This document shows, piece after piece, positions 1-64,000 of a stretch of 64,000 nucleotides of DNA. The first letter of the stretch is position 1, and every line of letters starts with the position of its first letter. The notes under the pieces are model-generated. The model was not told the origin of the DNA. It saw nothing but the letters and a program-made list of their open reading frames with translations, and did not search any database. The translations under genes were made by a program, and so were the position numbers. The DNA is from Clostridiales bacterium (GTDB lineage: Bacteria > Bacillota > Clostridia > TANB77 > CAG-508): assembly GCA_004554705.1 (NCBI GenBank), contig SFKS01000001.1, positions 8,186 through 72,185 of the forward strand, read 5' to 3'.

Positions 1-1
1 G

Positions 2-409
2 GATCCTGCTGCATTACATAAGCCAAAAAGATTTTTTGGTGCAGCAAGAAATACTGAAGATGCAGGAAGTTTGACTATCTTAGCAACCGCACTTGTAGAA
101 ACAGGAAGTAGAATGGATGATGTTATATTTGAAGAGTTTAAAGGAACAGGTAATATGGAGGTTCACCTAGATAGAGCTTTATCAGAAAAACGTATATTCC
201 CTGCAATTGATATAAACAAATCTGGAACAAGAAAAGAAGAACTGTTGCTTTCAAAAGAAGAACTAGAAACAATATTTGCTTTAAGAAAAACAATGTCAAA
301 TATGAATACACAAGAAATGACTGAACAAATTATGGAACAAATTGTAACAACAAAATCAAATGCAGAATTTTTAGAAAGAGTAAATATATTTTTAAAAAAT
401 AATAAATAG
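2..409 (+). CDS. rho: Transcription termination factor Rho, C-terminal part (5' end cut by the window edge)
   Basis: The frame is open from position 2. The translation ...[70 protein letters not shown]... matches the conserved Rho ATPase C-terminus. Confidence 0.9.
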
Positions 410-435
410 ATTAGCGAAATTATACTTGTAAGTGA

Positions 436-478
436 GTAGGGAGAGGAGAAAACAATACAAAACTTCTCTACTTGTTTA
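436..478 (+). terminator. Imperfect stem-loop GTAGGGAGAGGAG...CTTCTCTAC just downstream of the rho stop; candidate rho terminator
   Basis: An inverted repeat is seen 27 nt after the rho stop codon. The stem is imperfect and the U-tract is weak. Confidence 0.35.
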
Positions 479-644
479 CAATGCAACATTGCACAAAATC
501 AAAGTTTTGTGCAAAAAGGAATAGGAGTCAAAAAGAAAGTACCCATTTCAAGTACCTCCTCTCAAAATCAGCTATTCCTTGCTATTAGCTTATTTCAGCT
601 ATATTTTATAGACAATAAACTACATTACTTTTATATAAAAACTC

Positions 645-991
645 CTTAAAATCGATTCTGGAGCTTCAATATTTTGTGTTATGCCTGGTTGGATTTTTTT
701 TCATTATTGTAACTACATTTTTAAAAAAATTTTATATAACTTTAGATTATTTTATCAAAATTTCCTAAATCCTTAATTTTAAGTATTTTGCTTAATTTTT
801 TATCGATTCTCGTGCGTCGTTTTTTTAGCCATTTTTCAGCATTTTTAAAAAGTGCCTAAAATTAAGCATTTCTATAAGAATTACATTATAATTATTATAT
901 TTTATAAATTGAACATTAAAATTCAAACATATAACTTGTTAGATAAAATATTAAAATGCCTTAAAATTGATTTTGGTGCGTCTATAATATG
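645..991. repeat. Three to four degenerate ~30-bp direct repeats (consensus CCTTAAAATYGATTYTGGWGCKTCWATAWT) at ~157-bp spacing in an ORF-free region
   Basis: Full copies sit at 645-674, 796-819 and 958-991, with a shorter related copy at 854-882. The copies are about 75-85% identical. No ORF longer than 60 aa is present in 420-1168 on the + strand. Confidence 0.6.
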
Positions 992-1168
992 AAATTATAT
1001 ATTTGTTTTTCTTAATTTTAATGCTTCTAACATATAATTATCACCACCTTTTAAAATACAAATTACTATTTTATCTCTAATTCATATGTATAAAAAATCA
1101 AAAAAATTATACATGTTTTCAAAATATGTATAATTTTTTATGAATTTTGACAACTTACTATTTATCGT

Positions 1169-2239
1169 TTAATAATTTATTTTTACAATCCATTCTCCAT
1201 TTTTCTTTGAGTTTATTCTTTCTATCAATCCTTTTTCTTGCATTTCTCCCATATATTTTTTAACAGTTCTTAATGATTTGTTAATTTTATTGGCGATTTC
1301 TTCTTGAGTTATAGAAGGTTTTGCCTTAAGTATATTAATAATTGCCTGTTCTTCCAAAGTACAATTATTTACTTTTAAATCATCCTTATTTTCATCTTGA
1401 ATATAGTCGATATGTGTATATCTGTTTTTTAATTTATTATTACTACCTGTAAGTAAATTATAAAAAAATTTTTCTAAATATGATATATCTTCAAAAATGT
1501 TTTTTTCAAAGTTTTTGTAATTAGCTCTTACTAATGAATTTCTAAAATACCATGAATTATCTGCAAAAACTTCATCATTGATATTAAACCCAAATGTTCT
1601 TAAATATTTTATTATAAACACTGCTGTAGTTCTTGTGTTGCCTTCACAAAATGGATGTACTTGCCATATGTTTGAAGTAAATCTACATAAATGTTTTATT
1701 GACTCTTCTAACCCTAGATCTTTATATGAAAAATTTCTTTCTTGTTCAAAATCATACTCAATAGTATCTTTTATTGTTTCATATGATGAATATATTACTG
1801 TATCTCCATTTAATACCCATTCTTTTTTTGTAAAATTATAATCTCTATATTTTCCTGCTGTCCTTAATATTCCTGTAAATAATCGTTTATGAATATTTAA
1901 CAATTCTGTTATAGAAAAGTTAAATGCTTTTTCACTTAATATTTCTGTTATTCTAGTAGCTACCTTATCTGCTTCTTCACTTTCTTGTTCAAAATCTTTT
2001 CTGCTATTTTGTACTTCATAATACTCATTTATTCTTTTTTTTACTTCTTCTATATTAATTTTTCCTTCAATATGTTCTTTTGCTGTTTTTATTAGATATT
2101 TTGATGGTTTTAATCCATCTACATCTTGAAGTCCTATTGCTGTTTCCCACACTTTTGTTTTTTCTACTTGAGTTGGCTCGCCTTGTTTAATATATTCAGA
2201 TAATTCTAAATTCCAATCTTTTTTCTTATCCATAACCAA
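1169..2239 (-). CDS. Fic/DOC family protein with a C-terminal winged-helix DNA-binding domain; the Fic motif is noncanonical (HPFCEGNTRTTA)
   Basis: The Fic core motif HPFxEGN is present, but T replaces the second G and A replaces the final R of the canonical HxFx(D/E)GNGRxxR. The C-terminal ~70 aa resemble a MarR/wHTH fold (…LRTVKKYMGEMQEKGLIERI…). Confidence 0.8.
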   Translation of the reverse strand: MVMDKKKDWNLELSEYIKQGEPTQVEKTKVWETAIGLQDVDGLKPSKYLIKTAKEHIEGKINIEEVKKRINEYYEVQNSRKDFEQESEEADKVATRITEILSEKAFNFSITELLNIHKRLFTGILRTAGKYRDYNFTKKEWVLNGDTVIYSSYETIKDTIEYDFEQERNFSYKDLGLEESIKHLCRFTSNIWQVHPFCEGNTRTTAVFIIKYLRTFGFNINDEVFADNSWYFRNSLVRANYKNFEKNIFEDISYLEKFFYNLLTGSNNKLKNRYTHIDYIQDENKDDLKVNNCTLEEQAIINILKAKPSITQEEIANKINKSLRTVKKYMGEMQEKGLIERINSKKNGEWIVKINY

Positions 2240-2288
2240 ACCTCCTACAAATATAATTATACCATAATTTCAATATAATATCAAATTT

Positions 2289-2331
2289 AAAGTGCAAGTT
2301 TTGCACTTTATTTTTAAAAACATTGCACTTT
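2289..2331. promoter_or_regulatory. Perfect palindrome AAAGTGCAA-gtt-TTGCACTTT plus a third TTGCACTTT half-site 22 bp downstream, in the fic upstream region; putative operator
   Basis: The palindrome sits 50-90 bp upstream of the fic start. The same half-site recurs at 4087-4128 and 5503-5544. Confidence 0.5.
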
Positions 2332-2442
2332 AAAATATTTGTTCTAATTTATTATATAATATTCCCGTATATACTTCATATCCTCTTCTTAGTAATTCAA
2401 TTGCAACCATATTCTCATATCTTAATGACGTTCTATTAGATA

Positions 2443-3273
2443 TTAATAAATTGAAATATCCTTAACTTCTTGTTCTACTCCTGTTAAATCTAGTTTTCCA
2501 TTCATTCCATTAAATACGATAGGAAATGTTTCTTCAAAACCATTACATTCAAATTTTATACACAATTCTGGTGTAGTTGTTTCTGCTAAATAGTTATCTA
2601 AGATAATAAATGGAGTTGTATAATTTTTAATTAAAGTGTTATCTAATTCTAATTCTCCTTGTTCATTTATAAAACAACTATATAAAGTTATTTTCACATC
2701 TTCTGATTTTGGAATTATTACAAAGCGATTTCCTATTTCCTTTTCTCTACTATCAGCTGATCTATAATCTAATACTTCTAAATTATTATATGTATAATTA
2801 TTGTGAAAATTATTATGTATGAATTCATCAATATTACTATCTAATACATAACCTATTGCTAAACATTGATTATCATTGAAATTTATAGTTGTTCCATTTG
2901 TTGTATTAACTTCTACAGCTTTACCCTCAAGAAAATCTACTACATCTCCAGAAATAGTATCTAATGCATAACCTGTTTCATCATCAAATCTATAATGAGC
3001 AACTTCTTCATCATTCTCATCATAGACAATTGCTATAAATTCACTGCTTTCGTAATAGCAATAAATATCTTCTGGATCACAATTGTGATATTGACTTATT
3101 TTTTCTTGCCACCCTCTTACAGTCATACATTTAAATTCTACTGAATCTTCATATATCATTCCGTCTTTATCTGGAACAAACATAAAACATTTAACATAAA
3201 TTATTGCACATATTACACATATCGCTATTCCTATTAAAATACCAATTATCACTTTTTTCATTTTAGCCCTCAT
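2443..3273 (-). CDS. Hypothetical membrane-anchored protein (N-terminal TM/signal anchor, Cys-containing extracytoplasmic domain)
   Basis: The 276-aa ORF has the hydrophobic N-terminus KKVIIGILIGIAICVICAIIYV. No recognisable catalytic motif was found. Confidence 0.5.
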   Translation of the reverse strand: MRAKMKKVIIGILIGIAICVICAIIYVKCFMFVPDKDGMIYEDSVEFKCMTVRGWQEKISQYHNCDPEDIYCYYESSEFIAIVYDENDEEVAHYRFDDETGYALDTISGDVVDFLEGKAVEVNTTNGTTINFNDNQCLAIGYVLDSNIDEFIHNNFHNNYTYNNLEVLDYRSADSREKEIGNRFVIIPKSEDVKITLYSCFINEQGELELDNTLIKNYTTPFIILDNYLAETTTPELCIKFECNGFEETFPIVFNGMNGKLDLTGVEQEVKDISIY

Positions 3274-3295
3274 TTTCTTTTAATCTTTATTGTAT

Positions 3296-3341
3296 AAAAA
3301 GGAATAAAGAATCATTGCTAAAAGTGTCTTTATTCCTTTTT
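3296..3341 (-). terminator. Rho-independent terminator (AAAAAGGAATAAAGA ... TCTTTATTCCTTTTT)
   Basis: A 15-bp stem is flanked by an A-run and a T-run, directly after the stop codon of the 3347-3877 gene. Confidence 0.6.
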
Positions 3342-3346
3342 ATATA

Positions 3347-3877
3347 TTATTCAACTGAAAATGTTAAAGTATTTAATATATTTTGAACAACTTCTGAATC
3401 AAATGCTGCTTTTACTTCTTCTTGATTTGATGACATAATGTCTTTTGAATAAACACATAATGATGCATATACAGTATCTGATACAGGCAATACAACTTTA
3501 TATGTATCATATCCAGCATAATAATAAGAGAATCCATTAATTCCATTATATGTCACTTCTTTATATTCTTCATCATCTTTATGTTCTTCTTTTAAATTAT
3601 TTATATTTTCGCCACTCCAAAATTTATCAAATTGAATTGTAATGTTAAAAGTATCTCCTTTTAATATTGCATCATTACGAGATGTTCTAAAATCCTCTTC
3701 GTTAGTTGACAAAGTATAATTAGCTCCTTCTTCAAAACTTAAATTTATTGTTGCTTTTGTATCTTCATCATCCTTAAATGAAACTGTTTCAAGTTTTCCT
3801 TTTCCACATCCTGTTAAAGCAACTACGCTCATTGCTAAAATAGCAAAAATTAATATTATTGAAACTATTTTTTTCAT
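3347..3877 (-). CDS. Putative lipoprotein
   Basis: Signal peptide with lipobox ...VVALTGC; 176 aa with no conserved domain recognised. Confidence 0.55.
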   Translation of the reverse strand: MKKIVSIILIFAILAMSVVALTGCGKGKLETVSFKDDEDTKATINLSFEEGANYTLSTNEEDFRTSRNDAILKGDTFNITIQFDKFWSGENINNLKEEHKDDEEYKEVTYNGINGFSYYYAGYDTYKVVLPVSDTVYASLCVYSKDIMSSNQEEVKAAFDSEVVQNILNTLTFSVE

Positions 3878-4080
3878 ATTTTCCTCCTTTCCAATTATAT
3901 TATTTATATCAAATTTTTTTGAATTTGAATAACTACTTACTGTGTGTCTATTTTCTCTTTCAATTCTGAAATTTAATAGTTTTTTTCTTCTACATATCTA
4001 TCCTTTCTTAAGATATTACATATTTTAAATTTTGTTTCACTTTTTTTATAATTCTATTATATATTTTTTAAAAAGACATC

Positions 4081-4133
4081 GTCCCTGAGGTGCAAATTTT
4101 TGACTTTTTTTGCCCCAAAAGTGCAAATTTTGT
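4081..4133 (+). repeat. Copy A of a ~50-bp repeated element carrying two AAAGTGCAAAT-like half-sites 31 bp apart
   Basis: Sequence gtccctgaGGTGCAAATttttgactttttttgccccaAAAGTGCAAATttt. It is about 90% identical to copy B at 5495-5547. Confidence 0.7.
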
Positions 4134-4166
4134 TAATGCTCAGTAGTTCTAATTAAAATTGTATAA

Positions 4167-4209
4167 AATATTGTAGGGGCGCCCTTTGGGCGTCCCTACA
4201 ATATTTTAT
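4167..4209. terminator. Strong GC-clamped hairpin AATATTGTAGGGGCGCCC-ttt-GGGCGTCCCTACAATATT followed by a T-run
   Basis: The palindrome has 18-nt arms. A GC-rich core is unusual in this AT-rich intergenic DNA. It lies between divergent genes, so it is not an ordinary gene-end terminator. Confidence 0.55.
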
Positions 4210-4293
4210 GACCTACTAAACATTAACCAATTTTTTATATTGTCTTTTATTTTTCTCTATTTTGTGATAAACTAGATGTATCGTTGATAGGAG

Positions 4294-4938
4294 GTGTTTT
4301 TTTTGTATAATATTATTGTAATAGATGATCATCAAATGTTGAGAGATATGATTTCCGAAACATTAAGTGCCCAAGATGATTTAAATGTTGTTGCAACTTC
4401 TGGAAATGCTAAAGATTCTCTTGAGCTATGTAAAAAATTGAATCCAGATTTAGTATTAATGGATGTGTGTACTGAAAATAATTCAAATGGAATTGCATAT
4501 TCTAAACTTTTAAAAAAACAGTTTCCTAATGTAAAAGTTATTATTATGACAGGTATTTTGGATTTGAATTTTATAAATGATGCAAAAGAGGCTGGAGTTG
4601 ATAGTTTTATATACAAAAATATTAGTAAAGACTCGCTTATTATGACTATAAAAAATACTTTAGATGGATATTCTATGTATCCTAATGATAAAAATAATTT
4701 GTCAAAAGATAATATATTATCTAATTTAACAGATTCTGAATTAAAAGTTTTAACTTTATACTGCAAATTATTAGATAGAGATGAAGTAGCAAATAAACTT
4801 GGAATATCTGCAAGGACACTAAAATCTCATATTTCATCTATTTATGCAAAAACAGGTTATGACAATTTAGCTAAACTTTCTGTTTATTGCGTATCTAATG
4901 GTTTAATTGTTCCTAACCTTGAATCACCTGAAGAATAA
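4294..4938 (+). CDS. Orphan NarL/LuxR (FixJ) family response regulator; the likely true start is TTG at 4303
   Basis: The receiver domain has DD at the N-terminus, the LVLMDV phospho-acceptor Asp, a conserved T, and K in SFIYK. The C-terminus carries a LuxR-type HTH (SELKVLTLYCKLLDRDEVANKLGISARTLKSHISSIYAKTG). The RBS AGGAGGTG lies 6 nt before TTG at 4303. No histidine kinase is adjacent. Confidence 0.8.
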   Translation: MFFLYNIIVIDDHQMLRDMISETLSAQDDLNVVATSGNAKDSLELCKKLNPDLVLMDVCTENNSNGIAYSKLLKKQFPNVKVIIMTGILDLNFINDAKEAGVDSFIYKNISKDSLIMTIKNTLDGYSMYPNDKNNLSKDNILSNLTDSELKVLTLYCKLLDRDEVANKLGISARTLKSHISSIYAKTGYDNLAKLSVYCVSNGLIVPNLESPEE

Positions 4939-4972
4939 AATAACTGCTATTTCTAGCAGTTATTATTTTTTC
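4939..4972. terminator. Bidirectional rho-independent terminator (AATAACTGCTA-tttc-TAGCAGTTATT + T-run) between convergent genes
   Basis: A perfect 11-bp stem overlaps the stop codon of the minus-strand gene. U-tracts are present on both strands. Confidence 0.7.
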
Positions 4973-5448
4973 TTATTAAATATCTTTTCTAAAAAATCAC
5001 GAATACTGTTAATCTTGTTTCTTCTTATTGTGTAATCAGCATAAGTTCCTTCTTCTATCATCCTTTCACGATTTTTCGTTAACATATCATCTCTTTTGTC
5101 ATTTATAATCCTATTAGCAGTATCTTTTAAAGTGTCTTTAGCTATTTCTGCTCTGTTTTCATATAAGATATCCTTAGCAATTTTTACAGACTGTTTTTTT
5201 TCTTCTTTTGTCATTTTTTTTGCTTTTGGTGTGCATTTTGATACTAGCGTATTAAATCGGTTTAACAATTCTGATGTAGAAAATTGCTGTTCAAATTCTG
5301 AAGCACTACTACATTTCTCACCTAAAGCCTGTGTATCTTTAATAAACATATCCATTTCTGATTTTAAATCATCTGGAACAGAAAAATAATCTTCAAAAAA
5401 GTTAATTTTTGCATCTACACAATTTTTTACTTCATCTAACATAAGCAT
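4963..5448 (-). CDS. Hypothetical protein (161 aa, charged/helical); the likely start is Met3 at 5442
   Basis: This is an ORF call only. The RBS GAAAGGAG is 7 nt from the second ATG. Repeat copy B lies in its promoter region. Confidence 0.5.
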   Translation of the reverse strand: MLMLDEVKNCVDAKINFFEDYFSVPDDLKSEMDMFIKDTQALGEKCSSASEFEQQFSTSELLNRFNTLVSKCTPKAKKMTKEEKKQSVKIAKDILYENRAEIAKDTLKDTANRIINDKRDDMLTKNRERMIEEGTYADYTIRRNKINSIRDFLEKIFNKKK

Positions 5449-5494
5449 ACTCCTTTCATTATTACATTATACCATTATATTATTTCTTTTTGCA

Positions 5495-5547
5495 TTGTCC
5501 TTAAAGTGCAAATTTTTACTTTTTCTTGCCCCAAAAGTGCAAATTTA
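5495..5547 (+). repeat. Copy B of the ~50-bp AAAGTGCAAAT-bearing element
   Basis: Sequence gtccttaAAGTGCAAATttttactttttcttgccccaAAAGTGCAAATtta. It sits 50-100 bp upstream of the 4963-5448 gene start. Confidence 0.7.
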
Positions 5548-5828
5548 AATATTGTTGTAATACAGAAAGATTTTGCCCTAGTAAATCGTGATATTTATTT
5601 TTTATTTTAAGTAGGTTTTTCTCTTTTTCTAGTTTTTCTATATTTTCTATACTTGTTACTAGTTCTGTATTATTAAGTTTTATTTTTTCATTTTGTTCAT
5701 CTAATTCTTTTTTTAAGCAATATTCTTCTGTTATATCAAATGCTATTACTTCATTTTGGTTAATAATAAATAGGTAATATTTTTACTACTTTGTCAACAG
5801 TCTGAAATATAATTATTTAATATCTTTT

Positions 5829-7413
5829 TTATCTAGATTTTGGTCCTTCGCCAATAGTTGTATCTACATTATATAAAAGTGGTTCATAAACTGTTCCTAC
5901 AAACCAAATAGTTCCATCTTCTTTGTCTCTTATTAAAAACATATATGGTTTATCAAAAGTTAAATCGATTTCTTCTACAGGTACATCGTATAAATAGTCA
6001 AAAAAGCTTCCTGCTCCTGCTCCACCTATCCATGTTGCTGCTGCTGCTTTTATACCATCTTGTGTAAATTCTATATTTGCTTTGTGACCAGCGTCTGTTA
6101 TATATGTATCCTTGTCATCACAAATTCCAGTTAAATTTGCTTTCCCTTCTTCAAAAATATTAGTTATTCCTAATTGTTGTAGGTCTTTTTTTAGGTTTAG
6201 TTCATATTCAAATTTAAATTTTGGAATATATCCTGTAATTTTTGTTACTACTCCAGATTTAAAATTTTCTACTTTTAAATCCTTTAGTTTATTTATTATA
6301 TTATCTATTTCTGCTTTATCTATATTTTTAATATAGTTATCTAAATCCTCTGTTGTTGGCATTATACCAATATATTGTAATGTTGTTCCATTGTATTCCT
6401 TTAAATCCTTTGCAAATACTTTGATGTTATTATCTACATATATAGAAAAATCTGTGGTATAATCTACTCTCTTATAATTTGAGTTTATTGCTGGAATATA
6501 TGTTTCTAAATATTTATTTGCTTCTTCTTCTATATTACTATCTGTTAAATCTTTATTACAATACTGCTTAAACTCTTCTTCACTTATACTTTTTGCCCAT
6601 TTTTTAAATTCGTTTTTCACGGTTTCTCTTATATTTGCTTCACCTATTTCTTTAACTATATCATAGTTATTTATAGATGCTATAATTTCCATACCTGAAA
6701 CCTTTTGAGAGTTTTCACCAAATTTATGTTCCGTAGGGTTTTCTGGTCCTACCCAGTAAAATTTTTCGTGTTCATAGAAACATTCTACCGGGCGTCCGGG
6801 TTTTTATAAATTTATCTTCCCAGTCCATATCTATTGCTAGTGCATTTATCAACATAAAGACCGTATTCTTGTCAACTTCTTCAAATAAGTCCTTAATTAA
6901 ATTTAATGTTTTATTGCTTACCCAAGAGTTAAGATTTTCTGGGCTTGAGAAAGAATCAACTTTAACTTCAGCGTTATATTTGGTTTTTAATGTACTTATA
7001 TAACTATTTTTAATTTTATTTTCATATGAATCCTTTGCAAATAATGCATTGGCAAAAGCCATATTGCTATTTGAGTTGTATTTTTTTAAGGTTTCATTTC
7101 CTAGTACATTAGAAATTTGTAACTTTGATTCACCTTCTGTGCCTTCTTCTAGCATTTTTAATGCATATTTTATTGATAGTGGACTATAAATCTTGTTTGC
7201 TTTTTGATTCTCCATCTTTAAAAACTTAATATCAAAATTTGAAGTATCTCCTTTTATGGTTTCTTTGTTCTCACTCTCATTTTTAGGTGGATTTGCTAAT
7301 ATGTCAGTATTTGTTGTTTTGTTGTTACATCCTGTTAATAAGATAGTCATTAGCAATACCAATGCTGTAATTAAAATTTTTTCAAAAAATTTCTTCATTC
7401 TAAATTCCTCCAA
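5829..7413 (-). pseudogene. Serpin (serine protease inhibitor) lipoprotein gene disrupted by a frameshift near 6786-6803
   Basis: The N-terminal ORF 6772-7413 has a lipoprotein signal (LLTGC) and serpin N-terminal motifs (KIYSPLSIKYALKML, NSWVSNKT, VFMLINALAIDMDWEDKF). The C-terminal ORF 5829-6692 has a serpin reactive-centre-loop/hinge (GIKAAAATWIGGAGAG) and C-terminal signature (FDKPYMFLIRDKEDGTIWFVGTVYEP). The two ORFs join in one reading frame across a single-base shift at the GC-rich site CCCGGACGCCCGG. Confidence 0.75.
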
Positions 7414-7547
7414 TTATTTTTATAAATTTAAACTATAGTTAAATTTTATATTATATGTATTTTTTTGTCAATAAAAAGCAAAAAATTTTAAATAATTTTA
7501 AAAAAGTATTTTAAAATTATAAATTATATTATATAAATATATATGAG

Positions 7548-8543
7548 GTGTTATTTATGATTGATCGTAAAGAAAATCCTGAATTTCTTAATTCTTTTTT
7601 AGATTATACAATTACTATACTTAATAAATCTCCCAATACTATTAAAGAATATAATTATGATATATCAAACTTTTTAAAATATATAAAAAAAGAATTTAAA
7701 TTATCTGAAGAAAAAAATATAAAGAATATTAAAATAGATGATATGGATATTTCTGTACTTAAAAAAATTACTCTTCAAGATATTCATGGATATATTTCAT
7801 ATATGGCAAGAGAGTTTAAGAGTACTCCTGCTACACGTGCAAGAAAAATATCTTCTCTTAGAGTGTTTTTTAAGTATCTTACTAGTAAAGCAAAATTACT
7901 TGAAGTAAATCCTGCACAAGATTTAGAAACGCCCAAACTTGGTCGTAGAATGCCAAAATATTTGTCTCTCGAAGAAAGCAAAAAGCTTCTAGAGGTAACT
8001 CAAAGCCAAGACAATAGAAACAATATAAGAGATTATGCAATTATAACTTTATTTTTGAATTGTGGTATGCGTTTATCTGAATTAGTTAATATTAATATAA
8101 GTGATATAGATTTATCAGAAAGTAAGATGACAGTTATAGGTAAAGGTAATAAGGAACGTACTATTTACTTAAATAAAGCATGTATGAATTCTATTAATGA
8201 TTATTTATCTATTAGACCCCATGATAAGGTTAAATTTGATTCTCGTGATGCACTATTTTTAAGTGAGCGTAAAGAAAGGATTAGTAATAGAACTGTACAG
8301 GATATTGTAAAAAAAGAGCTAAAAAAAGCTGAATTAGATATAAAAAAGTATTCTGTTCATAAATTAAGACATACTGCTGCTACACTCATGTATCAATATG
8401 GTAATGTTGATATCAGAGCTTTGCAAGAGCTTCTTGGACATGAAAGTATTTCTACTACTGAAATATATACGCATGTAAATAATGAAATAGTAAGAAATGC
8501 TGTTGAGAATAACCCTCTTGCAACGGAAAATAGGAAAATTTAA
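7548..8543 (+). CDS. Tyrosine site-specific recombinase (phage-integrase/XerC-like); the likely start is ATG at 7557
   Basis: The C-terminal catalytic region is HKLRHTAATLMYQYGNVDIRALQELLGHESISTTEIYTHV (R...HxxR...Y). The RBS GAGGTG is 6 nt before ATG at 7557. Confidence 0.85.
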   Translation: MLFMIDRKENPEFLNSFLDYTITILNKSPNTIKEYNYDISNFLKYIKKEFKLSEEKNIKNIKIDDMDISVLKKITLQDIHGYISYMAREFKSTPATRARKISSLRVFFKYLTSKAKLLEVNPAQDLETPKLGRRMPKYLSLEESKKLLEVTQSQDNRNNIRDYAIITLFLNCGMRLSELVNINISDIDLSESKMTVIGKGNKERTIYLNKACMNSINDYLSIRPHDKVKFDSRDALFLSERKERISNRTVQDIVKKELKKAELDIKKYSVHKLRHTAATLMYQYGNVDIRALQELLGHESISTTEIYTHVNNEIVRNAVENNPLATENRKI

Positions 8544-8571
8544 GAGACAGTGAGATATATCTCTCTGTCTC
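8544..8571. terminator. Inverted repeat GAGACAGTGAGATAT/ATCTCTCTGTCTC between the convergent integrase and SH3b genes
   Basis: The hairpin has a 13-nt stem. The minus strand carries a U-rich tract, so it likely terminates the SH3b gene. Confidence 0.5.
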
Positions 8572-8579
8572 TTGCCAAC

Positions 8580-8915
8580 TCAATCACCATCACCAAACGA
8601 AAGTCCCTTTACGGAGACCCATCCATATTGGGTCTCCACCCAATACGGATGGGGGCCGTCCATATACTCATACCTCCTTCCGGTAAGATACACTGTATCT
8701 CCAAAATACAGTTCATCTATGATTTCCGAGTTTAACCCCGGGCTTGCACGGACGTTTAACCGCTCATAAGAGACGGTTGCACTTTTCCCTACAGATTCGG
8801 GGTTATACTTTTCCCCGAATTGGGAAAAAAGGAGGATTGTGCTTCCGATGACAGCTACAACTGTCAAACAAAAGCTGAAAAATTTCCTTTTGTTTGTTAT
8901 TCTGTACTTTTTCAT
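8580..8915 (-). CDS. Membrane-anchored bacterial SH3 (SH3b/SH3_3) domain protein, GC-anomalous
   Basis: The ORF has an N-terminal TM/signal segment and an SH3b-like core (SYERLNVRASPGLNSEIIDELYFGDTVYL...GWVSVKGL). It is about 45% GC against about 27% for its neighbours. The RBS is GGAGAAAG. Confidence 0.7.
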   Translation of the reverse strand: MKKYRITNKRKFFSFCLTVVAVIGSTILLFSQFGEKYNPESVGKSATVSYERLNVRASPGLNSEIIDELYFGDTVYLTGRRYEYMDGPHPYWVETQYGWVSVKGLSFGDGD

Positions 8916-9091
8916 ATAGTTTCTTTCTCCAACTTAGCGTTAGGTAGTTGGCACCTTGCGGGTCAGACCTATTATACTCTGCCCTAGTAACTATTTACTT
9001 ACTTATATTATACTATTATTTATGTCAAAATGCAAATTTAAAGGAAATAATCTCTTTTATTAAAAGAAGGTTATTTCCTTTTGCAGTAGCC

Positions 9092-9388
9092 TTAGATTAT
9101 TGGAATCATTAATTCTTGGTCAATATGCAAATTGCTTGATTCTAAATTGTTTGTATTTTTAATATCAAAAACTATATATCTAATATCTTTGTTTTTATAA
9201 TAATCATTGCTTGTTTGTAAATCACTTGCAATACTCCATAAAGTATCACCTTTTGAAACTCTTATAGTTGTATATTCAGTTTCTTTATGTGAAAAAGTGC
9301 TTTTTGCACATATAGTGGATAATGCAAAAACCATCAATAGAATACAACATATACTTTTTATAAATTTCTCAAAATTAACTATTTTCAT
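9092..9388 (-). CDS. LysM-domain membrane protein, YneA-like putative SOS cell-division inhibitor (start taken at the internal ATG at 9388)
   Basis: Signal/TM segment FIKSICCILLMVFALSTICA followed by a LysM domain (YTTIRVSKGDTLWSIASDL). The RBS GGAGG is 7 nt before ATG at 9388. The upstream TTG-initiated extension in the ORF track overlaps the promoter -35 element. Confidence 0.7.
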   Translation of the reverse strand: MKIVNFEKFIKSICCILLMVFALSTICAKSTFSHKETEYTTIRVSKGDTLWSIASDLQTSNDYYKNKDIRYIVFDIKNTNNLESSNLHIDQELMIPII

Positions 9389-9402
9389 ACATTTACCTCC
9401 TG

Positions 9403-9457
9403 CGAACAATATTTCGCTCGCTAAGTATATTATAAACGCTTGTTCGTAATTTGTCAA
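9403..9457 (-). promoter_or_regulatory. Consensus sigma-A promoter (TTGACA-17-TATAAT) with two LexA (Cheo) boxes
   Basis: On the minus strand, TTGACA is at 9457-9452 and TATAAT at 9434-9429. Box 2, CGAACAAGCGTTTA (9446-9433), overlaps the spacer and -10. Box 1, CGAAATATTGTTCG (9416-9403), sits between the TSS and the RBS. Both match GAAC-N4-GTTC closely. Confidence 0.7.
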
Positions 9458-9522
9458 TAGTTTTTTTGAAAAAATTTAGTTTTTTTAGAAAATGTTGTTA
9501 TACACGGAAAAATCCTGGTATA

Positions 9523-9550
9523 CAATAAAAAAGACAACGCTTGGTTGTCT
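9523..9550 (-). terminator. Rho-independent terminator of xerD (AGACAAC-gcttg-GTTGTCT + U-run)
   Basis: The hairpin lies 13 nt downstream of the xerD stop, followed on the minus strand by TTTTTTATT. Confidence 0.7.
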
Positions 9551-9562
9551 CTACATAAAATT

Positions 9563-10444
9563 CTATGCTCTTGGATGAGCTTTTTTATATATATTTTTTA
9601 AACTATCATCTTGAAATTGCATATATACTTGTGTTGAAGATATGTCTGAATGTCCTAGCATACTTTGAATTGATTTTAAATCTGCACCATTTTGCAATAA
9701 ATGAGTTGCAAAAGAATGTCTTAATACATGTGGTGTTATTTCTTTTGATATATGGGCTTGTTCTTTATAGTATTTTATTATTTTCCAAAAGCCTTGTCTG
9801 GTTAGCCTTTTTCCATTTACATTTACAAATAATGCTTGTTCATTATCATCTTTTATCATATTAAGTCTAGCTGTTTCCATATATTCTTGTAAAGCATGTA
9901 GTGACATTTTGCCTAAAGGGATTATTCTTTGCTTATTTTCTGTCTTACAGGTTACTGAAGAATTTGTTAAGTCTATATCGCTAATATTTAAAGATATAAT
10001 TTCAGTAACTCTCATACCTGTTGCATATGCAATTTCTAACATTGCTTTGTCCCTGATGCTTTTTAGATCTTCTCCTTTAGGTTGGTCTAATAGTAATGAT
10101 ACCTCTTGAGAAGATAAAACACTAGGTGCTTTTTTTTCTATTTTAGGAGATTGAATACCTTTTGTAGGATCTTCTTTAACTATTTTGCTTTTTGCTAAGT
10201 ATTGATAGAACAGCCTAATTGACGCTAGGTGTCTTGAAATTGTAGAAGATTTTTTGTTTATTTTATGTAGATACTCTAAATAGTTTATTATATCTTCATT
10301 TTTTACGTTAACATAGTTAATATTATTTTCTATTATATATTCTTTATATTGTAAAATATCTCTTTGATATGATTCTAATGTGTTCTTTGATAGCTTTTTA
10401 TCTACTTTTATAAATTCTAAAAATTTTTTTATATCTTTATCCAT
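9563..10444 (-). CDS. xerD: Tyrosine recombinase XerD-type (chromosome dimer resolution)
   Basis: The C-terminus HVLRHSFATHLLQNGADLKSIQSMLGHSDISSTQVYMQ closely matches the XerD/RipX signature. The N-terminal core-binding domain has ...QRDILQY... . Confidence 0.8.
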   Translation of the reverse strand: MDKDIKKFLEFIKVDKKLSKNTLESYQRDILQYKEYIIENNINYVNVKNEDIINYLEYLHKINKKSSTISRHLASIRLFYQYLAKSKIVKEDPTKGIQSPKIEKKAPSVLSSQEVSLLLDQPKGEDLKSIRDKAMLEIAYATGMRVTEIISLNISDIDLTNSSVTCKTENKQRIIPLGKMSLHALQEYMETARLNMIKDDNEQALFVNVNGKRLTRQGFWKIIKYYKEQAHISKEITPHVLRHSFATHLLQNGADLKSIQSMLGHSDISSTQVYMQFQDDSLKNIYKKAHPRA

Positions 10445-10528
10445 TTTTTGATCCCCTTCGTAAACATAATTTCATGGTATAGTTATATCAAATAAACATA
10501 AAAATGTAAATAGATTTTTAAAATATTC

Positions 10529-11932
10529 TTAAAAATTTTTTTCTCCTTTTAAATACCATTTATGCTCTGAGGCTATTTTTACTTCTATCACTTGTCCTAC
10601 AAGGCTTTTAGAGCCTTCAAAATTTACTATTTTGTTTGTAGTTGTTCTTCCTGTTAGCATTTTATCATTATTCTTGCTTGTGCCTTCTACTAATATTTTT
10701 TGAATTGTTCCGATATATTTTTTATTATTTAATTCAACTTGCTTTTCAAATAATTCTTTTAATCTATCAAATCTCTTGTGCTTAATTTCCTCTGGTATCT
10801 GACTTTCCATTTTATCTGCTGGGGTTCCCTTTCTTCTTGAATATATGAACATAAATATTTGCTCAAAATTAACTTTTTTAACAACATCTAGAGTGTCTTG
10901 AAAATCCTTCTCGGTTTCTTCTGGGAAGCCTACTATTATGTCTGTTGAAAATACTGCTTCTGGTATTTCTGTTTTTATTTTGCTAACTAATTCTAAATAT
11001 TGTTCTTTGGTATATTTCCTATTCATTTTTCTTAATACTTCTGTACTTCCAGACTGTAAAGGTAAATGAATCAGTCTTGATACCTTTTTACATTCTTTTA
11101 TTGCTTGTATTACATCTTCTGTAAAATCTTTTGGATGTGGAGATATAAATTTAATAACCTCGATTCCTTGAATTTTATTTACTGCTCGTAATAAGTCTGC
11201 AAATGAAGTTATGTTGTCACTTCTATTTTCTTTTTTCTCTGTTCTCATATATGAATTTACATTTTGACCAAGCAATGTTACTTCTTTATACCCTTCTTTT
11301 GATAATTGTTCTATTTCAGCTATTATGTCTTCTGGATTTCTGCTTCTTTCTCTTCCTCTTACGTATGGAACAATGCAGTATGAGCAGAAATTATTACAGC
11401 CATACATGATTGTAACAGAAGCAGATTTATTACTATTTCTTTTTATTGGTAATCCTTCATATATTTCTCCATCTATATCTAAAATATCTTTTATTTTATT
11501 CTTTTCAGATATAACTTTATATAAATCTTCTGGAAACTTATGTAAAGTATGTGTTCCAAATATGATGTCGATATATGGATAGCTTTCTTTCAATTTGTCC
11601 TGCATATGTTTTTCCTGCATCATACATCCGCATACTGCAATTATACTATTATTTTTTTGCTTTATCTTTTTAAGTTCACCAACTTTACCAAATAGTTTTT
11701 CTTCTGCATTTTCTCTAACACAGCAAGTGTTTAGAATATAAATATCTGATACAGTTCCATTTTTTGCAGGTTTATAGCCCATTTCTTCTAGCATTCCTGC
11801 AAGCTTTTCAGAATCATTTTCATTTAATTGGCATCCCATTGTTAGTATATTATAATATTTTTTTTCATTTTTCATCATTTCTTTTACTTTTCTAATATAT
11901 TGTATTTGTTCTTCTATTACTTCTTTATTCAA
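10529..11932 (-). CDS. miaB: tRNA-2-methylthio-N6-dimethylallyladenosine synthase MiaB (radical SAM methylthiotransferase)
   Basis: An MTTase N-terminal domain (ILTMGCQLNENDSE), the radical-SAM CxxxCxxC motif (CNNFCSYC) and a C-terminal TRAM domain are all present. Confidence 0.9.
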   Translation of the reverse strand: MNKEVIEEQIQYIRKVKEMMKNEKKYYNILTMGCQLNENDSEKLAGMLEEMGYKPAKNGTVSDIYILNTCCVRENAEEKLFGKVGELKKIKQKNNSIIAVCGCMMQEKHMQDKLKESYPYIDIIFGTHTLHKFPEDLYKVISEKNKIKDILDIDGEIYEGLPIKRNSNKSASVTIMYGCNNFCSYCIVPYVRGRERSRNPEDIIAEIEQLSKEGYKEVTLLGQNVNSYMRTEKKENRSDNITSFADLLRAVNKIQGIEVIKFISPHPKDFTEDVIQAIKECKKVSRLIHLPLQSGSTEVLRKMNRKYTKEQYLELVSKIKTEIPEAVFSTDIIVGFPEETEKDFQDTLDVVKKVNFEQIFMFIYSRRKGTPADKMESQIPEEIKHKRFDRLKELFEKQVELNNKKYIGTIQKILVEGTSKNNDKMLTGRTTTNKIVNFEGSKSLVGQVIEVKIASEHKWYLKGEKNF

Positions 11933-12005
11933 TTTCTTATCCTCCTAAAGTAAAACACTATTAGTTATTATAACATATTTATATCTAGTTTTACAATAAA
12001 AAGAA

Positions 12006-12794
12006 TTACAGAGTTTTTAAAATTTCAATTATGCTTTTATATTTCAAAAAAAATAATTGTTTGTCTGTATAAATAATAGAATTTTGTAAATCTTTTATTA
12101 GCATATATGTTTTGTTTACTTTGAATTCTTTGTTTTTGATATATTCAGCATCATTAAAAAGAGTTAAAAATGAAGTTTCAGCTTCTAAAAGCTTTGCTAA
12201 ACTTGTATTCCAATCTCCTTGTGTAACTAATGAATATGCAACCAGCACATTGTATTTTGTGTTTTCTAAGTTATATCTATATTTTTCCGGAGAGGCTGTA
12301 TTTAAAAATTGTGGTATATATGAATATAAACTGGTTAAATTATTTAATGATGATATTTTATCTTCATTTTTTATACTTAGTATTGCTTTATCTAAAAAAT
12401 CTCCAAATGAGTTTATAGTATCATTGGGAATATTTGCTTTATACAATTCTAACATTAATACACTCCAAGAAGAATTCATTAATTCAATTTCGCTTTTAAT
12501 AAAATCCCAATCTATATTTTCAGTATCATTCTTTAGTGTACTATTTCTTTCCATATTTGTTATTGCTATTTGTTTTTCACCATTTGATTGACTATTATCT
12601 TCACTTTGAGTTTGATCTCCCCCTTCTTTCTGATTTTGTTGAGATAGGCTTGAAGTAGATTTACCTTCTGAACTACTAGTTCCACTTGTTTCTTGGGGCT
12701 TTTTTATTTCTTCAGATATAATTGTATAATTATCTAAAGATATGTTATTTAACTTATTAAGCAAGTCAATAATTTCTGAACTAAAATACTCCAC
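12006..12794 (-). CDS. Hypothetical protein, probably a lipoprotein whose signal peptide is split off by a frameshift (see 12841-12894)
   Basis: This is an ORF call only. Upstream, in another frame, is TTG-LKKVLIILISLFFLV followed by a stop. In the main frame GCSNNSKK... continues into MEYFSSE. Confidence 0.5.
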   Translation of the reverse strand: MEYFSSEIIDLLNKLNNISLDNYTIISEEIKKPQETSGTSSSEGKSTSSLSQQNQKEGGDQTQSEDNSQSNGEKQIAITNMERNSTLKNDTENIDWDFIKSEIELMNSSWSVLMLELYKANIPNDTINSFGDFLDKAILSIKNEDKISSLNNLTSLYSYIPQFLNTASPEKYRYNLENTKYNVLVAYSLVTQGDWNTSLAKLLEAETSFLTLFNDAEYIKNKEFKVNKTYMLIKDLQNSIIYTDKQLFFLKYKSIIEILKTL

Positions 12795-12994
12795 TTCCGC
12801 AGTAACTTTTTCTGTGTTCAGGTTTTTTTTTGAATTGTTGCTACATCCGAACTAGAAAGAATAAAGAAATTAAAATTATTAAAACTTTTTTCAATATATA
12901 TCACCTTATATTATTATCTCAAAAAATTACCTTTTTATTCTATGCATAAGTTAATATGCTTTACAAATAATATTTAGATGAAAGGATTTTTATT

Positions 12995-13276
12995 ATGGGA
13001 ATTACTATTAAATTATATAGCACAAAGGCAAGAGAAATAAGTAAGTTTTTAAACCGTTTTTTTGAAAAGAACATACAATTGAGCAATGATTTAATATGGG
13101 AGCACTATTTCGAAAATCCTATTGAAAGTGTTGATTTAATTGGGGTTTTTATTGATAATAATGAGTCTTATAATATTAATATGTGGATTAGTTTAGATGA
13201 AGGTTTTTTTATAAATGTAACAGATTTTAATGCAGATAAAATAATAAGGTACCTTTTTGAAAGGTACCCAAATTAA
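12995..13276 (+). CDS. Hypothetical small protein (93 aa)
   Basis: ORF only; no recognisable motif. Confidence 0.4.
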   Translation: MGITIKLYSTKAREISKFLNRFFEKNIQLSNDLIWEHYFENPIESVDLIGVFIDNNESYNINMWISLDEGFFINVTDFNADKIIRYLFERYPN

Positions 13277-13283
13277 ATATTAC

Positions 13284-13766
13284 TTATTCTTTTTTATTTT
13301 CGTTGTCGTCTTTTATTTCTTCTTTTAAATCTTCTTTTACAGATTCTGCTTCTTTTTCTTTTCCTGGAGCCACTTCTCCATTTTCTAGTTTTTCTAATGC
13401 TTCTTCCTTAGCTGTTTCTTCCTGTGTTTGTTTTTCTCCACATTTTGGACAGAATGCTGCTCCTTTTTCTATTTCTGCACCACATTTACTACATAATCTT
13501 TTTTGATTTAGTTTCAATATTTCTAATCTTGCTTCCTCTATTTCTTGAGATAATTCATCTATTTTTGAGCATTCTTCTTCTAGGTCTACCTTTATATCTA
13601 TGTTTTCTTCTCTTATGTGCTTTTCATATACTTTTTTTCCTATTTCTTCATATATGTCTGTAATTTTCCCTTTATTTTCGTTAATTTTTATTTTTAATTT
13701 TGTTTCTTTTGCTATTTTGCCTGTTGTTTCACTTGTTTTTCTACCTAAATCACTAAAAAATCCCAT
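13284..13766 (-). CDS. Zinc-ribbon domain protein (CxxC...CxxC) with acidic/Lys-rich tails
   Basis: CSKCGAEIEKGAAFCPKCG motif; the rest is helical with charged residues. Confidence 0.55.
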   Translation of the reverse strand: MGFFSDLGRKTSETTGKIAKETKLKIKINENKGKITDIYEEIGKKVYEKHIREENIDIKVDLEEECSKIDELSQEIEEARLEILKLNQKRLCSKCGAEIEKGAAFCPKCGEKQTQEETAKEEALEKLENGEVAPGKEKEAESVKEDLKEEIKDDNENKKE

Positions 13767-13831
13767 ATTAATTCCTTCTTTCTAAAATTTATATTATTAT
13801 TATATTCTATCCAAAGTAATTTGTAAATATT

Positions 13832-14818
13832 CTAATCTTCAAATTTTGGATTTCTTGTCATTAAATCTGATATAGCCTTTTGTGCTTCTAATTTTTCAAA
13901 TAATACTTTATATACTGCATTTACAATTGGCATTTCAACATCATATTTTTGAGAAAGTTTATATGCAGTTCTTATGTTATCAATACTTTCAATTGTCATG
14001 CCTATTTCTTGTTTTGCCTCTTCTATCGTTTTTCCTTGACCTATTAATATTCCTGCACGCCTATTTCTACTATGGTTGCTCATGCAGGTTACTATTAAAT
14101 CTCCAAGCCCAGTTAAGCCATATATTGTTTTTGGCTCTCCTCCCATTTTTATACTTAGTTTTGCCATTTCTGAAAGTCCTCTTGTAAGTAATGCTGCAAA
14201 TGTATTGTCTCCTAATTGTTGTCCTGTAATTATACCTGCACAAAAAGCTATTATGTTTTTTAATGCCCCTCCAAGTTCTGCTCCTTTTAAATCATATGAT
14301 GTATAGATTCTAAGAGCTTCATTCATAAATGTGGTTTGAACATCTTTCAATAGTTGGTCATCTTTGGAAGCAATAACTAGTGCTGTTGGTATTTCAAGTG
14401 ATACCTCTTCAGCATGGCTAGGCCCAGAGAGTCCTCCTATTGCACAATTTGGTAATTCTTCTTCAACAACTTCATTTAAAGTATATAATGTTGATTCTTC
14501 AAAACCTTTTGAGCATATTATTATTTGCTGATTTGTAACATATTGTTTGAACTTTTGAATGGTTTCTCTTACAAATTTTGAAGGTGTTACAATAAGTAAC
14601 ATCTCTGTTCCTTCAATTGCTGTTTTGAAATCTGTTGTGCAAATTATATTATCTGGTATTGTTGCTAAAGGTAAAAACTTACATTTTTTTTCGTGGTTTA
14701 TTATGTCGGCTTCTTCTTTAGAATATGACCACATTTTTACATTGTTTCCTAAATGGGCTAAATGTATTCCAAGAGCTGTTCCCCAACTACCACTTCCTAT
14801 TATTGATATATTCTTCAT
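13832..14818 (-). CDS. gpsA: NAD(P)H-dependent glycerol-3-phosphate dehydrogenase
   Basis: N-terminal Rossmann motif IIGSGSWGTALG and GpsA-family sequence throughout. Confidence 0.92.
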   Translation of the reverse strand: MKNISIIGSGSWGTALGIHLAHLGNNVKMWSYSKEEADIINHEKKCKFLPLATIPDNIICTTDFKTAIEGTEMLLIVTPSKFVRETIQKFKQYVTNQQIIICSKGFEESTLYTLNEVVEEELPNCAIGGLSGPSHAEEVSLEIPTALVIASKDDQLLKDVQTTFMNEALRIYTSYDLKGAELGGALKNIIAFCAGIITGQQLGDNTFAALLTRGLSEMAKLSIKMGGEPKTIYGLTGLGDLIVTCMSNHSRNRRAGILIGQGKTIEEAKQEIGMTIESIDNIRTAYKLSQKYDVEMPIVNAVYKVLFEKLEAQKAISDLMTRNPKFED

Positions 14819-14829
14819 TTCTCCTCCTT

Positions 14830-15444
14830 TTATTTTTTAAAAGACAGTTTATTTTCTGTACCATTTTTTAATCTAACAATATTTGTTCTATGGTTGAATA
14901 TTACTAATCCGGATATTAATATACTTATAATTTTTGCACCTAGGTCATCTACCATAAATATTGTTAATATAGGAAATAATACTGCAGCTAAAATAGAGCC
15001 TAAAGACACCCATCTTGTTGCTACCATAATAGTTAATGCAAATACTAAGCAAATTAATCCTATTTGTGGGTTAACCATTAATAGTACACCTAAAGCAGTT
15101 GCAACACCTTTTCCTCCTTTAAATCCATAGTATATTGGTAAGGTATGACCTACTATTGCCATTAAACCTGCTAAGTATTTTAGAATTTCCAAATCTGTAT
15201 TCTTCCAAATTTTTGATGCTAATATTGCTAACAGAACAGAAATAACTCCTTTTAATATATCACAAATTAATGTTAAAATTGCAGCCTTTTTTCCTACTGT
15301 TCTTAAAACATTTGTTGTTCCTGCATTTTTACTTCCTTTTTCTCTTACATCAAATCCTGCAATTTTTTTGCTGAAAATTATTGCAAAATTGACGCTCCCT
15401 ATTAGATATGCTATTAATCCTACTAATATGTATACTGCTGACAT
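14830..15444 (-). CDS. plsY: Glycerol-3-phosphate acyltransferase PlsY
   Basis: Motifs GSVNFAI and GSKNAGTTNVLR; polytopic membrane protein. Confidence 0.9.
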   Translation of the reverse strand: MSAVYILVGLIAYLIGSVNFAIIFSKKIAGFDVREKGSKNAGTTNVLRTVGKKAAILTLICDILKGVISVLLAILASKIWKNTDLEILKYLAGLMAIVGHTLPIYYGFKGGKGVATALGVLLMVNPQIGLICLVFALTIMVATRWVSLGSILAAVLFPILTIFMVDDLGAKIISILISGLVIFNHRTNIVRLKNGTENKLSFKK

Positions 15445-15541
15445 AAGTATTCCCCCTTGTGTTTTTAATTTCGGGCGAGTATTGCTCGCTCTTACACTTT
15501 TAAACAGATTGATTTACACTATCTGTACTATTAATTTTTAA

Positions 15542-16870
15542 TTATATTTCTTTTTCTCTTTTTTCTCTTGAAATTATTCTAATTGGTGTACCTTCTAAAT
15601 CAAAGTTGCTTCTTATTTGATTTACCAAATATCTTTCATAAGAAAAGTGAAATAATTCTTTGTTATTTACAAATATTATAAATGTAGGTGGTTTGGTTTG
15701 AGCTTGTGTTGCATATAGAATTTTTAATCTCTTACCTTTATCTGATGGTGGTTGAACGGTTGCTATTGCTTCATTTATTACTTGGTTTAATGTTGCAGTT
15801 GATATTCTCATTGCATTATTATTAGCTACTTTTTTTATTAAATTAAATAATTTATCTACTCTTTGTCCTGTTTTTGCTGATATAAATATTATTGGTGCAT
15901 AGCTCAAGTAACTTAATTTATTATATACCTCTTTTTTATATTTTTCTAGTGTTCCTGTTTCCTTGGCATATTCATCCCATTTGTTTACTACTAATATAAT
16001 AGCTTTACCTGCTTCATGTGCTTCACCTGCTATTTTTGCATCTTGCTCAGTTACTCCTTCTGTTGCATCTATTAAAACTAAACATACATCTGCTCTTTCT
16101 ACAGCTAATATTGATCGCATTACACTGTATTTCTCTATGTTTTCGTTTACTTTACTTTTTCTCCTTATTCCAGCGGTATCTATGAAATTATATTTTCCTG
16201 TGTCATTTTCAAAGTAAGAATCAATTGCGTCTCTTGTAGTACCTGCAACATTACTTACAATTACTCTGTTTTCTCCCAATATTTTATTTACCAATGAAGA
16301 TTTTCCTACGTTTGGCTTTCCTATTATTGCCACATTTATAATTTCAGCGTTCTGTTCATTTTCTTCTTGTTCTGGAAAATGCTCATATATTGCATCCAAA
16401 ACGTCACCTATTCCTAAAGCATTTGTTGAAGATACTGGATATGGGTCTCCTATTCCCAAATTATAGAATTCATATAGTTCTGGAACTGCTTCACCAAAGT
16501 TATCAGCTTTATTACAAACTAGTACTATTGGTTTTTTGGATTTTCTTAGCATTGTCGCAATTTCCTGGTCAGAAGCGGTAACACCTTGCTTTATGTCTGT
16601 TATGAAAATAATGACGTCTGCAAGATTTATTGCAATGTTAGCTTGTTCACGCATGCCTATGTGGATTTCGTCCTCTAATTCTGGTTCTATTCCCCCTGTA
16701 TCGATTAGGGTAAAGCTTCTTCCTCTCCAATTACTATCAGCATATATTCTATCACGTGTAACTCCTGGTGTGTCTTCTACTATTGATAGTCTTTGTCCTA
16801 CTATGTAATTAAAAAAAGTAGATTTTCCTACATTTGGTTTTCCAATGATTGCCACCATAGGTTTTGCCAT
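15542..16870 (-). CDS. der: Ribosome biogenesis GTPase Der (EngA), tandem GTPase domains + KH-like domain
   Basis: Two P-loops, GKPNVGKST and GKPNVGKSS, plus DTAG/NKxD motifs. Confidence 0.92.
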   Translation of the reverse strand: MAKPMVAIIGKPNVGKSTFFNYIVGQRLSIVEDTPGVTRDRIYADSNWRGRSFTLIDTGGIEPELEDEIHIGMREQANIAINLADVIIFITDIKQGVTASDQEIATMLRKSKKPIVLVCNKADNFGEAVPELYEFYNLGIGDPYPVSSTNALGIGDVLDAIYEHFPEQEENEQNAEIINVAIIGKPNVGKSSLVNKILGENRVIVSNVAGTTRDAIDSYFENDTGKYNFIDTAGIRRKSKVNENIEKYSVMRSILAVERADVCLVLIDATEGVTEQDAKIAGEAHEAGKAIILVVNKWDEYAKETGTLEKYKKEVYNKLSYLSYAPIIFISAKTGQRVDKLFNLIKKVANNNAMRISTATLNQVINEAIATVQPPSDKGKRLKILYATQAQTKPPTFIIFVNNKELFHFSYERYLVNQIRSNFDLEGTPIRIISREKREKEI

Positions 16871-18126
16871 TATGTATCACTTTCCTTTCTGCCTAAAATT
16901 GCATTGGCTGCCTTTTTTCCTGTCGCAATTGCTTTACATACAGAAGATTTTGTCTCAACTAAGTCTCCTCCTGCATATACATTTTGTATATTTGTCATGT
17001 AATTCTCATTCACACTGCATAAACCGTTTTTTGTGCTTGCTCCTATTTTATTTAGTAGTTGTTCATCTGCCATAGAGCCTATTGCAAAGACAATTGTGTT
17101 TACCTGCATTTTATAGTTGGAATTTTCCAAATCTATAACAGTATCATTTTCTATTTTTGTATTAATACATTCTATTTCTTTAATTTCACCATTTATAGCA
17201 TTTGCTTTTATTACTTTTGTATTTGGTATTATTAAAACATTATCTTTTAAGGCTTCTTCAATTTCTGTTTTTCTTGCTGGCATATGTTCTATATTTCTTC
17301 TATATAGTATGTATGTTTTTGTTGCACCCATCCTTTGAGCCACTCTTGCTGAGTCAATTGCGACATTTCCTCCTCCTATTACAACTGTAATTCCTAAGTT
17401 TTTAATGTTTTTGTTGCAATTATAGTTTTTTAAAAATTGACTAGATGTGTAAATGTTTTTTGTGTCAGCATTTGATATTCTATATTTGATTTGTTGCTGT
17501 GCACCAAGCCCTAAGAAAATGCTTTCATATCCTTGTTTTTTTAGTCCTTCTATAGTTATATCTTTTCCAAATTCAACACCTGTTTCAAAATTTATTCCCA
17601 TTTTTTTGATTCTGTTTATTAGGTCATTAATTGTGTTTTTTGGCAATCTAAAGTCTGGTATTCCATATCTTAATATACCCCCACATTCGTCTTCTTTCTC
17701 AAATACAGTTACCTTGCTTCCTGCTTTTCTTAAATAAATAGCACATGAAAGACCTGCTGGTCCTGACCCAATAACAGCAAATTTTTTATATGAATTTTTC
17801 TCAATATTCATACTATAATTTATATTGTTCTCTTTAGCCCAGTTGTTTACGAATTTTTCTAAATTGTTTATCTCAACAGGCTTACCTTTTATTCCTTTGA
17901 TGCATTTACCCATGCATTGTTTTTCTGTTGGGCATATATTACTGCAAATTTCACTCATAAAATTATTTTCTTGTAATATGTTGTATGCTTGAAGGAAATT
18001 CTCTTGCTTTATTTGAGCAATGAACTCTGGGATATTTGTTGCAATAGGGCAACCTTTTCTACACATTGGGTTTTTACAATTCAAGCATTCGTTTGCCTGT
18101 TTTAAAGCTGTTTCTATATTTTCCAA
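16870..18126 (-). CDS. Glutamate synthase small-subunit-like NAD(P)H-dependent oxidoreductase (GltD family, Fe-S + FAD/NAD binding)
   Basis: N-terminal Cys cluster (CLNCKNPMCRKGCP...CPTEKQC), dinucleotide-binding GSGPAGLSCA and GGGNVAIDSAR. Confidence 0.8.
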   Translation of the reverse strand: MENIETALKQANECLNCKNPMCRKGCPIATNIPEFIAQIKQENFLQAYNILQENNFMSEICSNICPTEKQCMGKCIKGIKGKPVEINNLEKFVNNWAKENNINYSMNIEKNSYKKFAVIGSGPAGLSCAIYLRKAGSKVTVFEKEDECGGILRYGIPDFRLPKNTINDLINRIKKMGINFETGVEFGKDITIEGLKKQGYESIFLGLGAQQQIKYRISNADTKNIYTSSQFLKNYNCNKNIKNLGITVVIGGGNVAIDSARVAQRMGATKTYILYRRNIEHMPARKTEIEEALKDNVLIIPNTKVIKANAINGEIKEIECINTKIENDTVIDLENSNYKMQVNTIVFAIGSMADEQLLNKIGASTKNGLCSVNENYMTNIQNVYAGGDLVETKSSVCKAIATGKKAANAILGRKESDT

Positions 18127-18183
18127 TTAGATTAGTCCCTTCTTTATAGTTTTGAATACTTATATTATATATGTTTTTGCATT

Positions 18184-18222
18184 AAAAAATCAAGATGTTT
18201 TATAAAATATCTTGATTTTTGA
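18184..18222 (-). terminator. Rho-independent terminator (AAATCAAGAT...ATCTTGATTT + U-run)
   Basis: A 10-bp stem directly downstream of the 18232 stop, with a U-run on the minus strand. Confidence 0.6.
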
Positions 18223-18231
18223 TTACTGTTT

Positions 18232-18852
18232 CTAGTTTATGTATAATTTATTTCTTTTTATATATTGTAGTTCTTGCATTTCCAAGAATTCTTCTACATT
18301 CTGATGTTGTTTTATCATTTCTCGTATTTGCGTAGAATTCATATTCTGGATCTGTTCTGGTGTGTAATAAAGCACATTATCTTTTTTAATTTGTTCTTCA
18401 TCCTCAAATCTTTGAATCACGATGAATTTATATTGTGTGATAATTCGGTTGTAATCCTTCCATGTAGGCATTTTTTTGAAATTATCTGACCCCATAATAA
18501 AGTATATTTGTGCTAATTCATTATACTTATCATATATTTTTTTAAAGGTATCTGTTGCATATAGAATATTTGAATGTATGCTGGCAATATTCTCAACATC
18601 TAAGAACTTATTGTTATTGCATAATAGCTTTAGCATATTGTATCTATGATTTGCTGATACTAAATTTTGTTTATTGTAATAGTCTCCTACTGGAACAAAT
18701 ATTACTTTATCAACAAGTCCTGATTTTATTAGAGCGTTGGCTAAGTTTATATGTACTTTTGTTGGTGGGTTAAAACAACCTCCAAAGAAGCCTATTTTTT
18801 TTAATTCAATACTTTGTTTTAGAAGAATTTGGTCTCTGTTATTTTTTTTCAT
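18232..18852 (-). CDS. Nicotinate/nicotinamide mononucleotide adenylyltransferase-like nucleotidyltransferase (NMNAT/NadD family)
   Basis: The motif GGCFNPPTKVHINLA resembles the NMNAT GxFxPx(T/H)xxH signature (cf. GSFNPITNMHL). The protein is 206 aa. Confidence 0.65.
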   Translation of the reverse strand: MKKNNRDQILLKQSIELKKIGFFGGCFNPPTKVHINLANALIKSGLVDKVIFVPVGDYYNKQNLVSANHRYNMLKLLCNNNKFLDVENIASIHSNILYATDTFKKIYDKYNELAQIYFIMGSDNFKKMPTWKDYNRIITQYKFIVIQRFEDEEQIKKDNVLYYTPEQIQNMNSTQIREMIKQHQNVEEFLEMQELQYIKRNKLYIN

Positions 18853-19334
18853 GATACAAAATCCTTTGCTTTTTGTTCTAGGTCTTCTAGAGTACCATCA
18901 TTTTTTATAATATAGTCATAATTATATTTGTATACATTTCCATCTGATGTATTGCTTGTAATCAGCTCAACATTAGGATTTGTTATTAATAGTGTTTTTG
19001 CATTTAAGTATTTTTTTATTTTCTCTATTTCATCTATCTCTCTTATATGTATAAATAGGTATTTTGATTTACTATGAATAAACTCTTCATATTTTTCTTT
19101 TATGTAATTGAATGGAGCATCATTGTATTCTATGCTTAGTTTTTTTAAATCTACTAATAGTTTTCTGCTTTTATCATCCTTTTCTCCATTCCATCCCACC
19201 AAGATTTTTGCGGCTTCTTTTACTTTATCAACTGATGATATGTTTGTTACGTCTGTAAATTCTGAACAAAACTTTACAAAAGTATCTTTCCCAGAACCTC
19301 CAGTGCCATTAATTATTATTACTTGTTTATCCAT
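18849..19334 (-). CDS. P-loop NTPase, putative nucleoside/nucleotide kinase
   Basis: Walker A motif INGTGGSGKDT. The ORF overlaps the downstream NMNAT-like gene by 4 nt (ATGA). Confidence 0.55.
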   Translation of the reverse strand: MDKQVIIINGTGGSGKDTFVKFCSEFTDVTNISSVDKVKEAAKILVGWNGEKDDKSRKLLVDLKKLSIEYNDAPFNYIKEKYEEFIHSKSKYLFIHIREIDEIEKIKKYLNAKTLLITNPNVELITSNTSDGNVYKYNYDYIIKNDGTLEDLEQKAKDFVS

Positions 19335-19399
19335 TTTAAACCTTCCTTATCTTTTTTACTAAAGTAAAGTGGAACAAATGCTTGTCCCACTTTTTTGTT

Positions 19400-19741
19400 T
19401 TAAATCTTTTTCCAAAACCAGTCTAAACTATTGTCAATACTTTTCTTCTTATAGAATTTGCTTGCTATATCATCTACCCAAAGATATGCAAAGAATGATA
19501 TAAATATCATTATGCAGTCAATTGCTATACAGTTTATAAGCATTTTGTAATATGTTTCATAAAATTGTTCTGTTAATCTTGCTAGTTGTATGCTGTGTAT
19601 TGATACCAGGATTAAATATGCGAATAGCGCAAATGCTGGAATATACGTCTTTTTTACTTCTTTTCCTAAAAATATTAGTAATACTGTTGCAATTGTAAGT
19701 AGTAGTAATGTAATCGGTTCAGATATATTAAAAACGAACAT
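19400..19741 (-). CDS. Small integral membrane protein (3 TM)
   Basis: Hydrophobic 113-aa ORF with no assignable motif. Confidence 0.5.
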   Translation of the reverse strand: MFVFNISEPITLLLLTIATVLLIFLGKEVKKTYIPAFALFAYLILVSIHSIQLARLTEQFYETYYKMLINCIAIDCIMIFISFFAYLWVDDIASKFYKKKSIDNSLDWFWKKI

Positions 19742-19777
19742 AACTCTCCCCCCTTTTCTTTTGTGGAATAAACTTAA

Positions 19778-21142
19778 TTAATTTAATTTAATTTTAATTA
19801 AATCTGCTAGTTTAGTAGCCTTTTCTTCAATGTCTTGCTGTTCTTTCCCTTCTATCATTACTCTAATCAATGGTTCTGTACCTGAAGGTCTTATTATAAC
19901 TCTGCCATTATCCTTTAGTTCATTTTCTATGTTTTTTACAGTTGCTTGTATCTCTGCATCTTCTGTACAAAGAGCTTTTTTGTCATTTCTAACTTTTACG
20001 TTTTTTAATACCTGAGGATATTTATTAATTATTTTGCATAGTTCTGAGGGTTTTGAGTTTTCTTCTAATAGTATTTGGATTAACATTAGAGAAGTTAAAA
20101 TTCCATCTCCTGTAGGATTATAGTCTAATAATATGATATGTCCTGATTGTTCTCCTCCTAGATTGTAGTCATTTTTTAGCATTTCTTCTAAAACATATCT
20201 ATCTCCAACCTTTGTTTGCTTTAAGGTTAAATTGTTTTCTTTGGCAAATTTGTTTAATCCTAAATTACTCATTATTGTAGCAACTAACGTATTGTTTTTT
20301 AATTTTTCCTTTTTTTGTAAATACTTGGCAAATATTGCTAATAGCATATCACCATCTATTTCATTTCCATTTTCATCAATTGCTAAGCATCTATCTCCAT
20401 CACCATCATAAGCAATTCCTAAATTCATATTATTACTTTTAACAAATTGCTTTAGATTTTCCAAATGTGTAGAACCACAATTCTCATTTATATTTATGCC
20501 GTCAGGCATATTGTTAATAACTTTGTAGTTAATTCCTAGCTTTGTAAAAACCTTTTCTGCAACTTTATATGTAGCACCATTTGCCACATCAAGTGCTACG
20601 CAAAAATCAGATTTCATATGTTTTTCTATGTTTTCTTCAAATGTTTTTCTTAGGAAGTACACATATTCATCAACTAAATCTTCTCTGTATTCTGAAATTC
20701 CTATTTTACTAGGATGAGCTGTTAATTCATCAAAGTTTCCAGCTTCTAGAATTTCTTCTATTTCTTCTTCTATTTTATCTGGAATTTTCATTCCTTTATT
20801 ACTGAAATATTTGATTCCATTAAATTCATAGGTGTTATGTGATGCAGATATAACAACACTTGCATCTGCTTTTAATTTTTTGGTTAAATATGCTACTCCT
20901 GGTGTAGGGATAACTCCTAATAATTTTACATTAGCTCCATAGCTTAAAAAACCTGCTGTCATAGCACTTTCTATTAATGTTCCAGATATTCTTGTATCTC
21001 TGCCTATTAAAATTGTAGGTGCATGACCTGAATTTTTTGATAGAACATAAGCTCCTGCTTTTGCTACTTTATATACTAGTTCTGGTGTAAGTTCTGTATT
21101 TGCAATTCTTCTAATTCCATCTGTTCCAAAATATCTTCTCAT
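19778..21142 (-). CDS. glmM: Phosphoglucosamine mutase
   Basis: N-terminus MRRYFGTDGIRR, the active-site Ser motif SASHNTYEFNGIK, and the Mg-binding motif DGDGDR. Confidence 0.93.
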   Translation of the reverse strand: MRRYFGTDGIRRIANTELTPELVYKVAKAGAYVLSKNSGHAPTILIGRDTRISGTLIESAMTAGFLSYGANVKLLGVIPTPGVAYLTKKLKADASVVISASHNTYEFNGIKYFSNKGMKIPDKIEEEIEEILEAGNFDELTAHPSKIGISEYREDLVDEYVYFLRKTFEENIEKHMKSDFCVALDVANGATYKVAEKVFTKLGINYKVINNMPDGININENCGSTHLENLKQFVKSNNMNLGIAYDGDGDRCLAIDENGNEIDGDMLLAIFAKYLQKKEKLKNNTLVATIMSNLGLNKFAKENNLTLKQTKVGDRYVLEEMLKNDYNLGGEQSGHIILLDYNPTGDGILTSLMLIQILLEENSKPSELCKIINKYPQVLKNVKVRNDKKALCTEDAEIQATVKNIENELKDNGRVIIRPSGTEPLIRVMIEGKEQQDIEEKATKLADLIKIKLN

Positions 21143-21298
21143 CTAATTTGTCATTCCTTTCTCAGCACAGTACAAATAGTTTATACGTTGCATCTTTATT
21201 ACTGTTATTATTATATATTCAATTTCCTATTAAATTGTTCTTAAGTATTTATATTCTATTATATATTTCTTTTTTTTTCAATAGTTTTTGTTAATTTT

Positions 21299-22408
21299 TT
21301 ATAGTTTGATAATTTTTTCCCATGGCAAATTTGCTTTTCCAAAGTGTCCATAATTTGTGGTATCTGTGTATTTTATGTTTTTTAAATTCAAATATTTTAT
21401 TATTCCTTCTGGCGTTAAATCAAATTTTTTCTTTATTAAGTCTACTAGTTCTTTATCTGTTTTCTTTCCTGTTCCGAATGTATTTACATTAATTGAAACT
21501 GGCTCTTTAAAACCTATCACGTATGCTATCTGAATTTCGCATTTATCTGAATATCCATTAGCTACAATGTTTTTTGCTATATGTCTTAGCATGTATGCAG
21601 ACGACCTATCTACTTTAGTTGCATCTTTCCCTGAAAAAGCTCCTCCTCCATGACGTCCATATCCTCCATATGTGTCTACTATTACTTTTCTTCCTGTTAA
21701 TCCTGTATCTGCTAAAGGCCCTCCATTTACGAATCTACCTGTAGGATTTATATAAATTTTCGTGTTTTCATCTATCATATTTTTATCAATTACTTTATTT
21801 ATTACTTTTTCTTTAATAGCTACTTTTAGCTCTTCTAAAGTTACATTTTCTCTGTGCTGTGCTGATATTAAAATTGATTCAATTCTTTTTGGTTTTTCAT
21901 TTTCATATTCAACTGTCACTTGTGTTTTGCCATCAGGTTTTAGAAATGTGATTTCGCCTTTTTTTCTTACTTCTGCTAGTTTTTCTGATAATTTGTGAGC
22001 TAAATTTATTGCATATGGCATATAGTTTTGAGTTTCATTTGAGGCATAGCCAAAAATTATTCCTTGATCTCCAGCACCCCCTCGGTCTACTCCTAATGCT
22101 ATATCTGTACTTTGTTCTGTTATATTAATATCTATCTTACATGTTTTATAGTCAATGCTCGTATTATCATCATCATATCCTATTTCCTTTATTTTGTTCC
22201 TTATTAACTCTTCAATATTAAATTTTGCTGTTGTAGTTATTTGTCCTCCTACTACTATGGTATTTTTACATGCAAAAGTTTCAACTGCCACTCTAGAATT
22301 TTTGTCTTGTCTTAAGCATTCATCCAATATACTATCTGAAATATAATCACATAATTTGTCTGGATGTCCTTCTGTTACACTTTCTGATGTGAAATAATAT
22401 TTTCCCAT
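21299..22408 (-). CDS. metK: S-adenosylmethionine synthetase; start taken at MGKYYFTSESVTEGHPDK
   Basis: Conserved GHPDK and GGGAFSGKD motifs. The RBS GGAGAC lies before ATG at 22408. Confidence 0.93.
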   Translation of the reverse strand: MGKYYFTSESVTEGHPDKLCDYISDSILDECLRQDKNSRVAVETFACKNTIVVGGQITTTAKFNIEELIRNKIKEIGYDDDNTSIDYKTCKIDINITEQSTDIALGVDRGGAGDQGIIFGYASNETQNYMPYAINLAHKLSEKLAEVRKKGEITFLKPDGKTQVTVEYENEKPKRIESILISAQHRENVTLEELKVAIKEKVINKVIDKNMIDENTKIYINPTGRFVNGGPLADTGLTGRKVIVDTYGGYGRHGGGAFSGKDATKVDRSSAYMLRHIAKNIVANGYSDKCEIQIAYVIGFKEPVSINVNTFGTGKKTDKELVDLIKKKFDLTPEGIIKYLNLKNIKYTDTTNYGHFGKANLPWEKIIKL

Positions 22409-22430
22409 ATTGTCTCCTTTTTTAAAAAAA

Positions 22431-22474
22431 ATTAGAATAAAAGATTTATTCATCAATCTTTTATTCTAATTTTT
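22431..22474 (-). terminator. Perfect 15-bp inverted repeat ATTAGAATAAAAGAT...ATCTTTTATTCTAAT flanked by A-run and T-run; bidirectional terminator downstream of ferredoxin and immediately upstream of the metK RBS
   Basis: A palindrome with U-tracts on both strands. Confidence 0.65.
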
Positions 22475-22638
22475 GGGGTGATATTTTAGTATTTCATATT
22501 GTTTATGGATATATTTTAATTTCTTTTTATTAAAATAATATTAAAAATTAAAATTAATTAGAATTTAAGATTATATTTTTTGCAGATAATAAATAATTAT
22601 CTGCAAAAAGTCAATATTTATTCATTTTTATGTTCTTG

Positions 22639-22824
<186 letters not shown>

Positions 22825-22860
22825 TTATTTATAATTTGCAAAAGTTTCCTTTTGCTATTA

Positions 22861-23769
22861 TCAATTTTTAGAATTTTTTTTGTCTTTTTTGTCTAGTTCT
22901 TCCATCTTTTTTAATTCTTCCATATCTTCTTTACTAATTCCTTCTTGTTCTTTTTCAATATTCTTAATTATCTTTATGTCTTTTGCATTGTATTTTTTAA
23001 AGAAGTTTTCATCTCCATCTTTAAATTTTACTTTTACAATTTCTTTTAATGTTTCTAGTCCACATACTTCCCCTTGTCCATCTTCAGTTTTTACTATTGC
23101 ACCTATTTTAGGAAGTCTTTTTAGTTTTTCTTCATAAACATTTTGTTCATATTGTAAGCAACACATTAATCTTCCGCAGTTACCTGAAATCTTAGAAGGA
23201 TTTAATGAAACATTTTGTTCTTTTGCCATTTTTATGGATACTGTTTCAAAGTTCCCTAAAAAAGAACAACAGCATAATTCTCTGCCACAAACTCCATTTC
23301 CACCTAGTCTTTTCACTTCATCTCTGACTCCAATTTGTCTTAATTCAATTCTTGTTTTGTACACTGCAGCTAGATCCTTTACTAAATCTCTAAAATCTAT
23401 TCTTCCTTCTGCAGTAAAGAAAAATAGTATTTTACTTTTGTCAAATTTAAATTCAACATCCATAAGTTTCATTGGTAAGTTATGTTCTTTTATCTTTTTT
23501 TCGCATATTTTAAAAGCTTCTTTTTCTTGTTTTTTATTTTCTTCATTTTGTTTTGCATCTTGGCGTGTCGCAATTCTTATAATTTTTTTTAGTGGAGCTA
23601 CAATTTTTTCTTGAGGTAATTGCCTATTTGCGATAACCACCTCTCCGTATTCCATTCCCATTGCAGTTTCTACTATTACGTGTTCACCTGCATTAACTTG
23701 ATTCCCTGCTGGATCAAAAAAATATATTTTTCCTGCTTTTTTAAATCGAATTCCTATAATATTAGCCAT
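22861..23769 (-). CDS. ricT: PSP1-domain protein YaaT/RicT (stage 0 sporulation / RNase Y regulator complex)
   Basis: Conserved PSP1 core (…FKFDKSKILFFFTAEGRIDFRDLVKDLAAVYKTRIELRQIG…) and a Cys cluster CGRELCCCSF. Confidence 0.85.
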   Translation of the reverse strand: MANIIGIRFKKAGKIYFFDPAGNQVNAGEHVIVETAMGMEYGEVVIANRQLPQEKIVAPLKKIIRIATRQDAKQNEENKKQEKEAFKICEKKIKEHNLPMKLMDVEFKFDKSKILFFFTAEGRIDFRDLVKDLAAVYKTRIELRQIGVRDEVKRLGGNGVCGRELCCCSFLGNFETVSIKMAKEQNVSLNPSKISGNCGRLMCCLQYEQNVYEEKLKRLPKIGAIVKTEDGQGEVCGLETLKEIVKVKFKDGDENFFKKYNAKDIKIIKNIEKEQEGISKEDMEELKKMEELDKKDKKNSKN

Positions 23770-24670
23770 TACTTTTTAAACTCCTCTCTAGTCCAAACAA
23801 TAAATTGTCTATTGTCATATCATAATTACTGTTTCTTTTTAAGCTTAATTTTGTCTTTTCTATGGTGGATATACACTCTTCATATTTTTCTGTATTTCCT
23901 AAATCATTTAATATTTTATCATAGAATATTGTGTTTATATAATCTAAGATATAATATATTTCCTCTTTGTCACTAAATATCTTATCCTTTAAGCCGAATA
24001 TCTGTAATTCATTCAAGTGTTCTATATTATCAAATGTTTCTTTTATGTCTTTATATATTTCTGTTTTGTCTTTAAGCTTTAAAGCTTTTGCAATACTGCC
24101 ACCAAAAGCTTTTATCATTTCTTCGTCAAGCTCAATTGAATTTTTTATGAAATATTCTTTTATTTCGTTGTCTGATAATTTATTAAATTGTATTCTGATA
24201 CATCTTGATTTTATAGTATTAAGTAAAAGATTTTCATTACTTGTTATTAAAATAATGATAACATATTCTGGTGGTTCTTCTAGTGTTTTTAAAAAGCTAT
24301 TTTGAGCCTCCTTTGTCATATTTTCTGCATTATTAACTATATATATTTTTTTATTTCCTAATATAGGTTTTTCTAGAACTGATTTTGCTACAGATTTTAT
24401 TTGCTCCGTTCTTATCACATCTTCTTGTTCATCTATAATTATGATATCCGGATTATTACTACTTTCAAAGCTTTCACATGATTTACATCTGTTGCAAGGT
24501 TTATTTTCTGTGTTTGAACATAGAATTGCTTTCGCAAATTCTTTTGCAAGTGTAAATTTTCCAACTCCTACTTCGCCAGAAAATATATAACTATGTAAAA
24601 AATTATTATTTTCTACAATGTTTGTTAGACTTTTTTTGTTTTCATCATTTCCAATTATATTATCAAACAT
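23762..24670 (-). CDS. holB: DNA polymerase III delta' subunit
   Basis: AAA+ P-loop GEVGVGKFTLAKEFAKAILC and zinc-module CNRCKSCESF. Synteny holB-yaaT as in Bacillus. Confidence 0.85.
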   Translation of the reverse strand: MFDNIIGNDENKKSLTNIVENNNFLHSYIFSGEVGVGKFTLAKEFAKAILCSNTENKPCNRCKSCESFESSNNPDIIIIDEQEDVIRTEQIKSVAKSVLEKPILGNKKIYIVNNAENMTKEAQNSFLKTLEEPPEYVIIILITSNENLLLNTIKSRCIRIQFNKLSDNEIKEYFIKNSIELDEEMIKAFGGSIAKALKLKDKTEIYKDIKETFDNIEHLNELQIFGLKDKIFSDKEEIYYILDYINTIFYDKILNDLGNTEKYEECISTIEKTKLSLKRNSNYDMTIDNLLFGLERSLKSNG

Positions 24671-24673
24671 ATT

Positions 24674-25306
24674 TTATTTTATCTTTCCTATTTTGTTTAG
24701 TGGCCAGAATCTAAAAGCCACTTTACTTTCAACTTTGCTTATTGGTATACAACCAAAATCCCTACAATCAGTACTATGTTCCCTGTTATCTCCCATAGCA
24801 AAAACACAATTTTCCGGCACAACTATATCTGAATAAGTTTTGCCCTTTGTTACCACGTCTTGTTGTAAATATGGTTCATCTAGTTCTTCACCATTTCTAT
24901 ATACTTTGCCATTTTCAATTTTTATGTGGTCTCCTGCAACTCCAATAACTCGCTTGATATAGCTTGTTTTTGTGGTTTCTAACACATAGTATACTAGTTT
25001 CCTAGCTATTCCTTGTGGTTCATATTCATATTTTGCTACAGGATAGTCAAAATCTATCTCTTCAAGTGAAGGGTATGTGTTACTTGGAGCTTCAAAAGTA
25101 ATTATATCTCCAACTTTGTACTCTCCTTTAACTGTTCTAATCCATCTATTTAGCCAAAGTCTCTGACCTTCTTTTAAAGTTTTATCCATTGATGTTTGTC
25201 TTACAACTGTAGGCGTTCCTATGAAGTATTTTACTGCTAATGCAATAACAACTGCTATTATTATGCAATATGCCCATTCCAATATGTTTTTTATCTTCGG
25301 ATTCAT
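24674..25306 (-). CDS. lepB: Signal peptidase I (S26 family)
   Basis: N-terminal TM, a catalytic Ser region (SMDKTL), the KRVIG box and GDNRxxSxD (MGDNREHSTDCRDFG). Confidence 0.85.
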   Translation of the reverse strand: MNPKIKNILEWAYCIIIAVVIALAVKYFIGTPTVVRQTSMDKTLKEGQRLWLNRWIRTVKGEYKVGDIITFEAPSNTYPSLEEIDFDYPVAKYEYEPQGIARKLVYYVLETTKTSYIKRVIGVAGDHIKIENGKVYRNGEELDEPYLQQDVVTKGKTYSDIVVPENCVFAMGDNREHSTDCRDFGCIPISKVESKVAFRFWPLNKIGKIK

Positions 25307-25322
25307 TTATTTTCCTTCTTTC

Positions 25323-26738
25323 TTATGCTTCATTTTTTAATATTGTAGGTATAGTAATGACAACCTCTGTTCCTTTACCTACTTGGCTTTTAATATCTAT
25401 TCTGCCATTGTTTTTATCTAATATTTCTTTTGCAATTGATAGTCCTAAACCTGTTCCTCCCATTTTTCTAGTTCGTGCTTTATCTACTCTATAGAATCTT
25501 TCAAATATTCTATTTAAATCCTCTTCTGGTATTCCTATCCCATTATCAATTATTTTAATATATGCATCATTGTATACAAATCCTACATATATCTTTATTA
25601 TTCCATTTTCTTCTGTATATTTAATACTGTTTGATAGAATATTTAGTATAACTCTCTCTAGTCCATCTTTATCTGCACAAATGGTTGGTACATTTGCCGT
25701 TACAAAGCATTCAACTTTTTGGTGTTTTTTATCTGCTTCTATTTGTAAATTCTCTAAGCATGATTTAACTAAATCTCCCAAATTGAATTCTACCTTTTCC
25801 CATTTTACTTGTTCATTATCATATTTTGATAGAATTAATAAATCATTTACTAATTTTGTCATTCTTATTGCTTCTGTATTTATTACTTTTAGAAATTTTT
25901 CTTGTAGCTCTGGATCATATTCAGTGTTTGCAAGTGTTTCTCCATATCCAATGATTGATGTTAGTGGAGTTTTTAGTTCATGTGATACATCTGCAATAAA
26001 TTCTTTCCTCATATTATCAAGTCTTACGTGTTCAGTTATATCTTGTATTAGCACTATTGCACCCGCTGGTCTATCTAATTCGTCTTTGAAAGAGGCAAAA
26101 AATATTTTTAAATATTTGTCATTAATATTTACTTTTTTCTCTGATGTCGTCCAATTTTCTAAATATATGATTTTCTCTAAATTTATGTCAATATCTACAC
26201 TCTGAAAAATTTCATTAAAATTGCTTTTCCCTTTTGGAATTTCTAGTAATTTGATTGCTGCAGAATTAATATGAATTATATTTCCTTCTAAATCACATGC
26301 TATAATTCCATCTGTCATGTGTTGTAATATTGTTTCTATTTGTTTTTTTTGTCTTGTTACTTTATTTAAGTTCTCATTTAAACTTGCTGTCATAGTATCA
26401 AAAGCTTGTATAAGTCCATCAATTTCAGTGTTTCGTTTTGAGTTTTCAAAATGTGGAGATGTTTTTAGTTCTTCTCCTTCTGCTATTTTTTCAGCACTTT
26501 TAATTAATTTGTATATTGGCTTAGTAATAATTCTGGATGTGAACCATATTACTACAACTGATATTACTATAAAAGCACTTGTTATTATTGAGAAAACTAG
26601 TATGTTTTCATTTATTACTTTCTCTTCCATACCTATATATCTCATTTTTTGTATTGTAAATATGCCATATCCAAAGAACATTAAAATGGCTAATATCATT
26701 ATTATAAGTATTATTTTAACTTGAACACTCTTGAACAT
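25323..26738 (-). CDS. Sensor histidine kinase (TM-HAMP-PAS-HisKA-HATPase)
   Basis: H-box VSHELKTPLTSIIGY, N and G boxes (GLGLSIAKE), and two N-terminal TM segments. Confidence 0.85.
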   Translation of the reverse strand: MFKSVQVKIILIIMILAILMFFGYGIFTIQKMRYIGMEEKVINENILVFSIITSAFIVISVVVIWFTSRIITKPIYKLIKSAEKIAEGEELKTSPHFENSKRNTEIDGLIQAFDTMTASLNENLNKVTRQKKQIETILQHMTDGIIACDLEGNIIHINSAAIKLLEIPKGKSNFNEIFQSVDIDINLEKIIYLENWTTSEKKVNINDKYLKIFFASFKDELDRPAGAIVLIQDITEHVRLDNMRKEFIADVSHELKTPLTSIIGYGETLANTEYDPELQEKFLKVINTEAIRMTKLVNDLLILSKYDNEQVKWEKVEFNLGDLVKSCLENLQIEADKKHQKVECFVTANVPTICADKDGLERVILNILSNSIKYTEENGIIKIYVGFVYNDAYIKIIDNGIGIPEEDLNRIFERFYRVDKARTRKMGGTGLGLSIAKEILDKNNGRIDIKSQVGKGTEVVITIPTILKNEA

Positions 26739-26745
26739 TTTTATG

Positions 26746-27507
26746 TTATTCCTTTCCTAGCTTGTCTGATTTTAAATAATATCCTATACCTCTCTTTGTT
26801 ATTAGTATTTTAGGTTCTTCTGTGTCGTCTTTCATTTTTTTTCTTAGTCTTCTAACTAGAACATCTACTGTTCTTTCATCCCCAATGTAGTCATATTTCC
26901 ATACATTTTTTAGCAATTCTTCTCTTGACACTGCTTGACCTTGTTTTAAAGCCAAATATTTAAGAAATTCAAATTCTTTCAATGTTACATCTATGCTTCT
27001 ACCATCAACTTTAACTTCTATTTTTTCTAAATCTAATACTAAGTTTCCAACAGTTACTACTTTATCAGAAGATGTAGTTTCTTCTTCCTCTACAGATTGC
27101 GAAACAAATTTACTTGATGTTGGATCAGATTTACGCAAATTTGCTTTAATCCTTGCCATTAATTCTCGAACACTAAATGGCTTTGTAACATAATCATCTG
27201 CACCTAGTTCTAAGCCTAATATTTTGTCTATTTCTTCATTTCTAGCAGTTAGCATTAGAATAGGTATGTTATATTTGCTTCTTATTTTTTTGCATACTGT
27301 TAATCCATCCATTTTAGGAAGCATAATGTCCAATAGAATCAAGTCAGGTTTGTTTTTAAATGCCATGTCAACAGCAGTTACACCATCATAGGCTTCTAGA
27401 GTATTATAGCCTTCTCTTTTCAAATTATATACTAAAATATCTACAATAGGTGGTTCATCCTCTACTATTAAAATAGTTTTCTGATTGTTTTCTACATTAT
27501 TTTCCAT
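26746..27507 (-). CDS. OmpR/PhoB-family response regulator (cognate partner of the upstream kinase)
   Basis: Receiver domain (ILIVEDEP...LILLDIMLP) plus a winged-helix trans_reg_C domain (RRLRKK...GIGYYL). Confidence 0.88.
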   Translation of the reverse strand: MENNVENNQKTILIVEDEPPIVDILVYNLKREGYNTLEAYDGVTAVDMAFKNKPDLILLDIMLPKMDGLTVCKKIRSKYNIPILMLTARNEEIDKILGLELGADDYVTKPFSVRELMARIKANLRKSDPTSSKFVSQSVEEEETTSSDKVVTVGNLVLDLEKIEVKVDGRSIDVTLKEFEFLKYLALKQGQAVSREELLKNVWKYDYIGDERTVDVLVRRLRKKMKDDTEEPKILITKRGIGYYLKSDKLGKE

Positions 27508-27627
27508 AAGGCGTTCTCCTCTTTAAATTACATTAAATTTAGGATTTAAAATAATATGTGAAAAATTTTTTTATACATTAATTTATATCATATATCTTAA
27601 ATTTATACAAGTTTTTTTATGATTTTT

Positions 27628-28470
27628 TCAAGTTTTTTTGCATATTATTACTCTGTCATTTTTATTCAAGTCTTTATATTCTTTTATATCTGCGTATTTT
27701 TTTTCATTATTTATTATGTCTTTTACCTGCTTTTTTTGTTCTTCACCTATTTCTAAGCATAGGTATCCATTTTTTTTTATGTATTTACTAGCTTGTCCTA
27801 TTATCTTTCTATAAAATTCTAATCCATCTATTCCTCCATCTAGTGCCAATATTGGTTCATTTTGAACTTCTTTGCTTAGTTTTTCTATTTCATGTGTTTT
27901 AATATATGGCGGATTTGATACAATAATGTCAAATTTGTCTTCAATATTATTGAATAAATCAGATAGAATAAATTTTATTTTCTTGCTTCTGTCATTTATC
28001 CTAGCAATAGCTAAAGCCTTCTCACTTATGTCTGATGCATATATTTGAGCTTCTGAAACCTTTTCTGATATTGATATAGCTATTGCACCGCTTCCAGTAC
28101 ACAAATCTAGTATCTTAGGTTTTTTATATTGTTTCAACAGTTTTATTACTTCTTCTACTAGTATTTCTGTATCTGGTTGTGGAATAAGAACATCCTTATT
28201 TACAGCGAATTCAATTCCCATGAATTCTTGCTTTCCTAATATATATTGTATAGGTTCTCCTTCTAATAAATTTTTTATGTATTGTTTGTAAATTGTCTCT
28301 TGTTTTTTTGATATTTCTTTATCGTAATTTATTATTAAATATTCTTTTGGCACTTCTAAAGTAAATGCTAATAGTCTTCGTGCTTTTGCATGAGGTTCTT
28401 CAACTTCGTTTGCTTTTAATTGCTTTATACTCTCTTGTAAAATCTCTTTAATTTTCATTGAGTTTATCAT
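27628..28470 (-). CDS. prmC: Release factor glutamine N5-methyltransferase PrmC (HemK)
   Basis: SAM-binding motif LDLCTGSGAIAI and the catalytic NPPY (IVSNPPYI). Confidence 0.88.
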   Translation of the reverse strand: MINSMKIKEILQESIKQLKANEVEEPHAKARRLLAFTLEVPKEYLIINYDKEISKKQETIYKQYIKNLLEGEPIQYILGKQEFMGIEFAVNKDVLIPQPDTEILVEEVIKLLKQYKKPKILDLCTGSGAIAISISEKVSEAQIYASDISEKALAIARINDRSKKIKFILSDLFNNIEDKFDIIVSNPPYIKTHEIEKLSKEVQNEPILALDGGIDGLEFYRKIIGQASKYIKKNGYLCLEIGEEQKKQVKDIINNEKKYADIKEYKDLNKNDRVIICKKT

Positions 28471-28530
28471 CCTTTACTTTGTATTTTCGTCTTTATAATA
28501 TCATATATCTATATTTTTATCAAGTAATAT

Positions 28531-29658
28531 TTATACCTCTTCCAACACATTTGCTAGGCATTGCATACTTAATAAACATTCTCCTAATGTATTTGCAGTA
28601 GCTCCTACTTCTATTATGCTTGCTCCTGGTGATACATGTTGATTATATCTTGAATTTCTTATTATCATTGGTCTAAATAATCCTGGATACATTTCATTTG
28701 CTTTTTCTTGAATTTTTACTGCTATCTTTAAGTTCTGAACCCAGTTAGGATGCTCTAGACCTCCTCCATCTGTTCCTATTACAAACATGAGTTGTGCAAC
28801 TCTTTGACCGTTTACCATGACTGTTGGTCCATATGTATCACCATTTCCAAGAGCATCACGATGTATGTCTAATACTATACCCGCTTCTTTTTCTTCTAGT
28901 AATCTTTTTGCTGTTTCTAAAGATCTCGTATATGAACCTGAGTATGATGGATAATCATGATATGTTCCATCATGCACAACATTAAAATCTTTTTGAGTAA
29001 GGTATGTTGTTAATTCTGTTCCAACTCTTATTACATTATAGTTATCATCTGTTGTTCTATAGTTTCCTGTCATCGTATAGTTATAAGTCTCACAAGGAGT
29101 ATAGCTTTCGCAGGTATGTGTATGATATATTAATATATTTTTTTTGTTTTGTATTTCCACATCAGGTATAAGCATTTCTTCTGTTATAGTATAGTTACTT
29201 TGATTATCTATTTTGGTAGTTCCATAAGAGTCTGTTACTCTTGAATTTATATTTCTTTCTGTTACTATTTCTGTATTTGCAACTTTAGGTATCTGTATTT
29301 GTTCTATTGTAGTATTTTTTTCTGTTGCCTCTATTATTTGTTTTTCTTCAATTTCGTCAGGAACTTGATAGTTGTATGTAGAAGTTTGTATTGGCTTTAA
29401 AATTGGAGTTTCCATACTTAGTATCTTGGTTAGTTTTATTTCACGGTTATTGTTGTCCTTTTCCGTTACAAGTTCTGAAATGCTTAAATTTAGACATATT
29501 GTGAATAATTTGTTATTCACATTACTTAAGTCTATTCTTTTTAAGGATTGGCTAGAATTTGATATGACCTTCATAAATATAAATATTATGCAACAAACAA
29601 TAATTATCTTAACAGTGTATTTACCTATATCTTTCAAATTAATTACTGCTACATTCAT
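28531..29658 (-). CDS. spoIIP: Stage II sporulation protein P (SpoIIP, cell-wall amidase for engulfment)
   Basis: N-terminal TM and the SpoIIP family core (IYHTHTCESY ... VLDIHRDA ... GTDGGGLEHPNWVQNL). Confidence 0.85.
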   Translation of the reverse strand: MNVAVINLKDIGKYTVKIIIVCCIIFIFMKVISNSSQSLKRIDLSNVNNKLFTICLNLSISELVTEKDNNNREIKLTKILSMETPILKPIQTSTYNYQVPDEIEEKQIIEATEKNTTIEQIQIPKVANTEIVTERNINSRVTDSYGTTKIDNQSNYTITEEMLIPDVEIQNKKNILIYHTHTCESYTPCETYNYTMTGNYRTTDDNYNVIRVGTELTTYLTQKDFNVVHDGTYHDYPSYSGSYTRSLETAKRLLEEKEAGIVLDIHRDALGNGDTYGPTVMVNGQRVAQLMFVIGTDGGGLEHPNWVQNLKIAVKIQEKANEMYPGLFRPMIIRNSRYNQHVSPGASIIEVGATANTLGECLLSMQCLANVLEEV

Positions 29659-29730
29659 ATATTCTTAAAGCCTCCCTTTTTTAATATATATTTAGCATAT
29701 TATAAAAATATGCTAAAGGAGTACAACCCT

Positions 29731-31944
29731 TTAGCATATCTCATATTCAAATATATTTATTTTTAGTGTTTCAATCTTAGGTGAAGCTTCAATTGTTTTT
29801 ATAATATAGTTTTCATCTTTATTCTTTAATTTTAAGTTTAGCTTTTCTGTATTAATAAGTATTCCATCTGATATATGCATTCCTAGTGGTAAAGTCTGAT
29901 TATTATTGTTATAGTACATTATATTTGTTAATGCTATACAATTGGTGTTTTCTTTTAGCATAATTTTATATAGATTTACTTCTTTACTTTTTGCATCTTT
30001 TAGAGCACTTTCAGGATTAATGTAAAATACATTAAGTCCATCCTCTATGTTTCCTACTTTATATATAGGGATTTCTATGTCGCTTTTAAATTTTTTTATG
30101 CTTGCTTGTATGTCATCAGCTATATTTCTTATTTTATTTGTATATTCTTTGAGTGTTGTTTTACCTTTTAAATTTAATATTGAAAATTTATTTTTAGCAT
30201 TTTCTCTATGTTTTATGTTTCCTAATGTTTTCACTTGTTCATTAGACGAGTCAATACTTCCAAATATGTCAAACGCTGTATTTTTTTCGTTTTCTTGCAT
30301 TTCCTCTTTTAATTTTAGTAGATGTTCTTCTGATATTTTTTCTTTATGTATTATGCAATTAATGTCATTTAGGACATTTGTCGTTGCAATGAAGATACTG
30401 TCTGTTTCTTCTTTTGTGAATACAGTTCTCTGTTCTTTATCCATTTGTTTTGATAAATCTTCAAAGTCTAAATCAAAATTAAAGGCTTTTTTTAGTTTTC
30501 TATTTGTGTGAACTTCTATAATACCTTCATTAAGCTGTTTTGCTTCGTCTTTATTTGTAAATTTCCAAAATTCAAAAATACTTTTTTTATGGTCATCTAT
30601 TTCTTTTATATATAGTGTGGCATTTTTAATTTTTGTTTGCAACATATTAATTCTTTTATTTATTGCTTCTATGTCTAACTCTAAATCTTTTATAGCATTT
30701 GTCTCTTGGTCTAATTTTGTATATAAGGTTAGTAGTTCTTCTAATGTATAGACCTCTTTTATTTCTGTTCTTTCGCAATATTTTAGCTTGTTTGTTGGTT
30801 CATCTTTTTCTGTAATATTAGTATTTGTAGTTTGAATACTTTTTTTCTTATATTTTATAAAATATTTAACTTTACCGAAGAAGGTTTTTTTACATTCAAG
30901 GAAGGTTGATATTTGTTTTTCTTTTTCAAAATATTCTTGGTCTAAATTTTTTGATAGTTTTTTGAGTTTTCTTAATTTTTTGTCAAGATTTATTTTTACT
31001 TCCTTTGCTTTAATTGTTTTTTCTAGTCCTTGAAGATATTCTCTTTTTATAAAGTCAATAAGTTTGCTATTGTCTATTTTATCTTCACCATAGTAGAAAT
31101 GAATTGTTCCTTTTTCATCAAGCTTTATGTTGAATTTATAATGGTGAGAAAGCTGAGTTTCTAAAATAAATAGCACTTTTAGTAATTTGTAATAATCTTC
31201 TGCTTCTCCTTGAGTTTTTAATTCTATTTTATATTCACTTTTAATTGTATCATATATTGTTGCTTTGCCCAGTATTTGTATGCTCATATTGTCTTGTTTA
31301 TCATAAACTTCATATATTGATGGCCAGTCTTTTGCAAAGAAGCACAAAAATTTTTCTAACTCTTCAATTTCTGAAGTGTTTAAAAATGTGTTGCTATATT
31401 CGGAATAACAAATAGGCACAAAGATTTTTTCTTCTTTTCCTTTTATTTGTTTTTTAATAACATAAAATAGTTCTGCAAGCTCAGATTCTTTAATCGGTAT
31501 AAGCATAAAATATTTTTTTGAAGTCTGTGAGTAATGCACTTGCCAGATGTAATCTTTATTAAATTTTACAGTATATGGAATACTTTTGTTTAATGCCTTT
31601 TGTTGTTCTTCTAAAATTTCTATTTCTTCAAGATTAAGTTTTCTAATAAGATTTAAGAATAGTAGGTTTCTTTCAATATCTTCTTCTGTGTCTACGTTTA
31701 AGTAAGCACCTATTGGCAATGCTTTTGCATATTTTTCTGTATAGTCTGCTAATCTGTGTGTAGGAGTTAGGAATATTTCAATATCATTTATATCTACATA
31801 TTTATACACTTTATAATTTTTCTCATTATAGTTTTTATGAATTCCAAAATCAATAGGTTGGAATAAATTAAATTTATCTGGTATGTTTTTTAAATCTAAT
31901 CCAATAAAGTTAAGCTTTTCGGTTAAATTTTCATTAGTTTCCAA
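29731..31944 (-). CDS. Large uncharacterised protein (737 aa) with a central coiled-coil region
   Basis: One long ORF with Lys/Glu-rich heptad-like segments between residues ~300 and 560. No known catalytic or binding motif was recognised. Confidence 0.55.
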   Translation of the reverse strand: METNENLTEKLNFIGLDLKNIPDKFNLFQPIDFGIHKNYNEKNYKVYKYVDINDIEIFLTPTHRLADYTEKYAKALPIGAYLNVDTEEDIERNLLFLNLIRKLNLEEIEILEEQQKALNKSIPYTVKFNKDYIWQVHYSQTSKKYFMLIPIKESELAELFYVIKKQIKGKEEKIFVPICYSEYSNTFLNTSEIEELEKFLCFFAKDWPSIYEVYDKQDNMSIQILGKATIYDTIKSEYKIELKTQGEAEDYYKLLKVLFILETQLSHHYKFNIKLDEKGTIHFYYGEDKIDNSKLIDFIKREYLQGLEKTIKAKEVKINLDKKLRKLKKLSKNLDQEYFEKEKQISTFLECKKTFFGKVKYFIKYKKKSIQTTNTNITEKDEPTNKLKYCERTEIKEVYTLEELLTLYTKLDQETNAIKDLELDIEAINKRINMLQTKIKNATLYIKEIDDHKKSIFEFWKFTNKDEAKQLNEGIIEVHTNRKLKKAFNFDLDFEDLSKQMDKEQRTVFTKEETDSIFIATTNVLNDINCIIHKEKISEEHLLKLKEEMQENEKNTAFDIFGSIDSSNEQVKTLGNIKHRENAKNKFSILNLKGKTTLKEYTNKIRNIADDIQASIKKFKSDIEIPIYKVGNIEDGLNVFYINPESALKDAKSKEVNLYKIMLKENTNCIALTNIMYYNNNNQTLPLGMHISDGILINTEKLNLKLKNKDENYIIKTIEASPKIETLKINIFEYEIC

Positions 31945-32014
31945 GTTATCTACCTCTCATTTATATTTTTTGTAAGTATATCATAAAAGTATTATTTATT
32001 CAATAATTAACTAA

Positions 32015-32046
32015 TAAAAAAAATGCCTTATTCGGCATCTTTTTTT
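32015..32046 (-). terminator. Rho-independent terminator of rpmF, overlapping its stop codon (GATGCC-gaataa-GGCATT + U8)
   Basis: A short GC stem flanked by A8 and T8 runs. Confidence 0.6.
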
Positions 32047-32210
32047 ATTACTTCTTTACCATCATAGTATCCGCAATTTGAACATACTCTGTGTGGCATT
32101 ATTGGTTCATTACAGTGTTTACATCTAGCTATACTTGGTTCTTCTAATTTCCATGTTGATCTTTTTGTTCTTGTTCTTTCTTTTGACCATCTTCTTTTTG
32201 GTTGTGCCAT
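32028..32210 (-). CDS. rpmF: 50S ribosomal protein L32
   Basis: The translation MAQPKRRWSKERTRTKRSTWKL...CKHCNEPIMPHRVCSNCGYY matches the L32 family (C4 zinc ribbon). Confidence 0.92.
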   Translation of the reverse strand: MAQPKRRWSKERTRTKRSTWKLEEPSIARCKHCNEPIMPHRVCSNCGYYDGKEVIKKDAE

Positions 32211-32337
32211 ACTTATTCCCTCCTCTGTTAGTACACTATTTATCTATATACCTTTATTTTTTTAGCTACTAAACTAGTATACTAAGAATTTATAGATTTG
32301 TCAATACTTATGGTAAATTTTGTGAAAAAAAGTGATC

Positions 32338-32375
32338 AAATGTAGGAGTGAGCATAGCTCGCTCCTACATTTTTA
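32338..32375. terminator. GC-clamped hairpin TGTAGGAGTGAGC-ata-GCTCGCTCCTACA + T5; bidirectional terminator
   Basis: A 13-bp stem. It has the same TGTAGG...CCTACA architecture as the hairpin at 4167-4209. Confidence 0.65.
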
Positions 32376-32380
32376 AAATT

Positions 32381-32809
32381 CTATTGGCACATTTCTGGTT
32401 TTTCGTCTTTACAACTTGGTTTAAAATCTCTGCATTCTAGTTTAACGCCTTTTAAGCATTTTCCGTGTCTCTTGCAGTCTATACATTGTTTGCAATGTCT
32501 TACTTTATCTGCCCATATTTGTAATTCATACTTTTTGTCTGGACATAATGGTCCAAATACAAATTCTCCGTCTTTGTCTGTAAATGTGTGTGATACTGGC
32601 TTTCTTTCTTCTTTTCCACAGTCATGAGAAACTTCTATTAATTTTATTACTGCATCTTCTACTGGTTCTTTATAACAGTCTCTTATTATTCCAAATATTA
32701 CATCCCTATTGTCTTCTGGTAAATTTATTTCTAAATCAAATTGCTTTCCTTTTTCTATAAATCCATCTACTTTAATTTCTTGGCATGGTTTTTTTTCTTC
32801 AAATTCCAT
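32381..32809 (-). CDS. Hypothetical Cys-rich protein (142 aa)
   Basis: The ORF carries 12 Cys, including CKQCIDCKRHGKC; a possible beta-sandwich segment is DGEFVFGPL..KYELQIW. Confidence 0.5.
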   Translation of the reverse strand: MEFEEKKPCQEIKVDGFIEKGKQFDLEINLPEDNRDVIFGIIRDCYKEPVEDAVIKLIEVSHDCGKEERKPVSHTFTDKDGEFVFGPLCPDKKYELQIWADKVRHCKQCIDCKRHGKCLKGVKLECRDFKPSCKDEKPEMCQ

Positions 32810-32941
32810 TTTCTTTCATCCACCTTTTTAATATTTTTATGCTTTCGCATATCTAATATATTATATGAGAATGTATAGAAATTGGTGCTAGCCAAAAACG
32901 CCTTTATCTACATAATCGTGAGTAAAAGGCGTCTTTTAAAA

Positions 32942-33499
32942 TTAAATATTATAAAAATATGTTGCTTCTAAATCTGCTTCATGAAGTAGCAATGCAAGTG
33001 GATATTTTTTAAATGCTTGACCTAGTGGTACATATAATTCTTTTGGCTCTGAAAATCCCATATGCCAACGTATTGCATATTTTTCTTCATTTGTCAGTTT
33101 TATATATTCTGTAAGCATCATTACTGACTTTTCTCCATGCCCATATGGTATGGTATCTTCTATTGTATAATATGGGGCTTTTTCCCATTCTCCTTTTGCA
33201 TTTTTTACATTTCTGTAATCTACTTTATAGAAGTTTACTTTGCAAATATCGTGTAATAGCGTTGATATTATTAATGTATCTTCACTCACTTCTAGTTTAT
33301 GAGATTCTATTTTTTCTTTTAATATTTCATAAACCTTGTAGCTATGTTCTGCTAAACCGGATTTATATGCTCCATGATATTTAGTGCTTGCTGGTGCTTC
33401 ATAGTAATCTGATTTTTCTAGAAATTCCATCAGTTCTTTCATGCCTGTTCTGTTTACTTTATTCAATAATTCTTTTATTTTATCTTTTATTTCGCTCAT
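32942..33499 (-). CDS. HD-domain phosphohydrolase
   Basis: Motifs KYHG...GLAEHS, LLHDICK and LLLHEADLEA are consistent with an HD-domain metal-dependent phosphohydrolase. Confidence 0.7.
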   Translation of the reverse strand: MSEIKDKIKELLNKVNRTGMKELMEFLEKSDYYEAPASTKYHGAYKSGLAEHSYKVYEILKEKIESHKLEVSEDTLIISTLLHDICKVNFYKVDYRNVKNAKGEWEKAPYYTIEDTIPYGHGEKSVMMLTEYIKLTNEEKYAIRWHMGFSEPKELYVPLGQAFKKYPLALLLHEADLEATYFYNI

Positions 33500-33517
33500 G
33501 GTATTCTCCTATTCTTG

Positions 33518-34840
33518 TTATGCAGTTTCTACGTCTCTAGTTGGCTTTGCTTTTCTTTTTTTAATTATTCCTCTCTTCATGTCTACTTCTTCTTCTTTGC
33601 ACAATTCTAATATAGGTGGAGCTTTCTTTTCTACAGTGTCTTTTGTTATCGTGCATTTTTCAATTCTCATATTGCTTGGCACCTCAAACATTATATCTCT
33701 CATTATATTCTCTATTATTGAGCGCAAGCCTCTTGCACCTGTATTTCTATCTATTGCTTTGTCTACTATTGAGTTTAGAGCATCATCTTCAAATTCTAGT
33801 TCTACACCATCAAGCTCTAATAGTTTTTTGTATTGTTTTACTAAGGCATTTTTTGGTTTTGTTACTATTTCTATTAGTGCATCTCTATCTAATTCTTGAA
33901 GTGTCGCAATAATTGGTAATCTACCTACAAATTCTGGAATTAGTCCAAATTTTAATAAATCCTGTGGTAATAGTTGTTCAAATATTTTATATTTGTCATG
34001 TATATCTTTTTTACTTTCTATTTGAGCTCCAAAGCCTAATGATTTCTTGTTTGTTCTTTCTTTTATAATCTTTTCCAATCCTTCAAAAGCTCCTCCACAT
34101 ATAAATAATATGTTTGAAGTATCTATTTGAATAAATTCTTGATGTGGATGTTTTCTACCTCCTTGTGGTGGTACTGATGCTATTGTTCCTTCTACTATTT
34201 TTAGTAATGCTTGCTGTACTCCTTCTCCGCTCACATCTCTTGTTATTGAAGGGTTTTCTGATTTTCTTGTTATTTTATCTATTTCATCTATATATATAAT
34301 TCCTTTTTGAGCTTTTGATATATCAAATTCAGCATTTTGGATTAGTTTTAAAAGTATATTTTCAACATCTTCCCCTACATATCCTGCTTCTGTAAGCGTT
34401 GTAGCATCTGCTATTGCAAAAGGCACATTTAATATTCTTGCTAATGTTTGTGCTAATAGTGTTTTTCCACAGCCTGTTGGTCCTAACAGTAGAATATTGC
34501 TTTTTTGTATTTCTACATCATCTATAATTTCTTTGCAGTTAATTCTTTTGTAATGATTATATACCGCTACTGCTAAGGTTTTTTTTGCTTCATCTTGACC
34601 TATTACATATTCATCTAAAACAGCTTTGATTTCAGCTGGTGTTGGGATTTCTTCTCCTTTAATTTCTTCATATCCTAAGTTTTCATCGTATATTTCGTTT
34701 TCCATTATGTTATTGCATACATTGATGCACTCATCGCAAATGTAAACTGATTTTGGCCCAGCTATTAGTTTTTTGACCATTTCTTGAGCTTTGCCACAAA
34801 ATGAACATCTTATTTCATTTATATCTTTTTTATTTGCCAT
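33518..34840 (-). CDS. clpX: ATP-dependent Clp protease ATP-binding subunit ClpX
   Basis: N-terminal zinc-binding CSFCGK...CDEC, Walker [12 protein letters not shown], and IGF-type loop. Confidence 0.95.
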
Positions 34841-34913
34841 TTATTAATTCCTTTCTTTAAAATATTTTATGTGTATTGTTTGTAGGGTAGGCAATGCACA
34901 CCACCTACAGTAC

Positions 34914-35540
34914 CTATTTTCTGTAATCTAAGATACCATCTATTAAACCATATTTTAATGCTTCTTCTGCTGTCATGTAATGGTCTCTTTCTGTATCTTT
35001 TTCAATTTGTTCTAAGCTTTGACCTGTTTTTTCACTTAATAGTTTGTTTAATTTTTCTCTTGTTTTAACCATATGATCTGCATGTATTTTTATTTCTGTT
35101 GTTTGACCTGCTAATCCTCCCGAAATTAGTGGTTGGTGTATTAAAACCTCTGCATTTGGTGTGGCAAATCGTTTTCCTTTTGTTCCACATGCTAAAAGTA
35201 CAGATCCCATACTTGCAGCTAACCCTACACATATCGTAGAAACCGGACATTTTATATAATTCATTGTATCTACTATAGCCATTCCATCTGTAATTGAGCC
35301 TCCTGGACTATTGATGTAAAATGATATTTCTTTATCTGGATCTTCAGATTCTAAAAATAGCATTTGAGCTACTACTAGGCTTGCAGTTACATGGTTTACA
35401 TCTTCACTTAAAAAGATTATTCTATCTTTTAAAAGTCTTGAGAATATATCATATGATCTTTCTCCTCTACTTGTTTGTTCAATTACATAAGGTACTAAAC
35501 TGTTATTTTGCATACTTATCAAATCCTTTCTTTTTTTCAT
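34914..35540 (-). CDS. clpP: ATP-dependent Clp protease proteolytic subunit ClpP
   Basis: Catalytic triad context ([12 protein letters not shown]). Confidence 0.95.
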
Positions 35541-35594
35541 ATTATGTAAAATTAGGGACTAACTACTTAGGTGCTAGCCCCTTGTAAACTCTGC

Positions 35595-36881
35595 TTATTT
35601 AACTTTAGCATTATCCACAATAAAATGAATTGTTTTTTCTGTTTTTAGACTTTCTTCTACATATTTTCTTAAGTTTGGATTGTCTTTAACTTCTTCTTCT
35701 TTTTGTCCATACATTTTTGCCATTTCTTTGATTTTTTCTTCAATTTCTTCATCTGTGACTTCTATTTTTGTATCTTTCATTATTGCTTCTAGCACTAAGC
35801 TTCTTTTAACTTGTTTTTCTGCTTGTTCTTTATATTCGTCTCTGAATTCTTGTTTCGTTTTACCAATCATTTGTAGATATTGTTCTAATTTCATACCTTG
35901 ATAGCTCAATCTTGATGATATGTCTTGCTCCATATTGTCTATTTCTGTTTCAATCATTCCACTTGGAATATCTACTGTAGATGTTTTACATACTTCCTCT
36001 ATTGCTGCATCTTCCATTTCAAATTTAGCTTTTGATTCATTAGCTTTTTCTTGTTTTTCTTTTATAGATTTCTTCCAGTCTGCTAATGTATCAAATTCGC
36101 TTGCATCTTTTGCAAATTCATCATTTATTTCTGGCAATTCTTTTTTCTTTATTTCATGTAGTTTAACTTTGAATATTGCAGCTTTTCCTCCTAGTTCTTT
36201 TGCTGGATAATCTTCTGGGAAGGTAACATTTATGTCTTTTTCTTCGTCAGTTTTCATACCAATTATTTGGTCTTCAAATCCTGGTATGAATTTTCCACTT
36301 CCTATTTCTAATTCGTGATTTTCTGCTTTTCCTCCTTCAAAAGCTTTACCATCAACAAAACCTTCAAAGTCTATTATAGTAATATCGCCTTTTTCTACAG
36401 GTCTGCTTTCTACAGTTACAAGTCTTGCATTATGCTCTGCGACATGCTCTAATTCATGGTCAACATCTTCATCAGATACATTATACTCTACTTTTTTAAT
36501 TTCTATACCTTTATACTTCCCTAATTTTACTTCTGGCTTTGTTTGTACAACTGCTGTGAATATTAAATCTTTTCCTGCTTCAATTTGTACTATATCAATT
36601 TCTGGTTTACTTACAGCTTCTATTTTATTATCTTCTAAACCTTTTGCATAAACTTCTCCTGCAATTTCGTTAAAAGCATCTTCATAAAATATTTGTATTC
36701 CGTATGTCTTTTCTACCATTTTGAAAGGAGCTTTTCCTTTTCTAAAGCCTGGTATATTAAAGTATTTTGCATTTTTCTTATATACATTTTGTATAGCTTC
36801 ATCAAATTTTTGTGCCTCAACTGTAAACTCTAGTTTAATTTCATTTGCTTTGTTCTCTACTTTTTCTACTTTTACTTTCAT
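35595..36881 (-). CDS. tig: Trigger factor
   Basis: N-terminal ribosome-binding motif GFRKGKAP, an FKBP-type PPIase domain, and an acidic C-terminal domain. Confidence 0.93.
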   Translation of the reverse strand: MKVKVEKVENKANEIKLEFTVEAQKFDEAIQNVYKKNAKYFNIPGFRKGKAPFKMVEKTYGIQIFYEDAFNEIAGEVYAKGLEDNKIEAVSKPEIDIVQIEAGKDLIFTAVVQTKPEVKLGKYKGIEIKKVEYNVSDEDVDHELEHVAEHNARLVTVESRPVEKGDITIIDFEGFVDGKAFEGGKAENHELEIGSGKFIPGFEDQIIGMKTDEEKDINVTFPEDYPAKELGGKAAIFKVKLHEIKKKELPEINDEFAKDASEFDTLADWKKSIKEKQEKANESKAKFEMEDAAIEEVCKTSTVDIPSGMIETEIDNMEQDISSRLSYQGMKLEQYLQMIGKTKQEFRDEYKEQAEKQVKRSLVLEAIMKDTKIEVTDEEIEEKIKEMAKMYGQKEEEVKDNPNLRKYVEESLKTEKTIHFIVDNAKVK

Positions 36882-36987
36882 TGTTTAAATTCAATCCTTT
36901 CTGTTTGCTAAAATTAACTATAATATTATATCATAAATTACAGGTTTTGCAATAGTTAGAATAATTATTTTTGAGATTCCTTAATTT

Positions 36988-37929
36988 TTATTTTAAATTC
37001 CAAAATCTACTGTAGTTTTCTATTTTTAGTTTGTTTATTTCATCATTTGTATAATTGTTTTTTAATAAGAGTTTCGTTATCTTTTCATTTATATTGCTTT
37101 GTTTGAAAAGATTTAATTTTTTGTAATATCTCCTATCTATTTTGTAATATGTCATATCGTCTGTTGCTAATCCTATATTATCTACTTCTCCTAATAAATT
37201 CTTTATGTGTGTTATGTTTTCAATATATGCTTGTTCATAGTGTTTGTTTGATGAGCAAAATGTTTTTATTGATACAATTCCTATTATTCCATTAAATTCT
37301 TTTATGGCACGAATTTGGTCATCAGTTAGATTTCTTCTTGCATTACATATGGCTTTACAATTTGAATGTGATGCTAGAACTTTTGGTTTTAAATTTTTGT
37401 ATTTTCTACATTCCTCTATAATATCCCAAAATGTTTCTTCATCACTATGTGATAAGTCTATGCCAATTCCTGTTTCTATTAATTTGTATATTAATTCTTT
37501 TCCTAATTTAGTTAGTCCATTTTTTTTGTTAATAATCTTTGCAGGTCTCACTCCTGTTCCAAATTTGTTGTGATTATTCCAAACCGGATTTACAGATCTT
37601 ACTCCTAATTCGTATAAGATATTTAAATCATCTAACTTTTCCAGATAATCTAAGCCTTCTATTCCTATAGTATAGTTTATATTTTCAGGAATTAAATTTT
37701 CTCTTTTTATTATTTCTTTTACTTCTTTTAAATTATTAATTATGTTTATTTCTTCTGAAGTAATGTTTAGCTCGTTTTTCATTTCTTCTTCGGTCATGTA
37801 AAATAAGTTAAATATTCCTCCTGTGATATTATTTTTATTGAATATTTTTTTACAGTGTTTTTTGACTTCAGATAAATTGTTTTTGTTTATATAAATATAT
37901 GTAAGCAAATCATAATGGAAATCATACAT
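36988..37929 (-). CDS. Membrane dipeptidase (peptidase M19 family)
   Basis: M19 signature around GIDLSHSDEE and VLASHSNCKA. Confidence 0.75.
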   Translation of the reverse strand: MYDFHYDLLTYIYINKNNLSEVKKHCKKIFNKNNITGGIFNLFYMTEEEMKNELNITSEEINIINNLKEVKEIIKRENLIPENINYTIGIEGLDYLEKLDDLNILYELGVRSVNPVWNNHNKFGTGVRPAKIINKKNGLTKLGKELIYKLIETGIGIDLSHSDEETFWDIIEECRKYKNLKPKVLASHSNCKAICNARRNLTDDQIRAIKEFNGIIGIVSIKTFCSSNKHYEQAYIENITHIKNLLGEVDNIGLATDDMTYYKIDRRYYKKLNLFKQSNINEKITKLLLKNNYTNDEINKLKIENYSRFWNLK

Positions 37930-37988
37930 AATAAATCTCCTAAAAATTTTTTAGGCGAGTAATATTCACCTTTATTATTTAATTGTTA

Positions 37989-38909
37989 CTATTTGTTAAG
38001 ATTGTTTTTATTTAAAATTCTTTTTAAACTTTCTAGTCCTATTATTATTACCCCACCAATAATAAAGAAAAGTATATTAAAGCTTGAAAAGTTCATAATT
38101 GGTTGTGGCTCTGTTAATGTTGTTGGTCCTATGAATATTGAATATATTGACCCTAACATTAACCCTAATATTGCATATACAGTTTCAGAACGATGCTTTT
38201 CTAAACATTTTCTTGCAACTTTCGCAAATACCATTATTCCAAATATTATTCCTAACCCAAATATTGCTAAAGTTGGTATTGCTGAAAAATCAAAGTGCAT
38301 ACAGGATTTGATTTTATTCATTATTGGTATATAAATTCCAAATATCAATAGCATTGTTGAGCCTGAAATTCCTGGTAATATCATTGCCGAAATTGCTATC
38401 ATTGCTACTACAAAAACATATATAATTGTTCCAATATTCATTTCTTGTAAATTTATATTTATACTTGAATTTGTGCTTGCAATTGTTATTGCCACAACTA
38501 GGGCTATTCCTAATATTGCAAAAATAATATTTTTATATTTGCCATGTAATACAGATTTTTCCTCTTTTATTACTAATGGTATTGCAAAAATTATAAATCC
38601 TAAAAACAGAGAACTCATTTCATATATTTTAGTATTAAATAAGTCGGCTAATATACTTGCTGCTAATAAAAATCCAACTGTCCAGCCTATTAGTATTTTA
38701 ATTAAATAAATAGCTGCTTTTTTCTTTGCCTCCCAAGTTCCTCTAAAAATGTCATCTAGTGATGTTATAAAATCATCATAAAATCCAAGTATAAATGCAA
38801 CTGTACCTCCTGAAACTCCTGGAACACTATCTGCCAGTGCCATACAAAATCCATTAATAAAATTTATTATAAGTTCTTTTAATTTTTTCATTTCATATCT
38901 CCCTTGCAC
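37989..38909 (-). CDS. DUF368-family integral membrane protein
   Basis: Duplicated motifs VPGVSGGTVAFILG and LPGISGSTMLLIFG; polytopic. Confidence 0.7.
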   Translation of the reverse strand: MQGRYEMKKLKELIINFINGFCMALADSVPGVSGGTVAFILGFYDDFITSLDDIFRGTWEAKKKAAIYLIKILIGWTVGFLLAASILADLFNTKIYEMSSLFLGFIIFAIPLVIKEEKSVLHGKYKNIIFAILGIALVVAITIASTNSSININLQEMNIGTIIYVFVVAMIAISAMILPGISGSTMLLIFGIYIPIMNKIKSCMHFDFSAIPTLAIFGLGIIFGIMVFAKVARKCLEKHRSETVYAILGLMLGSIYSIFIGPTTLTEPQPIMNFSSFNILFFIIGGVIIIGLESLKRILNKNNLNK

Positions 38910-38954
38910 AGGATTGCCTTTACATGCAATCCTGAATATATTATTTATTAAATA

Positions 38955-39695
38955 CTAAGCATAATCCACTACATCTATCCAATTAATTAAAAACGTTTTT
39001 TCCTCTTCACTAGCTTTAGATAAATGTGCTGCTGCGACTATTGGTATCCATTTTTGAATATATTTTTTTTCTATTCCTGATTTTTCAGAAAATTTATTTA
39101 GATATTCTTCTGCTTTTTCCTTTTTTCCTTCTAAGTTGAATATTAAGTATGTTCTAGCTGCATCGGCTGAGCTATTCCCTTGTGATGCGTGTGCCCAATC
39201 TATTATATAGGCTGTTCCGTCTTCTTTGATTATAATGTTGCTTGGGTTAAAATCGCCATGACATACATTGTTATGTTTTGGCATGCTTTCTAGCCTTGTA
39301 TTTAAATCGTATTTTATTGTATCACTTAGATCTGTTTCTGCAATTTTTCTTTTCATCTTTTCTTTTAAATTGTTGAGCATTGGTGATTTTTTTGATAATA
39401 TATTAAGTTGTATTTCTATAAACATATTCATATACTCTTCTTGTTTTTCTGGGTGTTCATTCATTAATTCATCTAAGCTTTTTCCTTCAATATATTCTGA
39501 TATTAGTGCCCATCTGTTTTCCATTTTAGTAACTTCTAGTAATTTCGGAATATTTAGCCCAGTTTCTTCAACTCTTGCTTGATTTAAAGCTTCGTTTAGT
39601 ATATTGGATTTTGAATAGTTTTCTATAAATAGTTTTATTGTTCTATTGTTTTCCTTATAAACGGTTTTTGTTTTTCTTTCTGCTAATAAATCCAT
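38955..39695 (-). CDS. Aminoglycoside/choline-kinase-like phosphotransferase (APH family)
   Basis: Catalytic loop HGDFNPSNIII and the IDWAHA motif. Confidence 0.75.
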   Translation of the reverse strand: MDLLAERKTKTVYKENNRTIKLFIENYSKSNILNEALNQARVEETGLNIPKLLEVTKMENRWALISEYIEGKSLDELMNEHPEKQEEYMNMFIEIQLNILSKKSPMLNNLKEKMKRKIAETDLSDTIKYDLNTRLESMPKHNNVCHGDFNPSNIIIKEDGTAYIIDWAHASQGNSSADAARTYLIFNLEGKKEKAEEYLNKFSEKSGIEKKYIQKWIPIVAAAHLSKASEEEKTFLINWIDVVDYA

Positions 39696-42304
39696 TATAC
39701 TTCACCTCCATAATATGCTCTTAGATACATTTGTTTTATTTCTTCTATTAAAGGGTATCTTGGATTTGCTCCTGTGCATTGATCATCAAAGGCTTGTTTA
39801 CTTAATTCATCTAACTTGTTTAAGAATTCTTCTTCATCTATTCCATATTCTTTTATTGTTTTCTTTATTCCTATTTTTTCTTTTAATTCATCTATTGCTT
39901 TTATTAAATTGTCTCTCTTTTCTTCGTTTGTGTTGCCTCCTAAGTTTAAGTAGTCTGCAATTTCTGCATATCTTTCAAGTGTGTGTGGATAACTATATTG
40001 TGGGAAGGTTCCCATTTTCACAGGTGTATTGCTACTATTAAATCTTATAACTTCATCTATCATTAGTGCATTTGCTACGCCGTGTGGTATGTGATAAAAT
40101 GCACCTAATTTATGTGCCATTGAATGGCATACTCCTAAAAACGCATTTGCAAAAGCCATACCAGCCATTGTTGCAGCATTTGCCATTTTTTCTCTTGCTT
40201 TGCTATCTTCTGCACCTTTTTCATATGCTCGTGGTAAATATTCAAATATTATTTTTAATGCACGAAGAGCTAAGCTATCTGTATAGTCTGTAGCCATCAT
40301 TGATGCATATGCTTCTAAGCAATGTGTTACAGCATCTATTCCAGAAGCGGAGGTTAATCCTTTTGGGGCTTTCATCATTAAATCTGCATCTACTATAGCC
40401 ATTTTTGGCATTAATTCATAATCTGCTAATGGATATTTTATGCCAGTGTTTTCATCTGTTATTACTGCAAATGGGGTAACTTCAGATCCTGTTCCACTTG
40501 ATGTTGGAATAGCAATAAAGTACGCCTTTTCTCCCATTTTAGGGAAGGTGTATATCCTTTTTCTAATATCTGAAAATCTCATCGCCATATCCATAAAGTC
40601 TATTTCTGGGTGTTCATACATTACCCACATAATTTTTCCAGCATCCATGGCACTTCCTCCACCTATTGCTATTATGCAATCTGGCTCAAATGAATTCATT
40701 GCTTTGACTCCTTCTTTTGCAGAAGCAAGTGTTGGATCTGGTTGAACATTTGAAAAGGTTGAGTGCATTATGCCCATTTCCTCTAATTTATCTGTTATCG
40801 GCTTTGTATAGCCATTTTTATATAAAAATTCATCTGTTACTATAAATACTCTTTTTTTATCCATGACAGTTTTTAATTCTTCTAGTGCAACTGGTAAGCA
40901 TCCTTTCTTTATATAAACCTTTTCAGGTACTCTAAACCAAAGCATATTTTCTCTCCTCTCTGCTATTGTTTTTATATTTAATAAATGTTTTACTCCAACA
41001 TTTTCTGAAACTGAATTTCCTCCCCAAGAACCACAACCCAAAGTTAATGATGGTGCTAGTTTGAAATTATACAAATCTCCAATTCCTCCTTGTGATGATG
41101 GTGTATTTATAAGGATTCTTCCTGTTTTCATTCTATGCGAAAATTTTTCTATTTTTTCAGTTTGTGTATGTGTATTTATATATAATGAAGAGGTGTGTCC
41201 TAATCCACCATCTTCTATCAGCTTTTCTGCTTTTTCTAAGGCTTCATCAAAATTATTTGCTTTATACATTGCTAAAACTGGAGATAATTTTTCATGTGCA
41301 AATTCTTCTGAAGGCTCTACACTTTCTACCTCTCCTATTAAGATTTTAGTGCTCTCTGGAACTTCTATTCCTGCTAATGAAGCTATTGTGTAGGCTTTCT
41401 GACCTACTATCTTTGAATTTAAGGCTCCATTTATGATTATTGTTTTTCTGACTTTTTCTGTTTCTTCTCTATTTAATAAATAACAACCTCTATCAATAAA
41501 TTCTTGTTTTACTTTTTCATATATTGAGTCTAGCACTATGACAGATTGTTCTGATGCACATATCATGCCATTGTCAAATGTCTTAGAATGTATAATTGAA
41601 TTTACTGCTAAAAGAATATCTGCACTTTCATCTATAATTGCTGGAACATTTCCTGCTCCTACTCCTATTGCTGGTTTTCCACTTGAATATGCAGCTTTTA
41701 CCATACCTGGCCCACCTGTTGCAAGAATTGTGTCAGACTCCTTCATAACCATGTTTGTCAAGTCAAGTGATGGGGAATCTATCCAACCGATGATTCCTTC
41801 TGGAGCTCCTGCTTTAACTGCTGCTTCTAATATAATTTTTGCTGCTGCAATACTGGATTTTTTTGCTCTAGGATGAGGGCTTATTATAATTCCGTTCCTT
41901 GTTTTTAATGCAATCAATGTTTTAAAAATAACAGTTGATGTTGGATTAGTAGTTGGAATAACTGCTGCTATAACTCCTATTGGTTCAGCTATTTTTTTTA
42001 TTCCATATGCTTCATTTTCTTCAATTACCCCACAAGTTTTTGTATTTTTGTATGCATTATAAATATATTCTGTTGCATAGTGATTTTTTATAACTTTATC
42101 TTCTACAAGCCCCATTCCTGTTTCTTCTACTGCCATTTCTGCAAGTGGTATACGTGCACTATTTGCTGCAAGTGCTGCTGCTTTAAATATTTTGTCAACC
42201 TGTTCTTGACTAAATTTGCCGTATTTTTCTTGGGCTTTTTTAATTCTTGTTATAGCTTTTTCTAAGCTTTCTATATCATCTACGATATCATAGTCTTTAT
42301 TCAT
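39695..42304 (-). CDS. adhE: Bifunctional acetaldehyde-CoA / alcohol dehydrogenase; start taken at MNKDYDIV with RBS AAGGAGG
   Basis: N-terminal ALDH domain with the catalytic Cys region, and a C-terminal iron-containing ADH domain (GGGSAMDAGK). The RBS AAGGAGG is 6 nt before ATG at 42304. The track ORF extends 13 codons further upstream. Confidence 0.93.
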   Translation of the reverse strand: MNKDYDIVDDIESLEKAITRIKKAQEKYGKFSQEQVDKIFKAAALAANSARIPLAEMAVEETGMGLVEDKVIKNHYATEYIYNAYKNTKTCGVIEENEAYGIKKIAEPIGVIAAVIPTTNPTSTVIFKTLIALKTRNGIIISPHPRAKKSSIAAAKIILEAAVKAGAPEGIIGWIDSPSLDLTNMVMKESDTILATGGPGMVKAAYSSGKPAIGVGAGNVPAIIDESADILLAVNSIIHSKTFDNGMICASEQSVIVLDSIYEKVKQEFIDRGCYLLNREETEKVRKTIIINGALNSKIVGQKAYTIASLAGIEVPESTKILIGEVESVEPSEEFAHEKLSPVLAMYKANNFDEALEKAEKLIEDGGLGHTSSLYINTHTQTEKIEKFSHRMKTGRILINTPSSQGGIGDLYNFKLAPSLTLGCGSWGGNSVSENVGVKHLLNIKTIAERRENMLWFRVPEKVYIKKGCLPVALEELKTVMDKKRVFIVTDEFLYKNGYTKPITDKLEEMGIMHSTFSNVQPDPTLASAKEGVKAMNSFEPDCIIAIGGGSAMDAGKIMWVMYEHPEIDFMDMAMRFSDIRKRIYTFPKMGEKAYFIAIPTSSGTGSEVTPFAVITDENTGIKYPLADYELMPKMAIVDADLMMKAPKGLTSASGIDAVTHCLEAYASMMATDYTDSLALRALKIIFEYLPRAYEKGAEDSKAREKMANAATMAGMAFANAFLGVCHSMAHKLGAFYHIPHGVANALMIDEVIRFNSSNTPVKMGTFPQYSYPHTLERYAEIADYLNLGGNTNEEKRDNLIKAIDELKEKIGIKKTIKEYGIDEEEFLNKLDELSKQAFDDQCTGANPRYPLIEEIKQMYLRAYYGGEV

Positions 42305-42490
42305 TGTTTCCTCCTTTTCTTCTTTAGTATATACCATATACAATAATTTTTTTCAATAATTTGTAAAAAATTAATAAAAAAATATTCTTCTCTTGCTTTT
42401 TTGTCATAAATAATATATAATTCTAACATATTTATTTCAAAAACATTTTTGTTTTCATTTTTTATGTTTAATTCTTTGGAGGTTTTGTCT

Positions 42491-43081
42491 ATGTTTTTAA
42501 AGTTTTACAGATTTTTTATTGTATTTTTTTTGTTTATCTTTATATGCTTTATGGGCTTAGTCTTTTCTTTTAGTGATGCTGAAGATATTCATGTAGTAGA
42601 AATTGATGATTTGAATTCTAATCATTTAAATTCAAACTTTATTTGGCCTGTTCCTAGATATTATACTATTACTTCATATTTTGGATACAGAAAAGCCCCA
42701 ACAACTGGTGCTGGGACTTATCATTCTGGGATTGATGTAGCTGCTCCAACTGGTGCAGAAGTTGTTGCAACTTTTTCTGGTGAAGTTACATATATTGGGT
42801 TTTATGGAGCAAATGGATATACTATAAGAGTATCTGACGGAGTGTATACAGCAAATTATTCACATCTTTCGCCATATTTTCTTGTATATGTTGGGCAATA
42901 TGTAAATAAAGGAGATATAATTGCAACAGTTGGACCTAAGAATGTATATGGCGTTTTAAATAATCCTTATAGGGATTTAAAAGGGAATCCCACAAATGGT
43001 GCAACAACAGGTCCTCATCTCCACTTTTCACTATATCTTAATGGAAAATCCGTAAACCCCTTAGACTATTTGTCCTACTAA
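42491..43081 (+). CDS. M23 family metallopeptidase (LytM domain), secreted; start at MFLKFY with RBS GGAGG
   Basis: Signal/TM segment, then HSGIDVAAPTGAEVVA and GPHLHFSLY, which are the HxxxD/HxH zinc-ligand motifs of M23. Confidence 0.8.
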   Translation: MFLKFYRFFIVFFLFIFICFMGLVFSFSDAEDIHVVEIDDLNSNHLNSNFIWPVPRYYTITSYFGYRKAPTTGAGTYHSGIDVAAPTGAEVVATFSGEVTYIGFYGANGYTIRVSDGVYTANYSHLSPYFLVYVGQYVNKGDIIATVGPKNVYGVLNNPYRDLKGNPTNGATTGPHLHFSLYLNGKSVNPLDYLSY

Positions 43082-43108
43082 AAAAGATGCTTTTAAGCAT
43101 CCTTTTCT
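43082..43108. terminator. Bidirectional terminator AAGATGCTT-tta-AAGCATCCTT between convergent genes
   Basis: A hairpin with A-run and T-run flanks. Confidence 0.6.
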
Positions 43109-43109
43109 A

Positions 43110-43586
43110 TTACATATCATCATCTTCATCATGATGGCAATCATGTGAACAGCAATCACATTCATCATCATTGCAACTACAACCGTCTTCTCCCCAATCT
43201 AATTCTATTGCGTTGTTACATTCTGGACAGATTATTTCTGCTGCTGTTAAGTCATTCATTTGAGCAGTAAATGTTTTATTACAATACGGACATTTAATTT
43301 CGACATCATAGTCTTCATCTGGTATGTCTTCCTCCATGTAGATATCTTTTTCTATGTTTTTTATGCTTTTATTCATTTTTCTTATTTCTTCTTCTACATG
43401 CAATTGACTTTCTGCTATAGTTAGAATTTTTTTATTCATAGATTGCTCTAACTCCGTGATTTCATCGAAAAAAAGATTATATAAATTAAAGATTTCTGTC
43501 TTTGCAATCTCTAAATTTTCTTTATCTTTTATACTATTTTCTAAATCTTTTAAAATTTTTTTAAATTCTGAATTAAAATTTGACAT
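43110..43586 (-). CDS. Hypothetical protein with a zinc ribbon and a Cys/His/Asp-rich C-terminal tail
   Basis: CPYCNKTF...CPECNNAI followed by GCSCNDDECDCCSHDCHHDEDDDM. Confidence 0.5.
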   Translation of the reverse strand: MSNFNSEFKKILKDLENSIKDKENLEIAKTEIFNLYNLFFDEITELEQSMNKKILTIAESQLHVEEEIRKMNKSIKNIEKDIYMEEDIPDEDYDVEIKCPYCNKTFTAQMNDLTAAEIICPECNNAIELDWGEDGCSCNDDECDCCSHDCHHDEDDDM

Positions 43587-43624
43587 TAATCATTTTCTCC
43601 TCTCAGGTTTAGAATCAATTAACA

Positions 43625-44194
43625 CTAAACTCTCTCCATATATTCTCCTGTTCTAGTATCAATTCTAATCTTATCTCCTGTATTTACAAATAATGGAACA
43701 TTAATAGTTGCCCCTGTTTCTAACTCTGCTGGTTTTGTTGCCCCTGCTCCTGCAGTATTTCCACTGAATCCAGGCTCTGTATATGTGACTTCTAGTTCCA
43801 CGAACATTGGTGGTTCAATTGCAAATATTTTTCCTTTAAATGCCAATGTTTTTACCATCATATTTTCTTTTAAGAATTTAAGCATATCACCTAATTCTGA
43901 TTTATTAAGTGGGATTTGGTCATATGTTTCATTATCCATAAAATAATATAAATCTCCATCTGCATATAAGTACTGCATTTCTCTTTTTTCAATATCTGCT
44001 CCTTGTAATTTTTCTGATGGATTAAATGTTTTTTCTAAAACTGAACCATTAATGACATTTTTCAATTTTGTTCTAACAAAAGCAGCTCCTTTCCCAGGTT
44101 TTACGTGTTGAAATTCTACTACCTTGTATACTGAACCATCCATTTCAAATGTTGTTCCATTTCTTACATCTCCTGCCATATAAACTTCTGCCAT
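43625..44194 (-). CDS. efp: Elongation factor P
   Basis: [15 protein letters not shown] (KOW domain with the conserved modified-Lys loop) and OB domains. Confidence 0.95.
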
Positions 44195-44272
44195 ATTATC
44201 ATACCTCTTTCTTTTTTTAATTATTCTAACTTATTAAGTTTACTATATTTTTCCATAAAAATCAAGATGTTA

Positions 44273-45328
44273 TTATATTATAACATAATTTTTTGGGGAT
44301 TTTGTGAGTACTGTGCATCCGTTTTTTTCTACTAATATTGTATCTTCTATTCTTATTCCATATTTTTCTGGAATATATATGCCTGGTTCATTTGCTATTA
44401 TCATGTTTTCTTTTAGAAATGTGTCATTTTTTGAATTTATATATGGTATTTCATGTGTTTCTAATCCTATGCTATGTCCTAATGAATGTATTAAGTCATA
44501 GTTATATAGTCTAAAATTACTTTCTACCATTTGTGAAATGGTTTTTATGCTTGCATATTCTTTTATTTCTTTTATAGTATATAACTGATTTTTTAAAACT
44601 AAATCATATATTGGTTTTATTTCTTCTAATATGCAACCCATAAAAATTGTTCTGGTCATGTCTGAACAGTATCCTTGATATTTACATCCCATATCTATTA
44701 ATATTGGATCTGCCATTTTTACTGCCCTATCTCCTGGTTGCCAGTGTGGATCAGAGCTGTTTTCCCCTATTGCAACTACGGGATTAAAGGCTAATCCTTC
44801 TGCTCCATTTTTTCTGAAAAACATTTCTATTTCAAATGCAATTTCTTTTTCTGTTGTTCCTATTTTTATAAATTCTAATAAATGATTAAAGCATTTGTCC
44901 GTAATTTCACATGCTTTTTTTATTTTATCTATTTCATCATTATCCTTTACAGCTCTTAATTTTTCAATTATATCTTCTGTTTCTGATAGATTATTTACTT
45001 TGTATTTTTGTTTTAAATAGTAATATTGTTTATATGTTACATAGTTTTCTTCAAATCCGACATTTTCGCAAAACAAGAAGAAATTTTCGTATTGACTAAT
45101 ATCTCTAAAGTCTGCCACTATTATTTCGTCATTAATTGTTACTGTTTTCTTTACACTTTCTAAAAACATGGTGTATGTTAAGAATATGTTTTCTTTTCTT
45201 GTTATTAGTAATGTTCCTTCGTTTTCTATATTGGTTAGATATTTTATACTAACAGGATTTGTAACGATCATCCCTTCTAGTTTTAAATTTCTTAACCTCT
45301 CTCGTAAAAGTCTTATTTTTTCATTCAT
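44273..45328 (-). CDS. Xaa-Pro aminopeptidase / M24 family peptidase
   Basis: M24 pita-bread-fold metal ligands (DMGCKYQGYCSDMTRT, HSLGHSIGLETHE, NEPGIY). Confidence 0.85.
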   Translation of the reverse strand: MNEKIRLLRERLRNLKLEGMIVTNPVSIKYLTNIENEGTLLITRKENIFLTYTMFLESVKKTVTINDEIIVADFRDISQYENFFLFCENVGFEENYVTYKQYYYLKQKYKVNNLSETEDIIEKLRAVKDNDEIDKIKKACEITDKCFNHLLEFIKIGTTEKEIAFEIEMFFRKNGAEGLAFNPVVAIGENSSDPHWQPGDRAVKMADPILIDMGCKYQGYCSDMTRTIFMGCILEEIKPIYDLVLKNQLYTIKEIKEYASIKTISQMVESNFRLYNYDLIHSLGHSIGLETHEIPYINSKNDTFLKENMIIANEPGIYIPEKYGIRIEDTILVEKNGCTVLTKSPKNYVII

Positions 45329-45345
45329 TGAAAAACACCCTCCTT

Positions 45346-46089
45346 TTACAATTTTATTGTTTTTATTGTTCCTAAAGAAAGTATTGTTAATAAGAATACA
45401 TATAGTGAATTAGTTGAAACAAATATGCCCACAATTGTTGCCAGAACTATAAATGGTCCAAATGGAATATATCCATCTTTTCTGTTCTTTTTTGAAATTA
45501 TTATAATTATGCTTGCAATAGCACCTATTAAAAATGCTAATACTGATATTAGTAGAATTTTATACAAACCAAAGTATAAGCCTAGTGCTCCCATTAACTT
45601 TACATCTCCTAATCCCATTGCTTCTTTTCCTGCAATTGCACCACCTATTAGTGTTATTATTAGAAATATTCCTCCTCCAGTTATCATTCCTAAAAGCATA
45701 TCTTTTGCTAAGTTTAAGTTTTGAATTCCAAATATAAATGTAAATACTATTCCTATTTCAAACATTGTAAAGTTTAATCTGTTTGGTATAATTTGTATTT
45801 TATAGTCTACTACAAATGATGATATTAGCATTGGCATCAGTAGGCTAAATCTTAAAAAATCTAAGCTAAGTTTGAATTTATATAGTAATGCAATATATGC
45901 TATTGCATTTATTACTATTAGTAAATAATTTGCTTTGCTTACCTTTTTGTATTCCTTATAGGTTTCTTTTGACAATATTTTTCTTTCATTAAGGAATGCA
46001 ACATTTAAGTATTCTATGAATTGTCCAATTGTGCCACCTAAAATTGCTATTATCACGTATATTAAAATGTGTATATCGTTAATGTACAT
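45346..46089 (-). CDS. Type IV prepilin leader peptidase (A24 family)
   Basis: A polytopic membrane protein with a conserved Asp pair and the GLGDVKLMGALG motif. Confidence 0.8.
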   Translation of the reverse strand: MYINDIHILIYVIIAILGGTIGQFIEYLNVAFLNERKILSKETYKEYKKVSKANYLLIVINAIAYIALLYKFKLSLDFLRFSLLMPMLISSFVVDYKIQIIPNRLNFTMFEIGIVFTFIFGIQNLNLAKDMLLGMITGGGIFLIITLIGGAIAGKEAMGLGDVKLMGALGLYFGLYKILLISVLAFLIGAIASIIIIISKKNRKDGYIPFGPFIVLATIVGIFVSTNSLYVFLLTILSLGTIKTIKL

Positions 46090-46192
46090 CTTTTCCTCCT
46101 CACATGAAGTGTATTCTCCACTGTTTATTAATAAATCTTTTGTACCGTTTCTATTCTATTATATCTTTTTTAATTTTGCAAGAGTTTTTTTA

Positions 46193-47377
46193 TTATTTTA
46201 TTTTCGTACTTGCATATGTTATAGCGTCATATCCATATTTTTTCTTTAAATTATCTAATACACTATCTATTTTATCTAATTTTTCTTTGTTCTTATCTTC
46301 GAACATTGATAATTGTCTTTGTTCTCTATCTTCTAAATTATCTACTTTTATCCCTACAAGTCTTATAAATGTTCCTTCTTTATACATTTCCTTTAAAAGG
46401 ACTCTAGCTTTTGCAAATATTTTTTTTGTATTTGAGGTAGCTATATCTAGTCTCCCTTGATGTGAAAAGTCTACGAATTCTTTTGTTCTTAGTTGTATAT
46501 TCACTGTGTTTGCTACTAAATTATATTGCCTTAATCTATATGCTACTTGCTCTGTAAGAGTAAGCAATATTGTTTCTATTTTTTCAATGCTACATAAATC
46601 TATAGGAAGTGTTGTTGCATTACTTATACTTTTGGGTTTTTCATATTTATAATTGACTTCTGCATTGTCTATACCGTTTGCATATTCCCACATAATATTT
46701 CCATGTTTTCCGAAATTTTTTATTAGTGTTTGTCTTTCTTTTTTTGCTAAATCTCCTATTGTTTTTATTCCCATCCTTTGTAGCTTGGGCACACTTTTTT
46801 TCCCAAGCATAAATAGTTCTGATACTGGTAATCCCCACATTTTAGTTTGTATTTCGTTTTGATACAGTGTGTGTATTTTGTCTGGCTTTTCAAAATCTGA
46901 TGCCATTTTAGCTAATAATTTGTTATTGGAAATACCTATATTAACAGTAAATCCTAGCTCTTGTTTTACTCTTTTACTAATTTCCTTGGCTTTGTTTTCT
47001 AAAGTGTCCTTCATTAGGTATTCTGTCATATCTAAAAAGCATTCATCTATGCTATACCTTTCTATTTTATCTGTGTAATTTAATAATAGTGTATATAATT
47101 TGTTTGAATACTTTCTGTAAATTTCAAAATTGCCTTTGAATACTTTTACCTGTGGGCATTTGATTCTAGCTTGATAAATTGGCTCTCCTGTTACTATTCC
47201 AAATTCCTTTGCTTTCATACTTTTAGCAAGTACTATTCCTCTACGTGCTTCTTCATCTCCTCCAATTATAGCTGGAATAGTCCTTATATCTAAAGTTTCT
47301 CCACTTTGTAGTTTATATACTGCAAGCCAACTTAAAAATGCATTGTTTACATCTATGTGTAGTATTTTCCTTTCCAT
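46193..47377 (-). CDS. dinB: DNA polymerase IV (Y-family, DinB); start at MERKILHIDVNNAF
   Basis: Y-family motifs HIDVNNAFLS and SIDECFLD. The RBS GGGTGA lies before ATG at 47377. Confidence 0.88.
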   Translation of the reverse strand: MERKILHIDVNNAFLSWLAVYKLQSGETLDIRTIPAIIGGDEEARRGIVLAKSMKAKEFGIVTGEPIYQARIKCPQVKVFKGNFEIYRKYSNKLYTLLLNYTDKIERYSIDECFLDMTEYLMKDTLENKAKEISKRVKQELGFTVNIGISNNKLLAKMASDFEKPDKIHTLYQNEIQTKMWGLPVSELFMLGKKSVPKLQRMGIKTIGDLAKKERQTLIKNFGKHGNIMWEYANGIDNAEVNYKYEKPKSISNATTLPIDLCSIEKIETILLTLTEQVAYRLRQYNLVANTVNIQLRTKEFVDFSHQGRLDIATSNTKKIFAKARVLLKEMYKEGTFIRLVGIKVDNLEDREQRQLSMFEDKNKEKLDKIDSVLDNLKKKYGYDAITYASTKIK

Positions 47378-47399
47378 AGTTATCACCCAAAACAATTAT

Positions 47400-47413
47400 A
47401 GAACTTTTGTTTG
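47400..47413 (-). promoter_or_regulatory. Putative LexA (Cheo) box AGAACTTTTGTTTG 23 nt upstream of the dinB start
   Basis: Matches GAAC-N4-GTTC at 7 of 8 positions. It lies in the 37-nt uvrA-dinB gap. Confidence 0.5.
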
Positions 47414-47432
47414 TAGTTGTCAATATCTTCTT

Positions 47433-50255
47433 CTATTTTTCTAATAATTTTTTTAGAAATTTTCCAGTATAAGATTTCTCATTTTTTATTATTTGTTCTG
47501 GTGTTCCAATAGCTATTACTTCTCCGCCTTTTTCACCACTTTCTGGTCCTAAATCTATTATATAATCTGCTGTTTTTATTAAATCTAAATTATGCTCTAT
47601 AACTACAATACTGTTTCCTGTATCTACTAGTCTTTGTAATATATCAATTAGTCTATGCACATCCGCTGTATGAAGTCCTGTTGTTGGTTCATCTAAAATG
47701 TATAGGGTTTTTCCTGTTGCACGTTTAGAAAGCTCTGTTGCAAGTTTTACTCTTTGTGCTTCTCCTCCTGATAGTGTAGTTGATGGCTGTCCTAATTTTA
47801 TATATCCAAGACCTACATCATATAGTGTTTGTATCTTTTGTTTTATCTTAGGAATGTTACTAAAAAAGTCTAGTGATTCTTCAACAGTCATATCTAGCAC
47901 ATCTGATATGTTTTTTCCTTTATATTTTACTTCTAAGGTCTCCCTGTTATATCTTTTTCCATGGCACACTTCACAAGGTACATATATGTCTGGTAAGAAA
48001 TGCATCTCAATCTTAAGTACTCCATCACCTTGGCAGGTTTCACACCTTCCTCCTGATACATTAAAGCTGAATCTTCCTTTTTCATATCCTCTTAACTTTG
48101 CTTCATTTGTTCCTGCAAATATATCTCTTATTAAATCAAATACACCGGTGTATGTTGCAGGATTTGATCTCGGTGTTCTTCCTATTGGAGATTGATCTAT
48201 ATTTATTACTTTATCTATATTATCTATTCCTAGTATTTTATCATGTTTACCTGGAAATTCTGATGATTTATATAGTTCTTTTGCCAGTCCCTTATACAAA
48301 ATTTCATTTATTAACGTGCTTTTTCCTGAACCTGAAACTCCTGTTACACAAGTAAATACTCCAAGTGGTATTTTAACATCTATATTTTTTAAATTGTTCT
48401 CTCTAGCACCTTTTATTTCAATTGATTTCCCATTTGGTTTTCTGCGTTTTTCTGGCACTTTTATTTGTTTTCTTCCACTTAGGTATGCACCGGTTATTGA
48501 GTTTGGGTTTTGTTTAATATTCTCAACTGTTCCTGTACAAATTACATTCCCTCCATGTATCCCAGCTTCTGGTCCGATATCAATTATATAGTCAGCTGCA
48601 TACATTGTGTCTTCATCATGTTCTACTACTATAACAGTATTTCCTAAATCTCTTAATTTTTTTAATGTTGCAATTAATTTATCATTATCTCTTTGGTGCA
48701 AGCCTATACTTGGTTCATCAAGTATATATAAAACTCCTGTTAAACCTGCACCTATTTGGGTTGCAAGTCTTATTCTTTGAGCTTCTCCTCCTGATAGGGT
48801 TCCGGCTGGTCTTGATAGTGTTAAATATTCTAGTCCAACATCTACTAAAAACTGTAATCTTTTATTTAACTCTTTTAAAATTTGATTTGCTATTAATGTT
48901 TTTGTTTTATCTAATTTTAGATTGTTAATAAAGTCTTGTATTTTTGTTATTGACATATTTGTTAATTCTTGTATGTTTTTTCCACCAACTGTTACTGCTA
49001 AGCTCTCCTTTTTTAGACGAGCTCCATGACAGGCTTCACATGGGCTTTCTGTCATATAATATTCATAGAAGTCTCTCATTCCTTGAGATTTAGTTTCTCT
49101 ATATCTTCTTTCAAGTGTTGGTATTACTCCTTCAAAAGGTGCTGTAAATTTTCTTTCGCCTGCTACTGAAGTATATTTAAAGTCAATTTTTTCATTGCCT
49201 GTTCCATATAATATCTTATTTAAAAAATCTTTTGGCAACTTCTTGATTGGAACTTTTATGTCTACACCATAATGTTTGGCAATACTTTCGAAGTACATTT
49301 TAGCCATTGTATCGCCTTTTTTCATTGAGCTTGATCCAAAAGCTTTTACTCCATCATATAAAGTTTTGTTCTTGTCTGGTATTATTAAGTCTTCGTTCAT
49401 TCTCATTAAATATCCAATTCCTGTACATTCTGGGCAAGCACCAAATGGATTGTTAAATGAGAACATTCTAGGAGATAATTCTTCTATACTAATGTTACAA
49501 TCTGGGCAAGCATAGTTCTGGCTAAATAGTATTTCATTGTGTGGTGTACTTATAACTACTAAATTATTTGCATATTTTAATGATATTTCAATAGATTCTG
49601 CAAGTCTACTTCTAATATCTTCTTTAATTATAAGCCTGTCCACTACTAAATCTATACTATGTTTTTTCTTTCTATCTAAGTCTATATCATCTGTTAGTTC
49701 AAATATTTCTCCGTCAACTCTTGCACGTACAAAACCCTCCTTCGAAAAATTTTCTAAAAGAGTTTTATATTCACCTTTTTTGCCTCTTATAACTGGTGCT
49801 AATACTTGTATTTTTGTACCTTTTTCTAAGTTCATTACAGTTTCTACTATTTGATCAATTGTTTGTTTTTCTATTTTTTTACCACAATTTGGGCAATGTG
49901 GTTCTCCTATTCTTGCATATAACAAACGAATATAATCATATATTTCTGTAACTGTTCCAACTGTTGAACGTGGGTTTTTAGAGGTGGTTTTTTGGTCTAT
50001 TGCAATAGCTGGTGATAAGCCTTCTATTGACTCAACATCAGGTTTTTCCATTAGTCCTAAAAATTGTCGTGCATATGAAGATAAGCTTTCTACATAACGT
50101 CTTTGTCCCTCTGCATATAGGGTATCAAACGCAAGAGATGACTTTCCTGAACCGGAAAGTCCTGTTATAACTACTAATTTATCTCTTGGTATAGTTACAT
50201 TGATATTTTTTAGGTTATGTGCTTTTGCGCCTTTTACTACTATATTGTCATTCAT
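47433..50255 (-). CDS. uvrA: Excinuclease ABC subunit A (full-length class I UvrA)
   Basis: Two ABC ATPase modules ([24 protein letters not shown]), zinc fingers, and LSGGEAQR signature motifs. 940 aa. Confidence 0.95.
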
Positions 50256-50262
50256 TTATATT

Positions 50263-51138
50263 TTATTCTCCTTTTTCTATTTCTATTGGATTTATATGTA
50301 TTACAGTCAAATATATTTCGTCTAATTGGTCTATTTCCTTTTCTAGTTTATTTGCTATTTCATGGCTTTCAAATGTTGATAAATTACCATCTATGTAAAT
50401 TGTAAAGGATATTTGATATTTATATCCTACTGGTGTTGCATTAAAGTGTTCTACCTTTTTTATTTCTTTATGCTTCATTATTATGTCCATTACCTTTTTC
50501 TTGTTTTCAAGGCTAATAGTTTTATCCATTAGAACATTATAACTTTCTAAAAATATGTTTGCACCTGTCCAAAGTATCCATAGTGATATTCCAATTCCTA
50601 CTACTCCATCAAACCATATTATACCTACTAAACTTAGAAATGATGCTACAAGGTTAAATGATGTAACAATACAATCATTTATATGATCTTTTGCATTGGC
50701 TTCTAATAAAATATTATCATGTTTTTTTGCTAGTGAGTGAGTATATATATATAAACATAATTTTGTAGCTATTGTTGCAATACACACTATAACTAGCCAC
50801 CATGAAAACATATATTTTTCTGGATTTAGTAGTGCTTTAATAGAGCCCTCAAATAGCTTCAATGATATAAGTATCATTGATATACTTACTAACATTGAAA
50901 AAATGTACTCTGCTTTTCCATGTCCTAAATTATGGTCATCGTCTCTTGGTTTACTGGCTATTTTGTTTCCTATGAATGTCATTAATGATGAAAAAATATC
51001 TCCTGCACTATTTACGCCATCAGCTATCATAGCTTGACTATTCGTAAAAATTCCTACTATTGTTTTTATAGTTAGTAAAAATATGTTGCCTATTATTCCG
51101 AAAATACTTGCTTTTTGAGTTGATTTAAATCTATCCAT
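50263..51138 (-). CDS. Cation diffusion facilitator family transporter (CzcD-like)
   Basis: Six TM segments with conserved HxxxD/DxxxD-type motifs ([18 protein letters not shown]) and a C-terminal cytoplasmic domain. Confidence 0.8.
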
Positions 51139-51154
51139 ATTTCATCATCCTTAC

Positions 51155-51700
51155 TTAAGTAACTTTTTGTCCTAATTCTTGATATCTATAATTGTTAAAT
51201 ATTCCAGTATATATAATCTTTGAGTTTTTTAGTTTTTCAAAGTTTTCTGGTTTTGGCATGTCTGGTAAATTTATATTGATATTGGATTTTTCTAGTATAT
51301 GTTTTATAAATTCTGCACAATAGAAATAATTATTCCTATGTATTTTTTTATTGAAAAATATATAAATAAGTCCTAATGTATTAAATTTATATTTTGCTTT
51401 GTTCTCTTCAAACAATTTTATTTGTTGTTCTAGTTTTTCATATTGATAATCTGTTATTTGAATATAACAAATCATTGCTTTAGTATTTTTAAATCTTTTG
51501 AAAAATCCTAGATTTTGTCTTTCATGTACAAAACCTCCAACAAAGCAATTGTATGGATTTATTCTCCCAAATGAATACATTTTTTCTAAATCTTCATCAA
51601 GAGAAATTGATACGTGTGTATAAAACCTTCTAGTTTTAAATCTAATTATTCTACCTAGTACTGTACCTGAATATGTTAATATGAAATATATTCTTTTCAT
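51155..51700 (-). CDS. Hypothetical protein (181 aa)
   Basis: ORF only. It might be a permuted papain-like (YiiX-type) fold, but this was not verifiable from the sequence. Confidence 0.45.
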   Translation of the reverse strand: MKRIYFILTYSGTVLGRIIRFKTRRFYTHVSISLDEDLEKMYSFGRINPYNCFVGGFVHERQNLGFFKRFKNTKAMICYIQITDYQYEKLEQQIKLFEENKAKYKFNTLGLIYIFFNKKIHRNNYFYCAEFIKHILEKSNININLPDMPKPENFEKLKNSKIIYTGIFNNYRYQELGQKVT

Positions 51701-51718
51701 TACAAATCCTTTCCTTGT

Positions 51719-52624
51719 TTAAATTAATAAATCTAAAATTATGCCTGCTGTTATTCCTACTATGTATAATATTGTTAATATTTTTAAATTATCCTTCTTG
51801 TCTTTATTAACTTTAAATAGCACTAGAATTCCTATCCCTGAATTCACGAGCAAACCTGCTATCATTGAACCTAGCGGTATTATCTTTTCTAAGTATAATT
51901 CTGTTAAAATAATTGAGCTTGCACAATTTGGTATAATGCCAATTAGAGCTGTAATAACTGTTCCAAGTACCGGTATATTTACAATTAAGTTTGCGATTTT
52001 TCCCTCTCCAACAAAATAAATTATGCTATTTAGAACTAAACTTATTATGAATATATAAGCAAAAATTTGAACTGTATGTTTTATTGAAGATTTTATCACT
52101 CCCTCTTCCTCACAATTACAGTTTTCACTTTCACAAATTTTGTGTATTTCAATGTTGTCTTTTTCCTTATTTTCTCTATTTAAAAAATCAATTACAATTC
52201 CTATTCCCAAACCTATGAAAGCTTTTATGGTTAATATTTGTACAATTAGTCCAAATTCTGCTCCCTTTGAAATTAAAATTGGTAGCATTTCATCTGATGT
52301 AGATAAGAATATTGCAATAAGTGTTCCTCTTGTTATAATTCTAGCTGCATAAAAATTTGATGCTACTGCTGAAAAGCCACATTGTGGAATAATTCCCAAG
52401 ATAGCACCTATTATTGGTCCAAATTTTCCTGATTTTCTAATAGCTTTTTCTGTCTTTTCTCCAGCGTGAGTTTCTATTAATTCCATTATTATATAAGTTA
52501 TAAATAAGAATGGTACTAATCTTAAACTATCAATTATTGTATCTTCTAAGATTTCTAGCATACTTTTTCCTCCATTTTGATGTACATATAATATTTTAGC
52601 ACATTTTTCATAAAAATACAGCAT
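51719..52624 (-). CDS. Putative permease with two (P/N)xCxxS motifs (COG0701-like)
   Basis: IPQCGFSAV and IPNCASSII repeat motifs in a polytopic membrane protein; central loop CESENCNCEEE. Confidence 0.55.
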   Translation of the reverse strand: MLYFYEKCAKILYVHQNGGKSMLEILEDTIIDSLRLVPFLFITYIIMELIETHAGEKTEKAIRKSGKFGPIIGAILGIIPQCGFSAVASNFYAARIITRGTLIAIFLSTSDEMLPILISKGAEFGLIVQILTIKAFIGLGIGIVIDFLNRENKEKDNIEIHKICESENCNCEEEGVIKSSIKHTVQIFAYIFIISLVLNSIIYFVGEGKIANLIVNIPVLGTVITALIGIIPNCASSIILTELYLEKIIPLGSMIAGLLVNSGIGILVLFKVNKDKKDNLKILTILYIVGITAGIILDLLI

Positions 52625-52650
52625 TTTTATGAAAAATGTGCTAATTAATA

Positions 52651-53322
52651 TTATTTTTCTGACAACATATATCCAACGCCTCTAATTGTTTTAATGTATT
52701 TATCATATCCATATTTTTTTAAACTTTTTCTAAGTTCGCTTGTATATACTTCTACAACATTTGTAGTTGTAAAGGAGTTAAAGCTCCAAACTTTATCAAA
52801 TATTTGTTCCTTTGTTAAAATCTTGTTTTTTGAGGTTACAAGGTATTCCAATATATCAAATTGTTTTCCTTGCAATGTGATTTCTTCATCTTTTATTGTT
52901 ATATTTCGTTTTTGTGTATTTATTTTTAGGTCTTTAAATTCTAATAATTCATCTTGATAGTTTCCTTTTGTTCTTCTTATTATTGCGTTTAGTCTTGCTA
53001 TTAATTCTTCAACTTCAAATGGTTTTACCAAGTAATCATCTGCCCCATATCTAAAGCCCTTTAACTTGTCTGAAATTGAATCTTTTGCTGTTAAAATTAG
53101 TACTGGTGTGTAAATCTTGTTTTCTCTTAATTTTAATAAAACATCATATCCAGACATTTCTGGTAACATTAAGTCTAATATTATTGCATCATAGATATTT
53201 TCCTTTGCATATAAATAGCCTTCATATCCATCAAATGCCTGTTCTGTTTGAAAATCTTTACATATGCATTGTGCAATGGTATCTGACAGAACTTTTTCAT
53301 CTTCGATAATAAGAACCTTCAC
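52651..53322 (-). CDS. OmpR-family response regulator without an adjacent kinase; likely GTG start at 53322
   Basis: Receiver domain (VLIIEDE...ILDLMLP) plus a winged-helix domain. The track's longer N-terminal extension would overlap the rnpB terminator. Confidence 0.8.
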   Translation of the reverse strand: MKVLIIEDEKVLSDTIAQCICKDFQTEQAFDGYEGYLYAKENIYDAIILDLMLPEMSGYDVLLKLRENKIYTPVLILTAKDSISDKLKGFRYGADDYLVKPFEVEELIARLNAIIRRTKGNYQDELLEFKDLKINTQKRNITIKDEEITLQGKQFDILEYLVTSKNKILTKEQIFDKVWSFNSFTTTNVVEVYTSELRKSLKKYGYDKYIKTIRGVGYMLSEK

Positions 53323-53402
53323 AATATTTTCATTCCTTTCACTATATATAAAGCTTGTATGCTTTAAATTTATTAATATTTTATAAATCAAATGTTAAAA
53401 TA

Positions 53403-53438
53403 TAATTAAAAATGTTCTTGAAATAAGAACATTTTTTA
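53403..53438 (-). terminator. Terminator of rnpB (AATGTTCTT-gaaat-AAGAACATT + U-run)
   Basis: A perfect 9-bp stem immediately 3' of the RNase P RNA 3' end. Confidence 0.65.
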
Positions 53439-53444
53439 TATATG

Positions 53445-53792
53445 AGAGTATATCTATAAGCCGGGTTCTGTCTTGAACAGTCATTTATCTAGGATATATA
53501 TTACTACATATCTCAAGCCACCAATTCAGAAGATGACGAGCAGTCTTAGCCTTCTTTTTAGGTGTTGCTCCAGATGGGGTTTACATTGACCCACGTTTGT
53601 CTCCAAACTGGCGGTAAGCTCTTACCTCACCTTTTCACCTATTGCTCTAGCAAAGCTAGGGCTGTTATTTTCTGTTGCACTTTCCTTAAGGTTACCCTCA
53701 CTGGACGTTATCCAGCATCATTGCTCTATGGAGCCCGGACTTTCCTCATGTAGACCCTTGCGAGTTCTATACGCGACTGTTCGATATACTCT
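53445..53792 (-). ncRNA. rnpB: RNase P RNA (ribozyme component of RNase P, Firmicute type B)
   Basis: The minus-strand transcript contains the universal P4 elements GAGGAAAGUCCGGGCUCCAUAG and ACAGAACCCGGCUUAU. The P1 helix pairs GAGUAUAUC (5') with GAUAUACUC (3'). The region is GC-rich and structured, with no credible ORF. Confidence 0.88.
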
Positions 53793-53861
53793 TATTATAT
53801 TTTAGCCGTTTTTGTAAGAATTGTCAAGTATAAGAAAGCATTACTGCATTTCTTGGTATTG

Positions 53862-54857
53862 TTATTTTTTGTATAATTTTTCACAATATTCATCATATTG
53901 TTTTTTTAACTCTTTATCATATATTGTTAAATTATTTTCTTTTCTTAATTCTACAAATGCCTTATATTTAAAGTTACTGTTTTCTGATATAAAATCTGTT
54001 GACAATATCTCTATTATTGTTTCTCTTAAGTCTTCTAATGTTGATGTTGCTAATCTATGAACTATATGGTATCCATATGATGTTTTTATTGGTGTTTTGC
54101 TGTATTCTCCGTCCTTTAATGCCACTAATTCATCAATATATGATTGTTCTAGTGAAGCGTTTTTCCCTTGAAATCCTAATTCTTCATGTACTATTTTGTC
54201 TTTATATTCTTCTACAATTTCATTAAATGTTTTTCCTTCATTTAATTTTCCTATTATCTCATTTGCTAGAGTTAAAGCCTCTTGGTCTGTTACATCGTCT
54301 GTTATTTTTACCAAAATGTGTTCTGAGTCATATGTTTCTATTTCATCTTTGTTTTCATTATAATATTTTTCTATCTCACCTGGTTCTAACTTCTTTTCTA
54401 AATAATCATATAAGTATTTGTTAGTTTTAATGCTTGCTTTAATATCTTCTAGGAATTCATCATAAGTTGAAAATCCAATTCCCTCTAAAAATTCTTGTTC
54501 AGTATATCCATTTGCTGTATAGTAATCTATATAGTTGTCTGCTTGTTTCTTTGCTTGCTCCTCTTCTTTTTCTGTTAATGTATACATATCATTTAAAATT
54601 GCCTTGTCTACTTCTGTCATCATTAAGGTTAAACCCTCTGTTAATTTCACTTTGTCATATATTGTTTTTGCCGAAATTTTTTTACCTGCTACTGTAGCTA
54701 TTCTATTTTTAAAATAGTTCATACATAGTACTACTAAACAAGTTATCAGTACTCCTATTATTAAGCCAATTATTACTGGTATTATTGTTTCCTTTGTGAA
54801 AATTGTTTTCTTATTTTTTTCTTTTTTTTCCATAATTTCAAATTCCTTCCTTTTCAT
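53862..54857 (-). CDS. prsA: Foldase PrsA-like peptidyl-prolyl isomerase (parvulin type), membrane-anchored
   Basis: N-terminal TM, a SurA-N-like region, and a parvulin domain (…SEHILVKI…YSKTPIKTSYGYHIV). Confidence 0.75.
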   Translation of the reverse strand: MKRKEFEIMEKKEKNKKTIFTKETIIPVIIGLIIGVLITCLVVLCMNYFKNRIATVAGKKISAKTIYDKVKLTEGLTLMMTEVDKAILNDMYTLTEKEEEQAKKQADNYIDYYTANGYTEQEFLEGIGFSTYDEFLEDIKASIKTNKYLYDYLEKKLEPGEIEKYYNENKDEIETYDSEHILVKITDDVTDQEALTLANEIIGKLNEGKTFNEIVEEYKDKIVHEELGFQGKNASLEQSYIDELVALKDGEYSKTPIKTSYGYHIVHRLATSTLEDLRETIIEILSTDFISENSNFKYKAFVELRKENNLTIYDKELKKQYDEYCEKLYKK

Positions 54858-54906
54858 ATTTCGTCACATTATATGTAGAATATATTAAATTAATATTAAA
54901 ATTTAA

Positions 54907-55419
54907 TTAAATTTTGTATTCCACAAATTGATGTGTTTTTATGCTGTTTTTTACATCTAATATTCTTTGATTTGAGGATCCTCTAAATTTAAGTGTAGGG
55001 TCTTTTTTGTCTAGTTTAAATTTGCCATCAACTAATACATCTATATCTTTTAAGCATTGATTTGTATCTTCATCATTTCTTGCTAATAGTTCATCCAGTG
55101 TATATCCAGAATAACACCAAACATTAAAATTAGGTTTAATTGTTTTTACATCTTGTATAAATTTATGTACTTCGTTTATATTTTCTTTACACAAAGGCTC
55201 TCCGCCACTTATTGTTATGCCTTTTAAAATCGAATTTTCTTTTATTCTATCTAGTATTTCTTGTTTGTTGAATTCTTCACCATAGTTAAAATCTTGAGCT
55301 TCTTTGTTGTGGCAACCAGGGCAATGATGTGGGCATCCGCTAACAAATAGCACTGCTCTCCAGCCTTCCCCGTTCGAAATACTCTCATCATAAAATCCAG
55401 CAATTTTCATGGTTCTCAT
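54907..55419 (-). CDS. nrdG: Anaerobic ribonucleoside-triphosphate reductase activating protein
   Basis: Radical-SAM cluster CPHHCPGCHN. Adjacent to nrdD. Confidence 0.9.
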   Translation of the reverse strand: MRTMKIAGFYDESISNGEGWRAVLFVSGCPHHCPGCHNKEAQDFNYGEEFNKQEILDRIKENSILKGITISGGEPLCKENINEVHKFIQDVKTIKPNFNVWCYSGYTLDELLARNDEDTNQCLKDIDVLVDGKFKLDKKDPTLKFRGSSNQRILDVKNSIKTHQFVEYKI

Positions 55420-55478
55420 TCCTCTCCAATATTGTATTTTAATTACAGGCGACCTATATCGGTCGCCCCTCTCACAAA

Positions 55479-57755
55479 TTATTTGTTACCATGTGTTACT
55501 CTATCATGTAATTCCGCTAGTTTTCCTTTGTTCCAACGTGATGTTGTTCCTACTAAGTATCCTGTAATTCTTTGTATTGTATCTATGTTTTCACTATGGC
55601 AAACTGGACACACCTTTAAATTTGCATCTGCATTTTCAAATCCACAGTCTAAACATCTTGACCTTGTATGGTTTATTGAACCATATCCCATATCGTACTT
55701 ATCCATCAAGTCTACAACTGCTTCTACTGTATCTGGATTATGTGTTGCATCTCCATCTAATTCTATATAGAATATATGTCCTGCATTTGTTAGTGCATGA
55801 TATGGTGCTTCTATTTTTGCTTTATGTTCTGCTGTACATTTGTACCATACTGGAACATGATTACTGTTTGTATAATAGTCTCTATCTGTTACGCCTATTA
55901 TTGTTCCAAATTCTTTTCTATCCATTTTAGTAAATCTTCCAGCTAGTCCTTCTGCTGGTGTTGCAAGTAAAGAATAATTTAGGTCGTATCTATCAGAATA
56001 TCTGTCACATGCCTCCTTCATTTGAGTAATTATTTCTATTCCTAATTTTTGGGATTTTTCAGATTCTGCATGATGTTTTCCTGTAAGTGCTGTTAAACAT
56101 TCTGCCAATCCTATAAATCCAATACTTAGTGTTCCATGTTTTAATACCTCTTCAACTTTATCTTCTGGGCGAAGCTTTTCACTATCTTGCCATAATCCAG
56201 ACATTAATAGTGGAAATTGTTTTGCTACTGCTGTGCATTGGAATTTATATCTATCATATAATTGTCTTGCGGCTATGTCTGTGTATGTTTCTAGTTTGTT
56301 TAAGAATATTTTTTTAACTTCCTTGTTGTATTTTTCTGTCATGTATTGTTCACTATCTTTTCCAAGTTCAAAGTTGATTCTTAAATTTGCTTGTGCTTCT
56401 TTTGCTGCCTCTATAGCTATTTTTACTAAATTTACTGTTGTGAAAGATAGATTTCCTCTTCCTACAGATGTTTTCTCTCCATGTCTATTTGCAAATACTC
56501 TTGTCCTGCAGCCCATTGTTGCAACTTCATAATAGTATCTATTTGGATCGTCTGCTTTCCATTTCTCATGTTTATTAAATGTAGCATCTAAGTTTAAGAA
56601 ATTTGGGAAAAATCTCTTTGCTGTTACTCTGCATGCTAATTTATATAAATCATAGTTTCTATCTTCTGGTAAGTAGTTAATTCCTCTTTTCTTTTTCCAA
56701 ATTTGAATTGGGAATATTGGTGTTTCTCCATTTCCAACTCCTTCTTCTGTTGATAGAAGCATTTCTCTTATTATACATCTTCCTTCTGGTGAATCATCTG
56801 TTCCATAGTTTATTGAACTAAATACAACTTGATTTCCACCTCTTGAATGAATTGTATTCATGTTATGTATAAAAGCCTCCATTGCTTGATGTACTCTATT
56901 TACTGTGTTGTTTATTGCTAGTTGTATATACTTTTTATCTCCTTTTAAGTCTTTTGTTTCAGCTTTTATATAGTCTTTTACTTCATAGTTATACAATCTT
57001 GATAAATCTTCATCTACTACTTTTTCTATCTTTTTTATTTCCTCTACAAATGTTGTTTTTACAAATGGTGCTAAATAATAGTCGAATGCTGGGATTGCTT
57101 GTCCTCCATGCATCTCGTTTTGCACAGTTTCTAGTGATATGCAGCCAATTATACTTGCTGTCTCTATTCTTTTTGCTGGTCTTGAACTTCCATGTCCTGC
57201 TCTAAACCCATTTTTTAATATTTTGTCTAATGGATGTTGAATACATGTTAAGCTTTTTGTTGGATAATAATCCTTGTCATGAATATGAATGTATCCTTCC
57301 TTTACTGCTTTTCTAGCTTCTGTTGATAGTAGGAAATCATCAACAAATGGTTTTGTTGTCTCACTTGCAAATTTCATCATCATTCCTGCTGGTGTATCTG
57401 CATTCATATTTGCATTTTCACGTGTTATATCATTTGATTTTGTTTCTATAATTTCTAGGAACATATCTTTTGATTTTGCTTTTCTTGCTACATCTCTATT
57501 GTATCTATATGTAATATATGTTTGAGCTACTTCTTTTCTTGATGATCCCATTAATTTCTTTTCAACTAAATCTTGTATTTCATAAACAGATACTTGTACC
57601 TTGTCCTTTACTTGATTGCGAACGCTATCTGCTATTTTGGTAGCTAAGTCAATATCTACTCCTCCTGGTGTATTTGACATTGCTAAAGTAATTGCTTTAA
57701 TAATTCTTTCTTCATCAAATTCTGATATTCTTCCATCTCTCTTAATAATTTGCAT
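55479..57755 (-). CDS. nrdD: Anaerobic ribonucleoside-triphosphate reductase (glycyl radical enzyme)
   Basis: N-terminal ATP-cone, C-terminal zinc ribbon CLDCGF...CPVCHS, and the glycyl radical motif RITGYL. Confidence 0.95.
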   Translation of the reverse strand: MQIIKRDGRISEFDEERIIKAITLAMSNTPGGVDIDLATKIADSVRNQVKDKVQVSVYEIQDLVEKKLMGSSRKEVAQTYITYRYNRDVARKAKSKDMFLEIIETKSNDITRENANMNADTPAGMMMKFASETTKPFVDDFLLSTEARKAVKEGYIHIHDKDYYPTKSLTCIQHPLDKILKNGFRAGHGSSRPAKRIETASIIGCISLETVQNEMHGGQAIPAFDYYLAPFVKTTFVEEIKKIEKVVDEDLSRLYNYEVKDYIKAETKDLKGDKKYIQLAINNTVNRVHQAMEAFIHNMNTIHSRGGNQVVFSSINYGTDDSPEGRCIIREMLLSTEEGVGNGETPIFPIQIWKKKRGINYLPEDRNYDLYKLACRVTAKRFFPNFLNLDATFNKHEKWKADDPNRYYYEVATMGCRTRVFANRHGEKTSVGRGNLSFTTVNLVKIAIEAAKEAQANLRINFELGKDSEQYMTEKYNKEVKKIFLNKLETYTDIAARQLYDRYKFQCTAVAKQFPLLMSGLWQDSEKLRPEDKVEEVLKHGTLSIGFIGLAECLTALTGKHHAESEKSQKLGIEIITQMKEACDRYSDRYDLNYSLLATPAEGLAGRFTKMDRKEFGTIIGVTDRDYYTNSNHVPVWYKCTAEHKAKIEAPYHALTNAGHIFYIELDGDATHNPDTVEAVVDLMDKYDMGYGSINHTRSRCLDCGFENADANLKVCPVCHSENIDTIQRITGYLVGTTSRWNKGKLAELHDRVTHGNK

Positions 57756-58057
57756 AATATATCTCTCCCTTTTTCATTTCTTGTTTTTAATTATTTGATT
57801 TCATTTGTTATATATTTTTTTGAAACTTTTGTACATCACTTAGACCTATTTTAGTGTTTTGGGAAATTGTAGAAACGCCACATAACTACAATCAAGAGAC
57901 TTTGATAGGTTTGAATAAAAAATCTTTAGTGTAAACTTTTATGTGTTTCTTAAATTGTATTCCTATTTTATATTATTAATAATATCTTGTCAATATAAAA
58001 TAGGAATTTGTAATATTACATTTTTGTTACAGAAGTGTAACACTTTTTTAACATTTC

Positions 58058-58459
58058 TTATCTTCTTCTGTATCTATTGCATCCACAACCGCAGTTGTTA
58101 GAGTTTGAGTTATTGTTCGTACTATTACTTAATAAATCCTCTACGGTGTCACAAACGCTTTCATTATTATTGTTGTTATTATTGTTTGAAAGCAAGTCTT
58201 CTAACAAGTCACATAGATTGTTTTCATGTTCTTCTCTGTTACATAATAAGTGCACAATAAGGGCTGTTATAAAAGATAATATTGTATATGCAAGTGTTGC
58301 TATTAAAAAGTTTACTCCAAATACTGCAAATGTTAATATTATAAATACAGCAAATATTAAACTTGCAACAATGATTGGATTTTTAAGTAATTTTTCCAAA
58401 ACAATTGAGAAGATAATTACTGCTATTGGAAATGCGAAGAAAATTAATAAAGTATTCAT
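58058..58459 (-). CDS. Small membrane protein with duplicated CDxxEDLLSN motif, poly-Asn tract and C-terminal CGCGCNRYRRR
   Basis: Two or three TM helices, then NLCDLLEDLLSN-N8-ESVCDTVEDLLSN-STNNNSNSNN-CGCGCNRYRRR. Confidence 0.5.
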   Translation of the reverse strand: MNTLLIFFAFPIAVIIFSIVLEKLLKNPIIVASLIFAVFIILTFAVFGVNFLIATLAYTILSFITALIVHLLCNREEHENNLCDLLEDLLSNNNNNNNNESVCDTVEDLLSNSTNNNSNSNNCGCGCNRYRRR

Positions 58460-58533
58460 ACTATACCTCCACTATATAGTATGAATACTTTTATTTTTTT
58501 GACACAGTCTTAAATCTTTCTTTAGAGCTATAT

Positions 58534-60806
<2,273 letters not shown>

Positions 60807-60886
60807 TTCCTTTCTTTTTTATTAAAGTTTAATTATCATTAAAATATATTTTATTACAAATTTTGTTCTTTGGCAAGTTGTATACG

Positions 60887-60931
60887 TAAAAAATACAAAT
60901 TGCAAGTTTGTTTTTGCAATTTGTATTTTTT
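60887..60931 (-). terminator. Rho-independent terminator after rpmA (AAAATACAAATTGCAA-gtttgttt-TTGCAATTTGTATTTT)
   Basis: A 16-bp stem with U-tracts on both strands. Confidence 0.7.
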
Positions 60932-60934
60932 ATC

Positions 60935-61198
60935 TTATTTTGTTTCTTCTGGATAAACACTTACTTGTTTTTTGTCTTTACCTTTTCTTTCATATTTCAC
61001 AATTCCATCTACTAATGAAAATAGTGTGTCATCGCTACCGATACCTACATTGTTTCCTGGATGCATTTTTGTTCCTCTTTGTCTTACTAATATGTTTCCA
61101 GCAAGTACAAATTGACCGTCTGCTCTTTTTACACCTAAACGTTTTGACTCACTGTCACGACCGTTTTTTACACTACCTTGACCTTTTTTATGTGCCAT
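60935..61198 (-). CDS. rpmA: 50S ribosomal protein L27 (no N-terminal pro-peptide extension)
   Basis: The translation [24 protein letters not shown]... matches the L27 family. Confidence 0.95.
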
Positions 61199-61246
61199 TT
61201 ATATTCAACTCCCTTTTTACATAAATTTTACTTCAACCCTATAATT

Positions 61247-61693
61247 TTAAGCTTCAACTTTTTTTGTTGTTTTTTTTGCTGTTGTCTTGCTTTCTGTTGT
61301 TTTCTTTTCTGCTACTTTTTTCTCTGTTACTTTCTTTTCTGTTCCTTCAGCTTTTTCTGCTGGTTTTTCAGCTTTAGCTGTAGCTGTTTTTATAGCTGTT
61401 ATTTCAACTTTAGTATAAGGTTGTCTATGTCCTTGTTTCTTTCTTTCATTCTTTTTAGGTTTCATTTTGAAAACTATAATTTTTTTACCTTTTCCTTGTG
61501 CTACTACTTTTCCTTCAACCTTCACACCTTTTACATAAGGATTTCCTATTTGTACTTTTTTCTCATCAGATACTAATATTACATTATCAAAAGTTACTTT
61601 TTTTCCTACTTCTGTATCTAATTTTTCAAAAAATACTACATCTCCTTCTACTACTTTGTATTGCTTTCCACAAGCTTCGATTATTGCATACAT
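61247..61693 (-). CDS. rplU: 50S ribosomal protein L21 with a Lys/Thr-rich C-terminal extension; start at [14 protein letters not shown]
   Basis: The L21 core is followed by a ~45-aa basic tail. The RBS AGAGGTG lies before ATG at 61693. The track's upstream extension is not supported. Confidence 0.9.
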
Positions 61694-61932
61694 TATCGAA
61701 AAGCACCTCTTCTTTCTTTTAATACTCGCTAAGTTTGTATTTAGGTAGCTATATCGCATTTATTACCTAACTTAAGCGGCTTACGAATAAATATTTTACC
61801 ATAGTTTAATATGGTTGTCAAGTAGAAAAGTCTATTTTCTTTGAATCTATGATTAAAATATGATAATGTCTGTTTTCTTGGAATTTTTTATATCTCATTC
61901 CTCTGTCTTCTTTTAGCTATTATCAATCTTGA

Positions 61933-62268
61933 TTAATTGGTATTTTCTAAATAATTTACTTTTTTCCCATGTTCTAATGCATATTCTATTTCTGGTTTTG
62001 TGCTATCGCCTATATATCCATTTACATTAATTACATATATTTCATCTGCCATATCTATTTTTCTTTTATGCATATCATCTAGCATTTCTTTTGTTTTTGT
62101 TAAGGTTCCCTCATCCATATTTTCCCAAACTTCTGAATCTCCTGAATGTCCAAATAATCCTACTGAAATCACAATATTCCCTTTCAGAGTAAGTTCTTTT
62201 TGTACTTTCATGAATTCATCTTTAAATCTTGTTGACCCACAAAGAGTAATAACTTTATATTTTTTCAT
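61933..62268 (-). CDS. Hypothetical protein (111 aa), possibly nucleoside 2-deoxyribosyltransferase-like/DUF4406 fold
   Basis: ORF with LCGSTRF...IYVINVNGYIGDST. The family assignment is tentative. Confidence 0.4.
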   Translation of the reverse strand: MKKYKVITLCGSTRFKDEFMKVQKELTLKGNIVISVGLFGHSGDSEVWENMDEGTLTKTKEMLDDMHKRKIDMADEIYVINVNGYIGDSTKPEIEYALEHGKKVNYLENTN

Positions 62269-62348
62269 GTTTTTTACGTTCCTTCCTTTTTTATTTTTGT
62301 ATGATTTTTGTTTAAATATTTTTTATAAAAGATATATTTATATTAAGT

Positions 62349-62789
62349 TTAATTTTTAATGTATTTAACTAAAAAATATTTATTAAGTTTAGGATTTTTC
62401 TTGTTTTTTCTAACAAATTCAATTTCAAATCCACATTTTTTATAAAATTCAGGTGCTTGAAATTCATAAGTTGTTAAATTTATATTTTCAAAGCCTTTGT
62501 CTTTATAATAGTTTTCAACAGTTTTTACTAGTTTACTTCCAATGTGTTTGTTACGATATTCCTTTATTATAATTAAATCACTTATATGCACTTCCTTATA
62601 ATATGAATTTCCTGTTATTATTCCAATAAATTTATCATCTTCTTTAGCAATAAAGGCAAATGGTTCATAGTTACAAATTACTCCATTTTGGGTTGCAAAT
62701 TTATTAAATTCATTATCTATGGTTTTATAAAATTCCTCATTTAAGTCTTCTTTATATTCTATATTTAACATTTTAACTTTTATCTCCAA
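62349..62789 (-). CDS. GNAT family N-acetyltransferase
   Basis: Acetyl-CoA binding motif A region (IIKEYRNKHIGSKLV) and motif B (GFE). Confidence 0.8.
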   Translation of the reverse strand: MEIKVKMLNIEYKEDLNEEFYKTIDNEFNKFATQNGVICNYEPFAFIAKEDDKFIGIITGNSYYKEVHISDLIIIKEYRNKHIGSKLVKTVENYYKDKGFENINLTTYEFQAPEFYKKCGFEIEFVRKNKKNPKLNKYFLVKYIKN

Positions 62790-63279
62790 TATTTTCTTAT
62801 GTTATATCATATTCCATTTGAATTTTCAAGCCATTGTAAAAATGGCGTATTTAAATTTTTCTAGCTAATCTTGATGTAATATATGTTTTTAGCATGCTTT
62901 TGGTAGGTGTCCCTAAAAGCATATTAATTATTTGCTATATGTTTTTGGGGACACCTTCCAATAACAGGTATTGTTATTCAATTTTTAATGCATCCATTGT
63001 TCCTCTTGAGATGTCAAATTTTTTTATTTCTACGCATTTTATTCCACAGCTTTCTTTACTTTTATTATAATCTTGAGCATAAATCAATTTCCAAAGCCAT
63101 ATCAAAGTCAAGCATTACGTATCTTGTTTTTGTTGTAGTGCTGCTACACACTCCACATGCTCCATCTATCCACTGTTGAATGGTCTTGATTATCTGGTAC
63201 ATTCACTATTGATTGGTTGCATTGACATAAAAATTTATTTTTACAACTTTTTATGCATATTTATTATTCATTTTTTTGA

Positions 63280-64000
63280 TTATAGTATCATTTCAAATTC
63301 AATTTCATCTCTAATAGGTAATCCATTATCTGCAAATATCGGAATTTGTGGTTTTATCTTTCTTGAATTTTCAATAGCGTTTTTATAAATATTTGAAAAC
63401 ACAAAACCTCTTCTTTGATAAAATTCTAGTCCTCTTATATTATCATTTGTTGTAATTAGTTTGAGTCTTGTACAATTTTTTTGTTTTGCATATTCTTTTA
63501 CTTTATTTATTAAATTAGTTCCAATTCCTTTATTTTCTATAAAACTATTTAAGGAACATATTTCACATTCTTCTTTTTCAATAATAAATGTTATTAATCC
63601 TATTATTTTATTATTATCTATTGCAACAAAACCATCTAGTTTAGTACCATCAATAACCTTCCCCCTGATAATTATATCTGTTGCCTCCCACTCATTTATT
63701 AGTATATTATTTACTTGTTTCCTAATCTCTTTATTTATTTCAACAATACTATAATCAAGCCTTCTAAATTCCTTTGCATAATAGTACATATCTATACAAT
63801 GCAAATCTCCATCCCATATTTCTTCATTATAATTATCTACAAAAAAATTTTTTACAGTATGATGATACTTAGTAAATCCATTTAATACATAAAAAGGAAT
63901 CATATTTTCTGATGTTCCTACTATCATTCTTTTATATTTCATACTATATTGTTTAAATACATATTTTATTAAGTCTTTAGCATATCCTCTGCCTCTATAT
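63280..64000 (-). CDS. GNAT family N-acetyltransferase. The reading frame stays open upstream to the window edge through a second GNAT-like C-terminus, so this is a partial tandem-GNAT protein or two fused genes
   Basis: Motif A (QRRGFVF) is followed by a GNAT C-terminal region. Upstream of the track's Met (63942), the in-frame translation ...YRGRGYAKDLIKYVFKQYS-MKYKRM has no stop before the window end. Confidence 0.65.
   Translation of the reverse strand, partial: YRGRGYAKDLIKYVFKQYSMKYKRMIVGTSENMIPFYVLNGFTKYHHTVKNFFVDNYNEEIWDGDLHCIDMYYYAKEFRRLDYSIVEINKEIRKQVNNILINEWEATDIIIRGKVIDGTKLDGFVAIDNNKIIGLITFIIEKEECEICSLNSFIENKGIGTNLINKVKEYAKQKNCTRLKLITTNDNIRGLEFYQRRGFVFSNIYKNAIENSRKIKPQIPIFADNGLPIRDEIEFEMIL

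Follow-up and report, generated by a model that had tools for sequence, protein, structure and literature searches.

Organization of the Locus

The window, that is, the whole 64,000-nt stretch of Clostridiales DNA that was analyzed, carries at 7557-8543 (plus strand) a gene for a 328-aa XerC-like tyrosine recombinase (Pfam Phage_integrase, E 4.9e-44, together with an N-terminal SAM-like domain). Convergent with it lies an ORF at 8580-8915 (minus strand) whose 111-aa product is a single-pass membrane protein that carries an SH3b domain (Pfam SH3_3) at its C terminus. Both features were found where a preliminary description of the sequence had placed them. Next, also on the minus strand, are a yneA-like gene for a LysM single-pass membrane protein (9092-9388, 98 aa from the ATG; Pfam LysM; NCBIfam YneA 55.8 bits versus a cut-off of 60) and xerD (9563-10444), a conserved neighbor that scores 351 bits with the NCBIfam XerD model, above the equivalog cut-off of 329.6. 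Two LexA-box-like sites, read from the sequence, precede the yneA-like gene.

Positions ~8544-9036 would constitute a self-contained monocistronic minus-strand cassette, in which an AT-rich promoter and a GC-rich leader (55-85 nt) precede the 111-codon ORF and a palindromic terminator follows it. The candidate promoter is of sigma-70 type (TTTGCA, 18 nt, TATAAT; 9007-9036, minus strand), a pattern match only (10/12 in a consensus scan), and is located at the right end of the insert, which is AT-rich; TATAAT occurs once more at 8971-8976. The 5' leader (8916-8970, minus strand; 44% GC) is invariant in all alleles and contains a small hairpin according to sequence and consensus helices. Its segment CCAACU…AGUUGG overlaps the first bases of the Shine-Dalgarno sequence GGAG.

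At the other end, a near-perfect 32-nt palindrome (8542-8573, minus strand; AAGAGACAG[A/T]GAGATATATCTC[A/T]CTGTCTCTT) forms, as an inverted repeat, a 13-bp helix that is invariant in 13 alleles. It abuts and overlaps the recombinase stop codon, and the sequence reads on the minus strand into a U-rich tract. The palindrome is probably the intrinsic terminator of the SH3b gene; it was absent from the list returned by a simple terminator scan. We take it to be unlike the Firmicute dif site. The adjacent AGUUGGC (8574-8580, minus strand), which overlaps the last base of the stop codon, takes part in seven invariant pairs of the RNAalifold consensus and could possibly form a 5'-3' closing helix with GCCAACU of the leader (8946-8952). 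Since no covariation was found in this helix, it is a prediction only. The terminator hairpin of the yneA-like gene (9040-9081, minus strand; an inverted repeat) marks the right edge of the insertion, because comparison with the L013 and L015 spacers identifies it as the counterpart of the single hairpin that fills the spacer of relatives.

Composition of the GC-Rich Patch

The GC content of 8544-8990 is about 44%, compared with a window mean of 28.5% (0.285), which agrees with the value of about 45% stated earlier for this patch. Sliding-window analysis (300 nt) placed the maximum, 0.467, at 8551-8850, with both flanks at 0.16-0.31. When the whole window was divided into non-overlapping 450-nt bins, 8551-9000 ranked first with 0.431 and the runner-up bin had 0.371, in line with the claim that this is the strongest compositional anomaly of the window. 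The deviation is confined to about 450 bp and includes the non-coding ends of the patch (8544-8579 and 8916-8990), which have 44% GC each. Codon usage deviates as well: the SH3b ORF (44% GC) has a GC3 of 0.46, versus 0.169 ± 0.031 (maximum 0.25) in the 58 ORFs of the window that encode 150 aa or more.

Amino acid composition, an explanation that had been foreseen for the shift, was rejected as its source. Simulation from the amino acids of the protein and the codon usage of the window (n = 2000) predicted 33.2% GC for the coding sequence, with a top value of 37.8%, versus 43.8% observed. In view of the GC3 and simulation results, the GC anomaly is real, far beyond chance and not driven by amino acids.

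A Core Recombinase Gene Next to a Variable Interval

In the preliminary description, the recombinase was regarded as phage-type and as the mark of a genomic island. Its best NCBIfam match is XerC, with 240 bits (cut-off 335), followed by XerD with 220 bits (cut-off 330); as both scores are below the cut-offs, the protein is Xer-like, but not at equivalog level. Relatives were found at 510 loci of uncultured Clostridia, and at the best 80 of these 510 the recombinases are 70-88% identical. Synteny around the gene is kept, with rho upstream and the yneA-like LysM gene and xerD downstream. The yneA-like gene adjoins the recombinase gene in most relatives, and at most of the best 80 of the 510 loci it follows directly and free of cargo. 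The recombinase is a core Xer-like gene that neighbors the cassette and does not belong to a mobile element; the role of island marker was not borne out for it. Comparison of the interval from rho to xerD across relatives showed the cassette to be lineage-specific at its site and the recombinase to be core and syntenic.

For the proposal that the first ~9 kb of the window form a decaying islet, the evidence is mixed. The interval between rho and the recombinase gene does differ between species (2.4-9.9 kb, with different genes), and the serpin gene, described earlier as disrupted, does carry a frameshift when compared with its intact orthologue of 533 aa in L019. However, the genes at 1169-7413 have a native GC3 (0.08-0.25, like the remaining window), and no link between the interval and the recombinase was seen.

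Insertion, Fixation and Allelic Diversity of the Cassette

The insert of about 490 bp (~8544-9036) lies in the spacer between the recombinase and LysM genes, which measures 30-140 nt in most relatives. The cassette is missing from this spacer in 80 of 80 related species loci (the best 80 of 510) and is in the same place in 25 of 25 contigs of the host species, a pig-gut species, from independent metagenomes. By sequence comparison, the SH3b gene is a lineage-specific insertion at the recombinase/yneA site. Because the gene is missing at the site from the nearest species, a lateral event took place. The view that it was a recent one did not hold, as the cassette is fixed (25/25 contigs) and the SH3b alleles have diverged (dS ~0.5, dN/dS 0.15-0.30). 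The same gene at the same place with identical flanks had been named beforehand as the sign of an ancient, non-mobile gene; this is what is seen within the species, but not in related species, which lack it. The recombinase/yneA spacer carries different small genes in different species.

All SH3b alleles (14/14) have an intact ORF. In-frame indels and numerous synonymous changes distinguish them, and their haplotype blocks form a mosaic. Nucleotide diversity is about 30-fold higher in the coding sequence than in the flanks (pi 0.087 versus ~0.003). This hypervariability, confined to the coding sequence, is not accounted for by the structure selection discussed below; it is likely that the SH3b protein is a surface target of selection in the population.

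A repeat search found no direct repeats bracketing 8544-9036 or the upstream interval, and the sole 11-nt perfect direct repeat (8882, 9073) is internal. No target duplication was found at the cassette, and att-like repeats, as anticipated for an island, do not flank it.

Several other explanations were tried and rejected. An assembly chimera is excluded by identical junctions in contigs of many independent samples. L099, L107 and L109, with spacers of 343 nt, looked like empty sites or short alleles, but their spacers contain N runs that are scaffold gaps. For a repeat or MITE-like element, no further copy was found in the window or in 92 loci. An integron was rejected on the score of the integron-integrase profile (106 bits, cut-off 265); on inspection, the locus has just one gene, which converges on the recombinase gene, and the 3' palindrome has only 32 nt. 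The hallmark of diversity-generating retroelements is variation at template adenines, mostly non-synonymous. The in-frame indels, many synonymous changes and dN/dS of 0.3 exclude the SH3b gene as a target of such an element, and a second copy of the variable region, as a template, was not found in the window.

The SH3b Protein and Its Family

The match to SH3_3 (PF08239; E 1.4e-7, 32 bits versus a cut-off of 27) covers residues 52-105, and no NCBIfam model matches the protein. An AlphaFold2 model (pLDDT 89.3) consists of a helix at residues 9-31 and a beta-barrel. The best Foldseek matches in the PDB are the SH3b domains 9ovi, 4krt and 2krs (probability 1.00), with E-values of only ~1e-2 and TM-scores of 0.6-0.7 on target length. 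SH3b is a peptidoglycan-binding fold, and the domain is predicted from the modeled topology to face outwards.

Family members have 100-127 aa, with a membrane helix at the N terminus and a single SH3b domain, and alignments show that the window protein conforms to this pattern. Conserved residues are N54, R56, LTG77-79, W92 and GW98-99, and SH3_3 is the precomputed Pfam domain in most of the 35 family matches. As judged from the aligned sequences, the SH3b protein is under purifying selection and conserved across the family. The hosts are AT-rich gut and rumen Clostridia (~28-32% GC). In five lineages, the family gene lies between the POR operon and fdx56-PSP1-holB; the window has its own fdx56-PSP1-holB-signal peptidase-kinase block at 22642-26738 (47-77% identity), without a family gene. 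Altogether the family occupies at least three different loci. On this distribution, the TM+SH3b family is indigenous to the clade.

A donor was searched for broadly. An exhaustive HMMER search of 1.8e9 cluster representatives (~15e9 proteins) gave 372 matches at E ≤ 1e-3, with no homologue between 45% and 96% identity, and a word-based homologue search returned the gene's own two clusters and nothing else. Phages and plasmids had no match to the SH3b gene by tblastn, no relative was found in viral contigs, and the JGI metagenome contigs yielded one distant SH3 match (44% over 48 residues). Two longer homologues (P0001 and P0002, 183 and 186 aa) were rejected as a signal of truncation: their lengths are spurious, because the gene callers translated TGA as Trp and thereby extended the frames into the recombinase gene, in antisense to it. 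Genome-trained gene callers missed the SH3b ORF in 20 of 20 long-contig loci.

The preliminary description had interpreted the patch as recently acquired donor DNA of ~45% GC, brought by or with a phage-type integrase, in a ~9-kb island that was inserted between rho and xerD and is now decaying. A foreign-looking GC3 (0.46 versus 0.17), the lack of the gene at this site in 80 related species, the variable rho-to-recombinase interval and the frameshifted serpin all fit such a history. It is nevertheless largely refuted, and we consider it very improbable. The recombinase belongs to the core genome and keeps its neighbors, flanking direct repeats were not found, the 25 contigs all carry the cassette with alleles at a dS of 0.5, and GC3 is native in the genes of the 7 kb upstream. 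The 1.8e9 representatives, phages and plasmids yielded no homologue above 45% identity, so that no donor lineage emerged. The homologues of AT-rich relatives, syntenic and apparently vertically inherited, are equally GC-enriched: eight family genes on contigs with 28-31% GC have a gene GC of 0.34-0.46, and family coding sequences are 3-16 GC points above their host genomes (the DNA of family genes was sampled from AT-rich contigs only).

Predicted Folding of the mRNA Strand

The sense strand of the window gene folds far better than dinucleotide-shuffled sequences (z = -7.4 for the transcript, -7.25 for the coding sequence only), compared with z = -1.0 for the LysM neighbor. The diverged B allele reaches z = -9.9 with partly different hairpins. 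For the eight family genes on contigs with 28-31% GC, the sense-strand z values were -7.0, -9.6, -3.7, -4.7, -9.6, -1.1, -6.4 and -2.7, and a second computation gave an agreeing picture (-8.7 for L120, -6.5 for L117). The sense strand was more stable than the antisense strand in all nine genes (9/9), although the antisense strand folds well too, with z values of -5.2 to -9.0 where it folds best.

When synonymous codons were permuted, the nine genes had z values of -4.1, -5.1, -8.3, -6.3, -5.2, -4.8, -2.8, -1.6 and -3.8. The first of these is the window gene, with a GC excess of 15 points, and seven of the eight others have z ≤ -2.8. Controls were centered near zero: 22 window genes gave -0.21 ± 1.04 (minimum -1.97), and the fdx and POR neighbors of the family genes gave +1.5 to -1.6 (GC3 0.11-0.19). 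Two members, L121 and L125, are only weakly structured: their z values were -1.1 and -2.7, respectively, against dinucleotide shuffles, and -1.6 and -2.8 against codon permutations. The computed folds demonstrate a family-wide excess of predicted structure. Mean pairing probability over the nine genes is lower in the start region (0.41) than in the body (0.66).

The hairpins predicted within the coding sequence include the following four, all on the minus strand. The first, read in the direction of translation, is a consensus helix at the codons of the transmembrane helix (8849-8866, GACAGUUGUAGCUGUC), and per-gene folds on the codon alignment show GACUGCUGUAGCAGUC at the matching codons of L120. 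A nested hairpin, UUCGGGG…CCCCGAA inside UUUUCCC…GGGAAAA, follows at 8783-8828 (consensus helices, codons FSQFGEKYNPESVGK); 13 of its 14 pairs never vary between alleles, and the remaining pair is unpaired in two alleles. The 15-bp hairpin at 8686-8718, an inverted repeat and consensus helix, stays paired in the B allele despite six one-sided changes to or from G-U, with one compensatory change. The most stable single element is a 16-bp hairpin with a GGAG loop at 8618-8653 (inverted repeat and consensus helix, codons PHPYWVETQYGW). By eye, a GGA (CsrA-type) loop motif was inconsistent between the hairpins of different family genes.

Among 13 alleles, 99.3% of the cells of 109 predicted pairs are paired, with four compensatory pairs, and 0 of 500 shuffles matched the observed paired fraction or covariation score; the alleles represent only about three independent lineages, and the consensus structure was taken from the same alignment. 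Across the family, a hairpin is present at the homologous Trp-x-Glu/Gln-x-Gln codons in five of eight lineages, with differing stem sequences, and is missing in three. Here 65% of cells are paired, compared with 57% in shuffles and 24-49% for slid partners; 4-5 of 500 shuffles were as high, and unstructured related sequences reach such a level in 5-25% of cases. For this one hairpin, the evidence of covariation is suggestive.

It could be argued that the hairpins act as DNA, in cruciform or single-stranded form, as recombination or transposition substrates of the attC or IS200/IS605 kind, and that GC content and location both follow from mobility. The family is indeed found at three or more loci, a tyrosine recombinase gene adjoins the cassette, the recombinase/yneA spacer holds different small genes between species, and the best antisense z values (-5.2 to -9.0) are substantial. 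We judge this highly unlikely, as the sense strand is the more stable one in 9/9 genes and stems stay paired through G-U, which is meaningless on the opposite strand or in duplex DNA. Moreover, the hairpins are spread over the coding sequence rather than placed at the cassette ends, the window and related loci contain no repeat copy and no target duplication, the integron-integrase model gave 106 bits against a cut-off of 265, and most species have the recombinase without the cassette.

Another rival view takes the GC excess as a side effect of intense local recombination, through GC-biased gene conversion at a surface-protein locus that is hypervariable, and the predicted structure as incidental. 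It is suggested by the ~30-fold excess of pi in the coding sequence over the flanks and by the mosaic haplotype blocks. Conversion would not, however, order synonymous codons into stems (permutation z -4 to -8), the invariant leader and terminator are equally GC-rich, and family members at other loci show the same trait. We give this explanation very little credence.

A further possibility is a structured regulatory RNA, either dual-function or a tightly repressed toxin-like message as in type I/SOS toxins, with the protein being secondary or conditional. Type I toxins are small and hydrophobic, under ~60 aa, and have an antisense RNA encoded in cis or in trans. The extreme folding z values would suit such an RNA, as would the ability of GCCAACU in the leader to pair with either the Shine-Dalgarno region or the AGUUGGC after the stop codon. 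The gene also lies directly downstream of the SOS-type yneA-like gene and encodes a product of YneA-like topology, small and single-pass with an outward peptidoglycan-binding domain. On the other side are the purifying selection on the protein, its family-wide conservation, the relatively open start region, and a length of 111 aa with a folded domain, unlike type I toxins. There is no evident antisense gene, and inspection by eye showed no LexA box before the cassette. A search of 7000-9800 with Rfam 15 (E ≤ 10) gave at most ~24 bits (E ≥ 2.6) within 8544-8990, far under gathering scores, and family genes at six other loci had no Rfam matches. This reading is unlikely, if less so than the previous ones.

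Interpretation

The composition, the insertion site, the fixation in the population and the protein fold being established, we favor, with moderate confidence and on the basis of computed folds, the explanation that the GC richness results from selection for mRNA structure in a native TM+SH3b family, and not from a foreign donor. Synonymous sites would be selected for a chain of sense-strand hairpins. The GC island is best read in this way because G-C stems are needed in an AT-rich background, and the GC shift is a property of the gene family rather than a donor signature, because the homologues of AT-rich relatives, at unrelated loci, share both the excess and the folding.

The arrival of the cassette in the recombinase/yneA spacer would then have been a relocation, or a transfer from a related lineage, of roughly species-level age, with the neighboring recombinase probably uninvolved; the usual place in other lineages is the one between the POR operon and fdx. 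The mRNA structure is presumed from the models to form in vivo and to act in cis. An open start codon combined with a compact, nuclease-resistant body may give a long-lived and steadily translated message for the membrane protein.

A sharp GC spike beside a recombinase gene is usually attributed to horizontal transfer. In the present case, this attribution errs about the integrase and probably also about the cause, and selection for nucleic acid structure can mimic the signature of foreign DNA in very AT-rich genomes. Because callers skip the ORF, the SH3b gene is invisible in many annotations of metagenome-assembled genomes. Should the structure form in living cells, the family would offer a compact natural case of a protein gene in which constraints on the RNA fold dominate at synonymous sites, useful for studies of mRNA stability and translation in uncultured gut Clostridia.

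A bolder version, which we regard as rather unlikely, is that the small TM+SH3b genes of AT-rich gut Clostridia form a class of structured coding RNAs not described before, in which the whole ORF is also a conserved RNA fold with a function of its own. The fold would then be strong enough to give rise to the GC island and to keep genome-trained callers from recognizing the gene. Candidate functions would be a dual-function riboregulator, a decoy for an RNA-binding protein or RNase, or a translation switch through alternative pairings of the 5' leader. Other small accessory genes of the same genomes may follow the logic of a structured coding sequence as well.

Comparison With Known Systems

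The protein resembles solved SH3b domains, namely those of the phage phiSM101 endolysin (4krt), B. anthracis GBAA_2967 (9ovi) and ALE-1/lysostaphin (1r77), in that its sequence scores above the Pfam cut-off and its predicted beta-barrel superposes. It differs from these proteins in being a lone domain behind one transmembrane helix, about 110 aa long, without a catalytic domain. YneA is an SOS cell-division suppressor of Bacillus. The SH3b protein shares its size class and predicted topology (N-terminal membrane helix, outward peptidoglycan-binding module), and the yneA-like gene is the immediate upstream neighbor of the cassette. However, the module is SH3b here and LysM there, the two have no sequence similarity, and the cassette lacks a LexA box, so a function in common with YneA is speculation by analogy.

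As in integrase islands and prophage remnants, a deviant gene stands beside a tyrosine recombinase gene in a species-variable region. In contrast to them, the recombinase is a core Xer paralogue, att repeats are lacking, no tRNA or further mobility gene is apparent, and the insert is a single ~490-bp gene fixed in the species.

GC-rich intergenic regions mark structured non-coding RNAs in AT-rich genomes (GC-IGR; PMC6429828, PMC11109978); SH3 is not mentioned in these two papers. With its ORF uncalled, the SH3b locus looks like a 548-nt region of this kind, and in annotations it appears as GC-rich, structured and "intergenic". Unlike GC-IGR RNAs, it is protein-coding, as seen from the intact ORFs, the dN/dS of 0.3 and the SH3b fold, and it has no Rfam match.

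Structured bacterial mRNAs include those with 5' stabilizer stem-loops (aprE, ermC, the STAB-SD of cryIIIA) and the fold-back messages of type I toxins (hok, tisB). The predicted SH3b message is similar in its 5' hairpin before the Shine-Dalgarno sequence, possible 5'-3' pairing, strong terminator, compact body and open start. Compared with hok/tisB-type mRNAs, no antisense RNA is evident for the SH3b gene, and the 5'-3' pairing is a resemblance only. PMC6883848 reports that structured coding regions lengthen functional half-life. What sets the present case apart from these structured bacterial mRNAs is that the predicted structure spans the whole 330-nt coding sequence of a folded-domain protein and comes with a GC content raised by about 15 points.

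Composition of the SH3b gene and its surroundings

Direct reading of the sequence confirmed the coordinates in the preliminary description for two open reading frames (ORFs), a tyrosine recombinase gene on the forward strand (7557-8543, here rec) and a 111-aa SH3b gene on the reverse strand (8580-8915, SH3_3 match above the Pfam cut-off). The GC anomaly claimed for this region is also real. In 300-nt windows, GC peaks at 0.467 (8551-8850) between flanks of 0.16-0.31, and among 450-nt bins over the whole 64 kb, 8551-9000 ranks highest with 0.431, versus 0.371 for the runner-up and a window mean of 0.285. The anomaly is greatest at silent sites, with a GC3 of 0.46 in the SH3b ORF versus 0.169±0.031 (maximum 0.25) in the window's long ORFs (n=58). 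The untranslated ends (8544-8579 and 8916-8990) have 44% GC each. Amino-acid composition alone, which had been considered as an explanation, does not account for the shift, since the SH3b protein back-drawn with window codon usage yields 33.2±1.1% GC (maximum 37.8% in 2000 draws) against the observed 43.8%.

The recombinase does not mark an island

The preliminary description regarded rec as a phage-type integrase marking an island. Its product matches Pfam Phage_integrase (E 4.9e-44) and has SAM-like N-terminal domains. When one genome per species was scanned, relatives were encoded at 510 loci; the best 80 share 70-88% identity across their whole length and all come from uncultured gut Clostridia of ~25-30% GC (recorded as Clostridium sp. 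CAG:452, Candidatus Merdicola or 'uncultured Clostridia bacterium'). Window proteins mapped onto these 80 loci gave a conserved order: rho, then rec converging on a yneA-like LysM gene that follows xerD. The top NCBIfam model for rec is XerC (240 bits, under the equivalog cut-off of 335); the bona fide XerD is encoded at 9563-10444 on the reverse strand (351 bits, cut-off 329.6), and the LysM gene lies at 9092-9388 on the same strand (YneA, 55.8 bits, cut-off 60). With so many close relatives, conserved synteny and XerC as best model, rec is neither a phage integrase nor an island marker.

An islet had been suggested between rho and xerD. The interval does vary between species (2.4-9.9 kb from rho to rec), but the window genes between rho and rec have native composition (GC3 0.08-0.25). 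Among them, only the serpin gene recurs elsewhere in the best 80 loci (in L019). Its reported disruption is a genuine frameshift: the gene (5829-7413, reverse strand) is split into ORFs of 213 and 287 aa, with the junction at about 6770-6790 near the GC-rich ACCCGGACGCCCGGT, and L019 encodes an intact 533-aa orthologue (7829-9430) that shares an internal insert of ~100 aa. The split into two ORFs (208 and 287 aa as called) is present in every population contig, and the window serpin is a fixed pseudogene or, alternatively, a recoding site.

Upstream of the LysM gene, within about 9395-9457 on the reverse strand, we noted a TTGACA-17-TATAAT promoter with 12/12 consensus matches. CGAACAAGCGTTTA overlaps this promoter and CGAAATATTGTTCG follows it; by eye, the two are similar to Gram-positive LexA (Cheo) boxes, in agreement with the gene's match to the SOS cell-division suppressor YneA.

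The insertion site

In most of the best 80 loci, rec and the LysM gene converge on a 30-140 nt spacer with one hairpin, and tblastn (E < 10) detected an SH3b relative near rec in 0/80. The window therefore carries a ~490-bp insertion (about 8544-9036), here called the cassette, in the rec/LysM spacer. It begins right behind the rec stop codon, and the ancestral hairpin persists at 9040-9081. The att duplications expected at its borders did not materialize, as no direct repeats were found around the insertion, and neither the window nor 92 loci contain a further copy of it. Membership tests rejected the locus as genomic island, integron, DGR target and Rfam family.

In other species, the spacer is filled by unrelated small genes in the same orientation (73-76 aa in L031, L033 and L036; 99-101 aa in L035, L044 and L046; others in L057, L077, L078, L059 and L016) or by multi-kb inserts (L072, L073, L081). 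This variety identifies the spacer as a permissive site, i.e. an insertion hotspot.

Population, age and donor

Short contigs from numerous independent metagenomes, most of them from pig gut, encode the SH3b protein, exact or as 96% or 77% variants, every time with the LysM gene on one side and rec on the other. Including long contigs (up to 276 kb) retrieved by exact LysM or rec protein, the cassette is present in 25/25 delimitable spacers. Apparent short versions (L099, L107, L109) are runs of N, not shorter alleles. These runs sit exactly over the SH3b coding sequence (CDS), and assemblers apparently break at this hypervariable GC-rich stretch; in L108 and L109, miaB is called only as a 93-aa fragment. 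Source pipelines left the ORF uncalled in 20/20 long-contig loci of the species (L094-L113), though it is called on short contigs, so that annotations show a 548-nt 'intergenic' region. Database entries of 183 and 186 aa are artefacts in which TGA is read as Trp (code 4) and the frame runs antisense into rec.

The ORF is intact in 14/14 distinct alleles (109-116 codons, GC3 0.43-0.48 throughout). Two main haplotypes (A and B) differ by a dS of 0.47-0.62, with a dN/dS of about 0.3 and in-frame indels. As rec and its orthologue in L013, the nearest species, which lacks the cassette, are separated by a dS of 0.66, the cassette is of about species-level age. Given the divergence of its alleles and its presence in all delimitable spacers, the acquisition is not recent, contrary to the earlier proposal. 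Nucleotide diversity is 0.085-0.089 in the SH3b CDS versus about 0.003 over 8 kb of flanks; retrieval of contigs through exact neighbour proteins biases this sample toward identical flanks. The haplotypes have a mosaic block structure, and leader and terminator show no variation. Imports from sister lineages do occur, as seen in a diverged rec block (dS about 0.6) of locus L009. The 30-fold diversity excess is confined to the SH3b CDS.

In L009 (1105-2091, corresponding to window 7557-8543), the first ~215 rec codons are diverged (dS 0.62, dN 0.06) and the last 113 near-identical to the window (dS 0.06). L010, with the same SH3b allele, has window-type rec over the contig-covered part of this block. 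We regard the block as evidence for mosaic recombination with a sister lineage.

Searches for a donor lineage were negative. A word-indexed search of 5.8e9 clusters matched only the gene's own two clusters, exhaustive HMMER against 1.84e9 representatives gave no match between 96% and 45% identity, and viral contigs contained no relatives. JGI contigs yielded one distant SH3 match only, and tblastn none in 50,697 phage and 72,556 plasmid records.

An SH3b family of AT-rich genomes

HMMER detected full-length relatives (98-117 aa) that share the architecture of the SH3b protein, and a profile search gave 35 relatives, 33 of them outside the gene's own two clusters and nearly all of 100-131 aa. 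N54, R56, L77-T78-G79, W92 and G98-W99 are invariant. An AlphaFold2 model on the family alignment (mean pLDDT 89) has a helix (9-31) followed by a beta-barrel, and the highest-ranking PDB matches come from bacterial SH3-like cell-wall-binding domains (probability 1.00, modest E of about 1e-2), including B. anthracis GBAA_2967, the phiSM101 endolysin and C. perfringens CPF_0587. The product is thus a single-pass membrane protein carrying one SH3b domain, which by analogy would face outward and bind peptidoglycan, and it adds a new member to the SH3b superfamily.

In five lineages (L114/L116, L117, L120, L125, L127), the family gene is flanked by the POR (2-oxoacid:ferredoxin oxidoreductase) operon on one side and the fdx56-PSP1-holB-signal peptidase-histidine kinase block on the other. 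In L123, its neighbours are a UPF0236 gene and minD-minE-rodA. The window has the fdx56 block, syntenic with this usual location of the family, at 22642-26738 (reverse strand, 47-77% identical to that of L120), with no SH3b gene at this site and no POR operon match anywhere in the window; a hairpin and metK (21299-22456) follow fdx56. The family is thus native to this AT-rich clade. In the window's species, the gene came to its present site by relocation or by transfer from a relative. The family's GC excess is kept at a syntenic, apparently vertically inherited locus, the window's species using a different site, and its persistence against AT-biased genome composition favours selection over a donor signature that has yet to ameliorate.

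In one lineage (L125, 3715-7859, and L126), the SH3b gene of the POR locus is directly followed by a prophage lysis/tail module (Amidase_2/CW_7 endolysin, r1t-type holin, tail-fibre repeat, Peptidase_S74) and a Spo0E-like gene.

Codon order and predicted RNA structure

With dinucleotide-preserving shuffles, the mRNA strand of the cassette folds with a z of -7.4 (CDS alone -7.25; neighbouring LysM gene -1.0), and the B allele, with partly different hairpins, reaches -9.9. DNA was compared for seven further family genes, all on 28-32% GC contigs. Gene GC is 0.34-0.46 in the family versus 0.28-0.32 for the host locus, and GC3 0.25-0.46 versus 0.11-0.19 for fdx and POR neighbours. Sense-strand z values are -7.0, -9.6, -3.7, -4.7, -9.6, -1.1, -6.4 and -2.7, with the antisense strand less negative in 8/8. 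When protein and codon set were fixed and only the order of synonymous codons was permuted, family z values were -4.1, -5.1, -8.3, -6.3, -5.2, -4.8, -2.8, -1.6 and -3.8, versus -0.21±1.04 (minimum -1.97) for 22 window genes and +1.5 to -1.6 for fdx and POR neighbours. For the shuffle-based folding, a second implementation gave the same picture in L120 and L117. The extra stability is thus written into the order of codons, beyond composition or protein sequence, over lineages only ~30% identical in protein. GC richness and predicted RNA structure are traits of the SH3b family.

Several small genes of the rec/LysM spacer also have raised GC3 (0.27-0.39), with permutation z values of -2.2 to -4.3 in L035, L044, L046, L078 and L077 and about 0 in L031, L033 and L036. 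A gene for a predicted membrane protein of 124-125 aa lies directly upstream of the SH3b gene in L127 (2480-2854), L121 (296-673), L128 and L129. In L127 this gene, too, has raised GC3 (0.35) and a strong predicted fold (z -5.5), unlike its L121 counterpart (z -1.2).

RNAalifold on 13 distinct alleles predicted 109 pairs in 15 helices, with 99.3% of cells paired and compensatory changes at 4/109 pairs. In the B allele, helix 8686-8718 has six one-sided changes, each creating or removing a G-U pair, and one double change, with pairing preserved. Neither the paired fraction nor the covariation score was reached by any of 500 shuffles, and slid partners pair in 34-49%, for alleles that represent about three lineages and a structure derived from the same alignment.

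Per-gene folds on the codon alignment place hairpins at the same codons across the family, namely at the transmembrane helix and the NVRE, VTLTG and Trp-x-Glu/Gln-x-Gln regions. For the last of these, represented in the window by a 16-bp stem (8618-8653, reverse strand), an ungapped 39-nt alignment of 8 genes has 65% of cells paired, versus 57% in shuffles (4/500) and 24-49% for slid partners. Both sides have changed at 6/9 pairs, and in three of the genes this hairpin is missing at that register; the covariation is suggestive rather than conclusive. The window stem is so close to a perfect palindrome that its two DNA strands encode near-identical peptides, PYWVETQYGWV and PYWVSTQYGWG, and tblastn consequently matches the locus on both strands. 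Over nine genes, mean pairing probability is 0.41 at the start-codon region versus 0.66 in the CDS body.

Transcript architecture and a possible role of the fold

The cassette is monocistronic, with a promoter-like site (9007-9036), an invariant GC-rich leader (8916-8970), a CDS (8580-8915) dense in predicted stems and a probable palindromic terminator of 32 nt (8542-8573), followed by a U-rich tract overlapping the last rec codons, all on the reverse strand. Assuming that the RNA folds in the cell as predicted, the fold would work in cis by leaving the initiation region accessible and making the body compact and resistant to nucleases, and the message would thereby gain a long functional half-life. 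Alternatively, the leader may act as a regulatory switch: GCCAACU (8946-8952) has two alternative predicted partners, AGUUGG at the Shine-Dalgarno sequence, with which it overlaps, and AGUUGGC (8574-8580), just past the stop codon. All three segments are invariant, and the alleles thus speak neither for nor against such a switch.

A role of the fold in message half-life would be consistent with the general finding of PMC6883848 that mRNA structure regulates protein expression via changes in functional half-life. Two papers on GC-rich intergenic regions as structured-RNA markers (PMC6429828, PMC11109978) do not mention SH3, and we found no literature account of a protein gene family with a conserved GC island and whole-CDS hairpin chain in AT-rich Clostridia. 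Compared with known systems, the SH3b genes would be a variant of structured mRNAs, in which a GC island and predicted hairpins span the whole CDS.
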